From Flaccisagitta enflata (taxonomy: Eukaryota): a stretch of DNA of 64,000 nucleotides. The stretch covers positions 17,236,001 to 17,300,000 of the forward strand of contig OZ231126.1 of assembly GCA_965153355.1 (NCBI GenBank), read 5' to 3'. The notes beneath the pieces are model-generated. The model was given only the letters and a program-made list of their open reading frames with translations. It had not been told where the DNA came from and made no database searches. The position numbers and the translations under genes were made by a program. Below, in pieces: positions 1 to 64,000 of the stretch. Positions within the stretch are counted from its first letter, which is position 1; each line of letters opens with the position of its first letter.

Positions 1-5
1 TGGCG

Positions 6-1457
6 TTGTTACCTTCATCCGCTTCGGGTTTTATCGAGCAAAGACGTGGTCCTTCCTCTTTAGCATCTTCCTTGCCAGCCTCAGCCCGTGGAGGTGCCAT
101 CAGAATGCTCCCATCATCTCGGTCATCTCCCAGACACGTTCCTTCATCTTCTCGGCATTCTCATTGTTATCACCTTCAACATCATCCCAAAGGAACTTCC
201 TCTACTTCGTTTTTGTCCCGTTTGAGTCCGTTGGTGAAAGACGCGTTCATTTCGGGGGTTTTGACTCTCATGTCTTTCGTCACTTTTTGTATTGGGGTCG
301 TTTTATTGTTTCTGGAAAAGGACAATAAAGCTTCTGCCGCTGCTGCCGCAGCAACAGACACGGCGTCGTCGGGGGCTTCCTCTTCCTCTTTGTCAACTTC
401 TTCAAGATTAACTGACGGAGTTTCAGCTTCTGATCCTTCTTCCTCCTCAACTTCTTCAACCGAAAGTAGACTGTTAACAGGCGATCTCTATCGCAACATG
501 AAAGCTTCCAACACGGCGATTGTATCATTCGTCGTCGCTCTCAGTTGTTTCTCTTTCTTCGTCCACGGCAGCATTTTGTTACTCTCTTCTTCTCTCATCA
601 GTTCTTCCGCATCCGCCGCCTCTTTCTCCGTGTCTTCCTCTTCATCTTCTCCCTCACGTCGGAGGCAGCAGAGACGACGTGGGGGCGTTGGGGGCGATGG
701 TGCCTCCGGCCTCGTCGGAAGTCGGTTTTACCGCGCCACGTCGACGCTGCGGTTTTTCGCCACTCTCAGCTTCCTGTTGGCGTTGCCGATTCTGATGTTG
801 GCGGTGGCGATTCGCGTGACGTTGGAATTCCGGTCTCTCATCGCCGTCATCGTCGTCGCAGTAGTGGTCGTCGCGTTTCTCTTCAGTCTTTGCTTCGTTT
901 GCCATTTGGTGCGTTTGTGGCGAAATGGCAGACGAGGTGCAAGGTTGAGTGGGGGCGGCGGTGGTAGTGCAGATGGTGTTGATGACGATGATGCCGGTGG
1001 TGACGATTATGACGATGAAGATGACGATGAAGAGGATCCGTACAGCGAGTTTAGAGGAGGTAGTCAAGCTGTTCGTGGAGGACGAAGGAATGCTGGAAGC
1101 GGCGCAGTTGTTGGCGGAGGTGCTGCTGGTGGCGGAAATAGAGGAAGAAGAGAAGGAGTTGGTGGAGGTCGTCGAGGTGACGGAGGTGAAACTGTGGAAA
1201 ATTCCTTCACAAAGTACCGTCTTTTTGATACGTCAGAGTCTGTTGTTAGCGAAGTTGCAACAACAATGACGACGATGACAAATTTGACGACTGTTAACCC
1301 AGGAGAACAAAAACGAAAGTTACAACAAGTGCAACAGCCATCGCAACAAAAACAACAACAACAACAACAACCAACACAAAAAAATGAACAGGATCAAAAG
1401 CGCGAAACGCCGGTGCAAACTTCAAAACTCTCTAACGAGCTGTCAACTCTGGTTTGA
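6..1457 (+). CDS. TMEM221: TMEM221/Jiraiya-like four-transmembrane protein (5' end may lie outside the window)
   Basis: The ORF is 483 aa and uninterrupted, with four hydrophobic helices (FISGVLTLMSFVTFCIGVVLLFL; AIVSFVVALSCFSFFVHGSILLL; FFATLSFLLALPILMLAVAI; LIAVIVVAVVVVAFLFSLCFV). The segment RFYRATSTLRFFATLSFLLALPILMLAVAIRVTLEF and the C-terminal STLV resemble the Jiraiya/TMEM221 family as I recall it; no search was run. The frame is open to the window edge and the first ATG is at 105. Confidence 0.7.
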   Translation: MLPSSASGFIEQRRGPSSLASSLPASARGGAIRMLPSSRSSPRHVPSSSRHSHCYHLQHHPKGTSSTSFLSRLSPLVKDAFISGVLTLMSFVTFCIGVVLLFLEKDNKASAAAAAATDTASSGASSSSLSTSSRLTDGVSASDPSSSSTSSTESRLLTGDLYRNMKASNTAIVSFVVALSCFSFFVHGSILLLSSSLISSSASAASFSVSSSSSSPSRRRQQRRRGGVGGDGASGLVGSRFYRATSTLRFFATLSFLLALPILMLAVAIRVTLEFRSLIAVIVVAVVVVAFLFSLCFVCHLVRLWRNGRRGARLSGGGGGSADGVDDDDAGGDDYDDEDDDEEDPYSEFRGGSQAVRGGRRNAGSGAVVGGGAAGGGNRGRREGVGGGRRGDGGETVENSFTKYRLFDTSESVVSEVATTMTTMTNLTTVNPGEQKRKLQQVQQPSQQKQQQQQQPTQKNEQDQKRETPVQTSKLSNELSTLV

Positions 1458-1475
1458 GGTGACCTCGTCGATGCT

Positions 1476-1609
<134 letters not shown>

Positions 1610-2063
1610 CTTTTTTTCTTCAGTGAAAACTTTTCCACGTATCTTGTGCGTCTTACGCCTCATGAAATATTCGCATTCATCAATCACTGCCGCCCACTGG
1701 ACAAATCAAAAGAAATAAAAAACAAGGCACACCTGGAAACTGCCGAACTCTAACTCGGGGATGAAACCTTCCATGACGTTACCAACTTCCTTAGATGAGG
1801 ATGAAACTCAGTTTTATTACGTGATTAAACGCATTTAAAAGCATTAAAAATTCTGTATACATTTTTGATGTTAGAATCACCATTTGTTTTTGTTCGTTGC
1901 TTTTACGTATATGATATTTAGCGATCAAGCATGCAACATTTTGGTTGTTAAGAATTGTGAATGCGCACATTGTTAAAAATGTGATTAAGGGGAAAAAATA
2001 TGATAAAGAAAAAAAAAGATCAATAAAAAAAAAGGCCGATGACTTATCGATCAATTCCATTTT

Positions 2064-2199
2064 TTAGTCGCGGACTCACGACTCTACACCTTGCCGTTTC
2101 GGTCGGTAGGTCTGTCCGTCCGTCCGAAATATTTTTGAATTGCAAGCGGCTTTTGCACTATTTCTCCTGCCCAACCGTCCGCGACTGGATCGCCTTGTT
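2064..2199 (+). mobile_element. Helentron-associated (HINE/DINE-1-like) non-autonomous element
   Basis: Starts in a T-run with the AGTCGCG..CGACT hairpin, has a GTCY microsatellite core and ends CCGCGACTGGAT..GCCTTGTT. The same architecture recurs many times in the window. Confidence 0.7.
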
Positions 2200-2811
2200 T
2201 CTCTCGTAACATTACTTTTGTTATTTCGCATCAACATACTTACAACATATACATATACATTAACATAGTTTACTTTGTCAAATCAAGTGTTATGATTCCC
2301 CAAGAGAGGAAAAATTCCGATCAAATCAGTCGAATTTTCTTTCTTTCATCATCTAACTTGAAATTCCATCATTTTCAATTAAAATATTCATATTTGGTAT
2401 CTAGCAATTTAATTTGCACCAATTCGTGTTGAAGTCGAACTAGCCTTGGCATTGTCATACACATTACCAATGCTATATATGCACTGATTTTTCCAAAATG
2501 AATTGATGATGGAATGAGATATCGTTAAAACTTAAAGGTAATGAACGGCTGAGCACTGCTTGTCAGCGCTAACACGTGAAGGCAGATTGACATCCGGTTT
2601 CCTTCGATTTTCTTTTGTTGAGTCGTATGGAATTATCGCGGTAGTATTCCCTGTAGTGTGACGAGATGGTATTCGATTCCATCCAACAAACAGAAGTCTC
2701 ATGTGGCACCTATAACGTCATAACATGGGTGGGGGTGGAATCGTTCGCTTGTTTCACATCCGATTATTCATTATTAGCTTTTATTTTACCTTAGATTTCT
2801 TTTTTCTCTTT

Positions 2812-3008
2812 TTAGTCGCGTGCACGCGACTCTACAACCCGCTTTGTCCGTCGGTCGGTCGGTTGGTTGGTTGGTCGGTCGGTCATGTTTTACTTTTTTT
2901 TACGATTTTTTTTTTACCCCACTGCCTTTGCCTAAATGGTCTGGTGACCTCAAGTATGGCCCCTGCCCACGCGCACGCGACTTCGGTAGCCGTGTATCCA
3001 GCCTTTTT
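2812..3008 (+). mobile_element. HINE/DINE-1-like element
   Basis: 5' hairpin TTTAGTCGCGTGCACGCGACT, (GGTC/GGTT)n core, 3' copy of GCACGCGACT, then the GCCGTGTATCCAGCC stem-loop and a T-run. Confidence 0.75.
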
Positions 3009-3710
3009 TTCTTCTTGCGTTAATATCCTGCCAGCGTTATCTTTCGATAAATACTTAAAAGTAATCTGAGCACTTTATGACTTATTCTAATAAGACAGCA
3101 CAACTACAATTGTCCACGTGTACTGCCTGAGAAACGAGTTTGTCTATTTCTTTAACAAAAGGATAAATCAGATTCTAAGTAGACGCCGAGATGAACCCAC
3201 AGTGTCGGAAATTGAGAAACTCTTATGAACTTATGCCATATTCAATGTAAGGTAAATAAATGTTTGTTTGTTTTTTTTTTTTTCTCAAAATATTATTTCT
3301 GAACTGTTTTTTTTCATGACCCCATCCCTTTTTTATTTGTTCATAATAACTTCATATTGGATGCACTTATTTCTCAGGTTGAAAATTCTCGACGCTTTTG
3401 TGTAAATATTAACTTAATTTATTCTACAAATTAAAAAGATAAAAAGTTCCATTTCATACAACTTTTCCATGGTTCTCGCTTGTATGTACTTCGTCGATAA
3501 ATTAGACTTCCATCAAAGCTAATTACCGAAGCATGAAGTAGCAAAAGTGATGAGGAAGAGCCAAGTCAAAAACTCACGTTTTCGATAAAATTGCACACGC
3601 CCCAGAGAGCAATGGTAGTAGTTAGAGAAGTCATAACAAGCTTCTTACAAAAGAAGCTAAAGACGGCATTTTGTCCCACTAATAGAAACCTTCAGAATAA
3701 CAACTAAGAA

Positions 3711-4425
3711 GAACAAGTAACGCGGGGTCACAATATTGTTGCGGACGGGTGGGCAGGAGCGTCCAACCCTCATCTCTACCCCAACTCCCAACACACACAT
3801 AAACTTACACGAAAAGTGTCTAAAATGCTCATTTTTGGGCAACAACCCCGAAGGGGTTGATATCCTATGCTTTCACACAGGGGAAGTTTCTCCTTCTCCT
3901 TCTTCTCCTTCTTTGTCCCCCACCTCCGACCTCCAGGCCCATATCTCAGCTTCGAGGCCCATATCCCAGCCTTGAGGCCCAAATCCCAGTTTTGAGGCCC
4001 AAATCCCAACCTCAAGTACCAAATCCCATCTTAAGGCCAAAATCCTATCTTTGAGGCCCAAATCCCAGCCTCAAGGGATTTGGGCATTAAGACTGGGATT
4101 TGGGCCTCAAGGCTGGGATATGGGCCTCAAGGCTGAGAAATGGGCCTGGAGGTTGGGGGAGGGGGGACGGAGGAGAAGGAGAAGGAGGAGAAGGAGAAAA
4201 TTTAGCTGTGTGAAAGCATAGGTCATCGATCCCTTCGGGGCCGCTGCCCTGCTCCTACCCTCAAATACAATCATGACCTACCTAAGCAGGGCACGGGTAC
4301 GGCTGACCACCTAACGCTTTTGCGACTATTCCACTTTTCGACATGGTGACCCCGGACCAATGGACGAACCGACGGATCAATGGATGGAGAAAGCCTCTCA
4401 TAGAGTTGCGTGTCCAAAACTAAAA
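3711..4425 (-). mobile_element. HINE-like element with a second element nested at about 3833-4330
   Basis: The outer family (AACAAGT.ACGCGGGGTCACAATATTGTTGCGGACGGG ... TAGAGTTGCGTGTCC..AACTAAAA) is split by a GGGCAGCGGCCCC-family element with about 20-bp GAGGCCCAAATCCCAGCCT repeats in both orientations. Confidence 0.7.
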
Positions 4426-4554
4426 ATGATTGGAGCGAGGGACAGATGGACAGACGGACCAGCAAAGTGACTTGTGGAGTCATGTAGCTCGCAACCAAGG
4501 CATAATTGTCAAATCAGATTTGCATCATTCCCATATTTTTGGGCCATTCTTCCT

Positions 4555-5255
4555 TTTCGGGCAGTGGCCCCAAAGGGTTGATATCCTGTAGGACACAGGG
4601 ATGAATTTCCAGATGTCTGTACATATGTAAATCCTCTCCCATTAGAGGCTGCTCAAGCCCCTCTTGGGCCTCTAATTAGCCCTCTTGGACCCCAAATCAA
4701 CCCTCTCATATCCAAAGTTTGCCCTTCTACATCCAAAATTAGTCCTCGGGCTCAAATTCAGCCTACCCAGGCCTAGAATTAACCCTCTCAGATCCCAAAT
4801 ACCTTGTTTAAAGCAATCAAATGCCCTCAAATTTGCCCTCTCACCTCCATGTCCTGTTCTCATTCCAATTTTTCAGCTAATCACTTTAAGTAGGGCATCG
4901 GTACCGCTGACCATGTGCGATCCTTGGATGACTATTCTCAATGCCCTTTTGTTCGTTTGTTCTTACGTCCCCCCCAGGCCCTCTCAGGCCTGAAATCAGT
5001 CCTCTCAGGCCTATACCCTGTCCTCTCAGGCCTTAAATCTGCCTTCTCAGATTCAAGGCCTGAGAAAGCAGATTTCAGGCCTAAGAAGGCAGATTTCAGG
5101 TCTGAGAGGGCAGATTTCAGGCCTGAGAGGCCCTAGGGGGACGGACATATGGACGAACAAACGAACAAAATTCCCCCTGTGTTCTACAGGACTTCGTCCT
5201 CTTTGGGGCCGCTGCCCTGCCTCCTCTCATTCCAATTTACAACCATGCAAAGCGT
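4555..5255 (+). mobile_element. Two adjacent GGGCAGCGGCCCC-family elements with 21-bp CTCTCAGGCCT repeats
   Basis: Share the GGCCCC.AAGGG..TCCTGTAG.ACACAGGG start, internal 21-bp repeats and GGGCCGCTGCCCTGC / GGTACCGCTGACCA ends. Related copies at 11115-11305, 14638-15120 and 18121-18749. Confidence 0.65.
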
Positions 5256-5465
5256 GACGATCGTCCTCAAAGATTTTGTTATCGCGCTCAAAGCGTTGGT
5301 TATGTGTGAGCGTATTTTAACATGAGTAACTATAGGTTACGCAACTATAAGTTACGGTCGATTTTTTAACTTGAAGTAACGGAACATTAAGTTACGGAAG
5401 CGGTCGATTTTTTCCTCGAGATTTGCAAAAATGGATATTTTTTGCTCGAGCTTGAAAAAACCATA

Positions 5466-5945
5466 CACTTTTCATATAAGAACAACACTTTTTTTGCAAG
5501 CCACTTATGTTTTTAAATTTTTTGTAGTATCAAGGCTTAAATGCTTTTAGATTATTCTTGATTTAAACGCAGTTTTCAACCTTTAATTAAGAATGTTCTT
5601 AATTGGTTCGAGTTTGTCTTCTAGGAGAAAATGAAGGAAAATGTCAATAAAACTACAAAGCAGCAGGTTTAAACGTTGTAAGTAAATCTCAAAAACAATG
5701 AAAATGCTGTAAAAACAAAACAATTTAGTGAATTTACATAATTATATCCAAGTTTATTATTTTCATTGAAAAAAAAGGGCTTTCTAATATTCTTAGCATG
5801 TTCTTAAATTTTTTATATTTTAAGCTTATGGTCTTAAATTTTTAAAGATATAAAGTTTTCTAATATTCTTAGCATGTTTTAAAATTTTTGAGGATTTTCA
5901 GCCTAACATTTTTATAAACTTGGTTCTTATAAGAAAAAAAAAGTG
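5466..5945. mobile_element. Tc1/mariner-type MITE
   Basis: TA|CACTTTT..TATAAGAAC ... GTTCTTATAAG..AAAAGTG|TA terminal inverted repeats with TA target duplication. Confidence 0.7.
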
Positions 5946-5997
5946 TATCGATTTTTTCTTCGTTTATAAATTTATGTAGACGTTGCGGTTGTTTTCG

Positions 5998-6146
5998 TTT
6001 TTAGTCGCAGGCACGCGACTCTACACCTTGCCGTGTCGGTCCGTCCGTCGTTCGATCGGTCGGTCCGAAATGTTTTTGAATTGCGAGCGGTTTTTGCATT
6101 ATTGCCCAACCGTCCGCGACTGGATTGCCGTGTATCAGGCCTTGTT
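5998..6146 (+). mobile_element. HINE/DINE-1-like element
   Basis: Same family as 2064-2199. Confidence 0.75.
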
Positions 6147-6210
6147 CAACGAAGAGAGTTGAATTTTATCAACTAACTAGGCTGTCACGTGAGAAAATGG
6201 GATTTATCAG

Positions 6211-6365
6211 AACAAGGCCGGATACACGGCAATCCAGTCGCGGACGGTTGGGCAGGAACAGTAATGCGAAAACCGCTCGGAATTCAAAAATGTGACGGAC
6301 GGACGGACGGAGCTACCGACCGACCGACACGGCAAGGTGTAGAGTCGCATGTCTGCGACAAAAAA
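6211..6365 (-). mobile_element. HINE/DINE-1-like element
   Basis: Reverse-orientation copy of the 5998-6146 family (AACAAGGCCGGATACACGGC ... GTAGAGTCGC). Confidence 0.75.
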
Positions 6366-6774
6366 CAAAGACGATATGATTATGGGATATGGGATATGGA
6401 ATATGGGATATGGGTGGGGTTAGTATCCCTACTTACAATTTGGCATATATGCGAGCAGTGGATACATATGAGGGAAAGCAATGTAAAAGGATTGAGGCGT
6501 TGAATCGCCGCATAAAGTCATTCGCCCTGCTAAGATTCAAGATCTACGAGTTTATAATTTTTTTTCGGCGTGAAGAAAAAAGAAAAACGACTTGAAGATT
6601 CAGGAGTACCTACAGACGGGAATTCTTCAAACATTTACGCGGAGATATTTCAGGTATCAAAAGAAATGATGAGATCAGTCTATCTGTCGAGTGCATTGGT
6701 ATTGATTTATCGTCACATAGTTTATATATGTGGACATATATTACTACAGAGAGCTAAGGAGAGCAAAAGTGAGA

Positions 6775-6835
6775 GCCAGAGAGCGAGTGCAAGTGGGAGT
6801 GCGAGTGCGAGTGCGAGTGCGAGTGCGAGAGCGAG

Positions 6836-6892
<57 letters not shown>

Positions 6893-6907
6893 TAGATTCT
6901 TGGAGAC

Positions 6908-6950
<43 letters not shown>
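6775..6950. repeat. (GAGTGC)n and (GA)n microsatellites
   Basis: Direct reading. Confidence 0.95.
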
Positions 6951-6953
<3 letters not shown>

Positions 6954-8235
6954 TAACAAGCACAAACGAAGGGACTTAGACAGTGTCACAGAAAAACAGA
7001 CGTGGTAATGATAAGAAACTGAGAATTGAGAAACCTGCGCTTTTTTTTTCATTCTGCTCATAAGAATCACAAACCCCACCAAATCGATAGCGAAATAGAT
7101 TCTACGCTGCGGTGCGCTTATGTGGACGGTCGACAGCAATCAAGAATAAAACGGCTCTACTGTAGTTGAAGAGGTTCTTATTCCTGAGACAAGCAAAATA
7201 TGTACATCTTGTGACGCACATGATAATATTCTTAGTCGCGGGTTTCGCAATTCTACGACTCGCTTTGTACCTCTGTCGGTTCGTCTTTCTGTCAGTGTCC
7301 ATACCCCTTTTAATTTTTTGCCGTTTTTATCGATGCAGAATAACAAACGGACAAAAAAATAATCTCTTTTATATTCCGCATTATCATGCAGGTGCCCTTG
7401 GACGCGGAATTCCTGCAGCCTTTTGTCAAGGCTTTGAATTGAGCTTGGAAGTTGCCGAATAGACGATGGCGCGACTTCAACACCCGCCGACATTCACCAA
7501 CCTCTAATTCAAACTCAATCACACAATCAGGTTTCTTGGGCGTGAAATCTTTCTAAAATTCATAACGTCTTACGGCCTCTGCCATGACCTCATTGCGTTT
7601 AGTCGCTTGAAACTTTCTGGTGAATCTTTAAAATAGCTTATGCCCGTTTCATAAGTCGTAACAAACGTTATCTTGATAGTCGGTTGTGCTGTTATGCTGT
7701 TTTTGGCAAGATTCGAGATTTGCTGGGCCAACTATAAGAAATATGTCCACACCCTGTCACACTGATAATAATCATAATACACTTACACAGAGGGATATTG
7801 CTAACTCTGGAATGATGAAGTGCTATTTCTATGGCGCATGAACTGAAAAAAAAGTACTAAAACACCCATAGATAGATTTTTCTCTATGAATCAATGAAAT
7901 ACTGATGTCTCTAAGTGTGGACATATTTCTCATAGTTGGCCCAGCGACTCTCAAATCATACCTTTCACATTTTCGCTTTCGAACGAAGCAATGCTGGCAA
8001 AAGATGGGAAAAGCAGTAAAGACCGAACAAGGCCAAGTGCCCTGTTTATCGAATTACTTTTATTATTGTGTAGGTGGCATGTTTCCTCAACTTCCTAGGC
8101 TGCGGTGTAAGAGACCCCTCTTGGCGGAATGTTCAATCAACGCTACAATTGGTACATTCAGCGCAACAACAAAGGATGACATGGTTTGAAAGTTCGAAAC
8201 AAACATGACAGACAAGAGACCAAAATTGACTCATA

Positions 8236-8302
<67 letters not shown>

Positions 8303-8616
8303 TGCGGTTACTTTGCAGCAATCTTTTCTGCGCCAGGGGATGCGAACGCTTGCTTTAATTCCATACATGCTGCGTGTAACTTAGACGCAGTTGACAGTTG
8401 TAGGTTACAGTTGTATCATTTCTACACAGTAAACTATTCTAAAGAATTAGTTTTTAAGAACATAATGCTGAACCCTGAAATTAAGAATCTTATAGTTGAT
8501 TTGCTAGTGGCTATCTCTGTCTCATTTTTAAAGGCTTAAGAAAAAAAGACGTTCTTAAAAGAATAATATTGTATGATGTTTTAAAAGGGAGAGAATTTTG
8601 GATATTCTGGAGGCTC

Positions 8617-8665
<49 letters not shown>

Positions 8666-9142
8666 GAGACAGAGACAGAGACAGAGACAGAGACAGAGAC
8701 AGACAGTGACTGAAAAAAAAACGGATAGCATAAAGTTGACTGTTAAGGGGTCAACATTGACGTCCGCATAGAAGATTGTACCTTGCTGCAATAATTGATT
8801 GAAATAAAAAGTGTTGCATTGTTAATATGTCTCTTTTAATTCTTGGTGTATCGATGTCATGACTCATGGTCGCCCGGTTGAGTTAGAAAGGTGTATGACA
8901 AAGCAGCGGGTATCTCACATTTCATTGCTGCCAAGGCTTTTTTACGTTTCATTTAGCTAGTTAGTTTTCGTGTCCTGGATGTAGAATGTTTCGTCTAGGT
9001 TTCGCAATTTTGTCCAGGACACGGTAAAGAGCAAAACTTATCTATCAATAGTTTTCTAATGTTTTGCTGCCAGCTCTAAGACCGTACGGGTCAAAATTTC
9101 GTATGGTAGAAAGGAAATCAAGAAGAAGGAGAAGAAGAAAAA

Positions 9143-9612
9143 GAACCAGTGACGCAAGGTCACAATATTGTTGCGGACGGGTGGGCAGGGGCATCCAACT
9201 CCCATCCAACACCCCACTACACACACACAGTATCTAAAACGCTTGTTTTTAGATGCGTCCGACAGGAACGCATCTCTATAAGAGAATCTGTCCGTCCGTC
9301 GGTCCGTCCGTCCGTCCGTCCGTCCGTTACGCCTGTGCAAAAAACGCGTTTCTCGGCTGTTTTTGGCCACAGTGACATCCTACACTGAAACAAATGATCA
9401 GCCAACATGTTTTGAGAGTCTTTTCACCCTTCTGTTCGTCCATCTGTCTCACCATGCATATGTCACATGATCAATACACGCTGAGACACAGTCCGGACGC
9501 ATCGTTGCACGGTCGGGCTTGTTCCACTTTTTAACTCGATCATCATGGACCCACGGACGAACCGAGCAACGGATGGACAAAGCTTCTTATAGAGTTGCGT
9601 GTCCGCAACTAA
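9143..9612 (-). mobile_element. HINE-like element with another family nested at about 9248-9522
   Basis: The outer GTTGCGGACGGGTGGGCAGGGG family is interrupted in a T-run by a TTTAGATGCGTCC..ACGCATCTCTATAAGAG element with a (CCGT)n core. Confidence 0.7.
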
Positions 9613-9639
9613 AGAGAAAAACAAAGAGAAAAAGGAGAA

Positions 9640-9760
9640 GAGGAAGAAGAAGAAGAAGAAGAAGAAGAAGAAGAAGAAGAAGAAGAAGAAGAAGAAGAAG
9701 AAGAAGAAGAAGAAGGAGGAGGAGAAGAAGGAGAAAGAAGAAGAAGAAAAAGAAAAAAAA
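9640..9760. repeat. (GAA)n microsatellite
   Basis: Direct reading. Confidence 0.95.
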
Positions 9761-10269
9761 CGAGAACAAGTAAAAGAAGAAAACGAAGAAAACGAAAACA
9801 AGAAGAAAACAAAAAAATGGAAAACAAAAACAAGGCCCTCATCCTTGTTTTTCAGTTTGGGTATAATGAGGGAATCGACAGGCAAACACAAAGTCAAGTA
9901 GAAACATTGACAGACAGACAGAAAAACAGACAGACAGACAGACACGTAAGCTGAACGGACAGAGGTAAACAAGGCCAAGTAGGCCAACGATGCGTCCTCT
10001 TTGAATGAATGTTTTTTTATGAATGAATGTTTTTTTTATGAATGAATGTCATTTATGAATGAATGAATGATTGAATGAATGAATTACTTGATGTATGCTT
10101 CTTTTACTGGGTTAGAACCGCTTTTCTGCTGAAAAAATGCTTGATTTTGATGTTTTTAATGAATGCGTTACCGACCAACCAACCAACCAACCAACCAACC
10201 GACCAACCAACCAACCGACCGACGGACAGAGCCTATTATAGAGATGCGAGGACGCATCTAAAAAGAAAC

Positions 10270-10930
10270 TGGAATTGATCTGAAAAGACTTCAAAGGGTC
10301 ATTGTCAATCTCATTTGCATATTGCACCTCAATAGTGGCCTAGAAAAAAGACTTCTTGAATGTTCCTTTTTTAAGGCATGGATGGGTCTCTCAAAGATCA
10401 TTTGTCCATAAGCCTAACAATCAAGTCCATCTCTTTATATCTGCAACGCTTAAGAGTCATTCCACTACTGGACCACTACTATATAGGAATTCATTTTGCT
10501 CCTAACAGTCTAAGACAAAAAAAAAGGTAAATAAAACGTTTTTGAAAACCTTAGATAATTATGCTATTTCTAAAAGGGTGTAAATCTTCCCATTAGACAA
10601 CCAATTATACCAGTCTACGCCCTTTACACCCTGGCTTGTTGAATAATGAGATGAATAAGGAGGTAAAGCACCTTTCGTTTGCCCTCCATCTCTTTATTAG
10701 ACATATTATACAGATAAAACAGTGCAAAAGACTGAGAAGGGTCTCTAAATTTCATTTGCATATTGCAGCTCTACAGTGTCCTAAAAAAACTTCCTGAATG
10801 TCATTATTTAAGGGGCATTGATTGGTCTCTAATAGATCTATTAGTACAACCATCAAGTCCATCCCTTGATATCTGCAAGTGAATGCATTATTGGATCACC
10901 AAAAACCAACAAAAACATTCACCTTTGCAA
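10270..10930 (-). repeat. Two diverged units (about 440 bp period) of the octamer-containing repeat, reverse orientation
   Basis: ATTTGCAT at 10313 and 10754, each followed by ATTGCA.CTC.A.AGTG.CCTA.AAAA..CTTC.TGAATG ... ATCAAGTCCATC.CTT.ATATCTGCAA. This is the reverse complement of the units at 13956-18900. Confidence 0.85.
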
Positions 10931-13900
10931 AACTTAAAACATTATGGAAATGACAAACAAGTGTTAGTTCTTCACTTGAGTACAGATACCCTCACAAACT
11001 AATCTATGGCCTTTACACATATTGGCACACGAGCAATCTGGCCGCTTTTAATCGAGTATTAAAAGATAGAGAACCATCTAATTGTCTTCCACCCCCAAAT
11101 CAGCACTCTAGTCCTCAAATCTGCCTTTGGTGACCTAAACCAGTCATCATTGGCCCCTTGAGGATGTCTGAAAATTCACCCCTGTGTCCTACAGGACATC
11201 GGCCCATTGGGTCCCCTGCCCTGCTCTCAATCAACTTCTTCACCTGATCACTCCAAGCAGGGCATCGGGTACCGCTGACCATGTGTGATCCTTGGATGAC
11301 TAGTTTCAACCTATTAACCATGGCCAAAAAAAAAAATGGCACACTCATCTTTAAATGCAAGCTGATTCGCTCTCTTTAGATTAAACTATAGAAAATCAGT
11401 GACCGTTAGAAAGATCTTCGAAAGTTCTTTTAAACTAGACCAAGCAGAATATTGTGAGTTTTTTTGTTTAAAAATGACAACTAAACAGAAGCTGATTAAT
11501 TTTGCTTTTGCCTGAGAAATTCATTCTATCATCAAAATTCTCTTGTTTCTTCTAAGTGCAACGGGTATCAATAAAAATTGAAACGCAGTTCAGAGCAGCT
11601 AGAGACGCAAGCGATTTTTTTCTGGACGTAGACAGTTTCATAGAGCTTCTGCTAAATGTCATGTTCATGGTCTCTTGCTTTATTAGTGTAGTCAAACAAA
11701 CAGTTGAAAGGAAAAGATTCAAAAAGTCATGAATAAAACACATTTAGGGAAGCACAACATTCATGTTTTGTAGACCAAAAGGAAGGTCTTAGTCTCCTCT
11801 TTAATCTAAGACAAAAAACGAGTTGTTTTATGTCTTAGCTTCTTTCAAAACAACCAAAATAAACAATGTCGTTGTTCCCTTTTTTCATGTCTAAATCAGA
11901 CTAAAGAGGGCCACCACTTGTCTTTTTTCTCAGTCTCTTCTCATCTTTCCTGAAAAAAAAGAGCAAAAGGCACTTGAAACCTCTGATCTGCACTTGAAAG
12001 GTCTTGAGAGAGGTCAAAGACTGCAGGGACAGCAGCAGTAGGACCGCAGCAGTAGAACCAGTCTTGTGAGAGGTCAAAAACTGCAGGGACAGCAGAAGTA
12101 GAACCGCAAAGAAAAATTTGCTGTAGTTTGATGCCATCTTGAGTTTTCCCACTAAACTAGGCAATGAAAACAAAAGAACAAAAGACTTTTAAGTATGAGT
12201 GAAGCCTTTTTTCAACTTGCATTTGATTTACTTGGATTGAGTGACATAATTGTTTTTCAATATTTCATCAATGAATCTGACACTTTTAAATTTGAAGTGA
12301 CAAAATTATTCACAAAAAAAAAATTCTGTGATGAACTACATAAGCTATGAAAACATTTGCATTGCCCAGAAATTGCCTAGTTCTCTGAAATTGATTTCAT
12401 TTGTGTCTTGTATAACAAAGGTAATATTGAAGGTAATAAAGAAGTAGCACAAGACCAAATATCTCAATTATCAAACTACTGAAAGTTTGTGTTGCAAAAA
12501 TTGTTTAAGCACATAAAAATATCTCTCATTTATGATGCTAGATGCCAAGCCATTAAGAATTGACATGACTGCAGTATGCAAATGATTTCTTTTTACTTAC
12601 TTTCAAAGTTTGAATCAGACATTCACAGCAGCTTGTATCAATCCTTATTTACATATTGCTGAAAGTTTCTTTTTGAATCTTCAGTGATGTAAAACAGAAA
12701 CAAAAAGGTATTCAAAATGTGAGTTTGGGCTCTGTGCTGTGTGGAAAGAACACTTGACCCAAACTGCATCTATTTCTTTTTTGGTTAAAGAGTTCAATTC
12801 CAATTTTATGATTTTCAACAGCTTGATCTACGCTTGTTTCAACCTGCTATTGTCAAAGGATAAAAGCCCCATCAAAAACTAAATCAAAATACTGCTTCTA
12901 AAGTATGAGTAATCAAGGCCTACAATTCAAATGCAGGTGATTATTATACCATGGAAAAAAAAGTGACACTCCTAGAAATTGATCAAGCCTCCAAATCAGT
13001 AAGACATGTAAGGTATCTACAAAACTATAGTACAAATATATTTGACACTTGTAGCACCTACAGTGACTCATAGCAATGAAAAAAAAAAATCTCAGAAATA
13101 ATTATGAGGGACTGATCAATGACTGTTTAGAAAGAGAGATAATTAGAGTGAGACAGACTGTAACAGCAAAGTGTTAGGTTCTGCCAAATTTTGCGTTACC
13201 TTGATTAAATATGATTTGACCTATTAAACAAGCTTCATGTTTACCATTGTGATGAATAAGGAATTTGCCTGAGGTCACAGATGAAAATGAGAATTACTGC
13301 AGTGAGGAAAAATTTTTTCCTGCTTACATTCAATGACCATATGACATGATCAAATAACCCCGTACTAAGTAAAAAAGACAACCATAGCAGGTTAAAACGC
13401 ATGCAGCAATATGCAAACTAGATTTAGTTCCATTTCTCCAACAACAAAAATCAAAATGATATGAGAATCTCATTAGCATAATGATGTTGTTGTGTATTTC
13501 TGTCACTCTACTTGTTGATGATTTAAAAGAACATACACAAGGCCAAGTAGGGTGCGACATGTGGATCATCAAATGAATGCGCTACCAATCAACCAACCAA
13601 ACGACTGACCACCCGTTGGACACAGCCAGTTTTAGAGGTGCTTTGTTGCACCTGATAATGCAGCTGTGGTGATAGGTCACTCTATCTCATATTGCATAGA
13701 ATGGCTAATATAAACAAGGCCGGATTTATGGCAAGACCGTTGCAGATGGTTGGGCAGGGGCCGTAATGCAAAAACTGCTCGCAGTTCAAAAAAGTTAGTA
13801 GCTTACCAACCTACCAACCTATCAACATGGCGAGGTGTAGAGTCGCGTGTTGGCAACTAAGAACTTAACACATGGTCAACAGGGCAGTCTTTCCTCTATG

Positions 13901-14637
13901 AATTCTCATTTGAAATAAGCAAAATGCTTTATGTACCAGTCACCTTCATTTGTTAGACTGTGAGGAGCAAAATGAAATCAAATATGATAGTGGTCAAATT
14001 ATGGAATAGCTCTGAGGCATCGGAGATTTCAAGATATGGACCTGACTGTTAGCCTGATGGACTAATGATCTACAAAATATCGATTCATGCATCTAAAAAG
14101 AAATGTTGAGGAAGTTTTTTCTGGGATACCATAGAGCTGCAATATGCAAATAAGATTGACAGTGTGCTTTCTCAAGATTTCATTTTGTTTTAGCTGCCAA
14201 GCTAGTTGAAAAAGTGGGTGGAAAACAAGTGGACACTTCTCTATCTCTTAATTTTCAATAACAAATAATCAGACGGCCCATGAGTTACTGAGTGTATAAA
14301 GCATAGATGTTAGGACCTCTTAGAGGAGTGCTAAGTTAAACAAACAGAAATGCCTTGACCTTTTTTTAGGTATTCTTAAGACTGCAAGGAGCAGAATAAG
14401 TTCCAATATCATAGTGGTCAAAGTATGGAATGGCTCTTAGGCATTGCAGATATCAAGAGATGGACTCGACTGTTAGACTGATATACTATTGATCTACTGA
14501 AGGAGGACCTATGCACCTGAAAAAAATGACATTCAGGAAGTTTTTTTATGGTCACTATAGAGCTGCAAAATGCAAATTAGATTGACAGTGTCCCCTCTGA
14601 GCCGTTTGTAATATTTTGGCTTCAAAATACCTTGAAA

Positions 14638-15120
14638 CTAGTTGCCCAAGAATATGTGGTCAGCGATACCCGTTGCCCTGCTTTGCATAGTTGTGAATCA
14701 GAATAAAAGGAATTAGGGCAGCGGCCCCAAAGGGGACAAAGTCCACTGCAGAACACAGGTGACCTTTGTTTGTTTCTCCGTCCGTAATCCATTCCCAAGG
14801 CCCTGTCCGGCTCTCTCAGGCTCTCTCAGGCCTGAAATCTACACTCACAGTCCTGACTCTGAGAGGGCAGGTTTGAGGCCTGAGAGAGCATATTTCAGGC
14901 CTGATAGGGCAGATTCAAGGTCCTAGAGGGCAAATTTCAGGCCTGAGAGGGCAGATTTTAGGATTGAGAAGGCAGATTTCAGGCCTGAGCAGGCAGATTT
15001 CAGGCCTGAAAGGGCTGATCTCAGGCCTGAGAGGGCCTGGGGGAGACAAACAAATGGACAAACAAACTAAAGTTCCTCTGTGTTCTACAGGACTTCATCC
15101 CCTTTTTGGGCCGCTGCCCA
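14638..15120 (-). mobile_element. GGGCAGCGGCCCC-family element inserted in an array unit
   Basis: 21-bp AGGCCTGAGAGGGCAGATTTC repeats and family ends; the flanks rejoin to the unit consensus TTGAAAAAAGGGGT.GAA. Confidence 0.75.
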
Positions 15121-15990
15121 AAAAGGGGTAGAAGACAATTGAATGAATCTCTCTCTCTTGATTCTCATTTATATTTTGCCAGATCACTAGCAAGTCAATG
15201 GTTAAATGAGGGAAGAACTGAGATAACCTTTATGTCTTAATCATGCGTGGTTCTATGTTATTTTTTGGGTCCCTGTAAAACTGTTAGGAGCAAAATGAAT
15301 TTCATTATGAAAAAGATCCAAATATGAAATAACTCTTAGACATTGCTGAAGTCAAGTGATGAACCTATGTATTGGACTATTAGACCACTGATCTACTAAA
15401 GAGCAATCAATGCCCCTGAAAATAAGACATTCAGGAAGTTTTTATTAGGTCACTAGAGTGCAGCAATATAAAAATAAGATCGACAGTAAGTCCTACTGGA
15501 ATCTTTTCTCATACTGTTTCAGCTGTACAAAGGTTAAAATAAAGAGTGGAAGCATAAATGAATAGATTATCTATGTGTCAGCTTGCATTGTTAACCAACC
15601 AGATTACTCTTTGGAGTTCTGACTTGCAGAGTCAATGAGTATGCATTACCAATTCAAAGGTTGGGCCATGAAATAAATAATTTTATATGCCTCAGCCCCC
15701 TCAAGTTCATTAGATTTTTTCAGTGGTTTGTAAGACTGTAAGGACAAAATCACCTATGAGAAAGCAGTGGTCAGTTATGGAATGGCTCTGAGGTATTGCA
15801 AATATCAAGAACTGGACTTGACTGCAAGACTGATGGACTAATGATCTACAAAACGCCGATTCATGCACCTGAAAAAAAGTAATATTCAGAAAGTTTGTTC
15901 TAGGTCACTATAGAGCTGCAATATGCAAACAAGATTGACAGTGTCCCCTCTCAGTGTTTCATACTGATTTGGCTGCAAAATTGGTTGAAA

Positions 15991-16163
15991 CAAGGCCGGA
16001 TACACAGCTACCGTGCGGGTGGGCAGGGGCCACATTTGAGGTCTAGGGACCATCTTGTATAGGCAGAGGTCAAAGAAATGAAATCATAAAAAAAAGTAAA
16101 ATTGCGACCAACCGACCGACTGACAGATGGACAAAGGTGGTTGTAGAGTCACTGGCACGTGAC
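15991..16163 (-). mobile_element. HINE element inserted in an array unit
   Basis: CAAGGCCGGATACAC ... GTAGAGTC..GCACGTGAC ends; the flanks rejoin to the unit consensus. Confidence 0.75.
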
Positions 16164-18120
16164 AAAAAAAGGGGTGGAAAACAAGAGGAAGGTTCTCTGT
16201 CTCTTAATCATCCCTAACAACTGGTCAGATGGCTCATCAGTCAATGGGTGAAAAAGGCATAGACTGGTTCGTAAGGAAATCTGAAGAGAACACGTGACAC
16301 AGGTTCACAAGTTCATTGCGAATGGGTGGGCAGGGGCATCCAACCCCAACGCCCCACTTCATACACACAAGATGTATCCAAAACGCTCAACTTTCCATTT
16401 TTCTACTCAATCACCTCTACAGACAAACCAATGGAAAAAACGGACAGTCAAAGCGTTTTATAGAGTTGCGTGTCTGCAAATATAAACTGAGTTGAGTTAA
16501 TAATTTTTCAAAAATGCAATTATTTTTCACGTTAGCTGATGTGAAAAATTTTTTAAGTGTTTATCTGACAGTAAGGAGCAAAATGAATTTCAAAATGATA
16601 GTGCTCAAATTATGCAATGGCTCTTAGGCATTGCAGATATCAAGAAATGGACTTGACTGTTAGACTGATGAACTAATTAACGACTAAAGGCCGATCTATG
16701 CACCTGAAAATATGTCATTTAGGAACTTTTTTTATGGTCACTGTAGGACTGCAATATGCAAATGAGATTGACAGTGTCCCTTCTCAGTCTTTCATACTGT
16801 TAAAGCTGTGTGATAGGTTGAAAAAAGGGGTGGAAGACAAAAGCATGGTCCTCCATCTCTTATTGCGCACTAATAACTCATAAGTCAATGATTCATTTGG
16901 GGAAGAAAAGAGATGAGACACATGTTATTACTGATGCAGTAAGCACCGATAGATGGCTTTTGTCTCTAGATTATTCACAAAATAGCCTCTAAATACAAAA
17001 TGGTCCAACATACAGGACTCTAGGCATGCTATAAAATTCATGGCTGATTTTTGGACCAATGATCTAAGTTAGAGATAATTTATACCCTGAAAGAAAATGA
17101 GATTCAGGATACTTACAGATTACTATAGAACTGCAATATGCAAATGAGATTGACAGTGTCCCTACCCAATATTTATACTGTTTTAGCTGCATGAACCATT
17201 AAAAAGAAAAGAAGACAGCTTATAGGTCTTCATCTGTTAGTTTTGTTAAAAGCCAACCAGATTGCCCTTGACTCGTGAGTCGTATATGTGGTGGAACTTC
17301 CTGAATAATTGGGGAGATCACAGTCAGCCATCATCTTTTCTGTTCATGCCCCCAAGTGATTTGTGGGATTTTCAGGGTCTTTGTCTGACTGTAAGAGCAA
17401 ACCAAGTCATAAAACATAGTGGTCGGCATGGATTTGGCCTAGGGCCTTTGCAGATATTAAGAAAGTTTCTGATTACACTGCTAGACTGATGGACTAATGA
17501 TCTACAAAATAGCTGATTCACCTTCAAAAAAACATATCTGTGAAGTTTGGTCTGACGTGAATGAAAAGGCAATATGCAACAGATTGGTACCTTCTCAGTG
17601 TTCCATACTGATTTGGCTTCAACATTGGTTGAAAAGAAAGGGGGGGAACAAGTGGAAGGTTCTCTATCTCTCAATTCTCACTAACAACTGATCAGATGGC
17701 TCGTGAGTCCAATAGTTGTGGAGGGCATAGACTGGTTTGTCAGGGGACCTGAAGAGAGGAACTGAATTAAATTCACACTTTTTCAGAAACGCAAAGATTA
17801 GTTATTAGGTTATCTAAGTCAGCCTAACACCCTTTGAGAAGTAACACAGTTTTTTAAGATTTGTTGAAAAGAAGTGTTTTTTTGGTCTTTTTAGACTGTT
17901 AAGAGCAAAATGAATTCCAATATGATAGAGGTCCAATTACAGAATGACTCTTAAGCGTTGCAGATATCAAGAGATGGACTTGATTGTTAGACTTATGGAC
18001 CGATGATCTACTAGAGACCAATCAATGCCTTAAAAAAAAAAGGGTATTCAGGGAGTTTTTTTCTAGGTCACTGTAGTGCTGCAATATGCAAATGAGATTG
18101 ACAGTGCTCCTTCTAAGCCT

Positions 18121-18749
18121 TTTTTTGGCAGCGGCTCCGAAGGGGACGAAGTCCTGTAGAACACAGGGGGACTTTCGTTCGTCCGTTTGTTTGTTCATTC
18201 GTTCGTCCCCCCCCCCCTCATCAGGCCCCTCAGGCCTCAAATTTGGCCTCTGAGACCTCAAATCTGGCCTCTCAGGCCTCAAATCCGGCCTCCCAGGCCT
18301 CAAATCCAACCTCTCAGGCCTCACCTTGGGCCTCTCAGGCCTCAAATTAGGCTTCCCCTGCCTCAAACCGTACCCCTCGGGCCTCAAATTAGGCCTCTCA
18401 GGCCCTTAATCAGCTATCTAAGCCTCAATTTACTGCTCTCAGGCTTCAAATCAGTCCTCTGACCTTTCAAGCCTTAATCCAGCTCTCTCATGCCTCAAGT
18501 CAGCCCTCTAAAGCTTCCGATTGGCCTCATTTCAGCCTTCTCAGGCCTCAGTTTAGGCTCTTGGAGACCTTCAGTAAGCCCTCCATAGCATTTTATCCAC
18601 TTCTTCAGGCAGGACAAACGAAAGTGACCCTGTGATCTACAGGACTTCGTCTTCGGGGCCGCTGCCCTGCTTCCCTCACTCCAATTCACAATCACTCAAA
18701 GCAGGGCAACGGGTATCGCTGACCACATATTGCCCTTGGGCGACCTGTT
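18121..18749 (+). mobile_element. GGGCAGCGGCCCC-family element with 21-bp repeats
   Basis: GGCAGCGGCTCCGAAGGGGACGAAGTCCTGTAG start, CTCTCAGGCCTCAAAT repeats and CAGGGCAACGGGTATCGCTGACC end. Confidence 0.75.
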
Positions 18750-19911
18750 ACTATTTTAGCTGCATAAAATGTCGGGAAAATGGGTGGAAGACATATGGAC
18801 GGTTCTCTGTCTGTCAGTTCTCATTCAAAAATGGCAAGGTTGCCCATGAATGGGTCAAAAGGGTTCTGACAGGTTTGTGGCGATGTCTAAAGGGAAGGGC
18901 AAAGATATTGTTAAGGATATAAGATTAGGTTGCAGTGAGCCCCAATAATTGAGACAAAGAACAACCAATGCAGCCAAGTATCATTTTGCTCTGGCATATT
19001 TCCTCTTCAAAAATACTTTTTATATCACAGTGAAAGAAACTTTTAAACCTACATCACAAAAGATATCTTTTGACATGAACAAAATATGGATCAAATCTAT
19101 AGTTCATGGATTTCATTCTGAAGCATTTTTGAAGTAATAAGAAAAAAAAATTGATTAAAATCATAAACAAGAGAGGTTTAATTGCACTCTACAATATGCA
19201 AATGATATTGAATCTGGCCTGAAGAAAGTCAAAATGTTAGCAAATGAAAATATCTTGTTCTCCTCTTACAAAAATGGCCGTGATTTGGATTTGGCAAAAA
19301 TTTTAGTCAATAGATGCAGAACTCTGAAGGCAGAATCTTTTTGATGATGTTTATCAATCAATCAATCAAACATTTTTGGTTTTAGAAAGCAAGTTTTTGT
19401 CAAGAGGAAGATTGGCTACACCTTTAAAAACCCATGAAATCATTTGCATAATGCAGATATTGTTTTCTCCTGATCAAAATCCTCAGCCACGTTGCATGTA
19501 TGAATTTATTGTATTCTATCATAAATCTTGACTCTTGAAGATGTCCAGTTCTCAAGTATCTTTCTGTTTCATGTCTTGTTCTGGTGGGAGGACACTGTCT
19601 GTCAACAAATCTCACTCATTCAAAAGGAATGTTTATGACCTTCCACTTCAACATTTGTTATCATTGTATAGGTTTTTTGAGGGGACAGGAATAAGGGGCT
19701 TATCTTTTATTAAAATGTCAAAGGATTAACATTGAAAACAAATTCTCAGATTAGTTATCTTTTGAGGAGTTTCAGTTCAGACATTCAAAAGGCATAAAAG
19801 ATGCAATTAAGCCTAGGTTTTGAGAGTTGATTTCAAGGTTAGGATTTAGTCCCATGGGAGGGGTGAATTTAGAAATAGGGATGATTAAGGAAATAGCCGC
19901 AAAAGCATTAG

Positions 19912-20482
19912 ATGGTCAGCGGTACCTGTGCCCTGCCTATGTACAGTAGATGTCGTCTAGACTTGGAAATATGGGGGAATTCATTACAGGAAGATGAATA
20001 AACTTAAGAGAATGTTATTTGGAATATAGATTAATTAAAGGATACTTTATTGCCCATGGGTGTTGGTTCTCCTCCGTCCCTCCCCTCAAATCCCAGTCTC
20101 GAGGCCCAAATTCCAGTCTCGAGGCCCAAATCCCAGTCTTGAGGCCCACATCCCAGCCTCAAGGCCCAAATCCTAGCCTCAAGGCCCAAATCCTAGCCTG
20201 GAGGCTGAGATTTGGGCCTCAAGGCGTGGATCTTGGCCTCTTGGCTGAGATTTTGACATTGAGGCTGAGATTTGGGCCTCAAGACTGAAATCTGGGCCTC
20301 CAGGCTAGGATTTAGGCCTTGAGGCTAGGATTTGGGCTGAGGCTGGGATGTGGGCCTCAAGACTGGGATTTGGGCCTGAGAATGGAATTGGGCTTCAAGA
20401 CTGGGATTTGAGGGGAGGATGTAGGAGGAGAAGGAAAATCCCCATATGTGTGAAAGCATAGGTCATCGACATGGGCTGCCCA
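19912..20482 (-). mobile_element. Element with about 20-bp GAGGCCCAAATCCCAG repeats (family of 3833-4330)
   Basis: Internal repeats in both orientations and the shared motif TGTGTGAAAGCATAGGTCATCGA. A further copy lies at about 55795-56232. Confidence 0.65.
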
Positions 20483-20530
20483 AAGGATAAGAGACAGAGT
20501 GTGACAGAGTGTGACTGTCCTTTTCTCTCT

Positions 20531-25458
<4,928 letters not shown>

Positions 25459-25489
25459 GGATGAAAAGGCTGGACACACCGCTACCCCA

Positions 25490-25950
25490 GTCATATGCCC
25501 TATCCCCTACCTTCAGACACACCCCTGGACTCACCCCTACCTTTTGACTCACCCCTAACCCTAGACTAGCCCCTACCTCTAACTTCCCCCTGCTGCCTAC
25601 TCCACTCCTACCTCTTACCCCACTCCTACCCTTGACTCGACCCCCACCACGGACCTTTGACCCCATACTCAACCTCCACCCCTTACCCCTAGCTCGCCCA
25701 ATCCTATCCCTAACTCCACCTCTACCCCTTACTCCACCCCTAACTCAACCCCTACCCTAACTCCACCCCTATCCCTAACTCCCCCCACCCCAAACTCAAC
25801 TCCTATCCCTAGTCCCACCCCTTCCCTTAACTCCACCCCTTACTCAACCCCTACCCAAGAACTCAACCCTGCACCGAAATCTACTCCTTATCCCAACCCC
25901 TTTCCCACAAGCCCTAAACTGTACACCTTTACCATCATTCTCAACCCCTA
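25490..25950. repeat. Degenerate C-rich repeat (CCCTAACTCCACC-like)
   Basis: Many CCC tracts at 6- and 12-bp periodicity. Confidence 0.8.
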
Positions 25951-28900
25951 GACCTAATTAAATTTCCATTCTTAAACATTACTTGCAATTCTAAACCCTT
26001 GCTATGCATTTAAGCTCTACTTACTTTCCTAAGACTATATTTTCTTTGAAAAGAAAGAAATGGTATTTATAACAATCTTTACCTCTTCTACCCTCCCCTG
26101 CAAAATTTTTCCTTGGTTTCATGTTATTGAAGATGAAAGTTTGAAACTTTTTTCAATGAGTGAGATTGATTGACAGATAGTTTCTTGCTTCCAATTTAAG
26201 AGGCAGATAAAAAAGGTTTAAGCGATTAATATATTATCAAGAGTCATGATTAATCATTGATAAGAAAAAAAGTCAACTGCAAAATATGGATCAATACATT
26301 GATCAGGCCAAGTCAGTTTCTGCAATATGCAAATGATTTCATCAAACTTTGAAGATGCAGCCAATCACTTTTTTGCCTTTAATCATAAACCAACATGGCC
26401 ACAGACACAGTCGCCCAATTGCGGATGGGTGGTCAGGGGCAGTATAGCAAAAAACACATTTTAAAAAAGATACAAATAGACAATTGGACTGATGGACCTA
26501 CACAGCAAGTTTGCAACTGAAGATATTGGATTTATGAATACACAATATTGTTTTGTTAGGAAAAATTTTGACTTTCTAAAGGTTAAGGAGATTGAATCAG
26601 TGTCAATCTCATTTGCATATTGTAGTAGATTAGCTATCCTCTCTTGAAGTAAGATGTTCTTTGCTGTTGACTACAAAAATATTGTTTTTTGAAACCCATG
26701 AACTGACAAGTTGATTTATATTGTTCATCTTTCTTTTTTTTTTCATGTCAGAGGATACTTCTCATTATGTAGTTTCAATCATTTCATCCTCTGATGTGTA
26801 AATAGTAAAATCATATCACCTAAAGGATCTATGTCTATAATTGTTTTTAATTGAGTGTTGGTAACCTGAAGAAAAACTTGGGAACTTTTACTTAAAACAC
26901 AAGTAGGTTTTTGATTCATTGATGATTTGCTCTTTGAACCAGAACTGCTGCTTTAAACGATTTCTGAAGTGGGTTTGCCTGACCTATGGGCCATTACAAT
27001 AGATATCTTTCATGACCTTAGAGCTTTTATATCAATTGACCAGTGTCATATTAGCATTGCTCACATCCTCAAAAATGGATGAAATGTAAATACAGCCTTT
27101 TAAATAAAGCTTTTTCCAAGCAACTTGAGTCCTAATTAGCATATTGTTACGCTATCCAGATCCAGCCTGTTGTGCATTAGAACTCATGAACCAACTAGTT
27201 CTCCTCTAGTCTCTCCTGTCAACCATGGTGCCTGCATTGATAACACTGAATGAGGAGAGACCATTAATCTCATTAGCATATTGCAGCTCTCTTAGTACCT
27301 GATAAGTAGCCATCCCAATGTCAGTTTTAGAGGCAGGTTATTTCATCTCGTTTAGGGAACTAGTCCACTAGTCCAACAATTGATGCAAAAACAATTAGTG
27401 CACAATGTTCTTGAAGCAACTAGATCAGTTGACAGCAACTGTAGTAGCATCCATTTCACTCCTTACTGTTTGATTATGTTTTAAAAAAATATTATAACTA
27501 TAAGATCTTACACAACAAAAAAAGATGAACTTTGCATAGTCAATCAATGAATTTCTCTCCTGGGATACCTCTTTACCGCTAGTATGGTCAACTACTATCT
27601 AGAACATAAGTATATCGACAGTATGGGGATTGGTTAATTTAGCAGTGTAGGAAACCTAGAAAAACCGCCAAAACATGTCAGATACTTAATACTACGTCTT
27701 TGGGTTTCAACACATATTTGTATGTGGATTTTCTAAGCACTTTAACACAAATGCTTTGTATAAATGCATGATAACTCTCCCTCATAAAATCTTATTTAAA
27801 AAATTCCTTAGTGTATGCCATGTTCTCCCTTTTGCTTTAGTTGCAATCCCAATGACTCAGAGAGGTTGAAATCAACCAAGATAATGAAGCAAAGGTGTTG
27901 GGCGCTGTAATTAGGACCAAAAATAGGGTGGAAAAAACCTCTAATCTATCTGAAAGGAGACTTAGTAACTAGTAAAGAATTTAGATGCATTTTTTTGGCC
28001 ATTTTCTAATTGAAGTATCAATCTTGTTTTGCCTGTCAATTCTAAACATCTTAAGCTAAAAGGATGCGGTTTGCGGCATTTGGTCAGAAATTCGAAATAG
28101 TTTCAGAATCTCACTGATTTTTATATAAATTTCTTATTCTTAACAGAGTTATTGCTTAAAATGCCTGTCAATATACATATGTTCTAGATAGTATTTGGAT
28201 AATCCTTTGACCGAGTAAGCATGATTATATAAGATTTATGGAATGGAATCAACCAGTCGTTCCTCAGTCATGTGTTCAGAGTAGAGGGACCGATTAATTC
28301 ATTAGCATATTGCAGCTCTATGTTAGCCTGTCAAATGGCCTCCTGTTGTCATTTTGATAGGTTTGTTGAATCAACCCATGGTGATCATTGGCCCATTTGT
28401 CTAATAACTAACTCAGTCTTTTCAATTATGCAATGTCCTTGGAGCAAGAATATAATTTTACGACTATCATGAGAGCATCTATTTGACTTCCTTAGGATTG
28501 GTTAAATCCCTTAATTCACAAGGTGTAATAGTGAGTTCAGTTATGCTAAAGTAAAGGAGCTGTGTAGCTGCTTCTTGCTTTTGTTCATTCAGTACATTGC
28601 AATGAAATCTGGCTGCAGTTGAACATGTCAAATATTGAAAAGGGATATACAAAATGATTTTAAGTGAGTTCAAATCCATGGTGTCCCAGTTAAAGATCTT
28701 TCCATTTATACTCTGATTGTTTTAAGTCTGATATGCTTTTTTTTGAAAAATAAACTGTCAAATGTATTTGCATTTTTTCAAAATGAATGGCCAACACAAT
28801 TGAGCTTGTCTTTAAAGATGAACATTCATCTTTAAATTTGTTTAACCACACTTGTAATATCTCTTTGTAAATATCAGTCACCTTAACCCTGAATCAAAAT

Positions 28901-31156
28901 GATATCCACACTGTATTTACAAGGAGAAAAAATCTTTATTTTACCAAGATTTCAACCATGAAATTTGATGCTACAATATGCAAATGAGATGGTACATTGT
29001 TGAAGAGAAAACAAAAAAGAGTAGTGATGTTCTGACTTCATTTGCATAAAGCAGTTACTTTCATTGAGATTGGTAGCTTACTGTTTCCATATCCATGGCA
29101 CTAAGTTTTTGCCCTCAATGCTGCTGGCAGCCAAAATTGTCAATTTTTGAAATGACAAATATGATATCTTTACATGTGGGCTACATTAAAATGTTTAAGT
29201 AAAAGGGTATACATTTAGCCAAATGGTTGTGACTAAAATATGTATATCAAAAGCACAAAATCAAATATCGGATTGACTTATTAACAGAGGAATAAGTCAA
29301 TAAATATAATAGTTAAATATGGCCTGTTGCATTTGCATGAACAAAAGGATTTAATCTTTCCTCTCATCCACCACAATTTTCATCCCATTTTGTCTATTTC
29401 AAGCAGCTATAGTACAGTGCTTTTCTTTTTTGCTTTTTCTTATTTGCATATTGCTGTTTTTTTATTTGCAAGCCCTCTTTGTTGCCGTTTCATGTTTTTT
29501 GTTCCAAGTTTGTATTAATCAAATGGCAATAATTCAAATCATTCCTCTAAGATGGTAGGCACAATATGCATGTTAACAGCATAGATTCAAATTTGGTTCA
29601 ATTATAAAATCTTTCATGGTTTAAGCAACTGGGTTAGATTAACTCTTGGTGCATATACTCAATCAGCCATGAATATATGATTTGTTTATTTATTCTTAAA
29701 AGTTAGTGTTTAAGAACATTTCTGTTGAGGATGATCTGCGCACCTCCTTATTTGCATATTGCTGTTGGCCCATTTTAAAGCTGTTATAGCTGAATTAGAG
29801 TCAATCTTTTCTATCTTGTCAATCAGAAAACATGAGATTACAATACATGAAATACTAAAGCAAAAAAAAATCTGAAAAATCTCAAGGCTAAGAGTAAAAT
29901 CTGGTTTGTGAAGTAGAGATCCTTGATTAAAAAATTGATGGCTTTGTTTCCAATCAAACTTTTTTGATCAAATTTCATCATTGACAAGTTTCGCTTATAT
30001 CTTTACATAATACAATTTTAGCCCACCACAAAAATACATTAGCAAAAGTAAGAAAATTGGGAATCCGGGATGCAATATGTTCATCACAACCAAGGTTTGC
30101 TTTGTTTGTCTGAAGGCAACATGGATGACTTAGAGGGGCTTGCCTTAACTGTTTTTGAATGTGAAATGACCTTGCTTAGCTTGACATGGACTGGGGCTTG
30201 GCTTGGATCAGGAAGGATTGGCTTTGCTTGACTTGGTTTGGCTTGGCTTGGCTTTGCTTGGCTAAGTTAGATTGCATTGAGGAAGTGTCTTTGATTCAGA
30301 GGGTATTACTTGTTACATGTTTAGGACATGTAAGATGAATCTTTTGACTACCAAGCTCTAGGCCTCCTCTCCTTTGTAAAAAAGCTGCAGCAAGAAAACA
30401 AAAGACAATTTAGTTTTCTTCAAAAACACTGGTGCAGCACTGACTAGGGAAACTACCCTTTTGTCCCGGGCTCTGTAGAAATTTTTCACCAGGAATTTGT
30501 TTATTTTGATTTTCTTTGCAATGGTGCATGATAAAATTAAAATTCTTTCACCAAACTGTTAGCTATGTTACCCGCTATCTTTTGTTATTTCATTGTTTTT
30601 TCCTAGGTGCCCTAACAAAAAAGCTAACCTATCAAAAACTGTCTCCAATTTTTATTCGAACACCCGTTACGATTGGGCGAACGAGACAACCGAAGGATGG
30701 ATCAGTGACGACCTACTGATGTTCAAGTTCAGGTGGGCGACTTGATGTTCAAGTAGGTGGGTGGGTCGCTCGATAGCATATCTTCTCCACGACGCGATCT
30801 CGAGGATTTTCTCTTTACTTCTTCATCTCTCATTTCTATCATGTTTTTGACATCTCTTAACCTTCATAACAGGAGGAACCATATCCCTCACCATACCCAA
30901 ACTGAAATTAATGGAAGAGGGCCCCGCGAGCCCCTAACCGACCAGTCATCACGCGTATCACTCCTAGTTTTCCATAAAACAGAAACTTAATAACATTCTT
31001 TCTCAATCTGACCCAAAAGAAAACTGCTTCCCAAAAGCAGTTAAAGGCAGATATACGAGATGAAGTGATGGATAAATGGACAAATTGACTGAGGGGTCGG
31101 AAAACAATGACAGGGGACGGCGGGCCTATGAATGATGGATTCATTGAGAAAAAAAA

Positions 31157-31345
31157 AACAAGGCTGGATACACGGCTACCCGAGTCGCGCGCGGGTAGGC
31201 AGGGGCAGTGATGAAATAGCCAAAGCAAGCAGGAACTTAAATGCAAAACCATCCATAAACGCCAAAAACGCAATGTGTGACAGACCAACGGACAGACCGA
31301 CCAACAGATAGGGCTGGTGATAGAGTCGCGCGCACGCGACTAAAA
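31157..31345 (-). mobile_element. HINE/DINE-1-like element
   Basis: ACAAGGCTGGATACACGGC ... TAGAGTCGCGCGCACGCGACTAAAAA. Confidence 0.75.
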
Positions 31346-31631
31346 ATTTCTAAATCACTCTTGTTATTTGAGATGCATACATTTGCATTGATCTCCATTC
31401 GTTCCACTTCTTTTCGTTCTCATTAGTTTCTCTCTTGATGAGACAACTCACTTTCTGCAACAATAAATAATACTAACGGGTTCTCGCAAAAAAACGTATA
31501 TCTGTTATGACTTATGTGGGCAGCAAGAAACGCGTGGTTTGTTATGATGTCCATATCGTGGTTAACAATCATAGAGTTATCAGAAAGTCATGAGAGGGTT
31601 TATTCCAAAGCTAGAAGGGCAACATTTAATA

Positions 31632-31995
31632 GAACAAGGCCGGATACACGGCTACCAAAGTAGGGTGTGGGTGGGCAGGGGCCATATTTGAGGTCACTAG
31701 ACCATTTGGGTAGGAGCAGTGAGGTCCAAAGATAACAGGGCCAACACCTATAAGTCGCGTGCGAGACTTACAGAATGACTTAGCATGACTTAGAATGACT
31801 TAGTATGACTTAGTATACTCTAAAATGACTTAAAATAACTTAAGGGAATAAAATTGATAAAAAAAGGTAAAAGTGTGACGGGCCGACAGACCAACCAACC
31901 GACGGACGGACGGACAGACAAAGCGGGGTGTAGAGTTGCGTGCACGCGACTAAAAATCATAAAAAGTCAAGTGTGACCAACAGACCGACCGACAT
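31632..31995 (-). mobile_element. Nested HINE elements, the inner one with (ATGACTTAG)-type repeats
   Basis: Family ends as above; the inner element matches 23378-23580. Confidence 0.7.
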
Positions 31996-32000
31996 GAGTA

Positions 32001-32169
32001 CAGTGGAACCCCGCAATTACAGCCTCGCTTTTAAAGGTTCCCATCAATAAAGGTCAACATTTTGAGGTCCCAAATGGTAATATCTAAAGTGATTTCACCT
32101 CTCTTTAAAGATTATTCTTAGGTGAAAAATCTTCAGTCCCAGTGGGACCAATGAGGCGGGGTCCTACTG
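32001..32169. mobile_element. pogo/Tigger-like MITE
   Basis: TA|CAGTGGAACCCCGC ... GCGGGGTCCTACTG|TA. Confidence 0.75.
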
Positions 32170-32180
32170 TAATATATTTT

Positions 32181-32512
32181 CTGTATTCATCAACCCCCTT
32201 TAATTAGCGCCCCCCTCCCTATTTTTGCTTCTATGATTTAAACAAGATAGATAAAACTAGGACAAAATTTTTTAAGATGAAATTAATTTTCATTGTTTCA
32301 AGTGATTTTCAGTAATTTTTTTACACAGAAATTAATGAACATGATTCTGATTTTTACTCTTTTTGATTTCATGATTCAAAACCAAAATGTGTTGAAAAAT
32401 GTAAAGAATTCAAGACTATTTTCATCGGAGGGGGGCCCTTATTGGAGGGTAAACTAACAATATCATTTTGCAATTTCAAAAGCGCCCGGGGCGCTAAATA
32501 GATAAAATACGG
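32181..32512. mobile_element. Probable MITE (CCGTATTT...AAATACGG type)
   Basis: Degenerate TIRs C.GTATT..TTAGCGCCCC / GGGGCGCTAA..AAATACGG. Confidence 0.5.
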
Positions 32513-32599
32513 CATTCACTGAAAAAAAAGTCAACGTTTTTTAATGAAAACCTGTTAACATCTTGTTCTTTCCTGTTTAGTTCCTGTTTGTCATTATGC

Positions 32600-32601
<2 letters not shown>

Positions 32602-32697
<96 letters not shown>

Positions 32698-32716
32698 TTA
32701 AACGTGTGAGCGGGCA

Positions 32717-32804
<88 letters not shown>
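32602..32804. repeat. (GT)n and (CT)n microsatellites
   Basis: Direct reading. Confidence 0.97.
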
Positions 32805-32807
<3 letters not shown>

Positions 32808-34039
32808 AACATCGAGGGCATTTGGAAAATCTGATGCGGTGTTCATGCTTAAAAATTGCTTATCCAGCAGATGTTGATAATGCAACATAATGAAATCCAT
32901 TGGCGAATCGTCATCGCAAGCACCGGTAGTTGTACTAGAACAATCACATGTAATTACATTATGGAGGATGCAGTTCAAATGCAGAACAGAATTTTGCCTG
33001 TTCTGCATTTGCATTTGTACAGTATCCTCCATAATGAAACAAGAGATTGTTGTAATGGAATCCACATTTCTTGTCAGCCCATAAAGCTGAGATTTCAACT
33101 GTAGATACCCGAAGGCAATGGAACACTTTACCTAAGATTTCATCTAAATTATATTAGCCAGCTAGAAGTATGCCTATCATTACATCCCGTATAACGCCCC
33201 TGAAGTCGTCCAGTGTTTAATTATCAAGAACTGTGCGACAGGATATGTAAACAGCAAGTTTCAACGGAACAACATGAAACAATCAATGGATGAATTATTT
33301 ATATCAATTAAGAAAGGCAACTGCAGTCATCAAATAATCATGTTTGAGAAACAATTACCCATTCAGGGCATGAGCGAGAGGGTGCTCCATAATCTCGCAG
33401 TTCCAACATCACAGACTGAGACGAAAGTGTCAGGGCCGTTGAACTGAATCGTCAAGCGTTAATCAAAAACAGAATATTTCTAAAAGAAAAGAAAAAATTT
33501 CCAATGCCAAGACCACGGCGCGTCAATCGGAAAGCGATAATTTTCTATCCTCTTTAATGTATGTAAAAATAGAAAAAAGTAATGGATTATCGTGAATCGC
33601 GATAAGCCATTCACTACCACTCTCCTTCGTTGGTTTAATTTGTCTTGCCTTTTTACTGATACTCCAAAAGGGTTTTTGTTTCTGCCTTTTTCCCTACAGC
33701 TATACATGGTTATCATGTCACATTCAGTTGACATGACATAAAATTATACAGCAAGAGCCAATAAGCGCATCAACAGGAGAACAGCTTATGAAACCGATAT
33801 GTTTCTTTCTGTGATAGTCGCGAAATTTTGAAATCCAATTTAGCTGCAAATCCTATCATCCTATCATCCTTGACTGTTCAATAACATTGCACATGTGGAA
33901 GTGATAATGATGGAAAAGAGTATTAACATGGGAATCACATATGGTTGTTTTTAATAATATAAAAACGGAAATTGTCGAAACCGTTGGACGTTTCGTCTTA
34001 CAGGCGTGACAGCTCATCGTATCATCCTATCATCCCAGC

Positions 34040-34135
<96 letters not shown>

Positions 34136-35124
34136 ATTCTCCTCTAAATCTCTATCTGCATCATCATCTCTGTCTGCCTGGCTACGGTGGCCTACTGTCT
34201 GTCTTTATTTACTCCCCCCCTCTTCTTTTGAGAAAGAAAAAACACATTTTCTAATGAGTGTCCACATATGACGGCGAGCATCCGACGGAAAGATTTAGCG
34301 TGTCAACAGGGGTCAAAATAGAAAATTTTATGAGAATTAAAATAAGAAATAACATAAAAAAAATTATTGAGATATATCATAGTAAATATTCTATTGCAAA
34401 ATTTGCATTCATATAGGACAAAAGAGCAAGTAAAGCTATTATCAACTAAATAATTTTGCTAGAAAATACTTAAAATTTAATATTTGTTCACTGATAAGAG
34501 GCTTGTCAAAATTATAACTTTGCATAGAAAATGAAAAAACACAAAAATGAAGAATATAGCCGCCTTCCAAAATTGATTACAGAGGCGGCTATGTTTTTGA
34601 AAATGCAAAATTTCCTTGCATTCTAGAGTCTTATAATTTTGACAGCAGCAGTGAGACAAAAAATGTAAGCAAAATTTCATTAAAAATCTTTGTTTTCTTT
34701 GCTTTTCTCATGCGAATTGCTGATTTAAAGATTCTTTTGAGGTCAGCATATGACAAAGACATAAACACAGAGTATTTTTGGAGACAATTTGTTTCATAAA
34801 AATATCTGTTGCATCATGATCTTTCAATTATTGTAGAAAAGATGGGGTGAGACACTGAATGTTGACAGCAAATGCTCGCCGTCATATGGCTTTTTTATCA
34901 CAAAGAAAAGCATTTCTGTCCAATATTGTGCAGACATCCTTTAGCTGTAAGATTGGAAAGGCAGTTTTACAACTCGTTTTAAAGGCAACAAGAAAGAGCC
35001 AAATGCCTTTTCCATTCTTCCAGCTAATATTGTCCTGTCAATGTTTAACGAAAATTCCGGTATTTGTGATAAAACAACCATATGTGGACTCCCATAGAGA
35101 AATATCTTTTTTCTCCTCTCTTGT

Positions 35125-35179
35125 TTATTCGCCATTTGCGCAATGACCATCACGTTTCCACTCAATCTTCTTTTTCTTC
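35125..35179 (-). CDS. Candidate terminal coding exon of the minus-strand gene (KKKKIEWKRDGHCANGE*)
   Basis: TTTAG acceptor and phase 2, compatible with the micro-exon at 35529-35556. The pyrimidine tract is weak. Confidence 0.3.
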
Positions 35180-35279
35180 CTAAACGTCGAACGATTCACT
35201 CTACTTGGCCTTGTTTCTTCTTCTCCTCCATTTCATTTTTCTGTTTCTCCTCCATTTCATTTTTCTGTTTCTTTTTCTT

Positions 35280-36005
<726 letters not shown>

Positions 36006-36014
36006 AAAACATAC

Positions 36015-36155
36015 CATGCGTTCTGGTAGCTTCTAAAGCGAATAGTCGTTGGTAAGCTGCGGCCATGACCGACGCTGCGGCCGCGCTGTCGGTGATTTGA
36101 GCCCCAGCCGGTAACGCCGCCGTCCCTCCTCCTCCTCCTCCTCCGCCGGATGTCA
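36015..36155 (-). CDS. Internal coding exon, Gly/Ala-rich, of an unidentified gene
   Basis: TTCACAG acceptor, ATG|GTATGT donor, 141 nt, phase 1-1, GC-rich, reading TSGGGGGGGGTAALPAGAQITDSAAAASVMAAAYQRLFALEATRTH. Confidence 0.7.
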
Positions 36156-36423
36156 CTGTGAACACAAATTTGATAGCCGTTGTTAAAACGAAAATTCGAT
36201 TGAGTGTGACGGCAAGCAAGTATCTCATTGTGATTGTTTTCTTTTTTGCGCCACGGGGCGCTCTTGAAATTGACAACTCATTGTGAAAATCACTATCATA
36301 TTGGTATCATATCATTAGTATCACATTTGAATCAGTTTCGGTATAATATCTTTTGGGGGACAATCGATGGGAAATGACTTAATCCGTCTTGATCCAAAAT
36401 CCTGCAACCTAAACTTTTATCAA

Positions 36424-36805
36424 ACAAGGCCGGATACACGGGCCAAGACGGTGCGCCGGCGTTATCAATTCTTAGACCTATCCCTAGCTCTATCAGACCT
36501 ATGCCAAGCTTTATTGACCTAACCGTGGATGAATATGATTTTAAATGAAATGACATGTAACATAAATTCTTAGACCTATCCCGAGCTCTTTCAGACCTAT
36601 TCCGTGCTCAATATGACCTATCTCAAGCTCCATGAGACCTAACCATGTATAAATATCATAATAGATGAATTGACGAGTAACATGAATGATGAACAAGATG
36701 GGTTTTCTCGTGATTTTTAACATTTTTTGCGATTTTCAACTCGAGCGTGACAAACCATCCATCCAACCAACAGACAGAGCCTCTTATAGAGATGCACCTA
36801 AAAAC
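36424..36805 (-). mobile_element. HINE-like element with 21-bp AGACCTAT repeats
   Basis: AACAAGGCCGGATACACGG start and CTCTTATAGAGATGCA.CTAAAAA end. Confidence 0.6.
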
Positions 36806-37226
36806 TGAAATTTTCACAATTTTTTTTTTTTTTGGAAAAATGATCTTCAAAAGTGGGATGCAATCGAAAAGAGTCCTGAGCTGTGATCTTACCATTTTTT
36901 GGGGGTGAAGGGGGGGTCGGGGTTACATTTTTAAATCAAGTTACAAGATTCTCCCGAAATTCTTTTTAGCATGATATGGTTCAAACAAATGCTCACAACT
37001 TCGAAGTAACCTTGAAATGTGCAATATTGAAAGGGCTGAGCGGGTCCATGCAGAAGTTAGAGTTAAAATGAACAGAGGCGGGTGGGCGCTGAATGGAGAA
37101 ACTACGAAACGCGAAACTTAGTCAGCTATCGTTATATCTCCGGTTTTGACCAAGATGGTCCACACGTGCTTTGTGTTGAACAAGCCTTGCTTCAAAAGGC
37201 GCGTATAGAACAACGACCGTGAAGAG

Positions 37227-37269
<43 letters not shown>

Positions 37270-37280
37270 AGAGAAAGAGA

Positions 37281-37317
<37 letters not shown>

Positions 37318-37321
<4 letters not shown>

Positions 37322-37572
37322 TCGAATGATTGTCGCCTCATGCTCAGCATCAACATCATCATAGAACCGAGTCATAAAGGAAGATGATAGCCTGCTATAA
37401 CGCGCGTAGCTTAATTTGTAGATTGTCTATTTTTTATGTTTCTTTCTTGCAATTTATCAAATGGAATGGGATGCCTCTCTCTTCTTCGCTCACTGTTCGG
37501 TAAATAGTAGTAATCATGTATTCATGTATAGAAGCGTCTCGGCATCATGAAATCATATCAACAATGTCAACC
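37318..37572 (+). repeat. Local duplication, copy 1 (copy 2 at about 41901-42154)
   Basis: Near-identical 255-bp unique sequence. Confidence 0.92.
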
Positions 37573-38249
37573 CATCAGGCAAATCGAGCCGGCAGTAGAA
37601 TCTGAGCGAGAATCTAGTCAGTACAGTAACAATCTCTGCCCCAGCGGCATTTTTTCTTCTCTCTCGGAATTTTTTTTTCAACTGGACACGAGAAAAAGTT
37701 TCGCAGCCTGACGGCGCAAATTTACTGAGTTTAATCTAGCTCCAGAAATTCGGAGATGAGTAGTGAATTAGATTTGACTTTCGCAGCAGGGGACCAAAAA
37801 AAAAGTTGATCTGTTCGCAAAATATGACTATCATTTCCACGGAATTTGGCCTCCCGTATGCCTATTAGTACGCGCTAGATCGCCAGAACTCTGCAATCGA
37901 GTTGCTCGAGTTAAAAAGGAGCATCGGGACGTGTATTTTAATATCCCCGCGGTCGGACGCTCAAGCTAAAATCAACTTTTTAGTCACATGCTATATGACG
38001 CTATATCTGTCCATTCGTCGGGCGGTCGGCGCTTATGAGATTTTTTTAATCACCACTTCCCCCCAAAAACCCCATGCTCTATCACTGCCCCTGCCGATCC
38101 GCACGTTTCTGGCCTTGTTAAAACCGAAGAAAAATGCATGTGTCTATTCATGATAATATCATTAAAGTTAGTCATTTTGAGTCTGACATAGGGACCCGAT
38201 GCCCCGCTTATTTGCTACCCTCCGCTGTTGACAAGAGTGACGAGATGAT

Positions 38250-38400
38250 ATCGACGACGGCAATGAAAAAAACGACGATGATGAAAACTACGACTAGTAT
38301 GACGGTGATGAAGACGACGGTAATGAATACAACGGTGATAAATGCGACGGTGATGAAGAAAACGGCGATGAAGACAACGGCGATGATACTTATGATGATG
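38250..38400. repeat. 15-bp minisatellite (GATGAAGACGACGGT-like)
   Basis: About 9 degenerate copies. Confidence 0.8.
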
Positions 38401-38717
38401 ATCAACATGGAGAAAAGCTTGGAACCTATCGACTCCCTCACCGACAGCAACCAGACGGGCAGACCCGGGGAAATTTCCATCCCAAAAAGTCAAGTAGGCT
38501 CCTTACTATCCATAAGCGACTTTCTAGTCTAACAATAAGTTGGAAACAATTTGACATTACCGTAACAGATTAAATGTATCAGATTTAATGTATCGCTACT
38601 AAATCTAACAGAAAGGAGTACCGCGCATTGGACCAAACACGCAAAGGTGCTGCCTTTTGCATCGAGGCAATGGAGATTTCGCTGGTTCCGTGGATTAGCA
38701 ACTGTCGCCGTGCCTCC

Positions 38718-38771
<54 letters not shown>

Positions 38772-39492
38772 GAGACACACACAGAGCACTAGGTACATTA
38801 ATTCACACTATTCACAAAGCGTCAGAATATTTGCTCACGCGCACGTACACGGAGAAATTATCACTCATTGCGGGGAAGAAATTTAAAGGCGGGGTCGGGG
38901 GAGGGGGATCGAGGGTGACTCAATTATAGACACCCCTTCAATAACATTGATTGCATTAAATGGTTGTTTTAACAAAAAGCCATTATATCTTTGGCACAAA
39001 TCCAAAACCGCAACTGTATCCTCAACCCAACACCTAACTATTACGCCACCCCTTACCCTACTTAAATTTCCCCGGTAACCCACCGCACGAATGTAACATT
39101 TGGCCAAGACAAAATTCACATTAGTCTTCAACAAGTGACCTGGGCTCACAGTTACGTCCCGGACACATGGACAGCGGCGTCCAACCCCCATCCACACCTC
39201 ACCCACCCCTTCTTAGGACAATCACATCAACAGTTCATAAATGCGCGTTTTCGCAATTTCAACTCAAGTGTGACAGACAAACAGATCGACAGACGGACAA
39301 AGTCTCTTTTAGTGTTGCGAGTCCGCAAGTAACAATCGAATAACGATATTACACGGTACATCAAAATCATTTCCAATTGTGTCTTTGACGCTGCGAACGA
39401 CGTAGACGAGAGTTGCCCAATGTAGCGCATGTGACAAAGAAAGCCGCTAAATAACTTCTTATGTGCCAACCTGTACCTGTGTGTTTTTGCTA

Positions 39493-40129
39493 TAGTACCT
39501 TCCGAGCACACTCGGCTAAAACTGGAGGATTAATTTTTTTTAATTTTTTTTTTATTTCCTTATCTTTGTTTTTTTTTTATATAACTTAATTAAAGGATAC
39601 TTAATTCCTTGAACATATTTGGCTGTTAAAAAAAATAACTCCTGAAACCAAAGTCTTTGAATACATCATTTTGAGTGTTTTAACTCAGATTTGGCAGAAG
39701 TGTTTTAACTCAGATTTGGCAGAAAATATTACTTATCCTAGACAACATGAACAGCTCAATCAGATAATTTTTACAGGTTCTACAGCTTTTATAAGTTTTT
39801 AAGGACAATTGTCTTAAAATAATTTAGGACAATTGTCTTTAAAAACTTCAAATGGCCATAAAATCTAAAATAATTATCTGATTGAACTGTTCTTATTATC
39901 TAGGATAGGTAAAATTTTCTGCTGAATCCAATGGTCTAGGTTAAAACACTCCAAATTGATGACTTCATGCACTTTGATTTCACATGTTTTTTTTTTGACA
40001 GCAAGATATGTTCAAGGAATTAGGTATCTTTTAATTAAGTTGGATACAAAAAATGAAATTTTGGAAATAAGATTAAAATAAAAAAAATTTTATCCTCCAG
40101 TTTTAGCCGGGTTTGTTTGGAAGGTACTG
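39493..40129. mobile_element. Fully palindromic Tc1/mariner-type MITE
   Basis: AGTACCTTCC.A.CA.AC.CGGCTAAAACTGGAGGAT ... ATCCTCCAGTTTTAGCCG..TGGAAGGTACTG. The arms pair through to a centre near 39810-39840. Confidence 0.8.
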
Positions 40130-40258
40130 TGTGCGTGTGGGTCAGTGTGTTCTGGTCTGCATGTCTGTCGGTTTAGGTAAGTAGTGTTTTACTAATCAGT
40201 TTTTATGATTTGGTACTGCCAAAAATTATATTTCCCCTAAATTTTCTTTTTTACTCTT

Positions 40259-40421
40259 TTTTAGTTGCGGACACGCAACTCTATAAGAGGCTTTGTCCGT
40301 CTGTTGGTTGGTTGGTTGGTCGGTCCGTCGGTCCGTCACGCTTGAGCTGAAAAGTGGGAAAATGCGCATTTCCGCCCCTGCCCACCCGTCCGCAACTGGT
40401 GGCCGTGTATCTGGCCTTGTT
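40259..40421 (+). mobile_element. HINE/DINE-1-like element
   Basis: TTTAGTTGCGGACACGCAACT hairpin, (GGTT)n core and GGCCGTGTATCTGGCC stem-loop. Confidence 0.75.
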
Positions 40422-41900
40422 CCCTCTTTGATTCCCTTCCCCATCTCCAAATCGTTCGATCTCCCCCCCCCCCCCTCCAGGGGAGGGGAAAACTCAATCA
40501 CATACAGGCCTGTATTTTTTTGTTACTTGTGAGCACGTTTTGGTTTTGGATGCGTTATGGGAAGGGCGAGGCAAATTTAAGAGTGTGTTTAGTGAGGGCC
40601 AAATCAAGACCGCACGGGACCATACTGGTGGAAGAACAGGGTTAATTACCGGAATGTGTTTCAACTCCTGCTGTACTATGTATAGTTATTTCGATTGTGC
40701 GTGTCAGTGTATTTTTTGCTGTCGTTTTCAGGTTTACATGTTTATGCTCTTATCAAATTGATCATGTTCAAAGAAATACAGATATAAAGCATCACTCATG
40801 AATTATGAATTTGTTTCAATTATTAATGCTCGGCGGAAGCCCTAAGTACTGTTGTAGGTTGTGGTCTATTAGCGATTGGTCTCCTTAGCTAGTTAAGGTA
40901 ACGTTTGAAAGGTTCCCGAGCATCAAGAACAGAGAGAAATTTGAACTATTTGACCATTCTATTTATCGGTAGACTAAGTTGATTCCGTCCAGGACACGGT
41001 ATACGTAGTTTAGTGTCTAGGCGAGTTTTTTCATTGTTGACAAACCATCTCGGGAACTTACGAGCAATTGTTCCCGATGCTGTCTACGAATATTCACAAC
41101 AGATTACATCCAGTCAATATCACATTGGCGTCTGTCATTCGGCGTGCGTAATGACTAATGAGTAGAGAGAAATACGGCTCCCAGCAACAGTAATCGAACA
41201 TGTAGCGACGCTCCGAAAGACTACGTCAACGGGTCACTAAAAGATACGCGGCGAATGAAACAAAAGAGCATCGACGGCGAAAGAGACTTACGCCTGCGAC
41301 CGAGAAAGAAAAGTCGTTGAAGAACAACAACCACTTCGAACTGCTCATTCTGCGCTCGAATTGCTATCGCCGCGCCACGTGGATCGAACAAACTACAGGA
41401 ACGAGACTACCATCGGCAACATCAGAGGTTACAACGTCGTGGAAACGTTACGCGATAAGATAAATAGCGGCCGGGGAAACGAAGCGACGTGCTGTAACAC
41501 GCCTTACAGGTCGGAGGAAGTCAAGACTGGCTAGAGCACACTCGACTGATTCGCGAAGTGAAATCCTGGGCTTAAATCCATCCTTAAATGAATATCCCTT
41601 GATTTAGAGCTTACATATAAGAATTAGTCATAGCGACAAGCAACTTAAAAGCTAAAATTGATAGATTTCAACTCAAGGATTTTCATTTGAAAGAAATACT
41701 ACTTCGCGATTTACAATTAAACAAAGTAAGTGTGAGAGACGTTCATTCTACCATCGCACGGCGGGAGCAACATTTACGCATTCCACAATACAAACGGGTC
41801 TTCAGACTTGACTTTGTCACCGCCGGTCAAGGAATCTTCGCATCGGCGTCAATCAATTTCACGAGATCAACTCTCTTCTACGTCGACCCGTTGATGGCGG

Positions 41901-42255
41901 GAGTGTCGAATGATTGTCGCCTCATGCTCAGCATCAACATCATCATAGAACCGAGTCATAAAGGAAGATGATAGCCTGCTATAACGCGCGTAGCTTAATT
42001 TGTAGATTGTCTATTTTTTATGTTTCTTTCTTGCAATTTATCAAATGGAATGGGATGCCTCTCTCTACTTCGCTCACTGTTCGGTAAATAGTAGTACATG
42101 TATTCATGTATAGAAGCGTCTCGGCATCATGAAATCATATCAACAATGTCAACCTGTCTACGAATATTCACAACAGATTACATCCAGTCAATATCACATT
42201 GGCGTCTGTCATTCGGCGTGCGTAATGAGTAGAGAGAAATACGGCTCCCAGCAAC

Positions 42256-42257
<2 letters not shown>
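41901..42257 (+). repeat. Chimeric duplicate of 37318-37572 joined to 41080-41190
   Basis: Both parts match their sources almost base for base. Confidence 0.9.
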
Positions 42258-42341
<84 letters not shown>

Positions 42342-43197
42342 GGAGGATTTTTCTTCAATATCATTATACGAGACATTATTCATTTTCAAGCAGAAATCAC
42401 ATGTTGTTTGCTTACTCCGCTCCATTTGATTGTTGTCTAACATTTCAATTCAACGTTAGTCAACTATGATAACAAAATAGAAACAGCTTAATATCCACCG
42501 AGGTCAAGAGCCTTAGAAGTTGGAACTAATCACGGCCTTTACTCGCACGCAAATACTATTTTGCTAAAAAGTACATAGACAAGATTATATGCAGTTCCTT
42601 TATTTATCATGGAACATATTAGACATTAGTTAGACACAACTAGTATTTTGTCTGACCTTCCCGGGCATTAACTATGGCTATTGAGAGCCTCGGCATGCTT
42701 CCATCAAGTGATTTGATGTAAGATGGTGTAACGTTCTCCTACACCTTGAGAACGATTCTCTTGAGCCTTTCAAATTCAAATTCTGCATCTGACTCTGTGA
42801 CAGTTTGATCGGAATTTTGTCTGGATTATTTGCAGGCCAACTTGACGCCAACTTGACAGCAATTTGTCACCCTGGTCTGAACAAAAAGGTTCATTTGTAA
42901 CTGACAATGTTGCGCTTGGAACTATGAAATTCTTAATTTTTTTTTTTTTTTTTTTGCTATTTTCTGCTTGGGGTAGCAATTTTGTTTTGCTTGTCATTTC
43001 TAAATTAAAAGCATTGCGGTTTGCGCCATTAGCTCGGAAATTCCATGAGGTTTCCAGACATCACCAATTTTCTTATGTTTGTATCATTCTCTGGGTAGGT
43101 ATGCCCCATAATGCTTGTCTATATACATATTTTACCATCTCTCGTCTCTTGTCTCTCGTTTACCATCTCTCGTCTTTATGCGTATAACGCCTCTACG

Positions 43198-43436
<239 letters not shown>

Positions 43437-43984
43437 GTATTTTGAATATTGCGCCTCTGGTTCTTGAAACTTTAATCCTACGTTTCACCTTTTTTCTTTT
43501 GTATTTATCTTCGTTAATTTATTCTCGCAATGTAATCAATTCTTGTACTTGATATTTTGCTTATGTCTGAATGATGCATAATTTGTATGAATCTGTCGCT
43601 TCTTAGTTGACAAATATAACAAACCTCATATTATCAAGATAGTAGGCAGGAGGTGTGTTATTGCAGATGCTAATTTGGTCAAAGGGGAGGGATTGTGATG
43701 CATACCAAGGCCGGATACAAGATGTAAGAAGATGAATGATCAAGCGGACGGACAGACACAGCGACTTGAAGAATTGCGTCCTTGCATCTAGAAAAGTTCA
43801 TCCATTATCAAGGCATTATCGGAACCGTCTTTTGACTATGAAAGAGGTATCGGTTTAATCTCAACATCTCAAATTATGCTTACTAAACGATGAAATGATT
43901 ATTGAATGACAAAGCCTTGAGCTTGTCATCAAAAATTTTCTCAAAAAGGCCAAGAGGTTTCCAATAGATGCGTCTACCGTAGTT

Positions 43985-44397
43985 GTGAGATATCAAGATA
44001 CAAAGACACTAAGATAAAGATATCAAAATACAATGATATCAAGATATAAAGATATGAGATATCCCCCACGCTCATGATAATGCAAGGACACTTCTGAAGA
44101 TGTAAAGAGACATGAAGAGCCATGGAGACATGAGACAACAGGAGACACATGAAGAGACACATAAAGAGACACATAAAATGACATATGAAGAGACACATGA
44201 AGAGATACATGAAGAGATACATGAAGAGATACATAAAGAGACACAAAGAGGAATGAAGAGAAATGAAGAGACATGAAGAGAAATGAAGACTAAACCCAGA
44301 AAATCATGTTAAGAAATTTTCTGGTGTCAGACGAATGGACTGACGGACCTACCTACGGACACCGTCTCTTATAGAGATGCGAGGACGCATCTAAAAG
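43985..44397 (-). mobile_element. HINE-like element carrying GATATC and CATGAAGAGA repeats
   Basis: Ends CTTATAGAGATGCGAGGACGCATCTAAAA; the internal repeat is related to the 21-25 kb minisatellite. Confidence 0.6.
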
Positions 44398-44822
44398 TAA
44401 ATCCTTACCGTTGAGACAATTGAAACCCTCTTGTGGCTTAGACAACCTCTTCTGAAGATTATCTTGACAAGTTAACAAAATAGAGATCCCTCTATGACCT
44501 TGGCATCCAAGAATTCCAAGGTTTACAAAGAATAGATCATCATCAGCAAGGAATTTGCATTGGAATCGTCTTCTGGCCTTGACTCTTACATTTCTATAAT
44601 CGGTAAATTACAAGACCAAATACTAAAAGAAAAACTGAAAAGAAAAACTAAGATAGTTGAAGTGTTATTATAAAGGCCACTAAAGTTTGATATCATTTAC
44701 TTAGTATTGTAAGTAAGTAACGTGGGATAACAATATCGTTGCGAACAGATGGGTAGGGGCGTCCAACCACCATGTGTCTCTGTCTCCCTCTCTGTCTCTC
44801 TCTGTCTCTCTCTGTCTCTCTG

Positions 44823-44924
<102 letters not shown>

Positions 44925-45340
44925 GGAGAAGAATAAGAGCACAAAACTTTGCAGGGAAAAAGGGAGAAGAAAGACAAATAAGTATTAGAGTGGTCACTAT
45001 TTGACCTTTTCAACTTGGTCTTTACGGCATGAACATGGGCCATCCACTACTTCCAAGTACCATTTCTCTCAAAGGTTTTCCCTTTTTAAGCATCTAAAAA
45101 CCCTGCGGAGTAAGATATGCAGATGAAGGTGGAGGTTGTTTTTGTTTTGTTTTGTTTTGTATTTTTAATTTTTTGTTTGCAAGCTTGTAGGTTATGCTTA
45201 TCCGTCTGTACCCTTGTGCAAATAGCCGGCAAGGGTAAAACATCATGAAATGCATTCTAATCACATTGTTAGGATGAGGAATATAGGCTTGGTACAAGTT
45301 ACTACAATCTTTACTAAACCAGAACCCCCTTCCCCTAATA

Positions 45341-46595
<1,255 letters not shown>

Positions 46596-46920
46596 AATCT
46601 GGATTTACCTACAGTATTTATAGTCGTGGGCTAGCAACTCTATGGAAGGCTTTGTCCGTTGGTCCACTGGTAAGTTCTTCCGTAATTATTGAGTCAAAAA
46701 GTAGAAAAATGATCGCTCTAGATGTGTGTGTGGGGGTTGGGGTTTGGGTGTGGATTGGGGTTGGACGCCCCTGCCCCCCCCCCCCTCCGTGTGTGGAAAT
46801 ATAGTGAATGCGCGTTACATTATAAAATGAGATCATGTCGATCGAGGTCCGTAGCTCAATTTGTTTAGGATATGCAATAGCACAATGTTGTGAGGTTTTT
46901 CACCCTTTTCCTGAAAATAA

Positions 46921-47070
46921 CATCAACTTTGGAAGACTCTTGCTCCTTAACGAATCAAGCTACAAATATCAATTTGGGCTCATTTTAAAGAGCTGTGTAT
47001 GCTCTTTAAAATGAGCTCAAGTTGAGGTTATTTCGTCAGTTCGTTAAGGAGATATGAGCCGTCGAAGTTT
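46921..47070. repeat. Imperfect palindrome, probable MITE core
   Basis: CTCCTTAACGAA..GCTCATTTTAAAGAGC / GCTCTTTAAAATGAGC..TTCGTTAAGGAG. Confidence 0.7.
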
Positions 47071-47482
47071 GCTCTTGAAAAAAAAAAAGAAAGAAAATAG
47101 GCAATTACCACTTCTCTCCCCCCCCCTCCTCATCCTACTCCGCATCGTTTGAATCGGATAGAAGCGTCGTCAAACTTGGGAAATATACTCAGTAATAGTG
47201 ATGTGATACCCCCTTAAATGCCGTATTGAGCATGGTGATCGAGTCATGTATGACCACTCTAATAAGTATTGACCATGAGAAATTCTCCAGATGTTTCGTT
47301 GTGGTCCATGCGAGCCTGCTTTTTCTAAGGCCAAAGCTAACCCCGAGCTATCTGTGTTTAATGGTTTCATATGACGGGCCCTAAGAAATGAAGATTTGGT
47401 ACGAGGTATATTGTTGATGATGGAAACATTTGTTTGTCGTTTTTACACAGACATAGACAGAGACAGATAGACAGAAACACAA

Positions 47483-47563
<81 letters not shown>

Positions 47564-47927
47564 CACACACATTGTTGCTTTCCATCTTCTTTCAAACGGT
47601 TTCTTTTCCTTTGCTCAATAAGATTGTGTAATTTTTGTTTCGCCCCACCTCGCGTGCCTTGAGATCGCATGTTTTGCACGGCTCGACATACAATCGATTT
47701 GTTTGTCTATCCTTTCATCTGCGCATTCCGTCTTTCCTTCTCTTTCTGATAATGTCGGTACGCACGTCTTTTCCATAGTATTTTTGTCAGTTCGTTTGTC
47801 TATATATCTGGTCACTGTCTTCCATTTTCTCGCTTTTGCTGTTTTTGTTCCCGGTTTATTGGTCGTTTTGTCTCTCCGTCCGTCTGTCTCTGTCCCGGTC
47901 GTTGGTATATCTTAACAGCAATTTCTT

Positions 47928-47974
<47 letters not shown>

Positions 47975-48283
47975 GCCCTTCCCGCTCGTAACTTCGTGCG
48001 GCCGCTGTGCCATGCCCTTTGATATTTTCTTTTTGCACAATACACATGTCATATTTTGAGGCCACCGTGGAAAAAAAGACCACGGAAATAAAAGATGGGT
48101 GCCAGATTAAAGAACTATTCATAAACATGATCAGTTATTCATAAGCGCATCTTTTTAGTCCCGTGCTACTCGACTCGACAAGTCACTGTCCATTCGTTGG
48201 TTGGTCCGTCCAAGCATTGTGGAAAGACAAATGAAGCCAGGGGAGTGATATTTAGTTCATAGACTGGTCATATTTTGAGAGAT

Positions 48284-49052
48284 TTTTAGTCGCGTGAACG
48301 CGACTCTAGAAGCCGCTGTGTCGGTCGGTCGGTCGGTCGGTCCGTCACGTCACGTCACGTAACTTTTTTGAAATATGGCTCTAATCTTCATTTTAAAGGT
48401 ACTTTAGGGTACTTAAGTCACTTAAGTCACCCTTAAGTCAGAAGTCACCCTTAATTCACTTACGTCGGTCCCCTTCGGTCACTTAAGTCCCCCTCGGTAA
48501 CCAAATAGATTAAAGTCACTTAAGTCTTTAAGTCATTTAAGTCACTTTTTAAGTCACTTAAGTCATTTAAGTCACTTAATCATTTAAGTCACTTAAGTCA
48601 CCCCTTAAGTCACTTAAGTCACCCCTTAAGTCACTTAAGTCACCCCTTATGTCACTCCTTAAGTCACTTAAGTCACCCCTTAAAGCACATAAATCACATA
48701 AGTCACTTAAGTCACTTAAGTCACTTTAGTCACTTAAGTCACTTAAGTCACTTGAGTCACTTGAGTCAATTGAGTCACCTTTTAAGTCACCTCTTAAGTC
48801 ACCTCTTAAGTCACCTCTTAAGGTACTTAAGGGTAATTAAGGGTACTTAATGATACTTTAGGGTACTTTAGGGTACATTAGGTACTTAAGGGTACTTAAG
48901 GGTACTTAAGGTACTTTAGGGTATTTCAGGGTACTTTAGGTATAAAGATAGGTATTTTTAGGTAATTATTAGTAATTATGTAATTACCTTGATTACCTAA
49001 ATTACCTTCATTACCTTTATTACCACGCGACTAAGGTTTGTTGACCTTGTTT
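48284..49052 (+). mobile_element. HINE element with an expanded (TTAAGTCAC)n / (TTAAGGGTAC)n minisatellite
   Basis: 5' hairpin AGTCGCGTGAACGCGACT, (GGTC)n, about 550 bp of 9-10 bp repeats, and 3' CACGCGACT..GACCTTGTTT. Confidence 0.75.
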
Positions 49053-49270
49053 TAGGGAACATTGCTTAAAATCAAATTTTCTACAACTTTCCCACAGTAT
49101 GTTCTGTAAGAATGTCGCTCGTTTGGCCGTTGCTTAGGAGCGTATCAATGTGTGACAACCCCTAGTAATTGCTAAACGAGCGACATTCTTACAAACCATA
49201 CTGTGGGAAAGTTGTAGCAAATTTAATGAAAAAAAAGGTTCCCTCAAAAAAATTCTCAAAATATTGATAT
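49052..49270. repeat. Palindromic element interrupted by the preceding HINE
   Basis: CTACAACTTTCCCACAGTATG..GTAAGAATGTCGCTCGTTT / AAACGAGCGACATTCTTAC..CATACTGTGGGAAAGTTGTAG. The left arm appears to continue at about 48268-48285. Confidence 0.75.
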
Positions 49271-49674
49271 TTTAGCGAAAATATATGGAAATGCGTTTTC
49301 ATGGCAACCAGCCAACATAGGCAAAAAAGCATCCCTTTATTAGTCTATGTTTCAATTATCACTCCTCTGGCTTCATTTCTTTTTTTACAATGCTTGCCCC
49401 CGTTATCTCAAGTCTAGACGAGATCTACTGTATGTGTTGAAGGTGTCTTTTTTATCGATGTTATTTTTGTCGTTGAAAACTTGTCACGCACGCGACGTCT
49501 TCCTCAGAAACTCAATTTATTCTCGTGGTACTTATTGGTGCTAATAAGATTTCTGAATGAGAGGAAAAGACTGAGGAAAGGAAGAGGAGGAAACATTGGC
49601 CTACTTCCATTTTCTCATTTTGAATGTCGAAATAAAGTTAGATAACACAACCTGAATCCACCACCTGAGAACTA

Positions 49675-50432
49675 CAGTATGATTTTCCTGAAGTGACACG
49701 AAAGAAAATCTTATTACTCCGCTTAGGAACAACCTATCACAAATCCGAAAAAAAGGCCAAATAGATCTTGTTTGCAGATTTTTCCTGTTATTTTTTTATA
49801 GGATTTTTTTTGTTAATGGTGTGGCCCTCACATGATTTCAAACTAAATCAGTGTTTTTGAAAAAATATCCAACTTTTACATGCCTAATTCTTTTTAAATC
49901 ACCACAAATCGATATTTTTGATCCTAGTCTTTATCTATGAAGCTCCTTTGCCTAGAATCAAATGATATTTGCCTTCAATATTATTCATACACACTCATTG
50001 TTCCATTAACACAGATATATTGAGCTAAAAATGAGTGTTTTTGTGCATTTTCTGGAAAAAATGCTTGTTTTTTTTATCTTTTGATAAAAATTGGTAACTC
50101 AGGCACAAACAAATATCAGAATATAAATCTATAAGCACTTTCCTTTCATGAAAGTCCACTCCCGAAAGTTTGTCTTGATCCAAGGAGGAAGAGCATAGAT
50201 CTAAGATGACTCTTTGAAAATGATGGTTTCAAAAATTGCCCTATCTGAGAAATGAAGAAATTGATGCACATAACTTGAGGGCTTATTTTTTAGGAGTGAT
50301 GTATTTTTTCTTCCAAGATGTAAAATCTGCAAAGCAAATGCTACAAAAGGTTTTTTTTCAGAATCTTGATATCTTTTTTTTGTTTGGGAGATATGAGATT
50401 TTCATTCGTGTCAGTTCAAAAAAATCATACTG
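49675..50432. mobile_element. Tc1/mariner-type MITE
   Basis: TA|CAGTATGATTTT..GAA.TGACACGAA ... TTCGTGTCAGTTC..AAAATCATACTG|TA. Confidence 0.8.
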
Positions 50433-51341
50433 TAGCTTCAGCCAAGCAAAACTCTAAAAGATTAACGTATTACATTTTTAGCATACTGTCAATTTTCAGT
50501 CGCATGCGCGTTGCTTTGCTTTGACTGTCCGTTGGTCCATCCATCCGTCAGTCGGTCTGTGTTTCCGTCAGTTTTTTTTTTTTTTTGCACTCATTTTTTT
50601 TTTCTTAAATAATTTCAAGTCGTTGCGAGTCATTTCAAGTCACTGGTTATCAACATCAGTAGTTGTTAACATCATTTCCTTATCGGTCTGTTGTCTGCGG
50701 TTTGTCGACTATAGTCTATGGTCTCTGAATTGCAATCTGTCATCCATAGTCTGTTGCCATGTAGTCCGCTGTTTGAAATAGTCCATCCTCTCCAGGCTAG
50801 GTAATAAACTCGCATATGGGCCCTGTGGCCACAAAAGCAGAAGTGTTTATCAACTGTTTTTATTGACAAAAATTATAGAAACTATTTTCTGCATCTTTTT
50901 TATGCTCTAATAGTAATCAAGTGTTTATGTTAAATGTGAGAATGTTGGATCATCAAACTTACCAAAATTTTATCAGTTAATAAAAGGCAAAACTAGAAGC
51001 ATTTTGTTGCCATTTTTGCAGAAATCTTAGAACTGCATTTTAAGGTTCAGTCTGTGCTCTGAGGCTTAAGATCTATCTCGTACATGAGTTTCGCACTCTG
51101 TAACTTTATGAAGGGTTGTTAAATGAATCAACCTAACTCATTTTTATATAAAAAAAAACAAACAAATTTTTCAGCCATAAACGATACTATTACCTGAAAT
51201 TATACAAACGTGGAAAGGGGAGTCTGCGGTCAGTGACATGAGAAAACGAACATAAGAATTATAAACACCTCTAAAGTCTCACATCATGATATCATCTATT
51301 CATCTCTCATTCAGGCCAACAACAATGAGGTCAAGTCTCAC

Positions 51342-51374
<33 letters not shown>

Positions 51375-51978
51375 AAGACGAAAAGAGCAAAAAAGAACAA
51401 AATAAGAGAGAGATAAATGGGAGGAAAGGTGAAAAGCTACACGGAGCTCTTTGCTCACGTACTCATACAGATGTCACAAGATGCCCCATGAACAAATGAA
51501 TAATCATCTTCTGGGTTTCTTTCTTTCACTGTACACGGGACTCCATGACTCATATTGTTTGTTAGTCAGATGATTTGTCGGTTCATCCGTCCGACTCTCT
51601 GTATATCTGAGTAACACTGCTTTTCTAGTGCGCATGAGTTTGTTTTGGCGTTAATGCCCCTACCTAAATAAATGATAAAGTTTTTTTTATCATTAATCAT
51701 TGCCCTGTCTACCCGCGCGCCACTTGAGTAGCCGTGCAAATGGCCTTGCTTCTTTCGAATCAGTTAAAACTTGCTAAAAGAGACCGGTTGGTAAAGCCGC
51801 AACCAAACCCTAAGTCCCTAAGTCCCTAAAAGTTTTAAGTTTTAATACTTTTATCACTTATGTGAGAGTATGCATCTAGAAAAAAAAGTTTGGAAACACT
51901 CATGGTTGGCGGTATGTCTTCCCCTTAAGTGCTCAAAACTCATGTAACTGATGTTTTTTGGTTATTTTCTTATTCATA

Positions 51979-52754
51979 CAGTATGATTTTTCACGTTTGA
52001 AATATTCTGTGACGACATTACATAAAGAGTAATAAAGATGATTCAATTCTGTAAAAGGTTTGTAAAAGCTAATGATGACGCATTTTATGATGTGTAACTC
52101 TTAGGACTTTTTTACAAAAGTCTATACCTTTTGACAAATGAGGAAATATTGATCAAAATCAGTAAAAAACACTATGATTCTAAGTTCTTGGCTGAAGAGT
52201 TTTTCTTTAAGTTGCTCTTATTTCTAAACAGATTGAGCTAAAGGTACCAGATTGGTCTCAAATTCAACCTAATTTACCATAGTTTTAGGAAATACAAAGA
52301 GGGAAATTTTTCTTTAATGATACATCACAAGGAACTTGAAAACAATTGGTTTCTTGACAAAAATTTTGATGAAAAGTTGGTTCACAGTCCAAAAATCGAT
52401 CTGAAATATCAAAAAAGCATTTCAACTCAAGCTTTCCCGAAAACTACTTCTAAATACCTTTCATTTGAGAGCAATCTGGTATCTGTAGCTCAATTCCTTT
52501 AGAAATGAGAGCACTTTAAAGGCAAACAGTTCAAATGACAATTTTTTGCAAAGAAACAATCTGAATATGATAACATCTAGTTCTGTACTCTTTCCAAGGA
52601 TCAAATTTTTTTCCAAAGTTCCTGGGAGTTACACATCACAAAATGCATCTACATTATCTTTCAGGAATTTTTTTTCAGAGTCCAATTATCTCTATTACTA
52701 TTATCTCTATTACCTTTATTACATAGAATATTTCGAACGACAAAAATCATACTG
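51979..52754. mobile_element. Tc1/mariner-type long-TIR MITE
   Basis: TA|CAGTATGATTTTT..CGTT.GAAATATTCT ... AGAATATTTCGAACG..AAAAATCATACTG|TA. The arms pair for several hundred bases. Confidence 0.8.
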
Positions 52755-52785
52755 TATTAACTAGAACAAAAGAGAAAAACTAATA

Positions 52786-53371
52786 CAGGGTGTTTCATGC
52801 TAAATTAGATATAAGAAAACGATGCCATTCTGCTTCTAAAAATTCTAATAATTCTGAAAAAAGATTCAAAGAGCACTTAAGCTCCGATTTTTTGTGTGAA
52901 AATTTCATGAGTGTGGGTCAAATATCATGGCCTCAACATCAATTTGAAGTAAAATGAGCATTTAAAAGAGAAGCTCTTTTCACATAATTTTGATTTTGAA
53001 AGTTTTTCTTTGAAGCGCTCTCATTTCTAAACGGCTTAAGCCACAGATGCCAGATTAGTCTCAAATTAAAGAAAATTTGATAAGTTTTAATCTGAGACTA
53101 ATCTGGTATCTGTAACTCAAGCCGTTTAGAAATGAGAGCACTTCAAAGTAGAACTTTAAAATCAAAATTATGTTAAAAGAGCTTTTCCTTTAAATGCTCA
53201 TTTTATTTCAAATTGATGTTGTGGCCAAGATATTTGACCCACACCCATAAAATTTTTACACAAAAAATTGGAGCTTAAGTGCTCTTTAAAACTTTTTTCA
53301 GAAGTATTTTTGTATTGTTAGAAACAGAATGGCATCGTTTTCTTATATCTATTTTGGCATAAAACACCATG
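52786..53371. mobile_element. Fully palindromic mariner-type MITE
   Basis: TA|CAGGGTGTTT.ATGC ... GCAT.AAACACC.TG|TA, with arms of about 290 bp and a centre near 53078. Confidence 0.85.
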
Positions 53372-54997
53372 TATCTTCACAAAAAAAATCTTTCCACCTT
53401 GAAATGATTTCATTTGTTGACTAGTTAAGGATTACTTGTCAATCGCAAATCAATCAATAATGAATGTCAGCAACCCTCAACTGAATCACGGCCGCCATCA
53501 GTTGGGCTAGCGATTCCTGGCGCCTCTAAAGGTACTTTGGAGTGATAGTGTTCCAAACCATTCAAGCCATTTTTTCTATCCCTTCTTTTGCTACATTTGG
53601 ACTGATAGCTCTACAGAGATACACTTAATCATCAGAAAATAGGTGACATAAATGAAGCCCTTCAAATTTGCAAGCAGTTTGTGCAAACCGCATCGATCTT
53701 GCTCAATTCGTTTAAAAGTAATTTTAAAAAGAGTGAAGTAATATCGTTTAAAGAATGTTTGGAATGGAAAAACCGAAATTGAAACATTTCATTAAAAGTT
53801 GAATAACTTTTGAACGCGATGAGTTAGAGAGATCCGGTTTGCGTAGATCGCTAGCTAATTCGAAGAGCTTTAATTCAGTCACCAATTTTTCATGGATTGG
53901 TCAAATGTAAGCAGAGATATATGCTAAAATGTGCGGAAAGATTTTTTTTGTGATAATAGTATCTACACCCCATTCTAGGGACCGCGGGTTTGGTTTGTTT
54001 TTCACAAGTAAGAGGTGGTTGGGGTAAAGATAGTAGATTTTGGTTATTTCAGCGGCAAAATTGGGTTACTTCTTTTTAAATCTGATTAAAAACCCACGAG
54101 ATTGAAAAGCTAGAGCTCAAGCGTTAACCAGTGGTGCAATCCGCATGTTACTATCAACTTTTTGGTAAAATTTGAGCATATGATAGATGAAAGGGTAGGA
54201 GAAAAAAGAAATCCCTAATTTGCTAGCCGCGGACACGCGACTCTACACCTTGCTATTTCGTGACTTTTAGCTTTTTTGTTGTGTTTTATGTCATTGTAAG
54301 GTACGTAAGTGTAAAATACTTTTGTACTGTAGTTCTGTGTTCCTGTAATACTGCCCCTGCCCAACCATACGCGACTTTTGTCCTGTTTTTGTTACATGAC
54401 CACATGACACATGACACATGACACATGACACATGACACATGACACATGACACATGACACATGATCACATTCAAACTATCGTAGATTTTTCGACGTTGAAT
54501 AAAATGCTCATGATTATGTTTACTTATCTAAACAAGAAGTTGAGATATTTCTATTTAAAGTGGTTTCCAAACATATTTCCTAGATGGTACTGATAGATGA
54601 TAGATGATAGGGCCGACATATGGTTCCAGCAGAATGAGGTCAGAGAAGAACTCTGACATGACAACATACGCTAATGGGAGGGGGGGGCGGTTAATGGAAA
54701 AAAAATACGGCATATACAAATGAGTTCCTGCATGATATCATCAGTGATCCACATACAAAAGACAAATTGCAAAAGCTAATAACCATTTTCGATTGCACGT
54801 TTCTCTGTTTGCGTTATCTATCTTTCACTGTTTCTCTCTTTGAAGATAACGGTAACAAATCGCCTACTCAGACCTCTTTTCTAGTCAGAGTCTTTTCCAA
54901 TTCCAATTCCCAACTTTTTTTTCTTTTGCGGTTTGCATGCGCACGTGTTAGTGTGTGTTTGCCTCACCTTCTAGGTATCTATTTGCACATTTGTTTT

Positions 54998-55615
<618 letters not shown>

Positions 55616-56298
55616 ATCCTACATTATTGCAACTTACTCGTTTCATTGAGAGCTGGTCTTTTCCGTCGTGAGCAGTAATACGAGACGTGGGCGTCCAAAG
55701 TCGAGCTGCTGGAGAATTTGATACCGCAGAGGGCGCATTGGTAATCTAGAGATAGTCCCGAAAAAAGAAAGGAAAGAAAAGTTGCAAAAGCGTCAGATGG
55801 TCAGCGGTACCTGTTGTTCCATAATATATTTCAGAGATGAGATAGTAAAAGAGGTGGCTGCCTTGGTGCTGATGTTCTATGCTTTTATGCTGAAATAATC
55901 TTCTTTTTTCAAGTTATTTGAGCCTTGTTGCTGGGATTTGAGTTCCAAGACTGGCGTTTCATTTGAGCCCCTAGGCTAAGATTTGAGCCTTAAAGCTGGG
56001 ACTTGAGCGTCAACACTGAGCTTTAAGCTTTGAGGCTGGGATTTAAGTTTTACAGCTGGGAATTAATGCTAGAATTTGAGCCTTGAGGTTGAGATTTGAG
56101 CTTTGAGACTCTCAAACCAGGAAGGGGGGGGGGGAAGAGGAGAAGAACGGAGAAGCTAAAGAGAAGGAGCAAAAAGTCTCCCATATGTGTCATAGTATAG
56201 GTCATCGGCCCCTTGTCGGCCGCTGCCCAAAAAGGGGGACAGAGAAGGAAACTTAATTGAAATCGGTCAAAAGGTTGAGCTTTAACCTTCTTTTTTTT

Positions 56299-56335
<37 letters not shown>

Positions 56336-57191
56336 TGTACGTGTGCCTCATGCGGGCGTGACAATCGACAATCGTGCATCCAGTTAACAGACCGATATTG
56401 TTATTTCTAGGCCACTTTCATTTCAAGAAGCGGTGGGCAAAGTAGGAAACTAACGATAGTAATCTTCACACTATGTCATTGATAATGATCTAAGTATGGG
56501 ATGATTTCTCTCTTTCTTTTTTGCTATTTTTGCAAAAACTGGCAGAGCTGAGCCCTGAAATTCCGCTAGTTTCCTTAAAATTTCAGGCCACAGACTTGAC
56601 TTAATACTATTTTCTCTTCTTCATTCCTGCATGTTGGGCTCTTTAATGAAGTGGAAAATTTATGTATTTTTTTGTATTGTATATGTTTTTCGTTATTTAA
56701 GTTCTTTCTGTTATCGTGTTATGACACTTGCAATGCCCTTAGGTCAACACAGTGTCCTTTCCTACCCACCCGTAACCAGAGTAGCCGTCCGTCTGTCGGT
56801 CTGTAAGCCCGTTGGTCCGTCCATAGGTTCATCCGTGATGATTGAGTCGAAAAGTGTGAAAACGCGCTATTACGATCCTGTTAGTTAAGATTGAACGTGT
56901 GTGTGTGAGCATGGGGTTGGGAAGGGTATTGATGGAAGTTGTATGCCCCTGCCCACCCGTCCGCAATGATATTGTCACCCGGCATCACTTGTTGATGCTG
57001 TAGTTGTGATTTTGTGTGTTCGGAGGAGGGTTGAAAGCCCCTGCCCACACGTCCGCGACGATATTGTAAACCCGGGTCAGTTAATCATTTAATTACTAGT
57101 TGATGAACAACTTAATCTCAACGCCACTTGTTGATGGTTTATCACTATAAGTGATACAGCAGGAAGATCCAACAAGCACCTGTGCGAAGAC

Positions 57192-57350
57192 ATTTTGTTC
57201 ACTGACTGATTATGCTTATTTTATTTATGTATGTTTCCTTCCCCTGAAATTTTGTTCAATGTCTGTTTACGCCTGTTTCATTCATGTATGTTTCCTTCCC
57301 CTGATATTTTGTTCACTGTCTGTTTACGCCTGTTTCATTCATGTATGGCT
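57192..57350. repeat. About 57-bp tandem repeat, 3 copies
   Basis: ATTTTGTTCA.TG.CTG.TTA.GC.T.TTT.ATT.ATGTATG repeated. Confidence 0.85.
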
Positions 57351-57769
57351 CCTTTCTCGTTCCTCATGAATATCAAAAGAGAAAGAGCAACTCTGAAATA
57401 AGCTCTCTGAAAAGAATATTCTCGGTCATGCACTTATTTTTCTGTTTTCTGACGTGTGTACACGACTCTTTAGGTCGCTGTATGTGGATTATGGGCGTCT
57501 CTACATACTGCATAGTAGCCACGGCCACACGCGCCTACTATTACTATCAGCGTTCTTCTAGTACACATTGTCTTTTCTGCCGAACACATTCCATTGACGA
57601 ATTTCACGTTATAAAGATGTGATGGGAAAAATGGGTAACCTACTATCAGTGTTTGCAAAAGTTTTGGGTTAACCAAAAACTAGACACCGTGAACCATCAA
57701 TATCACCGATATTTTCCTCACCCTACCTGCACGCTACTCTTTCATTTTATGGGTGTGTCTATTCGTTTA

Positions 57770-57890
57770 AATATCCAATGAAAGAATAACCTATGGAACA
57801 ATATCCAGCGGAGCAATAATCTTAGTGGGACAGCAATCTCAGTGGGGCACAAATCCAGTGAAACAACGTCCAGTGGAACAAGATCCCATT
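57770..57890. repeat. 15-16 bp degenerate tandem repeat (AATCCAGTGGAACA-like)
   Basis: About 7 copies. Confidence 0.7.
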
Positions 57891-59189
57891 TTTAACCAAA
57901 ACTGAAAACGAAGAGAAAGACTGAGGCGTCTTGCGAAAAATAAATGGTCATGAATAGTCACAGACCAATTACAAACGCCTTCCCGCCTTCCCGTCCGCTG
58001 CCTCACGCGTCCCTAAATTAAGACTGATCCACAAAACGGGTTATTGAGTCGCGTGCACACGACTTGTAAAGTAAGACTTAAGATCCATAATTTATCAAGA
58101 CCACGCTGCGTTTTCTAACAATAAAGTGAATTAAAAAGAAAAAAAACACAACTGTTTCTGCACAGAAAAAAAAAAACGCGTGGCTTCCCCATTGTGAGGG
58201 AAATTCAGCCATCGCAACTTTTCTTTTAATTAATTCTGTTTTATGGTTCTGTTCAGACTGATCGTAAAACGTTTCTTCCATTCTGAGTTTACAATTCACT
58301 GGTTTCAAGCGATTTCTCTACAAGCGCACGGGCTTTAAGGGCTTCCAGTTGTCCCACATGAGAAAAATCAATAATTAGGTTTGTGGTGATTAATACGAAG
58401 TACAAGCCATTCATTTCTAGATGCCCAAGTCTCTGCCATCGATCACTATCAATGTAGCATTACATAACAGAGACAGTTATAGCATCACAATACACTAGGA
58501 AGCATGCTACACTGAAATGCGAAGTTGTGTGTTTTCCTAGCAACGAGTTACTAAGATACTAGCCAGAAACAACAAGTTCCAAAGGCCGAATCAATTGAAA
58601 TATATGTTACCCAATTCAAATCAGTACAAATTAAGCTGAGGTTGTGAAGATTAGCGGTACGTTTTTTTACATGTTCCTGATTGCAAAAAGGCATGAAATT
58701 TTACGTGTGATATCGGACAGAGGTAGTGAAGGGCCACCCGATTTGATTTATGAGAATTACCCATTTCTTGCTACCTTCAAATTAGAATTGACTTGATTTA
58801 CCTACTTAAAACGGCTTTCACTGAACATTTGAAATCGCACGGTCATTAGTATGCATCTACTTTATCCAAAATTCTAATTTGTTCAGATTTTTAGGGTCCA
58901 GGGTCATCAGAATATGTACTGATCTGAGGACATGATTTTGCTTATTTGGTCTATGTTGTAAATAGGCGATGGAGGCTGTTGGCAGTGTCAGTTACTCAAT
59001 TTTTGGTGCTCATTGGATATCGTTAACCCTCCCAGGCCTGATGAAGCTGTCTTAGTCAGTTCAGATTGGCCACCTCTTGTCCCTTAAATTAAATGAGGGA
59101 ATAAGTCGGTAAAGTTTACGGGACCCGCATATGCGCAAGTGTATCCGGCCTTACTATAAAACGGCGCACCAGGTAATCTGTAACGTAAA

Positions 59190-59430
59190 CAGTGTTGCTC
59201 GGAATCGCTCGGGTTTTGCTTGGGGTTGCTGGGGGTTTCTTGGGGTTGCTCGGGGTTGTTATTGTTTATTGTGTCCTTAGTGTAGTCATTGCTCCAAACA
59301 AGGCAAACCCAAGAAACCCCAAGCAACCTCGAGCAACCCCAACAAACCCCAAGCAATCCCGAGCTTGTGTTGCTCGGGGTTGACTCAAGGTTCAACCCTG
59401 AGCCACCCCGGGGGTTAAATCTCACCCCAG
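59190..59430. repeat. 10-bp repeats (TTGCTCGGGG / CCCCAAGCAA) in inverted blocks, probable transposon remnant
   Basis: The repeat switches strand around 59270-59290. Confidence 0.65.
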
Positions 59431-59529
59431 AATATGGGGTGCGGCGCAAGATTGAAAGCGGCTGTAACAGGTTCACGACTGAACGCCCTCAATGAATTCC
59501 ATATTTTGGGTCACTGTGTTTTAGACGAG

Positions 59530-60052
59530 GATGAAAGAAGAAAGGAAACAAGATAAGCGAGTTAGGCAGAAAAGAAGGATGGAAGGACGGATAGGAGGGA
59601 GGAAAGAAGGGTTGAAACAAGGAAGCAGAGAAGAAGGAAGGGAGGGAGGGAGGGAGGGAGGGAGGAAAGAAGGCAGAAAGGAGAGAAGGAGCGAATGGAG
59701 GAATTAGGAAGGAAGAAAGGGAGAAAAGAAGAAATTAAGTACTGAAGGAAGGTAGAAAGGTGGGAAGGAATGAAGGAGGGAAGGAGCAAAGGAGCGAAGG
59801 GAGGAAGAGGAGAAGATAGAGAGCAAGTCAGGACGGGAAAGGAAAAAAGATGTAAGAGAGGGAAGAAGGAAGCAATGATGGAAGGAAAGAAAGAAGGAAA
59901 GAAGAAAGGGAAGAAGAAAGGAAGGAAGGGAAGAAGAAAGGAAGGAAGTAAGGAAGGAAAGAAGCAAAGGAGAAAGGGAGGGAGGAAGAAATGTAGGAAA
60001 GAAGCAAGGGAAGAAACGAAGACAGGATGGAAGGAAGAAAGGAGGGAGGAAG
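59530..60052. repeat. Polypurine (GGAA)n-like low-complexity tract
   Basis: Direct reading. Confidence 0.9.
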
Positions 60053-60097
60053 AGTAGTTAGTAGGTAAGGCTAGTATTCAAAATGACTCAGACATAC

Positions 60098-60547
60098 TTC
60101 TCTCAGGAGCCGCGGGGAAACGTGGCAGTAGCAGAACTTCGTTGCCGAGGGTCGCGACGCTGTTTAGAGTAGCCGCGGCGACGGCGGCCGATGCGGCGTT
60201 TTCCGAGTTGAGATTCGGATTCACGGCGGCAGCAGCGGCCGCCGCCGCCGCAGCAGCAGCAGCAGCGGCGGCGGCGGAATGGAGATGAGGCGAAGTTTCC
60301 GCCGAGATGATCGACGAACTGGGACTGAGTTCGGGAGTTACGGGCGATCGAGCCGCCGACAAATGTTCTCTCGGCGGAAGTAAAGCCGCCGGTGGAAGCG
60401 CCGGGATTTTGGGAGCGCCGATCGCCGGAAGCGTCGGCAACGAAATCGGCGCCGTAGGAGAGGAAGGCGCCGGAAGTGCCGCTGGCGATGGTGGGGAAGA
60501 GGAGGAAGATGAAACGGCGGCCTCGAATGACGGATGTGTGGAGGAAG
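60098..60547 (-). CDS. Internal coding exon, Ala/Pro/Ser-rich with poly-Ala, of an unidentified gene (transcription-regulator-like composition)
   Basis: Long pyrimidine tract, CTCAC branch-like site and GACAG acceptor; GAA|GTATGT donor; 450 nt, phase 1-1, open frame, GC/CpG-rich. Confidence 0.8.
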
Positions 60548-60857
60548 CTGTCGGGAGTGAGTAAGAACAGAAAGGGGGGATAGAGAAAGGGAACAGTATA
60601 GATATTGTCATATTGAGTTAAACACTAATAAATATTCTACATCGCTGATGTAAAACAAATCCTTGCTCTCTATATGTGATGTTCAAAACCAATTGTATCG
60701 GCTTATCAAATAACATATTCAATATCACATTGAATTATCTTGGGTTGGCGCCAGGGGCGAAAATCTTTGTCTCGTTCTTACATGATTTCATGCCGCTGCT
60801 ACTGCGTATATGCTCTCCCCCCCAATCTCTGTTTCTCGTTACAAAACAGTATGAACT

Positions 60858-61112
60858 AAGGACAGTAACCTTTAGGGGAAGGAATATCTCTCAGGTATAC
60901 GACGGGTATTCGTTACATTTATCTTTGTTTTGTCTCCACGTCTTTGTCTCTTGTCCATAGTCCAATTCCATAGTCAATATCGATATTGAATGATAATTTC
61001 TCAAATCTTGATAATCTAGACAGTACCTTTATAGGAAGTATAAAGGAAGGAATATCTCTCGGGTGTATGACAGATATTCGTAACTTTATCTTTGTTTAGT
61101 CTCCACGTCCAT
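60858..61112. repeat. Two-copy local duplication
   Basis: GACAGTA.CCTTTA..GGAAGGAATATCTCTC.GGT.TA.GAC...TATTCGT..ACATTTATCTTTGTTT.GTCTCCACGTC at about 60860 and 61020. Confidence 0.8.
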
Positions 61113-61146
61113 AGTCTCGTTATATATATCACATATATTTATCAGC

Positions 61147-61259
<113 letters not shown>

Positions 61260-62348
61260 TGGTTATTTCACTAACATATTGGATAATCTCTCTTCGACCT
61301 CGTTTCACGATGGCGCTGACATCGTCATCTGAGTCTGAGTCTGAGTCAAAACACCGCCGAGAGGCGCCATCATCGGAAAAATCTTAAAACGGCATCAAGA
61401 GCCTTCTGCTTCGACGTCGATAGACTACACTCCATTTGCTGTCGCGTTGGTGGTTTGGTCCGTTTGTTAAATTGAAAAGATGAATGTGTCGATCGAATCA
61501 TTTTAATCCCTGTCGAGTAGTCAGATTGCAAGCAGCCTGAGAATTCAAATCAATAACCCTTTCAATAATTAAGACAATCATTTATTGAATTTGGTCGATC
61601 GGTCGGTGAATTGTACCGTTTTTTTTTAATTCCTTCTACCTGTCATGCCTTTCCACATTCCTTTAATCATCTTTTTGTAAAACCTTTATTTTTTTCAATT
61701 ATTTTTTTGATCATTCCCTCTGTAGTCCTCTGTACATTCACAAAATTGGTATTGTTATTGGTTGCGGACGCGCAACTCTTTAAGTCGGAGTGCAATCGAA
61801 GACAAAATTTGATCAGTTAACACATTTTTTCATGATATCATAGACATTGTCAATTTTTATGTTCTATCAATTAAAAATGATTATTAGTTTATTTTTAAAC
61901 TAGTTTTGCATTAAAAATCAAATTTTGTCTTCGTTTGCACCCCGACTTAAGAGGCATTGTCTGACCGTCGAACCGTACATCGATCCACCCGTTGGTCCGA
62001 GATTATTGTGTCGAAAAGTGTAAAGACGTGTATTTCCACCCATGCCCCTGCCCATGCCCCTCGTCCGAAAGGATATTGTAGGTTGTAACCCCGAGTTACT
62101 TGTTTCTATCTATGATCATGTTTGTGGTGGAAAAGATAAGAGGGCACGCCACAAGATTGCGCAGGTGGCATCCTTGAAGCAAGTAACGCGGGGTTACGAT
62201 ATCGCCGCGGACGGGCGGGCAGGGGTGTACAACCACTCTCCACACACACGCAGCATCTCAATTGCTGTTTTCACAGTGCAGTTATGGACCAACAGAATGG
62301 CGAACGGACCTAAGAACTGATGGACCTGACGGACCTGACGGACCTGAC

Positions 62349-62385
<37 letters not shown>

Positions 62386-62420
62386 TTTTTTTCGTTTTTG
62401 TTTTTTGTTTTTTTGGTTTG

Positions 62421-62508
<88 letters not shown>

Positions 62509-62536
62509 CTCTCTCTCTCAATCACTCTCTCTCTCT

Positions 62537-62706
62537 AAGTCGCGGACACGCGACTCTACACCTTGCCGTGTTGGACGGTCAGTTGTTCCATCTGTCGGTC
62601 TTTCCCTCCGTCCGTCCGTCTGTCACAGTTTTGAACTGCAAGCAGTTTTTGCATTACAGCCCCTGCCCAACCGTCCGCGACGCTGGTGCCGTGTTTCCGG
62701 CCTTGA
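62537..62706 (+). mobile_element. HINE/DINE-1-like element
   Basis: AGTCGCGGACACGCGACT hairpin ... GCCGTGTTTCCGGCCTTG. Confidence 0.75.
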
Positions 62707-62872
62707 CTTTCCCAACTACTGCGGCAAACGTCACTTCCGCCACTGGCATCATGGTTCCCATCGCCCTTCAGCAATCATTGTCATTTGATTCCTTCTGAAT
62801 CAATGAGCGTAAAATGAACCTTATCTTCATTTGTGACATAATGATTTGATTCAGAAAGAGTTAAAATGATAG

Positions 62873-63292
<420 letters not shown>

Positions 63293-63331
63293 ATAGGAGG
63301 GGGTTTCACTTAATCAATTTTTTCCACTTAC

Positions 63332-63392
63332 TAGGAACAACGAGTGAATGTCCTCTGCAGGAGTTCCTTGCTCCCACGATTGATGCCGTTTT
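63332..63392 (-). other. Candidate 61-nt exon of the minus-strand gene
   Basis: TATTCCAG acceptor and a perfect GTAAGT donor. All three frames are open, so the reading frame is undetermined. Confidence 0.35.
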
Positions 63393-63662
63393 CTGGAATA
63401 TTAAAACATCATCAGTAAATTCAATCAAGTTTTGGTCAACAACCTTTGGCATTTCCGTCGCCAGCGAAAAAGCAGGGAGAACGCAATGAGGAAGGCACGA
63501 GTTAACACAGAAAAAAGACACACAGACAGACACACACATTGACACACATATGAATAGTGTGTCTATTCAACACACGAAAATACAAGCACTCACACACAGA
63601 CACAGACACAGAAACAGACACACACACAGACACACAGACACACACACACACAGACACACACA

Positions 63663-63748
<86 letters not shown>

Positions 63749-64000
63749 GGAAAGAAGAATGGAAGGAAGGAAGGAAGGAAGGAAGGAAGGAAGGAAGGAA
63801 GGGAGGAAGAAACTAAGGAAGGGAGGAAGGAGAGAAGGAAAGAAAGTAAAAAAGAAAGAAAGAAAAATAGATAACGGAAAGGTAGAAATTTCTTTCTATC
63901 TTACACACACACACACACAAACACACACTGACACAAACACAAACACATACTGACACAAGCACAAACACATACACACACACACACACATACACACACACAC

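Follow-up and report, generated by a model that had tools for sequence, protein, structure and literature searches.

A repeated box with an octamer core, a putative protein-binding site, in a decayed local repeat array of Flaccisagitta enflata

The window analyzed here, a 64-kb stretch of contig OZ231126.1 of Flaccisagitta enflata, holds 19.5 kb of non-coding, decayed repeats that carry about 24 copies of one box of ~20 bp (Table 1). The cluster coincides with a CpG-depleted domain of ~20 kb, with per-kb CpG observed/expected values of 0.11-0.55, compared with mostly 0.6-1.4 at 1-10 kb and after 31 kb. The box domain is gene-free and no coding exon was found; the nearest long ORF (3-1454) had no convincing homologue, and 59 + 123 ORFs yielded 0 relevant Pfam matches and no transposase-like ORF. 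Searches for tRNAs and for Rfam families at gathering score also gave 0 matches, none of the 40 Rfam matches below threshold touches a box or one of the repeat units described below, and no conserved RNA fold was detected on either strand of 10 of these units.

Table 1. Repeat units, boxes and larger features of the locus (window coordinates; scores are weight-matrix scores)
Feature	Position	Strand	Evidence
Family-A unit	10253..10510	-	nhmmer E 4.2e-65
Family-A unit	10692..10932	-	nhmmer E 1.5e-52
Family-A unit, first of 8-unit run	13956..14215	+	nhmmer E 8.6e-71
Family-A unit	14380..14641	+	nhmmer E 1.8e-75
Family-A unit	15279..15544	+	nhmmer E 3.5e-62
Family-A unit	15734..15995	+	nhmmer E 6.6e-72
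Family-A unit	16567..16827	+	nhmmer E 3.9e-76
Family-A unit	16969..17209	+	nhmmer E 4.4e-41
Family-A unit with degenerate box	17387..17639	+	nhmmer E 4.8e-24
Family-A unit, last of run	17894..18150	+	nhmmer E 8.7e-72
Decayed family-A unit, right arm	27232..27470	-	nhmmer E 1.6e-12
Decayed family-A unit, right arm	28279..28495	-	nhmmer E 6.4e-12
Box, family A	10308..10325	-	0 mismatches; score 29.4
Box, family A	10749..10766	-	1 mismatch; score 30.4
Box, left of inward-facing pair	12571..12588	+	3 mismatches; score 25.7; flanks unalignable
Box, right of pair with 12571, 53 bp between	12642..12659	-	4 mismatches; score 22.3
Box, left of inward-facing pair	13406..13423	+	2 mismatches; score 26.7
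Box ATGCTAATGAGAT, right of pair with 13406, 43 bp between	13467..13484	-	2 mismatches; score 23.0
Box, family A	14139..14156	+	score 31.4
Box, family A	14565..14582	+	score 26.6
Box, family A, octamer degraded to ATAAAAAT	15463..15480	+	3 mismatches; score 21.2
Box, family A, octamer ATGCAAAC	15918..15935	+	score 28.9
Box, family A, perfect	16751..16768	+	0 mismatches; score 33.3
Box, family A, perfect	17133..17150	+	0 mismatches; score 33.3
Degenerate box, internal deletion, in unit 17387-17639	17569..17584	+	15/18 in unit alignment; no weight-matrix match
Box, family A, perfect	18081..18098	+	0 mismatches; score 33.3
Box, left of left arm's inner pair	19191..19208	+	score 28.1; flanks homologous to 26606(-) flanks
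Box, right of pair with 19191, 228 bp between	19437..19454	-	score 26.3
Box, mirror partner of 19437(-)	26322..26339	+	score 28.9
Box, mirror partner of 19191(+), 266 bp from 26322 box	26606..26623	-	score 30.6
Weakest box, ATGCTAAT	27130..27147	-	4 mismatches; score 16.5
Box ATGCTAATGAGAT, decayed family-A unit	27267..27284	-	0 mismatches to W-pattern; 17/18 vs 49% outside
Box, decayed family-A unit	28296..28313	-	2 mismatches; 14/18 vs 45% outside
Box, left of inward-facing pair	28973..28990	+	score 30.6
Box, right of pair with 28973, 44 bp between	29035..29052	-	score 22.6
Box, unpaired	29437..29454	-	score 28.0
Box, unpaired	29745..29762	-	score 26.7
Satellite- and palindrome-rich centre between arms	19990..25900		TRF arrays and inverted matches
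CpG-depleted domain, ~20 kb, coincides with box cluster	10001..30000		per-kb CpG observed/expected

The box, C[T/A]RCAATATGCAAATGAGAT, matches the window 21 times with up to 3 mismatches, where 0.19 matches are expected. Matches to the 18-mer GCAATATGCWAATGAGAT at the same tolerance, again 21, all lie within 10308-29762, and allowing 4 mismatches gives 27, of which 25 fall inside this region and two outside it (54709 and 61265, 4 mismatches each). We built a weight matrix from the box copies and called a copy solid at a score of at least 16.5, which returned 24 solid copies (12 per strand) that are confined to 10308-29762 and absent from the remaining 44.5 kb; the only further matches scoring at least 8 were at 15162 (9.1) and 49765 (9.8), within the range of 1-10 per shuffle seen in 20 shuffles. 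The strand usage, the span (10313..29757) and the absence of the extended form elsewhere in the window all agree with the preliminary description, and so does the repeated site itself, whereas its count of about 28 is too high: adding a degenerate box at ~17569 and two possible ones with 2-bp deletions at 12355 and 27050 would bring the total to 24-27. It had also named ATGCTAAT as the commonest octamer, which is wrong, as ATGCAAAT occurs in 16 of the solid boxes and ATGCTAAT in 4, the remaining 4 carrying other variants; the two exact ATGCTAATGAGAT boxes that it read on the minus strand at 13472 and 27272 are present (13467-13484 and 27267-27284), and ATGCAAATGAGAT occurs in many boxes. The octamer pattern ATGCWAAT has 31 occurrences in the window where 6.15 would be expected, a number reached in 0 of 100 shuffles, and 24 of the 31 fall in 10313-29757. 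After masking, every 10-mer of the region that is not of low complexity and occurs at least nine times is a substring of the box, and no other k-mer of this length was enriched. Spacing between boxes is irregular (62-1029 bp), information is highest in the core TATGCAAAT, and the box contains no CpG.

Eleven of the boxes lie in a non-coding repeat that we call family A, present as 12 units of ~260 bp with a period of ~420 bp, and 13 lie outside it. The units, called by nhmmer with an E value for each copy, are 75-85% identical to one another and show no sign of the concerted homogenisation that is usual in functional satellites. Eight of them form a head-to-tail run in one orientation (+, 13956-18150). 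All 12 are local, whereas the other repeat families of the window are scattered across the whole 64 kb, so within the window family A does not behave like the ordinary dispersed repeat that the preliminary description had set against its own reading. The box is internal to the unit, with conserved sequence on both sides, and is adjoined by a TATA-like CTATAG that is not kept across copies.

Within family A, the box changes far more slowly than its surroundings. Across the 12 copies, identity to the consensus is 92% in the box and 71% outside, and Fitch parsimony gives 0.61 steps per site against 2.08 elsewhere, a 3.4-fold difference, so that the box is better kept than the unit, contrary to the other outcome that had been set against selection. 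It is the least-changed 18-bp window of the unit (rank 1 of 244), and its 11 steps were matched by none of 165 independent, non-overlapping windows, the minimum among which was 22. Even the two copies that have decayed furthest retain 17/18 and 14/18 box positions, with only 45-49% matching in the remainder. Outside family A, the information content falls to about zero directly past ~17-20 bp, no element is conserved at a constant offset from the 13 boxes, whether to the left or to the right, and BLAST among their contexts (±250 bp) found only box matches of 20-23 bp except in one mirror pair, in line with the earlier remark that the flanks barely align. Similarly, 23 of 26 alignments between the right and left arms are box-centred and 21-49 bp long, and at 26606(-) the family-A model matches the box alone (model positions 183-214, E 3.3e-5).

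Outside family A, ten of the 13 boxes are arranged as five inverted pairs that face inward and measure 79-302 bp end to end; their interiors cannot be aligned as one family, and none of the pairs is bordered by target-site duplications. Along the window come pair 13406/13467, the run of family-A units (+), pair 19191/19437, the centre, pair 26322/26606, the minus-strand family-A units and pair 28973/29035, with both pair types keeping all four boxes on both arms, and the flank 19410-19625 matches 26366-26150 at 69%. The centre contains TRF arrays (a 20-mer, (TC)161, the 10-mer TCTTCATGTC in both orientations and telomere-like arrays) and inverted matches (20780-21198 / 25456-25038 at 89%). This mirror-symmetric order around a satellite-rich centre points to an old inverted duplication. 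CpG observed/expected is 0.28 in the arms, where TpG and CpA reach 1.28 and 1.26, compared with CpG values of 0.95 and 0.79 in the flanks, suggesting germline methylation, which would be as much at home in a gene body or silent repeat chromatin as in a regulatory platform.

From a single locus with copies that share a common descent, we infer that the box is under purifying selection, and its slower change, together with the strictly local family-A copies, makes a selected protein-binding site the best reading. We give about even chances to an old local array maintained by selection as a putative binding platform, carried by repeats, on which a sequence-specific protein of POU-like or multi-zinc-finger type would dock. 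A unit of ~420 bp, consisting of a conserved 260-bp core and a decaying spacer, would have been amplified head to tail in a purely local, non-coding array with one box of ~20 bp per unit, having the canonical octamer ATGCAAAT as its core. Inverted duplication around the centre, now filled with satellites, may then have copied both the array and the box pairs beside it, and the left arm would have expanded further. The rest of the units presumably drifted, older copies beyond recognition, while purifying selection held the box because, as we propose, a DNA-binding protein reads it. The perfect octamer core makes a POU-type factor a candidate reader, and the ~15-20 bp under constraint make a multi-zinc-finger architectural protein another; the constraint does extend further than a POU domain usually requires by itself, which is a point against this reading. 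Together, the ~24 sites could act as a homotypic docking platform, such as a clustered enhancer or a chromatin-organising element, with the inward-facing pairs as sites of two-fold symmetry. The locus shares with homotypic transcription-factor clusters of enhancers and promoters a statistically extreme local enrichment of a single motif on both strands. Typical clusters of this kind span hundreds of bp, unlike the 20 kb seen here, where tandem and inverted copying of a carrier repeat demonstrably produced the sites. The binding platform proposed in the preliminary description is partly supported, by differential conservation and locality, and not in its statement on the commonest variant or its small-RNA promoter version.

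A neutral repeat without function, in which mere luck or the most recent homogenisation would account for the box within a decaying local duplication, seems very unlikely to us. All copies are kin by local duplication, so cell counts overstate the independent evidence; some window must rank first; and a box devoid of CpG escapes the fast CpG decay of the domain. Short-tract homogenisation among family-A copies may have contributed to the likeness of their 11 boxes, a point against our main reading. However, CpG sites are far too few to account for the gap in identity between box and remainder, no independent window comes near the step count of the box, and the box survives in 13 contexts with no detectable flank similarity, where gene conversion is unlikely for lack of flanking homology. 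A dead selfish element would be expected to decay evenly, at odds with the 3.4-fold slower box, and we consider it quite unlikely that the box is a terminal or sub-terminal transposase or recombinase site, with the pairs as tiny MITE-like elements and the whole mirror as a foldback-type transposon with arms of sub-repeats. The inverted pairs and the large inverted arms around the central region do resemble foldback and MITE-type DNA transposons, which have inverted arms of sub-repeats and short inverted pairs. Unlike such elements, the locus lacks target-site duplications at all five pairs, a transposase, and copies in the other 44.5 kb, where the true dispersed repeats of the window do occur, and its motif decays more slowly than its carrier; the pair interiors form no single family, and the family-A box is internal. 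Of the transposase-site version put forward earlier, only the inverted pairs speak in its favor.

A promoter array, with the box as an octamer/DSE-like or PSE-like upstream element of short non-coding transcripts, would turn the inward-facing pairs into divergent promoters and the CpG-depleted 20 kb into a transcribed cluster of small RNAs or long non-coding RNA. Promoters of snRNA, histone H2B and immunoglobulin genes are known to carry the octamer upstream, both strands are used, the ATTTGCAT strands point outward in the pairs, and domain-wide CpG depletion with an excess of TpG and CpA resembles gene-body methylation in mosaic-methylated genomes. The Rfam, tRNA and folding results nevertheless removed the support for the small-RNA version, and with no fixed-distance element beside the 13 boxes outside family A and a CTATAG that is not kept, we hold this explanation to be highly improbable. 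Unlikely, too, is a centromere-like or chromatin-identity repeat, with a kinetochore, pairing or insulator protein drawn to its box, much as the CENP-B box or the Meloidogyne box persists in otherwise divergent monomers; this would be the binding platform again, in a particular form with a structural rather than transcriptional output. The box common to otherwise unalignable units, the head-to-tail run of 8, the satellite- and palindrome-rich neighborhood and the CpG-depleted, gene-free domain would all suit it, as would the Meloidogyne precedent of a 19-bp box in divergent repeats (PMC8097292); against it stand the small number of irregularly spaced boxes (~24 in 20 kb), the 75-85% identity of the units with no concerted homogenisation, and a box sequence unrelated to the GC-rich one of that study (PMC8097292).

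The Meloidogyne holocentromere repeats are tandem repeats of 32-51% identity with a common 19-bp box bound by CenH3 chromatin (PMC8097292). They share with our locus a box of ~19-20 bp in otherwise highly divergent units, short arrays embedded in unrelated sequence, and selection on the box deduced from its contrast with a fast-evolving remainder (PMC8097292). The Meloidogyne box is a GC-rich dyad in 45-84-bp monomers with ChIP and cytological support (PMC8097292), unlike the present AT-rich box with a POU octamer, which lies on both strands in ~420 bp units or unique flanks. The CENP-B box of primate alpha satellite is likewise a protein-recognition box, of 17 bp, recurring in tandem monomers, but it has another sequence and occupies megabase-scale homogeneous centromere arrays (PMC2289308, PMC2173396), whereas our boxes lack regular spacing.

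The Su(Hw) cluster of the gypsy insulator, located inside a retrotransposon, is a many-copy homotypic cluster that works collectively and packs 12 sites into 340 bp, whereas the 24 here are spread over 19.5 kb; its sites have an octamer-like TGCATA core and AT-rich variable spacers and are read by a 12-zinc-finger protein with a ~20 bp footprint (PMC2374998). Our box agrees with YRYTGCATAYYY at 9 of 12 positions and with the long consensus given there (PMC2374998) at 8 of its first 14, a partial match that makes it an analogue and not a member. Comparable, too, are the Oct-1 octamer and (OCTA+)TAATGARAT elements, with which the box shares both main octamers and the two exact ATGCTAATGAGAT copies; the HSV immediate-early core element ATGCTAATGARAT, recognised by the VP16/Oct-1/HCF-1 complex, carries the variant ATGCTAAT (PMC4447252). 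The box has neither a viral context nor a nearby promoter or gene, unlike these elements, and its additional 5′ constraint C[T/A]RCAAT is absent from them. Because dependence on VP16 is peculiar to herpesviruses, the likeness to GARAT is probably coincidental.

We confirmed that octamer-like sites are clustered in this window, as the preliminary description had held, and the cluster is statistically robust. There are 31 occurrences of ATGCWAAT where 6.15 would be expected, 24 of them within 10313-29757, and an extended 18-mer with at most three mismatches gave 21 matches against 0.19 expected, every one within 10308-29762. When the whole window was scanned with a weight matrix for the box, the ~20-bp motif containing the octamer, 24 copies scored at least 16.5, 12 per strand and all confined to this region (30% of the window), while the other two matches of at least 8 (9.1 and 9.8) were at background level. 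As the scores are bimodal, 24 is a firm count, and the ~28 copies first reported are slightly too many; up to three further candidates exist, one near 17569 with an internal deletion and two possible 2-bp-deleted copies at 12355 and 27050. The octamer reads ATGCAAAT in 16 of the 24 boxes, ATGCTAAT in four and other one- or two-base variants in four, so ATGCTAAT was wrongly named the commonest form, but the two minus-strand ATGCTAATGAGAT sites noticed at the same time are present. A POU/octamer core, either the exact ATGCAAAT or the accepted variant ATGCTAAT, is found in the boxes, and the locus has the local excess of a single motif beyond chance that characterizes a homotypic binding-site cluster. 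No second motif was co-enriched with the box, and no other 10-mer was comparably enriched.

Eleven of the boxes lie inside copies of family A, a non-coding repeat unit with a conserved core of ~260 bp and 12 copies in the window (profile search, E 3.9e-76 to 6.4e-12), and there the box is better kept than its carrier. Across the 12 copies, identity to the consensus is 92% in the box window versus 71% outside it, the box tying for first rank among 244 windows by consensus identity. With the tree built from columns outside the box, the box's own 18 columns required 11 Fitch steps (0.61 per site) versus 2.08 per site elsewhere; the median per window was 37 steps, and the minimum was 22 among 165 non-overlapping, well-occupied windows. 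Even the two most decayed units kept 17/18 and 14/18 box positions, versus 49% and 45% of their remaining columns. When the right and left arms, the two halves of the mirror-ordered locus, were compared by BLAST, 23 of 26 alignments were box-centred and 21-49 bp long, the other three being one 223-bp inner-pair flank and two of an unrelated repeat. The box is conserved above the rest of its monomer and common to divergent monomers, as in a box-bearing satellite, and the earlier claim that the sites are kept while their surroundings decay withstood the comparison of box columns with the rest of the unit. Outside family A, information is high over about C-N-RCAATATGCAAAT-RA and zero on either side, a profile of copies picked by their box match, which shows sharp edges and not conservation itself. 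Pairwise identities of the flanks, computed with free end gaps, carried too much noise to be of use (null matches up to 95/150) and were set aside.

Ten family-A copies occupy the left part of the locus (10253-18150); eight of these, all on the + strand, appear to follow one another head to tail, their starts lying 402-899 bp apart. The ~160-bp spacers between cores are still weakly alignable, indicating a true period of ~420 bp, and the wider spacings are due to other repeats inserted there. TRF made no call on this array; its eight units share one orientation. In most family-A copies (e.g., 16769-16776), TGACAGTG directly adjoins the 3′ side of the box to form AGATTGACAG, which we take to resemble the PBX-MEIS decamer TGATTGACAG; TGACAGTG is conserved next to the box in family A only and is absent as a conserved feature from the other contexts.

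For the 13 boxes outside family A, similarity of their surroundings to one another or to family A could not be detected past ~20 bp, except that the contexts of 19191/19437 and 26606/26322 are mirror copies of each other. Ten of these 13 boxes form five inward-facing inverted pairs, a box on + followed by a box on -, with between-box gaps of 53, 43, and 44 bp in three pairs and 228 and 266 bp in two. Order and orientation are mirror-symmetric along the locus: pair 13406/13467, a family-A run (+), pair 19191/19437, the centre, pair 26322/26606, family-A units (-), and pair 28973/29035. Inverted matches are found in the centre (~20-26 kb), as are satellites oriented both ways. Our reading of this arrangement is that a segment already bearing boxes in three settings probably underwent inverted duplication long ago, and that the left arm may then have grown further in tandem; arm-to-arm sequence homology covers the inner pairs and family A only, and the outer pairs rest on order, orientation, and spacing.

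Coordinates of repeats and other features in the window
Feature	Position	Strand	Details
Decayed family-A unit	27232-27470	-	profile search
Decayed family-A unit	28279-28495	-	profile search
Inverted match in centre	20780-21198 vs 25456-25038		89%
Inverted match, inner-pair flanks	19410-19625 vs 26366-26150		69%
Degenerate 10-bp satellite TCTTCATGTC	21390-23216, 24768-25198, 44105-44289	both	strand switch near 22780; recurs 20 kb away
Telomere-like interstitial run (ACCCTA x5.5)	25266-25298		
Degenerate CCCTAA-like array after the telomere-like run	25523-25856		18-34-bp units
20-21-bp tandem arrays as local palindromes	3935-4147, 4980-5128, 14859-15036, 18220-18460, 20087-20410		
Dispersed ~150-190-bp repeat	2061-2201, 5998-6146, 6211-6365, 13712-13864, 24049-24213, 45340-45526, 62538-62705		7 copies, 68-88% identity
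Dispersed CpG-rich repeat	9110-9385, 40229-40522, 46150-46458, 62024-62317, and others		recurring translation …VADGWAGA…
Direct copies	37317-37572 and 41901-42154		256 bp, 98.8% identical, 4.6 kb apart
Match beside the direct copies	41080-41190 vs 42154-42257		94%
ORF open at left window edge	3-1454	+	484 aa

The box cluster also coincides with a sharp CpG-depleted domain (10001-30000), the edges of which match those of the cluster. CpG observed/expected per kb is 0.11-0.55 between 10 and 30 kb and mostly 0.6-1.4 to the left of 10 kb and to the right of 31 kb; for both arms together, the values are 0.28 for CpG, 1.28 for TpG, 1.26 for CpA, and 1.11 for GpC, versus CpG values of 0.95 and 0.79 in the flanks. 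The arms have 126 CpGs, and 58 of these fall in ~2.4 kb of mapped inserted repeats. The depletion appears to mark an old domain, set in CpG-replete surroundings, whose cytosines have long been methylated. Where animal genomes are methylated in a mosaic fashion, domains of this sort usually correspond to transcribed gene bodies; no exon was found in the CpG-depleted domain. The box itself has no CpG, and CpG sites are too few to account for the difference in conservation between the box and the rest of the unit.

Several other explanations for a repeated octamer were considered. A small-RNA promoter array, one of the functions first proposed, was not borne out, as Rfam and fold tests found no snRNA or small-RNA gene downstream of the octamers. 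Rfam gave no match at the gathering score in the whole window, ARAGORN found no tRNA gene in the window, and none of the 40 sub-threshold Rfam matches (E up to 5) in 10-30.2 kb falls on a box or a family-A unit. Consensus folds of 10 family-A units gave -1.56 and -1.72 kcal/mol on the two strands, which amounts to no structure. The three close pairs were ruled out as miRNA-like or stable hairpins by weak z-scores (-0.46 to -2.49), one of six folds being matched by at most one of 200 shuffles, and an array of snRNA-type or other RNA genes was rejected on the same results. The palindromic 20-21-bp arrays gave spurious sub-threshold matches to miRNA models, such as MIR7533 at 20121-20378 (114.9 bits versus a gathering score of 230). 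A coding role was rejected as well, with stops interrupting every one of the six frames in the family-A unit and no meaningful Pfam domain in 123 ORFs of at least 40 aa (9.8-31.3 kb), where the sole match above the curated cut-off was a PT repeat derived from an (ACCA)n microsatellite. Across the window, none of 59 ORFs of at least 85 aa carried a Pfam domain, viral or otherwise, at the curated cut-off. The box does not fit a series of splice acceptors or alternative exons either, since a terminal AG is present in the reverse complement of only 16 of the 24 copies, no ORF lies beyond the AG, and the pairs would aim exons in opposite directions.

A mobile element is suggested by the five inward-facing pairs, whose boxes could pass for terminal inverted repeats, but the box is internal and single in 11 family-A copies. 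No direct repeat that could be a target-site duplication was seen by eye beside any of the five pairs, and no transposase was found. All 12 family-A copies recovered by the profile search of the 64-kb window lie within 10253-28495, with none in the other 44.5 kb, whereas the genuine dispersed repeats of the window, such as the ~150-190-bp repeat that we used as a contrast for the purely local family A, are scattered along its full length. A SINE origin found no support in the window, given this lack of dispersed copies and of any tRNA-, 5S-, or 7SL-derived pol III head (no ARAGORN gene and no Rfam match on the units). Within the window, the unit is no evident transposon and does not behave like the ordinary dispersed one that the preliminary description had itself set against a binding site.

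The most economical reading is a putative repeat-borne homotypic binding platform, to which we give an even chance on the sequence evidence. A sequence-specific protein would read the box, selection on that recognition would hold it while the carrier drifts freely, and the output could be transcriptional, as a clustered enhancer, or architectural. A POU-type factor is suggested by the perfect octamer core and by ATGCTAAT, the variant form of the octamer that ATGCTAATGARAT, the core element of herpes simplex, carries (PMC4447252). Within the platform reading, we infer a POU reader with about half of our confidence, and a multi-zinc-finger protein would fit the constrained 15-20 bp just as well. 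We consider it unlikely, if worth stating, that the 20-kb CpG-depleted domain is a lineage-specific chromatin-organizing locus, whether for holocentromere-type CenH3 seeding, as a pairing or anchoring site, or as a domain boundary, which would be defined by ~24 octamer-containing 20-bp boxes with a dedicated reader protein and held through an ancient palindromic duplication while the carriers dissolved.

We place the box locus, as a variant, among known repeat arrays that bear a box or clusters of homotypic sites. The nearest analogue in kind is found in Meloidogyne holocentromeres, where a 19-bp box is kept in tandem repeats otherwise 32-51% identical (PMC8097292); the logic is the same and the sequence unrelated, and the Meloidogyne case is backed by ChIP. 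The CENP-B box is a second analogue. The gypsy insulator has a similar grammar, with 12 sites for Su(Hw) packed into 340 bp, an octamer-like TGCATA core, and AT-rich spacers (PMC2374998), but by the consensus given there the box fits just 9 of the 12 positions of YRYTGCATAYYY and 8 of the first 14 of the 20-bp consensus, and is therefore not a Su(Hw) site. The herpes simplex TAATGARAT element, as defined in PMC4447252, is matched exactly as ATGCTAATGARAT in 2 of the 24 boxes (13467-13484 and 27267-27284); the element belongs to immediate-early promoters of the virus, whereas Pfam scans of ORFs gave the box locus no viral context. A literature search with four 13-mers of the box returned 11 papers which, judged by their titles and abstracts, are unrelated Helicobacter, Chlamydia, and ulcerative-colitis studies, so that no published account of this box emerged from the libraries covered. 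An exact 22-mer had no match in prokaryote genome contigs, an expected and uninformative outcome.

Provided that selection maintains the box as a docking site, the locus shows how a binding-site platform forms and persists, as tandem and inverted duplication of a carrier would make the sites and selection would freeze the 20-bp site while the carrier erodes, and the 20-mer would be a ready probe for its binder and for sister loci genome-wide. Should the box prove a transposon end or neutral relic instead, this is ordinary repeat DNA.

The window as a whole has a eukaryotic, animal-like look and is ~40% G+C, and microsatellites and short satellites are extremely abundant in it (146 TRF rows). 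The ORF at its left edge contains much low-complexity sequence and a sub-threshold MARVEL-like membrane stretch (16.5 bits versus a cut-off of 32.8); a word search found no homologue, and exhaustive HMMER found three weak ones (best E 5.6e-5), none convincing. The two direct copies are the youngest duplication in the window; they and the neighbouring match may represent the LTR-like termini of a non-autonomous element, and the stretch between the copies has no Pfam domain. The ORF of the dispersed CpG-rich repeat matched only 46 proteins, all from short metagenome contigs (E ≤1e-3), indicating that relatives of the organism's DNA occur in public metagenomes.

What the first reader, a model, noticed from the sequence alone, without database searches (positions are those of the whole stretch)
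17894..28460. Old multi-kilobase palindrome centred near 23 kb, with arms of different ages
Seen: collinear inverted matches at 20842/25395 (near-identical), about 19805/25958 (AATTAAGCCTAGGTTTTGAGA versus TCTCAACCCCTAGACCTAATT), 19430-19625/26150-26340 (CAAATCTCACTCATT versus AATGAGTGAGATTG, plus the octamer) and 19010-19210/26600-26800. Plus-strand array units are mirrored by degenerate minus-strand units at about 27180-27470 and 28270-28450. The inner arms are far more similar than the outer arms. Inference: either an ancient inverted duplication with later arm-to-arm conversion at the centre, or a giant foldback element. It could yield long hairpin RNA.
Basis: partly seen in the sequence, partly recalled or inferred. 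Interest (0 to 1): 0.7.

Follow-up and report, generated by a model that had tools for sequence, protein, structure and literature searches.

The report
Nested old-and-young inverted duplication in satellite DNA
A gene-free, repeat-rich stretch of a marine eukaryote's genome holds a real mirror-image duplication with an old outer layer and a younger inner layer, most likely a by-product of DNA folding back on itself during copying rather than a working gene.

Summary
After masking satellites, the only inverted matches across the centre are three sets. First, a (TC)n + 185-bp core + 10-bp satellite module at 20780-21198 / 25038-25456 (88.8% over 429 columns; core K2P 0.074). Second, a unique pair P 19014-19651 / P' 26127-26807 (K2P 0.37, z 36.6 against shuffles). 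Third, ~464-bp satellite units: 11 of 11 are plus-strand at 13.9-18.9 kb and 4 of 4 minus-strand at 26.6-28.5 kb. The 0.7-0.9 kb between core and P shows no homology. A third partial core copy (22564-22692) and opposed 10-bp arrays meeting at 22779/80 show further local fold-back events. The window gave no Pfam domain, no Rfam family and no tRNA. There is no target-site duplication. PolyA RNA gave only 8 partial reads out of 12.16 million records read. No genome was available, so copy number and assembly could not be checked directly. My best reading (0.55) is a locus-specific palindrome whose centre was re-made or converted later by fold-back replication, and which is now decaying neutrally. 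The main rival (0.2) is that the inner module is a foldback-type transposon. This is a known kind of structure, of modest interest. A strictly conserved octamer-bearing box is confined to 10.3-29.8 kb and is the most curious by-product.

The parts
13950..18909 (+). Left outer arm: head-to-tail array of ~464-bp units, each ending in a conserved box that contains ATGCAAAT. It is interrupted by small 20/21-bp-subrepeat hairpin elements at 14860-15134 and 18110-18509.
   Evidence: 11 of 11 profile hits here are on the plus strand. The units are aligned. K2P among them is 0.20-0.26.
19014..19651 (+). Block P, the old unique left partner. It holds two boxes in opposite orientation, at 19192 (+) and 19440 (-).
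   Evidence: Inverted alignment to 26807-26127: E 5e-26, z 36.6 and K2P 0.366. Boxes located.
19652..20523 (.). Left gap segment with no detectable partner on the right. It contains a 366-bp perfect-hairpin element of 20-bp subrepeats at 20067-20432.
   Evidence: Alignment score 17.5 against shuffles 15.2 +/- 2.2. The hairpin folds at -174 kcal/mol, z -25.8.
20524..20845 (+). (TC)161 microsatellite at the outer end of the young left arm.
   Evidence: TRF. It is mirrored by (AG)33 at 25391-25456.
20846..21030 (+). Core L: a 185-bp non-repetitive domain with an exact (TTAGGG)x3 run at 20944-20961, flanked by a degenerate fourth unit.
   Evidence: 89% identical to 25390-25198 and 87% to 22692-22564. 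There are no other copies in the 64 kb. Alignment.
21031..22555 (+). 10-bp satellite (TCTTCATGTC)n in plus orientation. Its higher-order periods are 20, 29-30, 49 and 79 bp. It is split by a 207-bp spacer found only in this arm (21183-21389).
   Evidence: TRF. The first 168 bp pair with 25197-25038 at K2P 0.110. The spacer is unique in the window.
22564..22692 (-). Core M: a third, partial core copy (core positions 33-161). It sits in reverse orientation inside the plus-strand 10-bp array.
   Evidence: K2P is 0.145 to L and 0.100 to R.
22696..23216 (.). Orientation switch of the 10-bp satellite: plus at 22696-22778 and minus at 22781-23216, only 2 bp apart. 22786-23203 is a specific inverted copy of 21971-22389.
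   Evidence: TRF. The inverted copy is 79.6% over 431 columns, E 3e-101. The hairpin fold has z -6.7.
23217..24767 (.). Unpaired 1.55-kb middle segment. It carries a very high-copy ~160-bp interspersed element (24049-24209) and a (CTGT/CT)n tract (24250-24407).
   Evidence: No inverted partner. Its flanks show no significant inverted repeat: 9 of 300 shuffles reach the observed score. No Pfam hit in its 2 ORFs.
24768..25198 (-). 10-bp satellite in minus orientation, belonging to the young right arm.
   Evidence: TRF. Pairing shown.
25198..25390 (-). Core R with (CCCTAA)5 on the plus strand, head-to-head with the TTAGGG run of core L.
25391..25456 (-). (AG)33, the mirror of the (TC)n tract.
25457..26126 (.). 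Right gap segment with no partner on the left. It contains a C-rich, telomere-like 18-bp minisatellite at 25523-25856.
26127..26807 (-). Block P', the old unique right partner. Its boxes at 26609 (-) and 26323 (+) mirror those of P.
27000..28488 (-). Right outer arm: decayed minus-strand units at 27000-27059, 27252-27507 and 28279-28488. They are interrupted by an interspersed repeat at about 27572-28348. Box traces continue to 29761.
   Evidence: K2P is 0.35-0.55 to the left units and 0.40 between the two right units. Boxes. High read depth at 27572-28348.
10284..11095 (-). Two minus-strand units at the far left. They mark a separate, younger orientation switch between 11.1 and 13.9 kb.
   Evidence: K2P to the unit at 17590-18122 is 0.14-0.17.

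Best explanation
This is a real, locus-specific, nested inverted duplication in gene-free, satellite-rich DNA of a marine eukaryote.

Old layer (shown): block P and the box-bearing ~464-bp satellite units on the left are mirrored by P' and minus-strand units on the right, at K2P about 0.37-0.5.

Young layer (shown): a module of (TC)n, a 185-bp core with TTAGGG repeats and a 10-bp satellite is mirrored at K2P about 0.07-0.11. Further small inverted copies lie inside it. These are core M and a 420-bp array segment that is 79.6% identical to its partner.

Mechanism (inferred): opposed satellite arrays form hairpins. After a break or a stalled fork near the centre, the strand folds back and primes on itself. 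This re-copies the inner part of one arm, which is equivalent to arm-to-arm conversion. The same locus has therefore been re-palindromised several times. The older outer parts meanwhile decay and collect insertions.

Function (inferred): none. It is a neutral structural by-product.
For: - With satellites masked, the only inverted matches across the centre are core L/R, core L/M, P/P' and the units.
- P/P' is a one-to-one pair: E 5e-26, z 36.6 and direct-orientation score 17 against 93.
- The P/P' mirror centre (22910) lies 207 bp from the core centre (23118). By my arithmetic, a lone inverted partner falls that close in 64 kb about 0.6% of the time.
- Unit orientation is 11 of 11 plus at 13.9-18.9 kb and 4 of 4 minus at 26.6-28.5 kb, with none in the other 44 kb.
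- The order units - P - gap - (TC)n - core - 10-mer is the same in both arms.
- The distinct K2P classes point to at least three events: 0.07-0.15, 0.14-0.17 (far-left units) and 0.35-0.55.
- The centre folds as a hairpin (z -6.7).
- At least 8 further self-palindromes lie in the window, so this genome is palindrome-prone.
- A contig joining 21737 and 22158 on opposite strands is present in two runs, X1 and X3. Inverted junctions in this satellite therefore occur in independent samples.
- Arms that differ by 7-40% cannot be a fold-back read or a collapse artefact.
- All 30 bins of 20838-28600 are covered by contigs in X1 and X3.
- The fold-back mechanism with a single-copy spacer is described in the abstract of PMC3907307.
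Against: - No genome was held, so I could not show that core, P and the units are single-locus. The read depths have no single-copy calibrator.
- The listed contig pieces were at most about 500 bp and none spans an arm boundary.
- With a 92% threshold and 93% core identity, contigs from one arm may lie on the other. The runs therefore do not prove both core variants separately.
- 0.7-0.9 kb between core and P has no homology.
- The mirror centres of the pairs differ: 21785, 22587, 22910 and 23118.
- The inner module has the modular shape of foldback transposons.
- The flanks of the 1.55-kb middle segment show no significant short inverted repeat.
- A simple inversion inside an ancestral array, rather than a duplication, could explain the units, though not P/P'.
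Confidence: 0.55

Rival explanations
1. The inner part (about 20.5-25.5 kb) is a foldback-type transposon. Its long terminal inverted repeats are made of a terminal domain (core) plus tandem 10-bp subrepeats, and it has a non-coding middle domain. It happens to sit within an older inverted satellite array.
For: - The shape matches the description of Tetris and FB elements: a flanking domain, tandem-repeat domains and a middle domain without coding capacity (PMC4079207, sections 10 and 17).
- The two arms have unequal array lengths and internal rearranged copies.
- The 10-bp satellite also occurs at 44105-44289 and has 10- to 50-fold higher depth than the cores.
- Small hairpin elements made of 20-bp subrepeats are common in the window.
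Against: - There is no direct repeat of 6 nt or more at either candidate pair of ends.
- (TC)n and (AG)n are inverted, not direct, so they are not target sequence.
- The core has only 3 copies, all local, and no match in the metagenome contig collection.
- The core bins are among the lowest-depth bins in both DNA runs, and the lowest in X3.
- An insertion exactly at the symmetry centre of an older palindrome would be a coincidence.
Confidence: 0.2
2. The locus has a function. It is either a hairpin-RNA or small-RNA source, or a protein-bound element with two-fold symmetry (centromere-like or origin-like) built on the box-bearing satellite.
For: - The L x R RNA duplex potential is large: -704 kcal/mol against -170 +/- 12 for shuffles.
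- The 14-nt box is kept at 54 of 56 positions in the four oldest copies, although overall identity is about 61-71%. The corrected p is about 6e-4.
- 25 of 25 hits with at least 12 of 14 matches lie within 10311-29761.
- Metatranscriptome contigs cover 27 of 30 bins at low depth.
Against: - PolyA RNA of organism A gave 8 partial reads out of 12.16 million records read, about 6% of the run. The 4 of 30 bins with any polyA-RNA depth are 21615-21873, 23428-23686, 23946-24204 and 26536-26794, with the highest depth in the bin holding the interspersed element.
- The metatranscriptome signal may be carried-over DNA.
- The arms decay at near-saturating rates outside the box.
- No gene in the window is similar to the arms.
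- There is no Rfam family above its gathering score.
Confidence: 0.08
3. There is no shared duplication history. The pattern is a chance arrangement of dispersed repeats in both orientations.
For: The window is full of interspersed repeats and satellites.
Against: - Core, P and the units have no copies outside this locus in the 64 kb.
- The order and orientation agree in both arms.
- The mirror position of P' is matched within about 0.4 kb.
Confidence: 0.05
4. The palindrome is an assembly misjoin. Two real but separate loci that share paralogous sequence were joined inside the 10-bp satellite or a microsatellite.
For: - The junction at 22779/80 lies inside a satellite.
- No contig or read spanning the arms could be examined.
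- The long (TC)161 tract prevented laying reads on the left outer arm.
Against: - The arms are diverged, so there is no read-level fold-back artefact.
- Three independent pairs (core, P, units) are symmetric about nearly the same centre.
- The same pieces occur in runs of several studies: 20 of the 24 listed runs hold part of the stretch, from 9 studies.
Confidence: 0.05

Closest known systems
Fold-back (hairpin-primed) inverted duplications, as described for human constitutional rearrangements (PMC3907307, abstract read) and yeast (PMC10622511, search listing only)
   Same: Two inverted copies flank an unpaired single-copy spacer. Short inverted sequences are available to prime the fold-back; here they are opposed 10-bp arrays.
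   Different: Here the event is ancient and repeated, giving three divergence classes. It lies in non-coding satellite DNA. No terminal deletion or dicentric history can be seen. No significant short inverted repeat was found at the borders of the 1.55-kb spacer.
Foldback transposons (Drosophila FB; Tetris of D. virilis, PMC4079207, sections 10 and 17 read; Galileo, PMC3573991, search listing only)
   Same: Long inverted arms built from a terminal non-repetitive domain plus tandem subrepeats, a non-coding middle domain, unequal arms and rearranged copies.
   Different: No target-site duplication. No dispersed copies were found. The flanks beyond the module are themselves inverted (P/P' and the units), which a simple insertion does not produce.
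Large sex-chromosome palindromes kept alike by arm-to-arm gene conversion (10.1101/800185, PMC8600007, PMC8327919: search listings with the start of each abstract)
   Same: Inverted arms around a unique spacer, with a possible role of intrachromosomal conversion in keeping the inner arms more alike.
   Different: Those are longer than 10 kb, more than 99% identical and carry genes. Here the arms are 59-93% identical, shorter, interrupted and gene-free.
Hairpin-RNA (hpRNA) loci of Drosophila (PMC10317233, PMC10292708: search listings with the start of each abstract)
   Same: An inverted repeat that could fold into a long double-stranded RNA if transcribed through.
   Different: No transcript was seen in polyA RNA. 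The arms are not similar to any gene. Small RNAs could not be tested.

Membership tests
Foldback-type transposon | Long terminal inverted repeats made of a terminal domain plus tandem subrepeats | tested here: met
   Core + 10-bp arrays at 20846-22778 against 24768-25390. The feature is as described in PMC4079207, section 10.
Foldback-type transposon | Target-site duplication of about 8-10 bp at the two ends | tested here: not met
   No direct repeat of 6 nt or more within 25 nt outside 20846/25390 or 20524/25456.
Foldback-type transposon | Multiple dispersed copies in the genome | tested here: inconclusive
   There are 3 copies, all within 4.5 kb, in the 64-kb window. There were 0 matches in metagenome contigs. 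The core bins are among the lowest-depth bins. No genome was held.
Foldback-type transposon | Middle domain of variable content, often non-coding | tested here: met
   23217-24767: its 2 ORFs of 75 aa or more have no Pfam family.
Gene-conversion-maintained large palindrome | Arms longer than 10 kb and more than 99% identical | tested here: not met
   Inner arms are 89-93% identical and outer arms 59-71%. The criterion comes from the abstract of 10.1101/800185.
Gene-conversion-maintained large palindrome | Direct evidence of conversion: arms share derived changes relative to an outgroup | not testable with these tools
   No orthologous locus or second genome was available.
Fold-back inverted duplication | Inverted copies flanking a single-copy spacer | tested here: met
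   The arms are as listed above. The spacer 23217-24767 has no inverted partner.
Fold-back inverted duplication | Short inverted sequences at the spacer/duplication boundary | tested here: inconclusive
   Opposed 10-bp arrays give a hairpin at 22690-22870 (z -6.7). The flanks of 23217-24767 show no significant inverted repeat: 9 of 300 shuffles reach the score.
hpRNA / small-RNA locus | Transcription through both arms | tested here: inconclusive
   8 partial reads out of 12.16 million polyA RNA records, about 6% of run X24. Metatranscriptome contigs cover 27 of 30 bins, but DNA carry-over is possible.
hpRNA / small-RNA locus | 21-24-nt small RNAs from the arms and a target gene similar to the arms | not testable with these tools
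   No small-RNA run was offered. No coding similarity was found in the window.

The most novel reading that the evidence does not exclude
The 19.5-kb domain at 10.3-29.8 kb is a chromosomal element with two-fold symmetry, held together by a strictly conserved, octamer-bearing box (CAATATGCAAATGA). The box survives in units that have otherwise decayed to about 60-70% identity. The locus keeps re-forming its palindrome around a centre that carries head-to-head TTAGGG/CCCTAA runs and a telomere-like minisatellite. This would fit a protein-bound structure (centromere-like, an origin or a boundary), or the relic of an ancient sister-chromatid or chromosome-end fusion in subtelomeric satellite DNA.
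Probability: 0.08. Interest if true: 0.6.

Novelty: new member of a known kind. Interest (0 to 1): 0.28.

Why it matters
The locus shows, in a single place, at least three rounds of inverted duplication of clearly different ages around nearly the same centre. It is therefore a natural example of how satellite arrays that can form hairpins keep producing palindromes. It also warns annotators that such nested structures can be real rather than assembly errors. On present evidence it has no function, so its value is descriptive. The box confined to this domain is the one feature that could lead to something testable, namely a DNA-binding protein and its satellite.

Tried and rejected
- Whole-genome search of the core: no genome is held for this window.
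- Earlier findings of this scan by place, by sequence and by relatives: nothing.
- Pfam on 112 of the 223 stop-to-stop ORFs of 75 aa or more. The 111 with residue entropy below 3.6 bits were dropped as low-complexity. No family reached its curated cut-off. The weak hits were low-complexity matches.
- Rfam at gathering scores: 0 matches.
- Rfam at E up to 1 on 9.5-29.5 kb: 25 sub-threshold matches. 23 are miRNA-precursor models, nearly all sitting on the two hairpins at 20121-20378 and 22690-22844, and 2 are snoRNA models. I read these as generic stem matches.
- tRNA scan: 0.
- Metagenome-contig scans with a core pattern and with a box pattern: 0 loci each.
- Homology of the segments between core and P: at chance level.
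- Inverted or direct repeats at the borders of the middle segment: not significant.
- Target-site duplications: none.
- Protein Atlas on the 484-aa edge ORF, to place the organism: recognition was low, the best score was 0.85, and no conclusion was drawn.
- Literature search for the satellite and box strings: 0 papers in the searched library.
- Read depths as copy numbers: rejected, because no single-copy stretch was laid for calibration.
- Metatranscriptome coverage (X10) as evidence of transcription: not used, because DNA carry-over cannot be excluded.

Full report
**Setting**

The 64-kb window looks like eukaryotic non-coding DNA.
- Tandem Repeats Finder lists 146 rows of micro- and minisatellites. 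GC content is 32-48%.
- There are no tRNAs and no Rfam family at gathering score.
- None of 112 ORFs of 75 aa or more reaches a Pfam cut-off. These 112 were kept from 223 after dropping 111 low-complexity ones.
- No whole genome is held for the window.
- Public runs place the DNA in a coded 'organism A' and in marine metagenomes. 20 of the 24 listed runs hold part of 18900-27000, from 9 studies, and the best share of words is 0.49.

**Checking the observation**

The strong inner match is 20780-21198 against 25456-25038, at 88.8% over 429 columns, E 3e-158. Reading inward, it consists of a (TC)n/(AG)n microsatellite, a 185-bp non-repetitive core that contains (TTAGGG)4-5, and the start of a 10-bp satellite (TCTTCATGTC)n.

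When all satellites are masked, only four kinds of inverted match link the left side to 22-30 kb:
- core L / core R;
- core L / a third partial core, M, at 22564-22692;
- the pair P/P' (19014-19651 against 26807-26127);
- many-to-many matches of a ~464-bp tandem unit.

P/P' is 58.7% identical over 707 columns with E 5e-26, and E 3e-23 in a whole-window search. Its score is 93 against 15.7 +/- 2.1 in 200 block shuffles, and 17 in direct orientation.

The anchor at 19805 pairs with 25939, not 25958, at 17 of 21. It is not above chance. The whole segment 19652-20523 against the reverse complement of 25457-26126 scores 17.5, while shuffles give 15.2 +/- 2.2.

The mirrored minus-strand units are real.
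- A single-sequence nhmmer search gives E 3.9e-5 (27256-27471) and E 1.4e-7 (28282-28487).
- An iterated profile finds 17 hits in the window, all at 10.3-18.9 kb or 26.6-28.5 kb.
- Of these, 11 are plus-strand hits at 13.9-18.9 kb, 2 are minus at 10.3-11.1 kb and 4 are minus at 26.6-28.5 kb.
- The profile E-values are inflated, because the hits were part of the profile.

**Anatomy**

Moving towards the centre, both arms have the same order: units, P, a gap segment, microsatellite, core, 10-bp satellite.
- The gap segments differ. The left one holds a 366-bp perfect hairpin of 20-bp subrepeats (-174 kcal/mol, z -25.8). The right one holds a C-rich, telomere-like 18-bp minisatellite.
- The left 10-bp array is 1.7 kb and is split by a 207-bp spacer with no other copy in the window. 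The right array is 0.43 kb.
- Core M sits in reverse orientation inside the left array.
- At 22778/22781 the array flips orientation with only 2 bp between the two runs.
- 22786-23203 is a specific inverted copy of 21971-22389 (79.6%, E 3e-101). The background similarity between satellite stretches is 70-73%.
- A 1.55-kb unpaired middle segment (23217-24767) follows. It carries a very high-copy ~160-bp interspersed element.
- The mirror centres of the pairs are 21785 (L/M), 22587 (array pair), 22910 (P/P') and 23118 (L/R). The symmetry is therefore approximate and nested, not a single clean palindrome.

**Ages**

Kimura distances:

| Pair | K2P |
|---|---|
| core L-R | 0.074 |
| core R-M | 0.100 |
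| first satellite stretch L-R | 0.110 |
| core L-M | 0.145 |
| far-left minus units vs the unit at 17590 | 0.14-0.17 |
| left plus units among themselves | 0.20-0.26 |
| P-P' | 0.366 |
| right minus units vs left units | 0.35-0.55 |
| the two right units vs each other | 0.40 |

- P-P' and the right-versus-left units are of similar age. That fits one old event which put P' and the minus units on the right.
- The inner module is 3-5 times younger.
- The change is a step at the microsatellite, not a gradient.
- Because the three core copies differ by 7-15%, any homogenisation ended long ago.

**Is it an artefact or chance?**

- Arms that differ by 7-40% cannot come from a fold-back read or a collapsed duplicate.
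- Core, P and the units have no copies elsewhere in the 64 kb.
- The mirror position of P' agrees with that of the cores to within 207 bp of centre. By my arithmetic this has a chance of about 0.6% for a lone inverted partner in 64 kb.
- Contigs of two DNA runs cover all 30 bins of 20838-28600. A contig that joins 21737 and 22158 on opposite strands is present in both X1 and X3. Inverted junctions in this satellite therefore exist in independent samples.

Limits of the read evidence:
- The listed pieces are about 500 bp or less and none spans an arm boundary.
- At the 92% threshold, contigs from one core could lie on the other.
- Depths could not be calibrated.
- A misjoin of two paralogous loci inside a satellite therefore remains possible, but I consider it unlikely.

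**What it is not, as far as tested**

- It has no target-site duplication at either candidate pair of ends.
- The borders of the middle segment show no inverted repeat.
- The core and box patterns have no match in the metagenome contig collection.
- PolyA RNA of organism A gave 8 partly fitting reads out of 12.16 million records, about 6% of the run. The highest depth is in the bin holding the interspersed element.
- A metatranscriptome run has low-depth contigs over 27 of 30 bins, but DNA carry-over cannot be excluded.
- The potential for double-stranded RNA is real in principle: -704 kcal/mol for L x R against -170 +/- 12 for shuffles.

**Explanation**

I commit to a locus-specific palindrome that has been re-made several times (0.55).
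- The opposed satellite arrays fold (z -6.7 at the flip).
- A break or stalled fork near the centre lets the strand prime on itself and re-copy the inner part of one arm.
- This is the fold-back mechanism described for inverted duplications with a single-copy spacer (PMC3907307, abstract). In outcome it is equivalent to arm-to-arm conversion.
- The anatomy and the age classes are shown. The mechanism and the absence of function are inferred.

The main rival (0.2) is that the inner module is a foldback transposon.
- Its shape matches the description of Tetris and FB elements: a terminal domain, tandem-repeat domains and a non-coding middle (PMC4079207, sections 10 and 17).
- However, the defining target-site duplication was tested and not found, and dispersed copies were not found.
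- I therefore do not file it as a member of that family.

It is also not a sex-chromosome-type palindrome. Those have arms longer than 10 kb and more than 99% identical (abstract of 10.1101/800185).

**By-product**

- The 3' end of every unit carries a box containing the octamer ATGCAAAT.
- The 14-mer CAATATGCAAATGA has 25 hits with at least 12 of 14 matches. All lie within 10311-29761 and none in the other 44 kb. Hits with 11 of 14 are at the level of shuffles.
- In the four oldest copies (P, P' and the two right units) 54 of 56 positions are kept, although overall identity is 61-71%. The binomial probability, corrected for 460 positions, is about 6e-4.
- P holds two opposed boxes, and P' mirrors them.
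- The TTAGGG run of core L and the CCCTAA run of core R face each other.
- These features feed the boldest reading, a protein-bound symmetric element or a relic of a chromosome-end fusion. I rate that reading at about 0.08.

**Verdict**

The structure is a new example of a known kind, and its interest is modest.

Noticed in passing
window 20067-20432; related copies at about 3919-4229, 4948-5253, 14860-15134, 18110-18509, 55916-56207: A family of small elements made of 20-21-bp subrepeats in opposed arrays. The copy at 20067-20432 folds into an almost perfect ~180-bp stem (-174 kcal/mol, z -25.8) and has no target-site duplication of 6 nt or more.
   Followed up: partly
window 10311-29761: The 14-nt box CAATATGCAAATGA, which contains the octamer ATGCAAAT, has 25 hits with at least 12 of 14 matches. 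All lie in this 19.5-kb domain and none in the other 44 kb. The box is kept almost intact in units that have otherwise decayed to 61-71% identity.
   Followed up: partly
window 24049-24209: A ~160-bp interspersed element with sharp ends (loose ends at 24048 and 24209/10). It has at least 10 copies in the window and by far the highest summed contig depth: 2.4 million in X1 and 139,626 in X3.
   Followed up: partly
window 39494-40128; also 7705-7962, 32936-33054, 34883-35084, 46919-47076, 49047-49251, 61780-61950: Further self-complementary stretches. The largest is 75% over 656 columns, E 3e-124. Small palindromes are therefore frequent in this genome.
   Followed up: no
window 37317-37572 and 41901-42154: A 256-bp direct repeat, 98.8% identical, with copies 4.3 kb apart. 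It may be the two ends of a young long-terminal-repeat-type element. No Pfam domain was found in the ORFs between the copies.
   Followed up: no
window 10284-11095 versus 17590-18122: Two minus-strand units at the far left are closer to the unit at 17590 (K2P 0.14-0.17) than the plus units are to each other. There is thus a second, younger orientation switch between 11.1 and 13.9 kb.
   Followed up: partly
window 20944-20961, 25267-25296 and 25523-25856: Short interstitial TTAGGG and CCCTAA runs face each other across the centre. A telomere-like 18-bp C-rich minisatellite lies next to the right core.
   Followed up: partly
window 3-1454 (+): A 484-aa open frame runs off the window start. It is low-complexity with hydrophobic stretches and lies in the most GC-rich part of the window. 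Its only Pfam hit is a sub-threshold MARVEL match, and the Protein Atlas gave no usable result. It may be an exon of a membrane protein.
   Followed up: partly
window 27572-28348: An interspersed repeat that interrupts the right-arm units. Its depth is 96,000-167,000 in X1. A related copy lies at 42948-43133.
   Followed up: no
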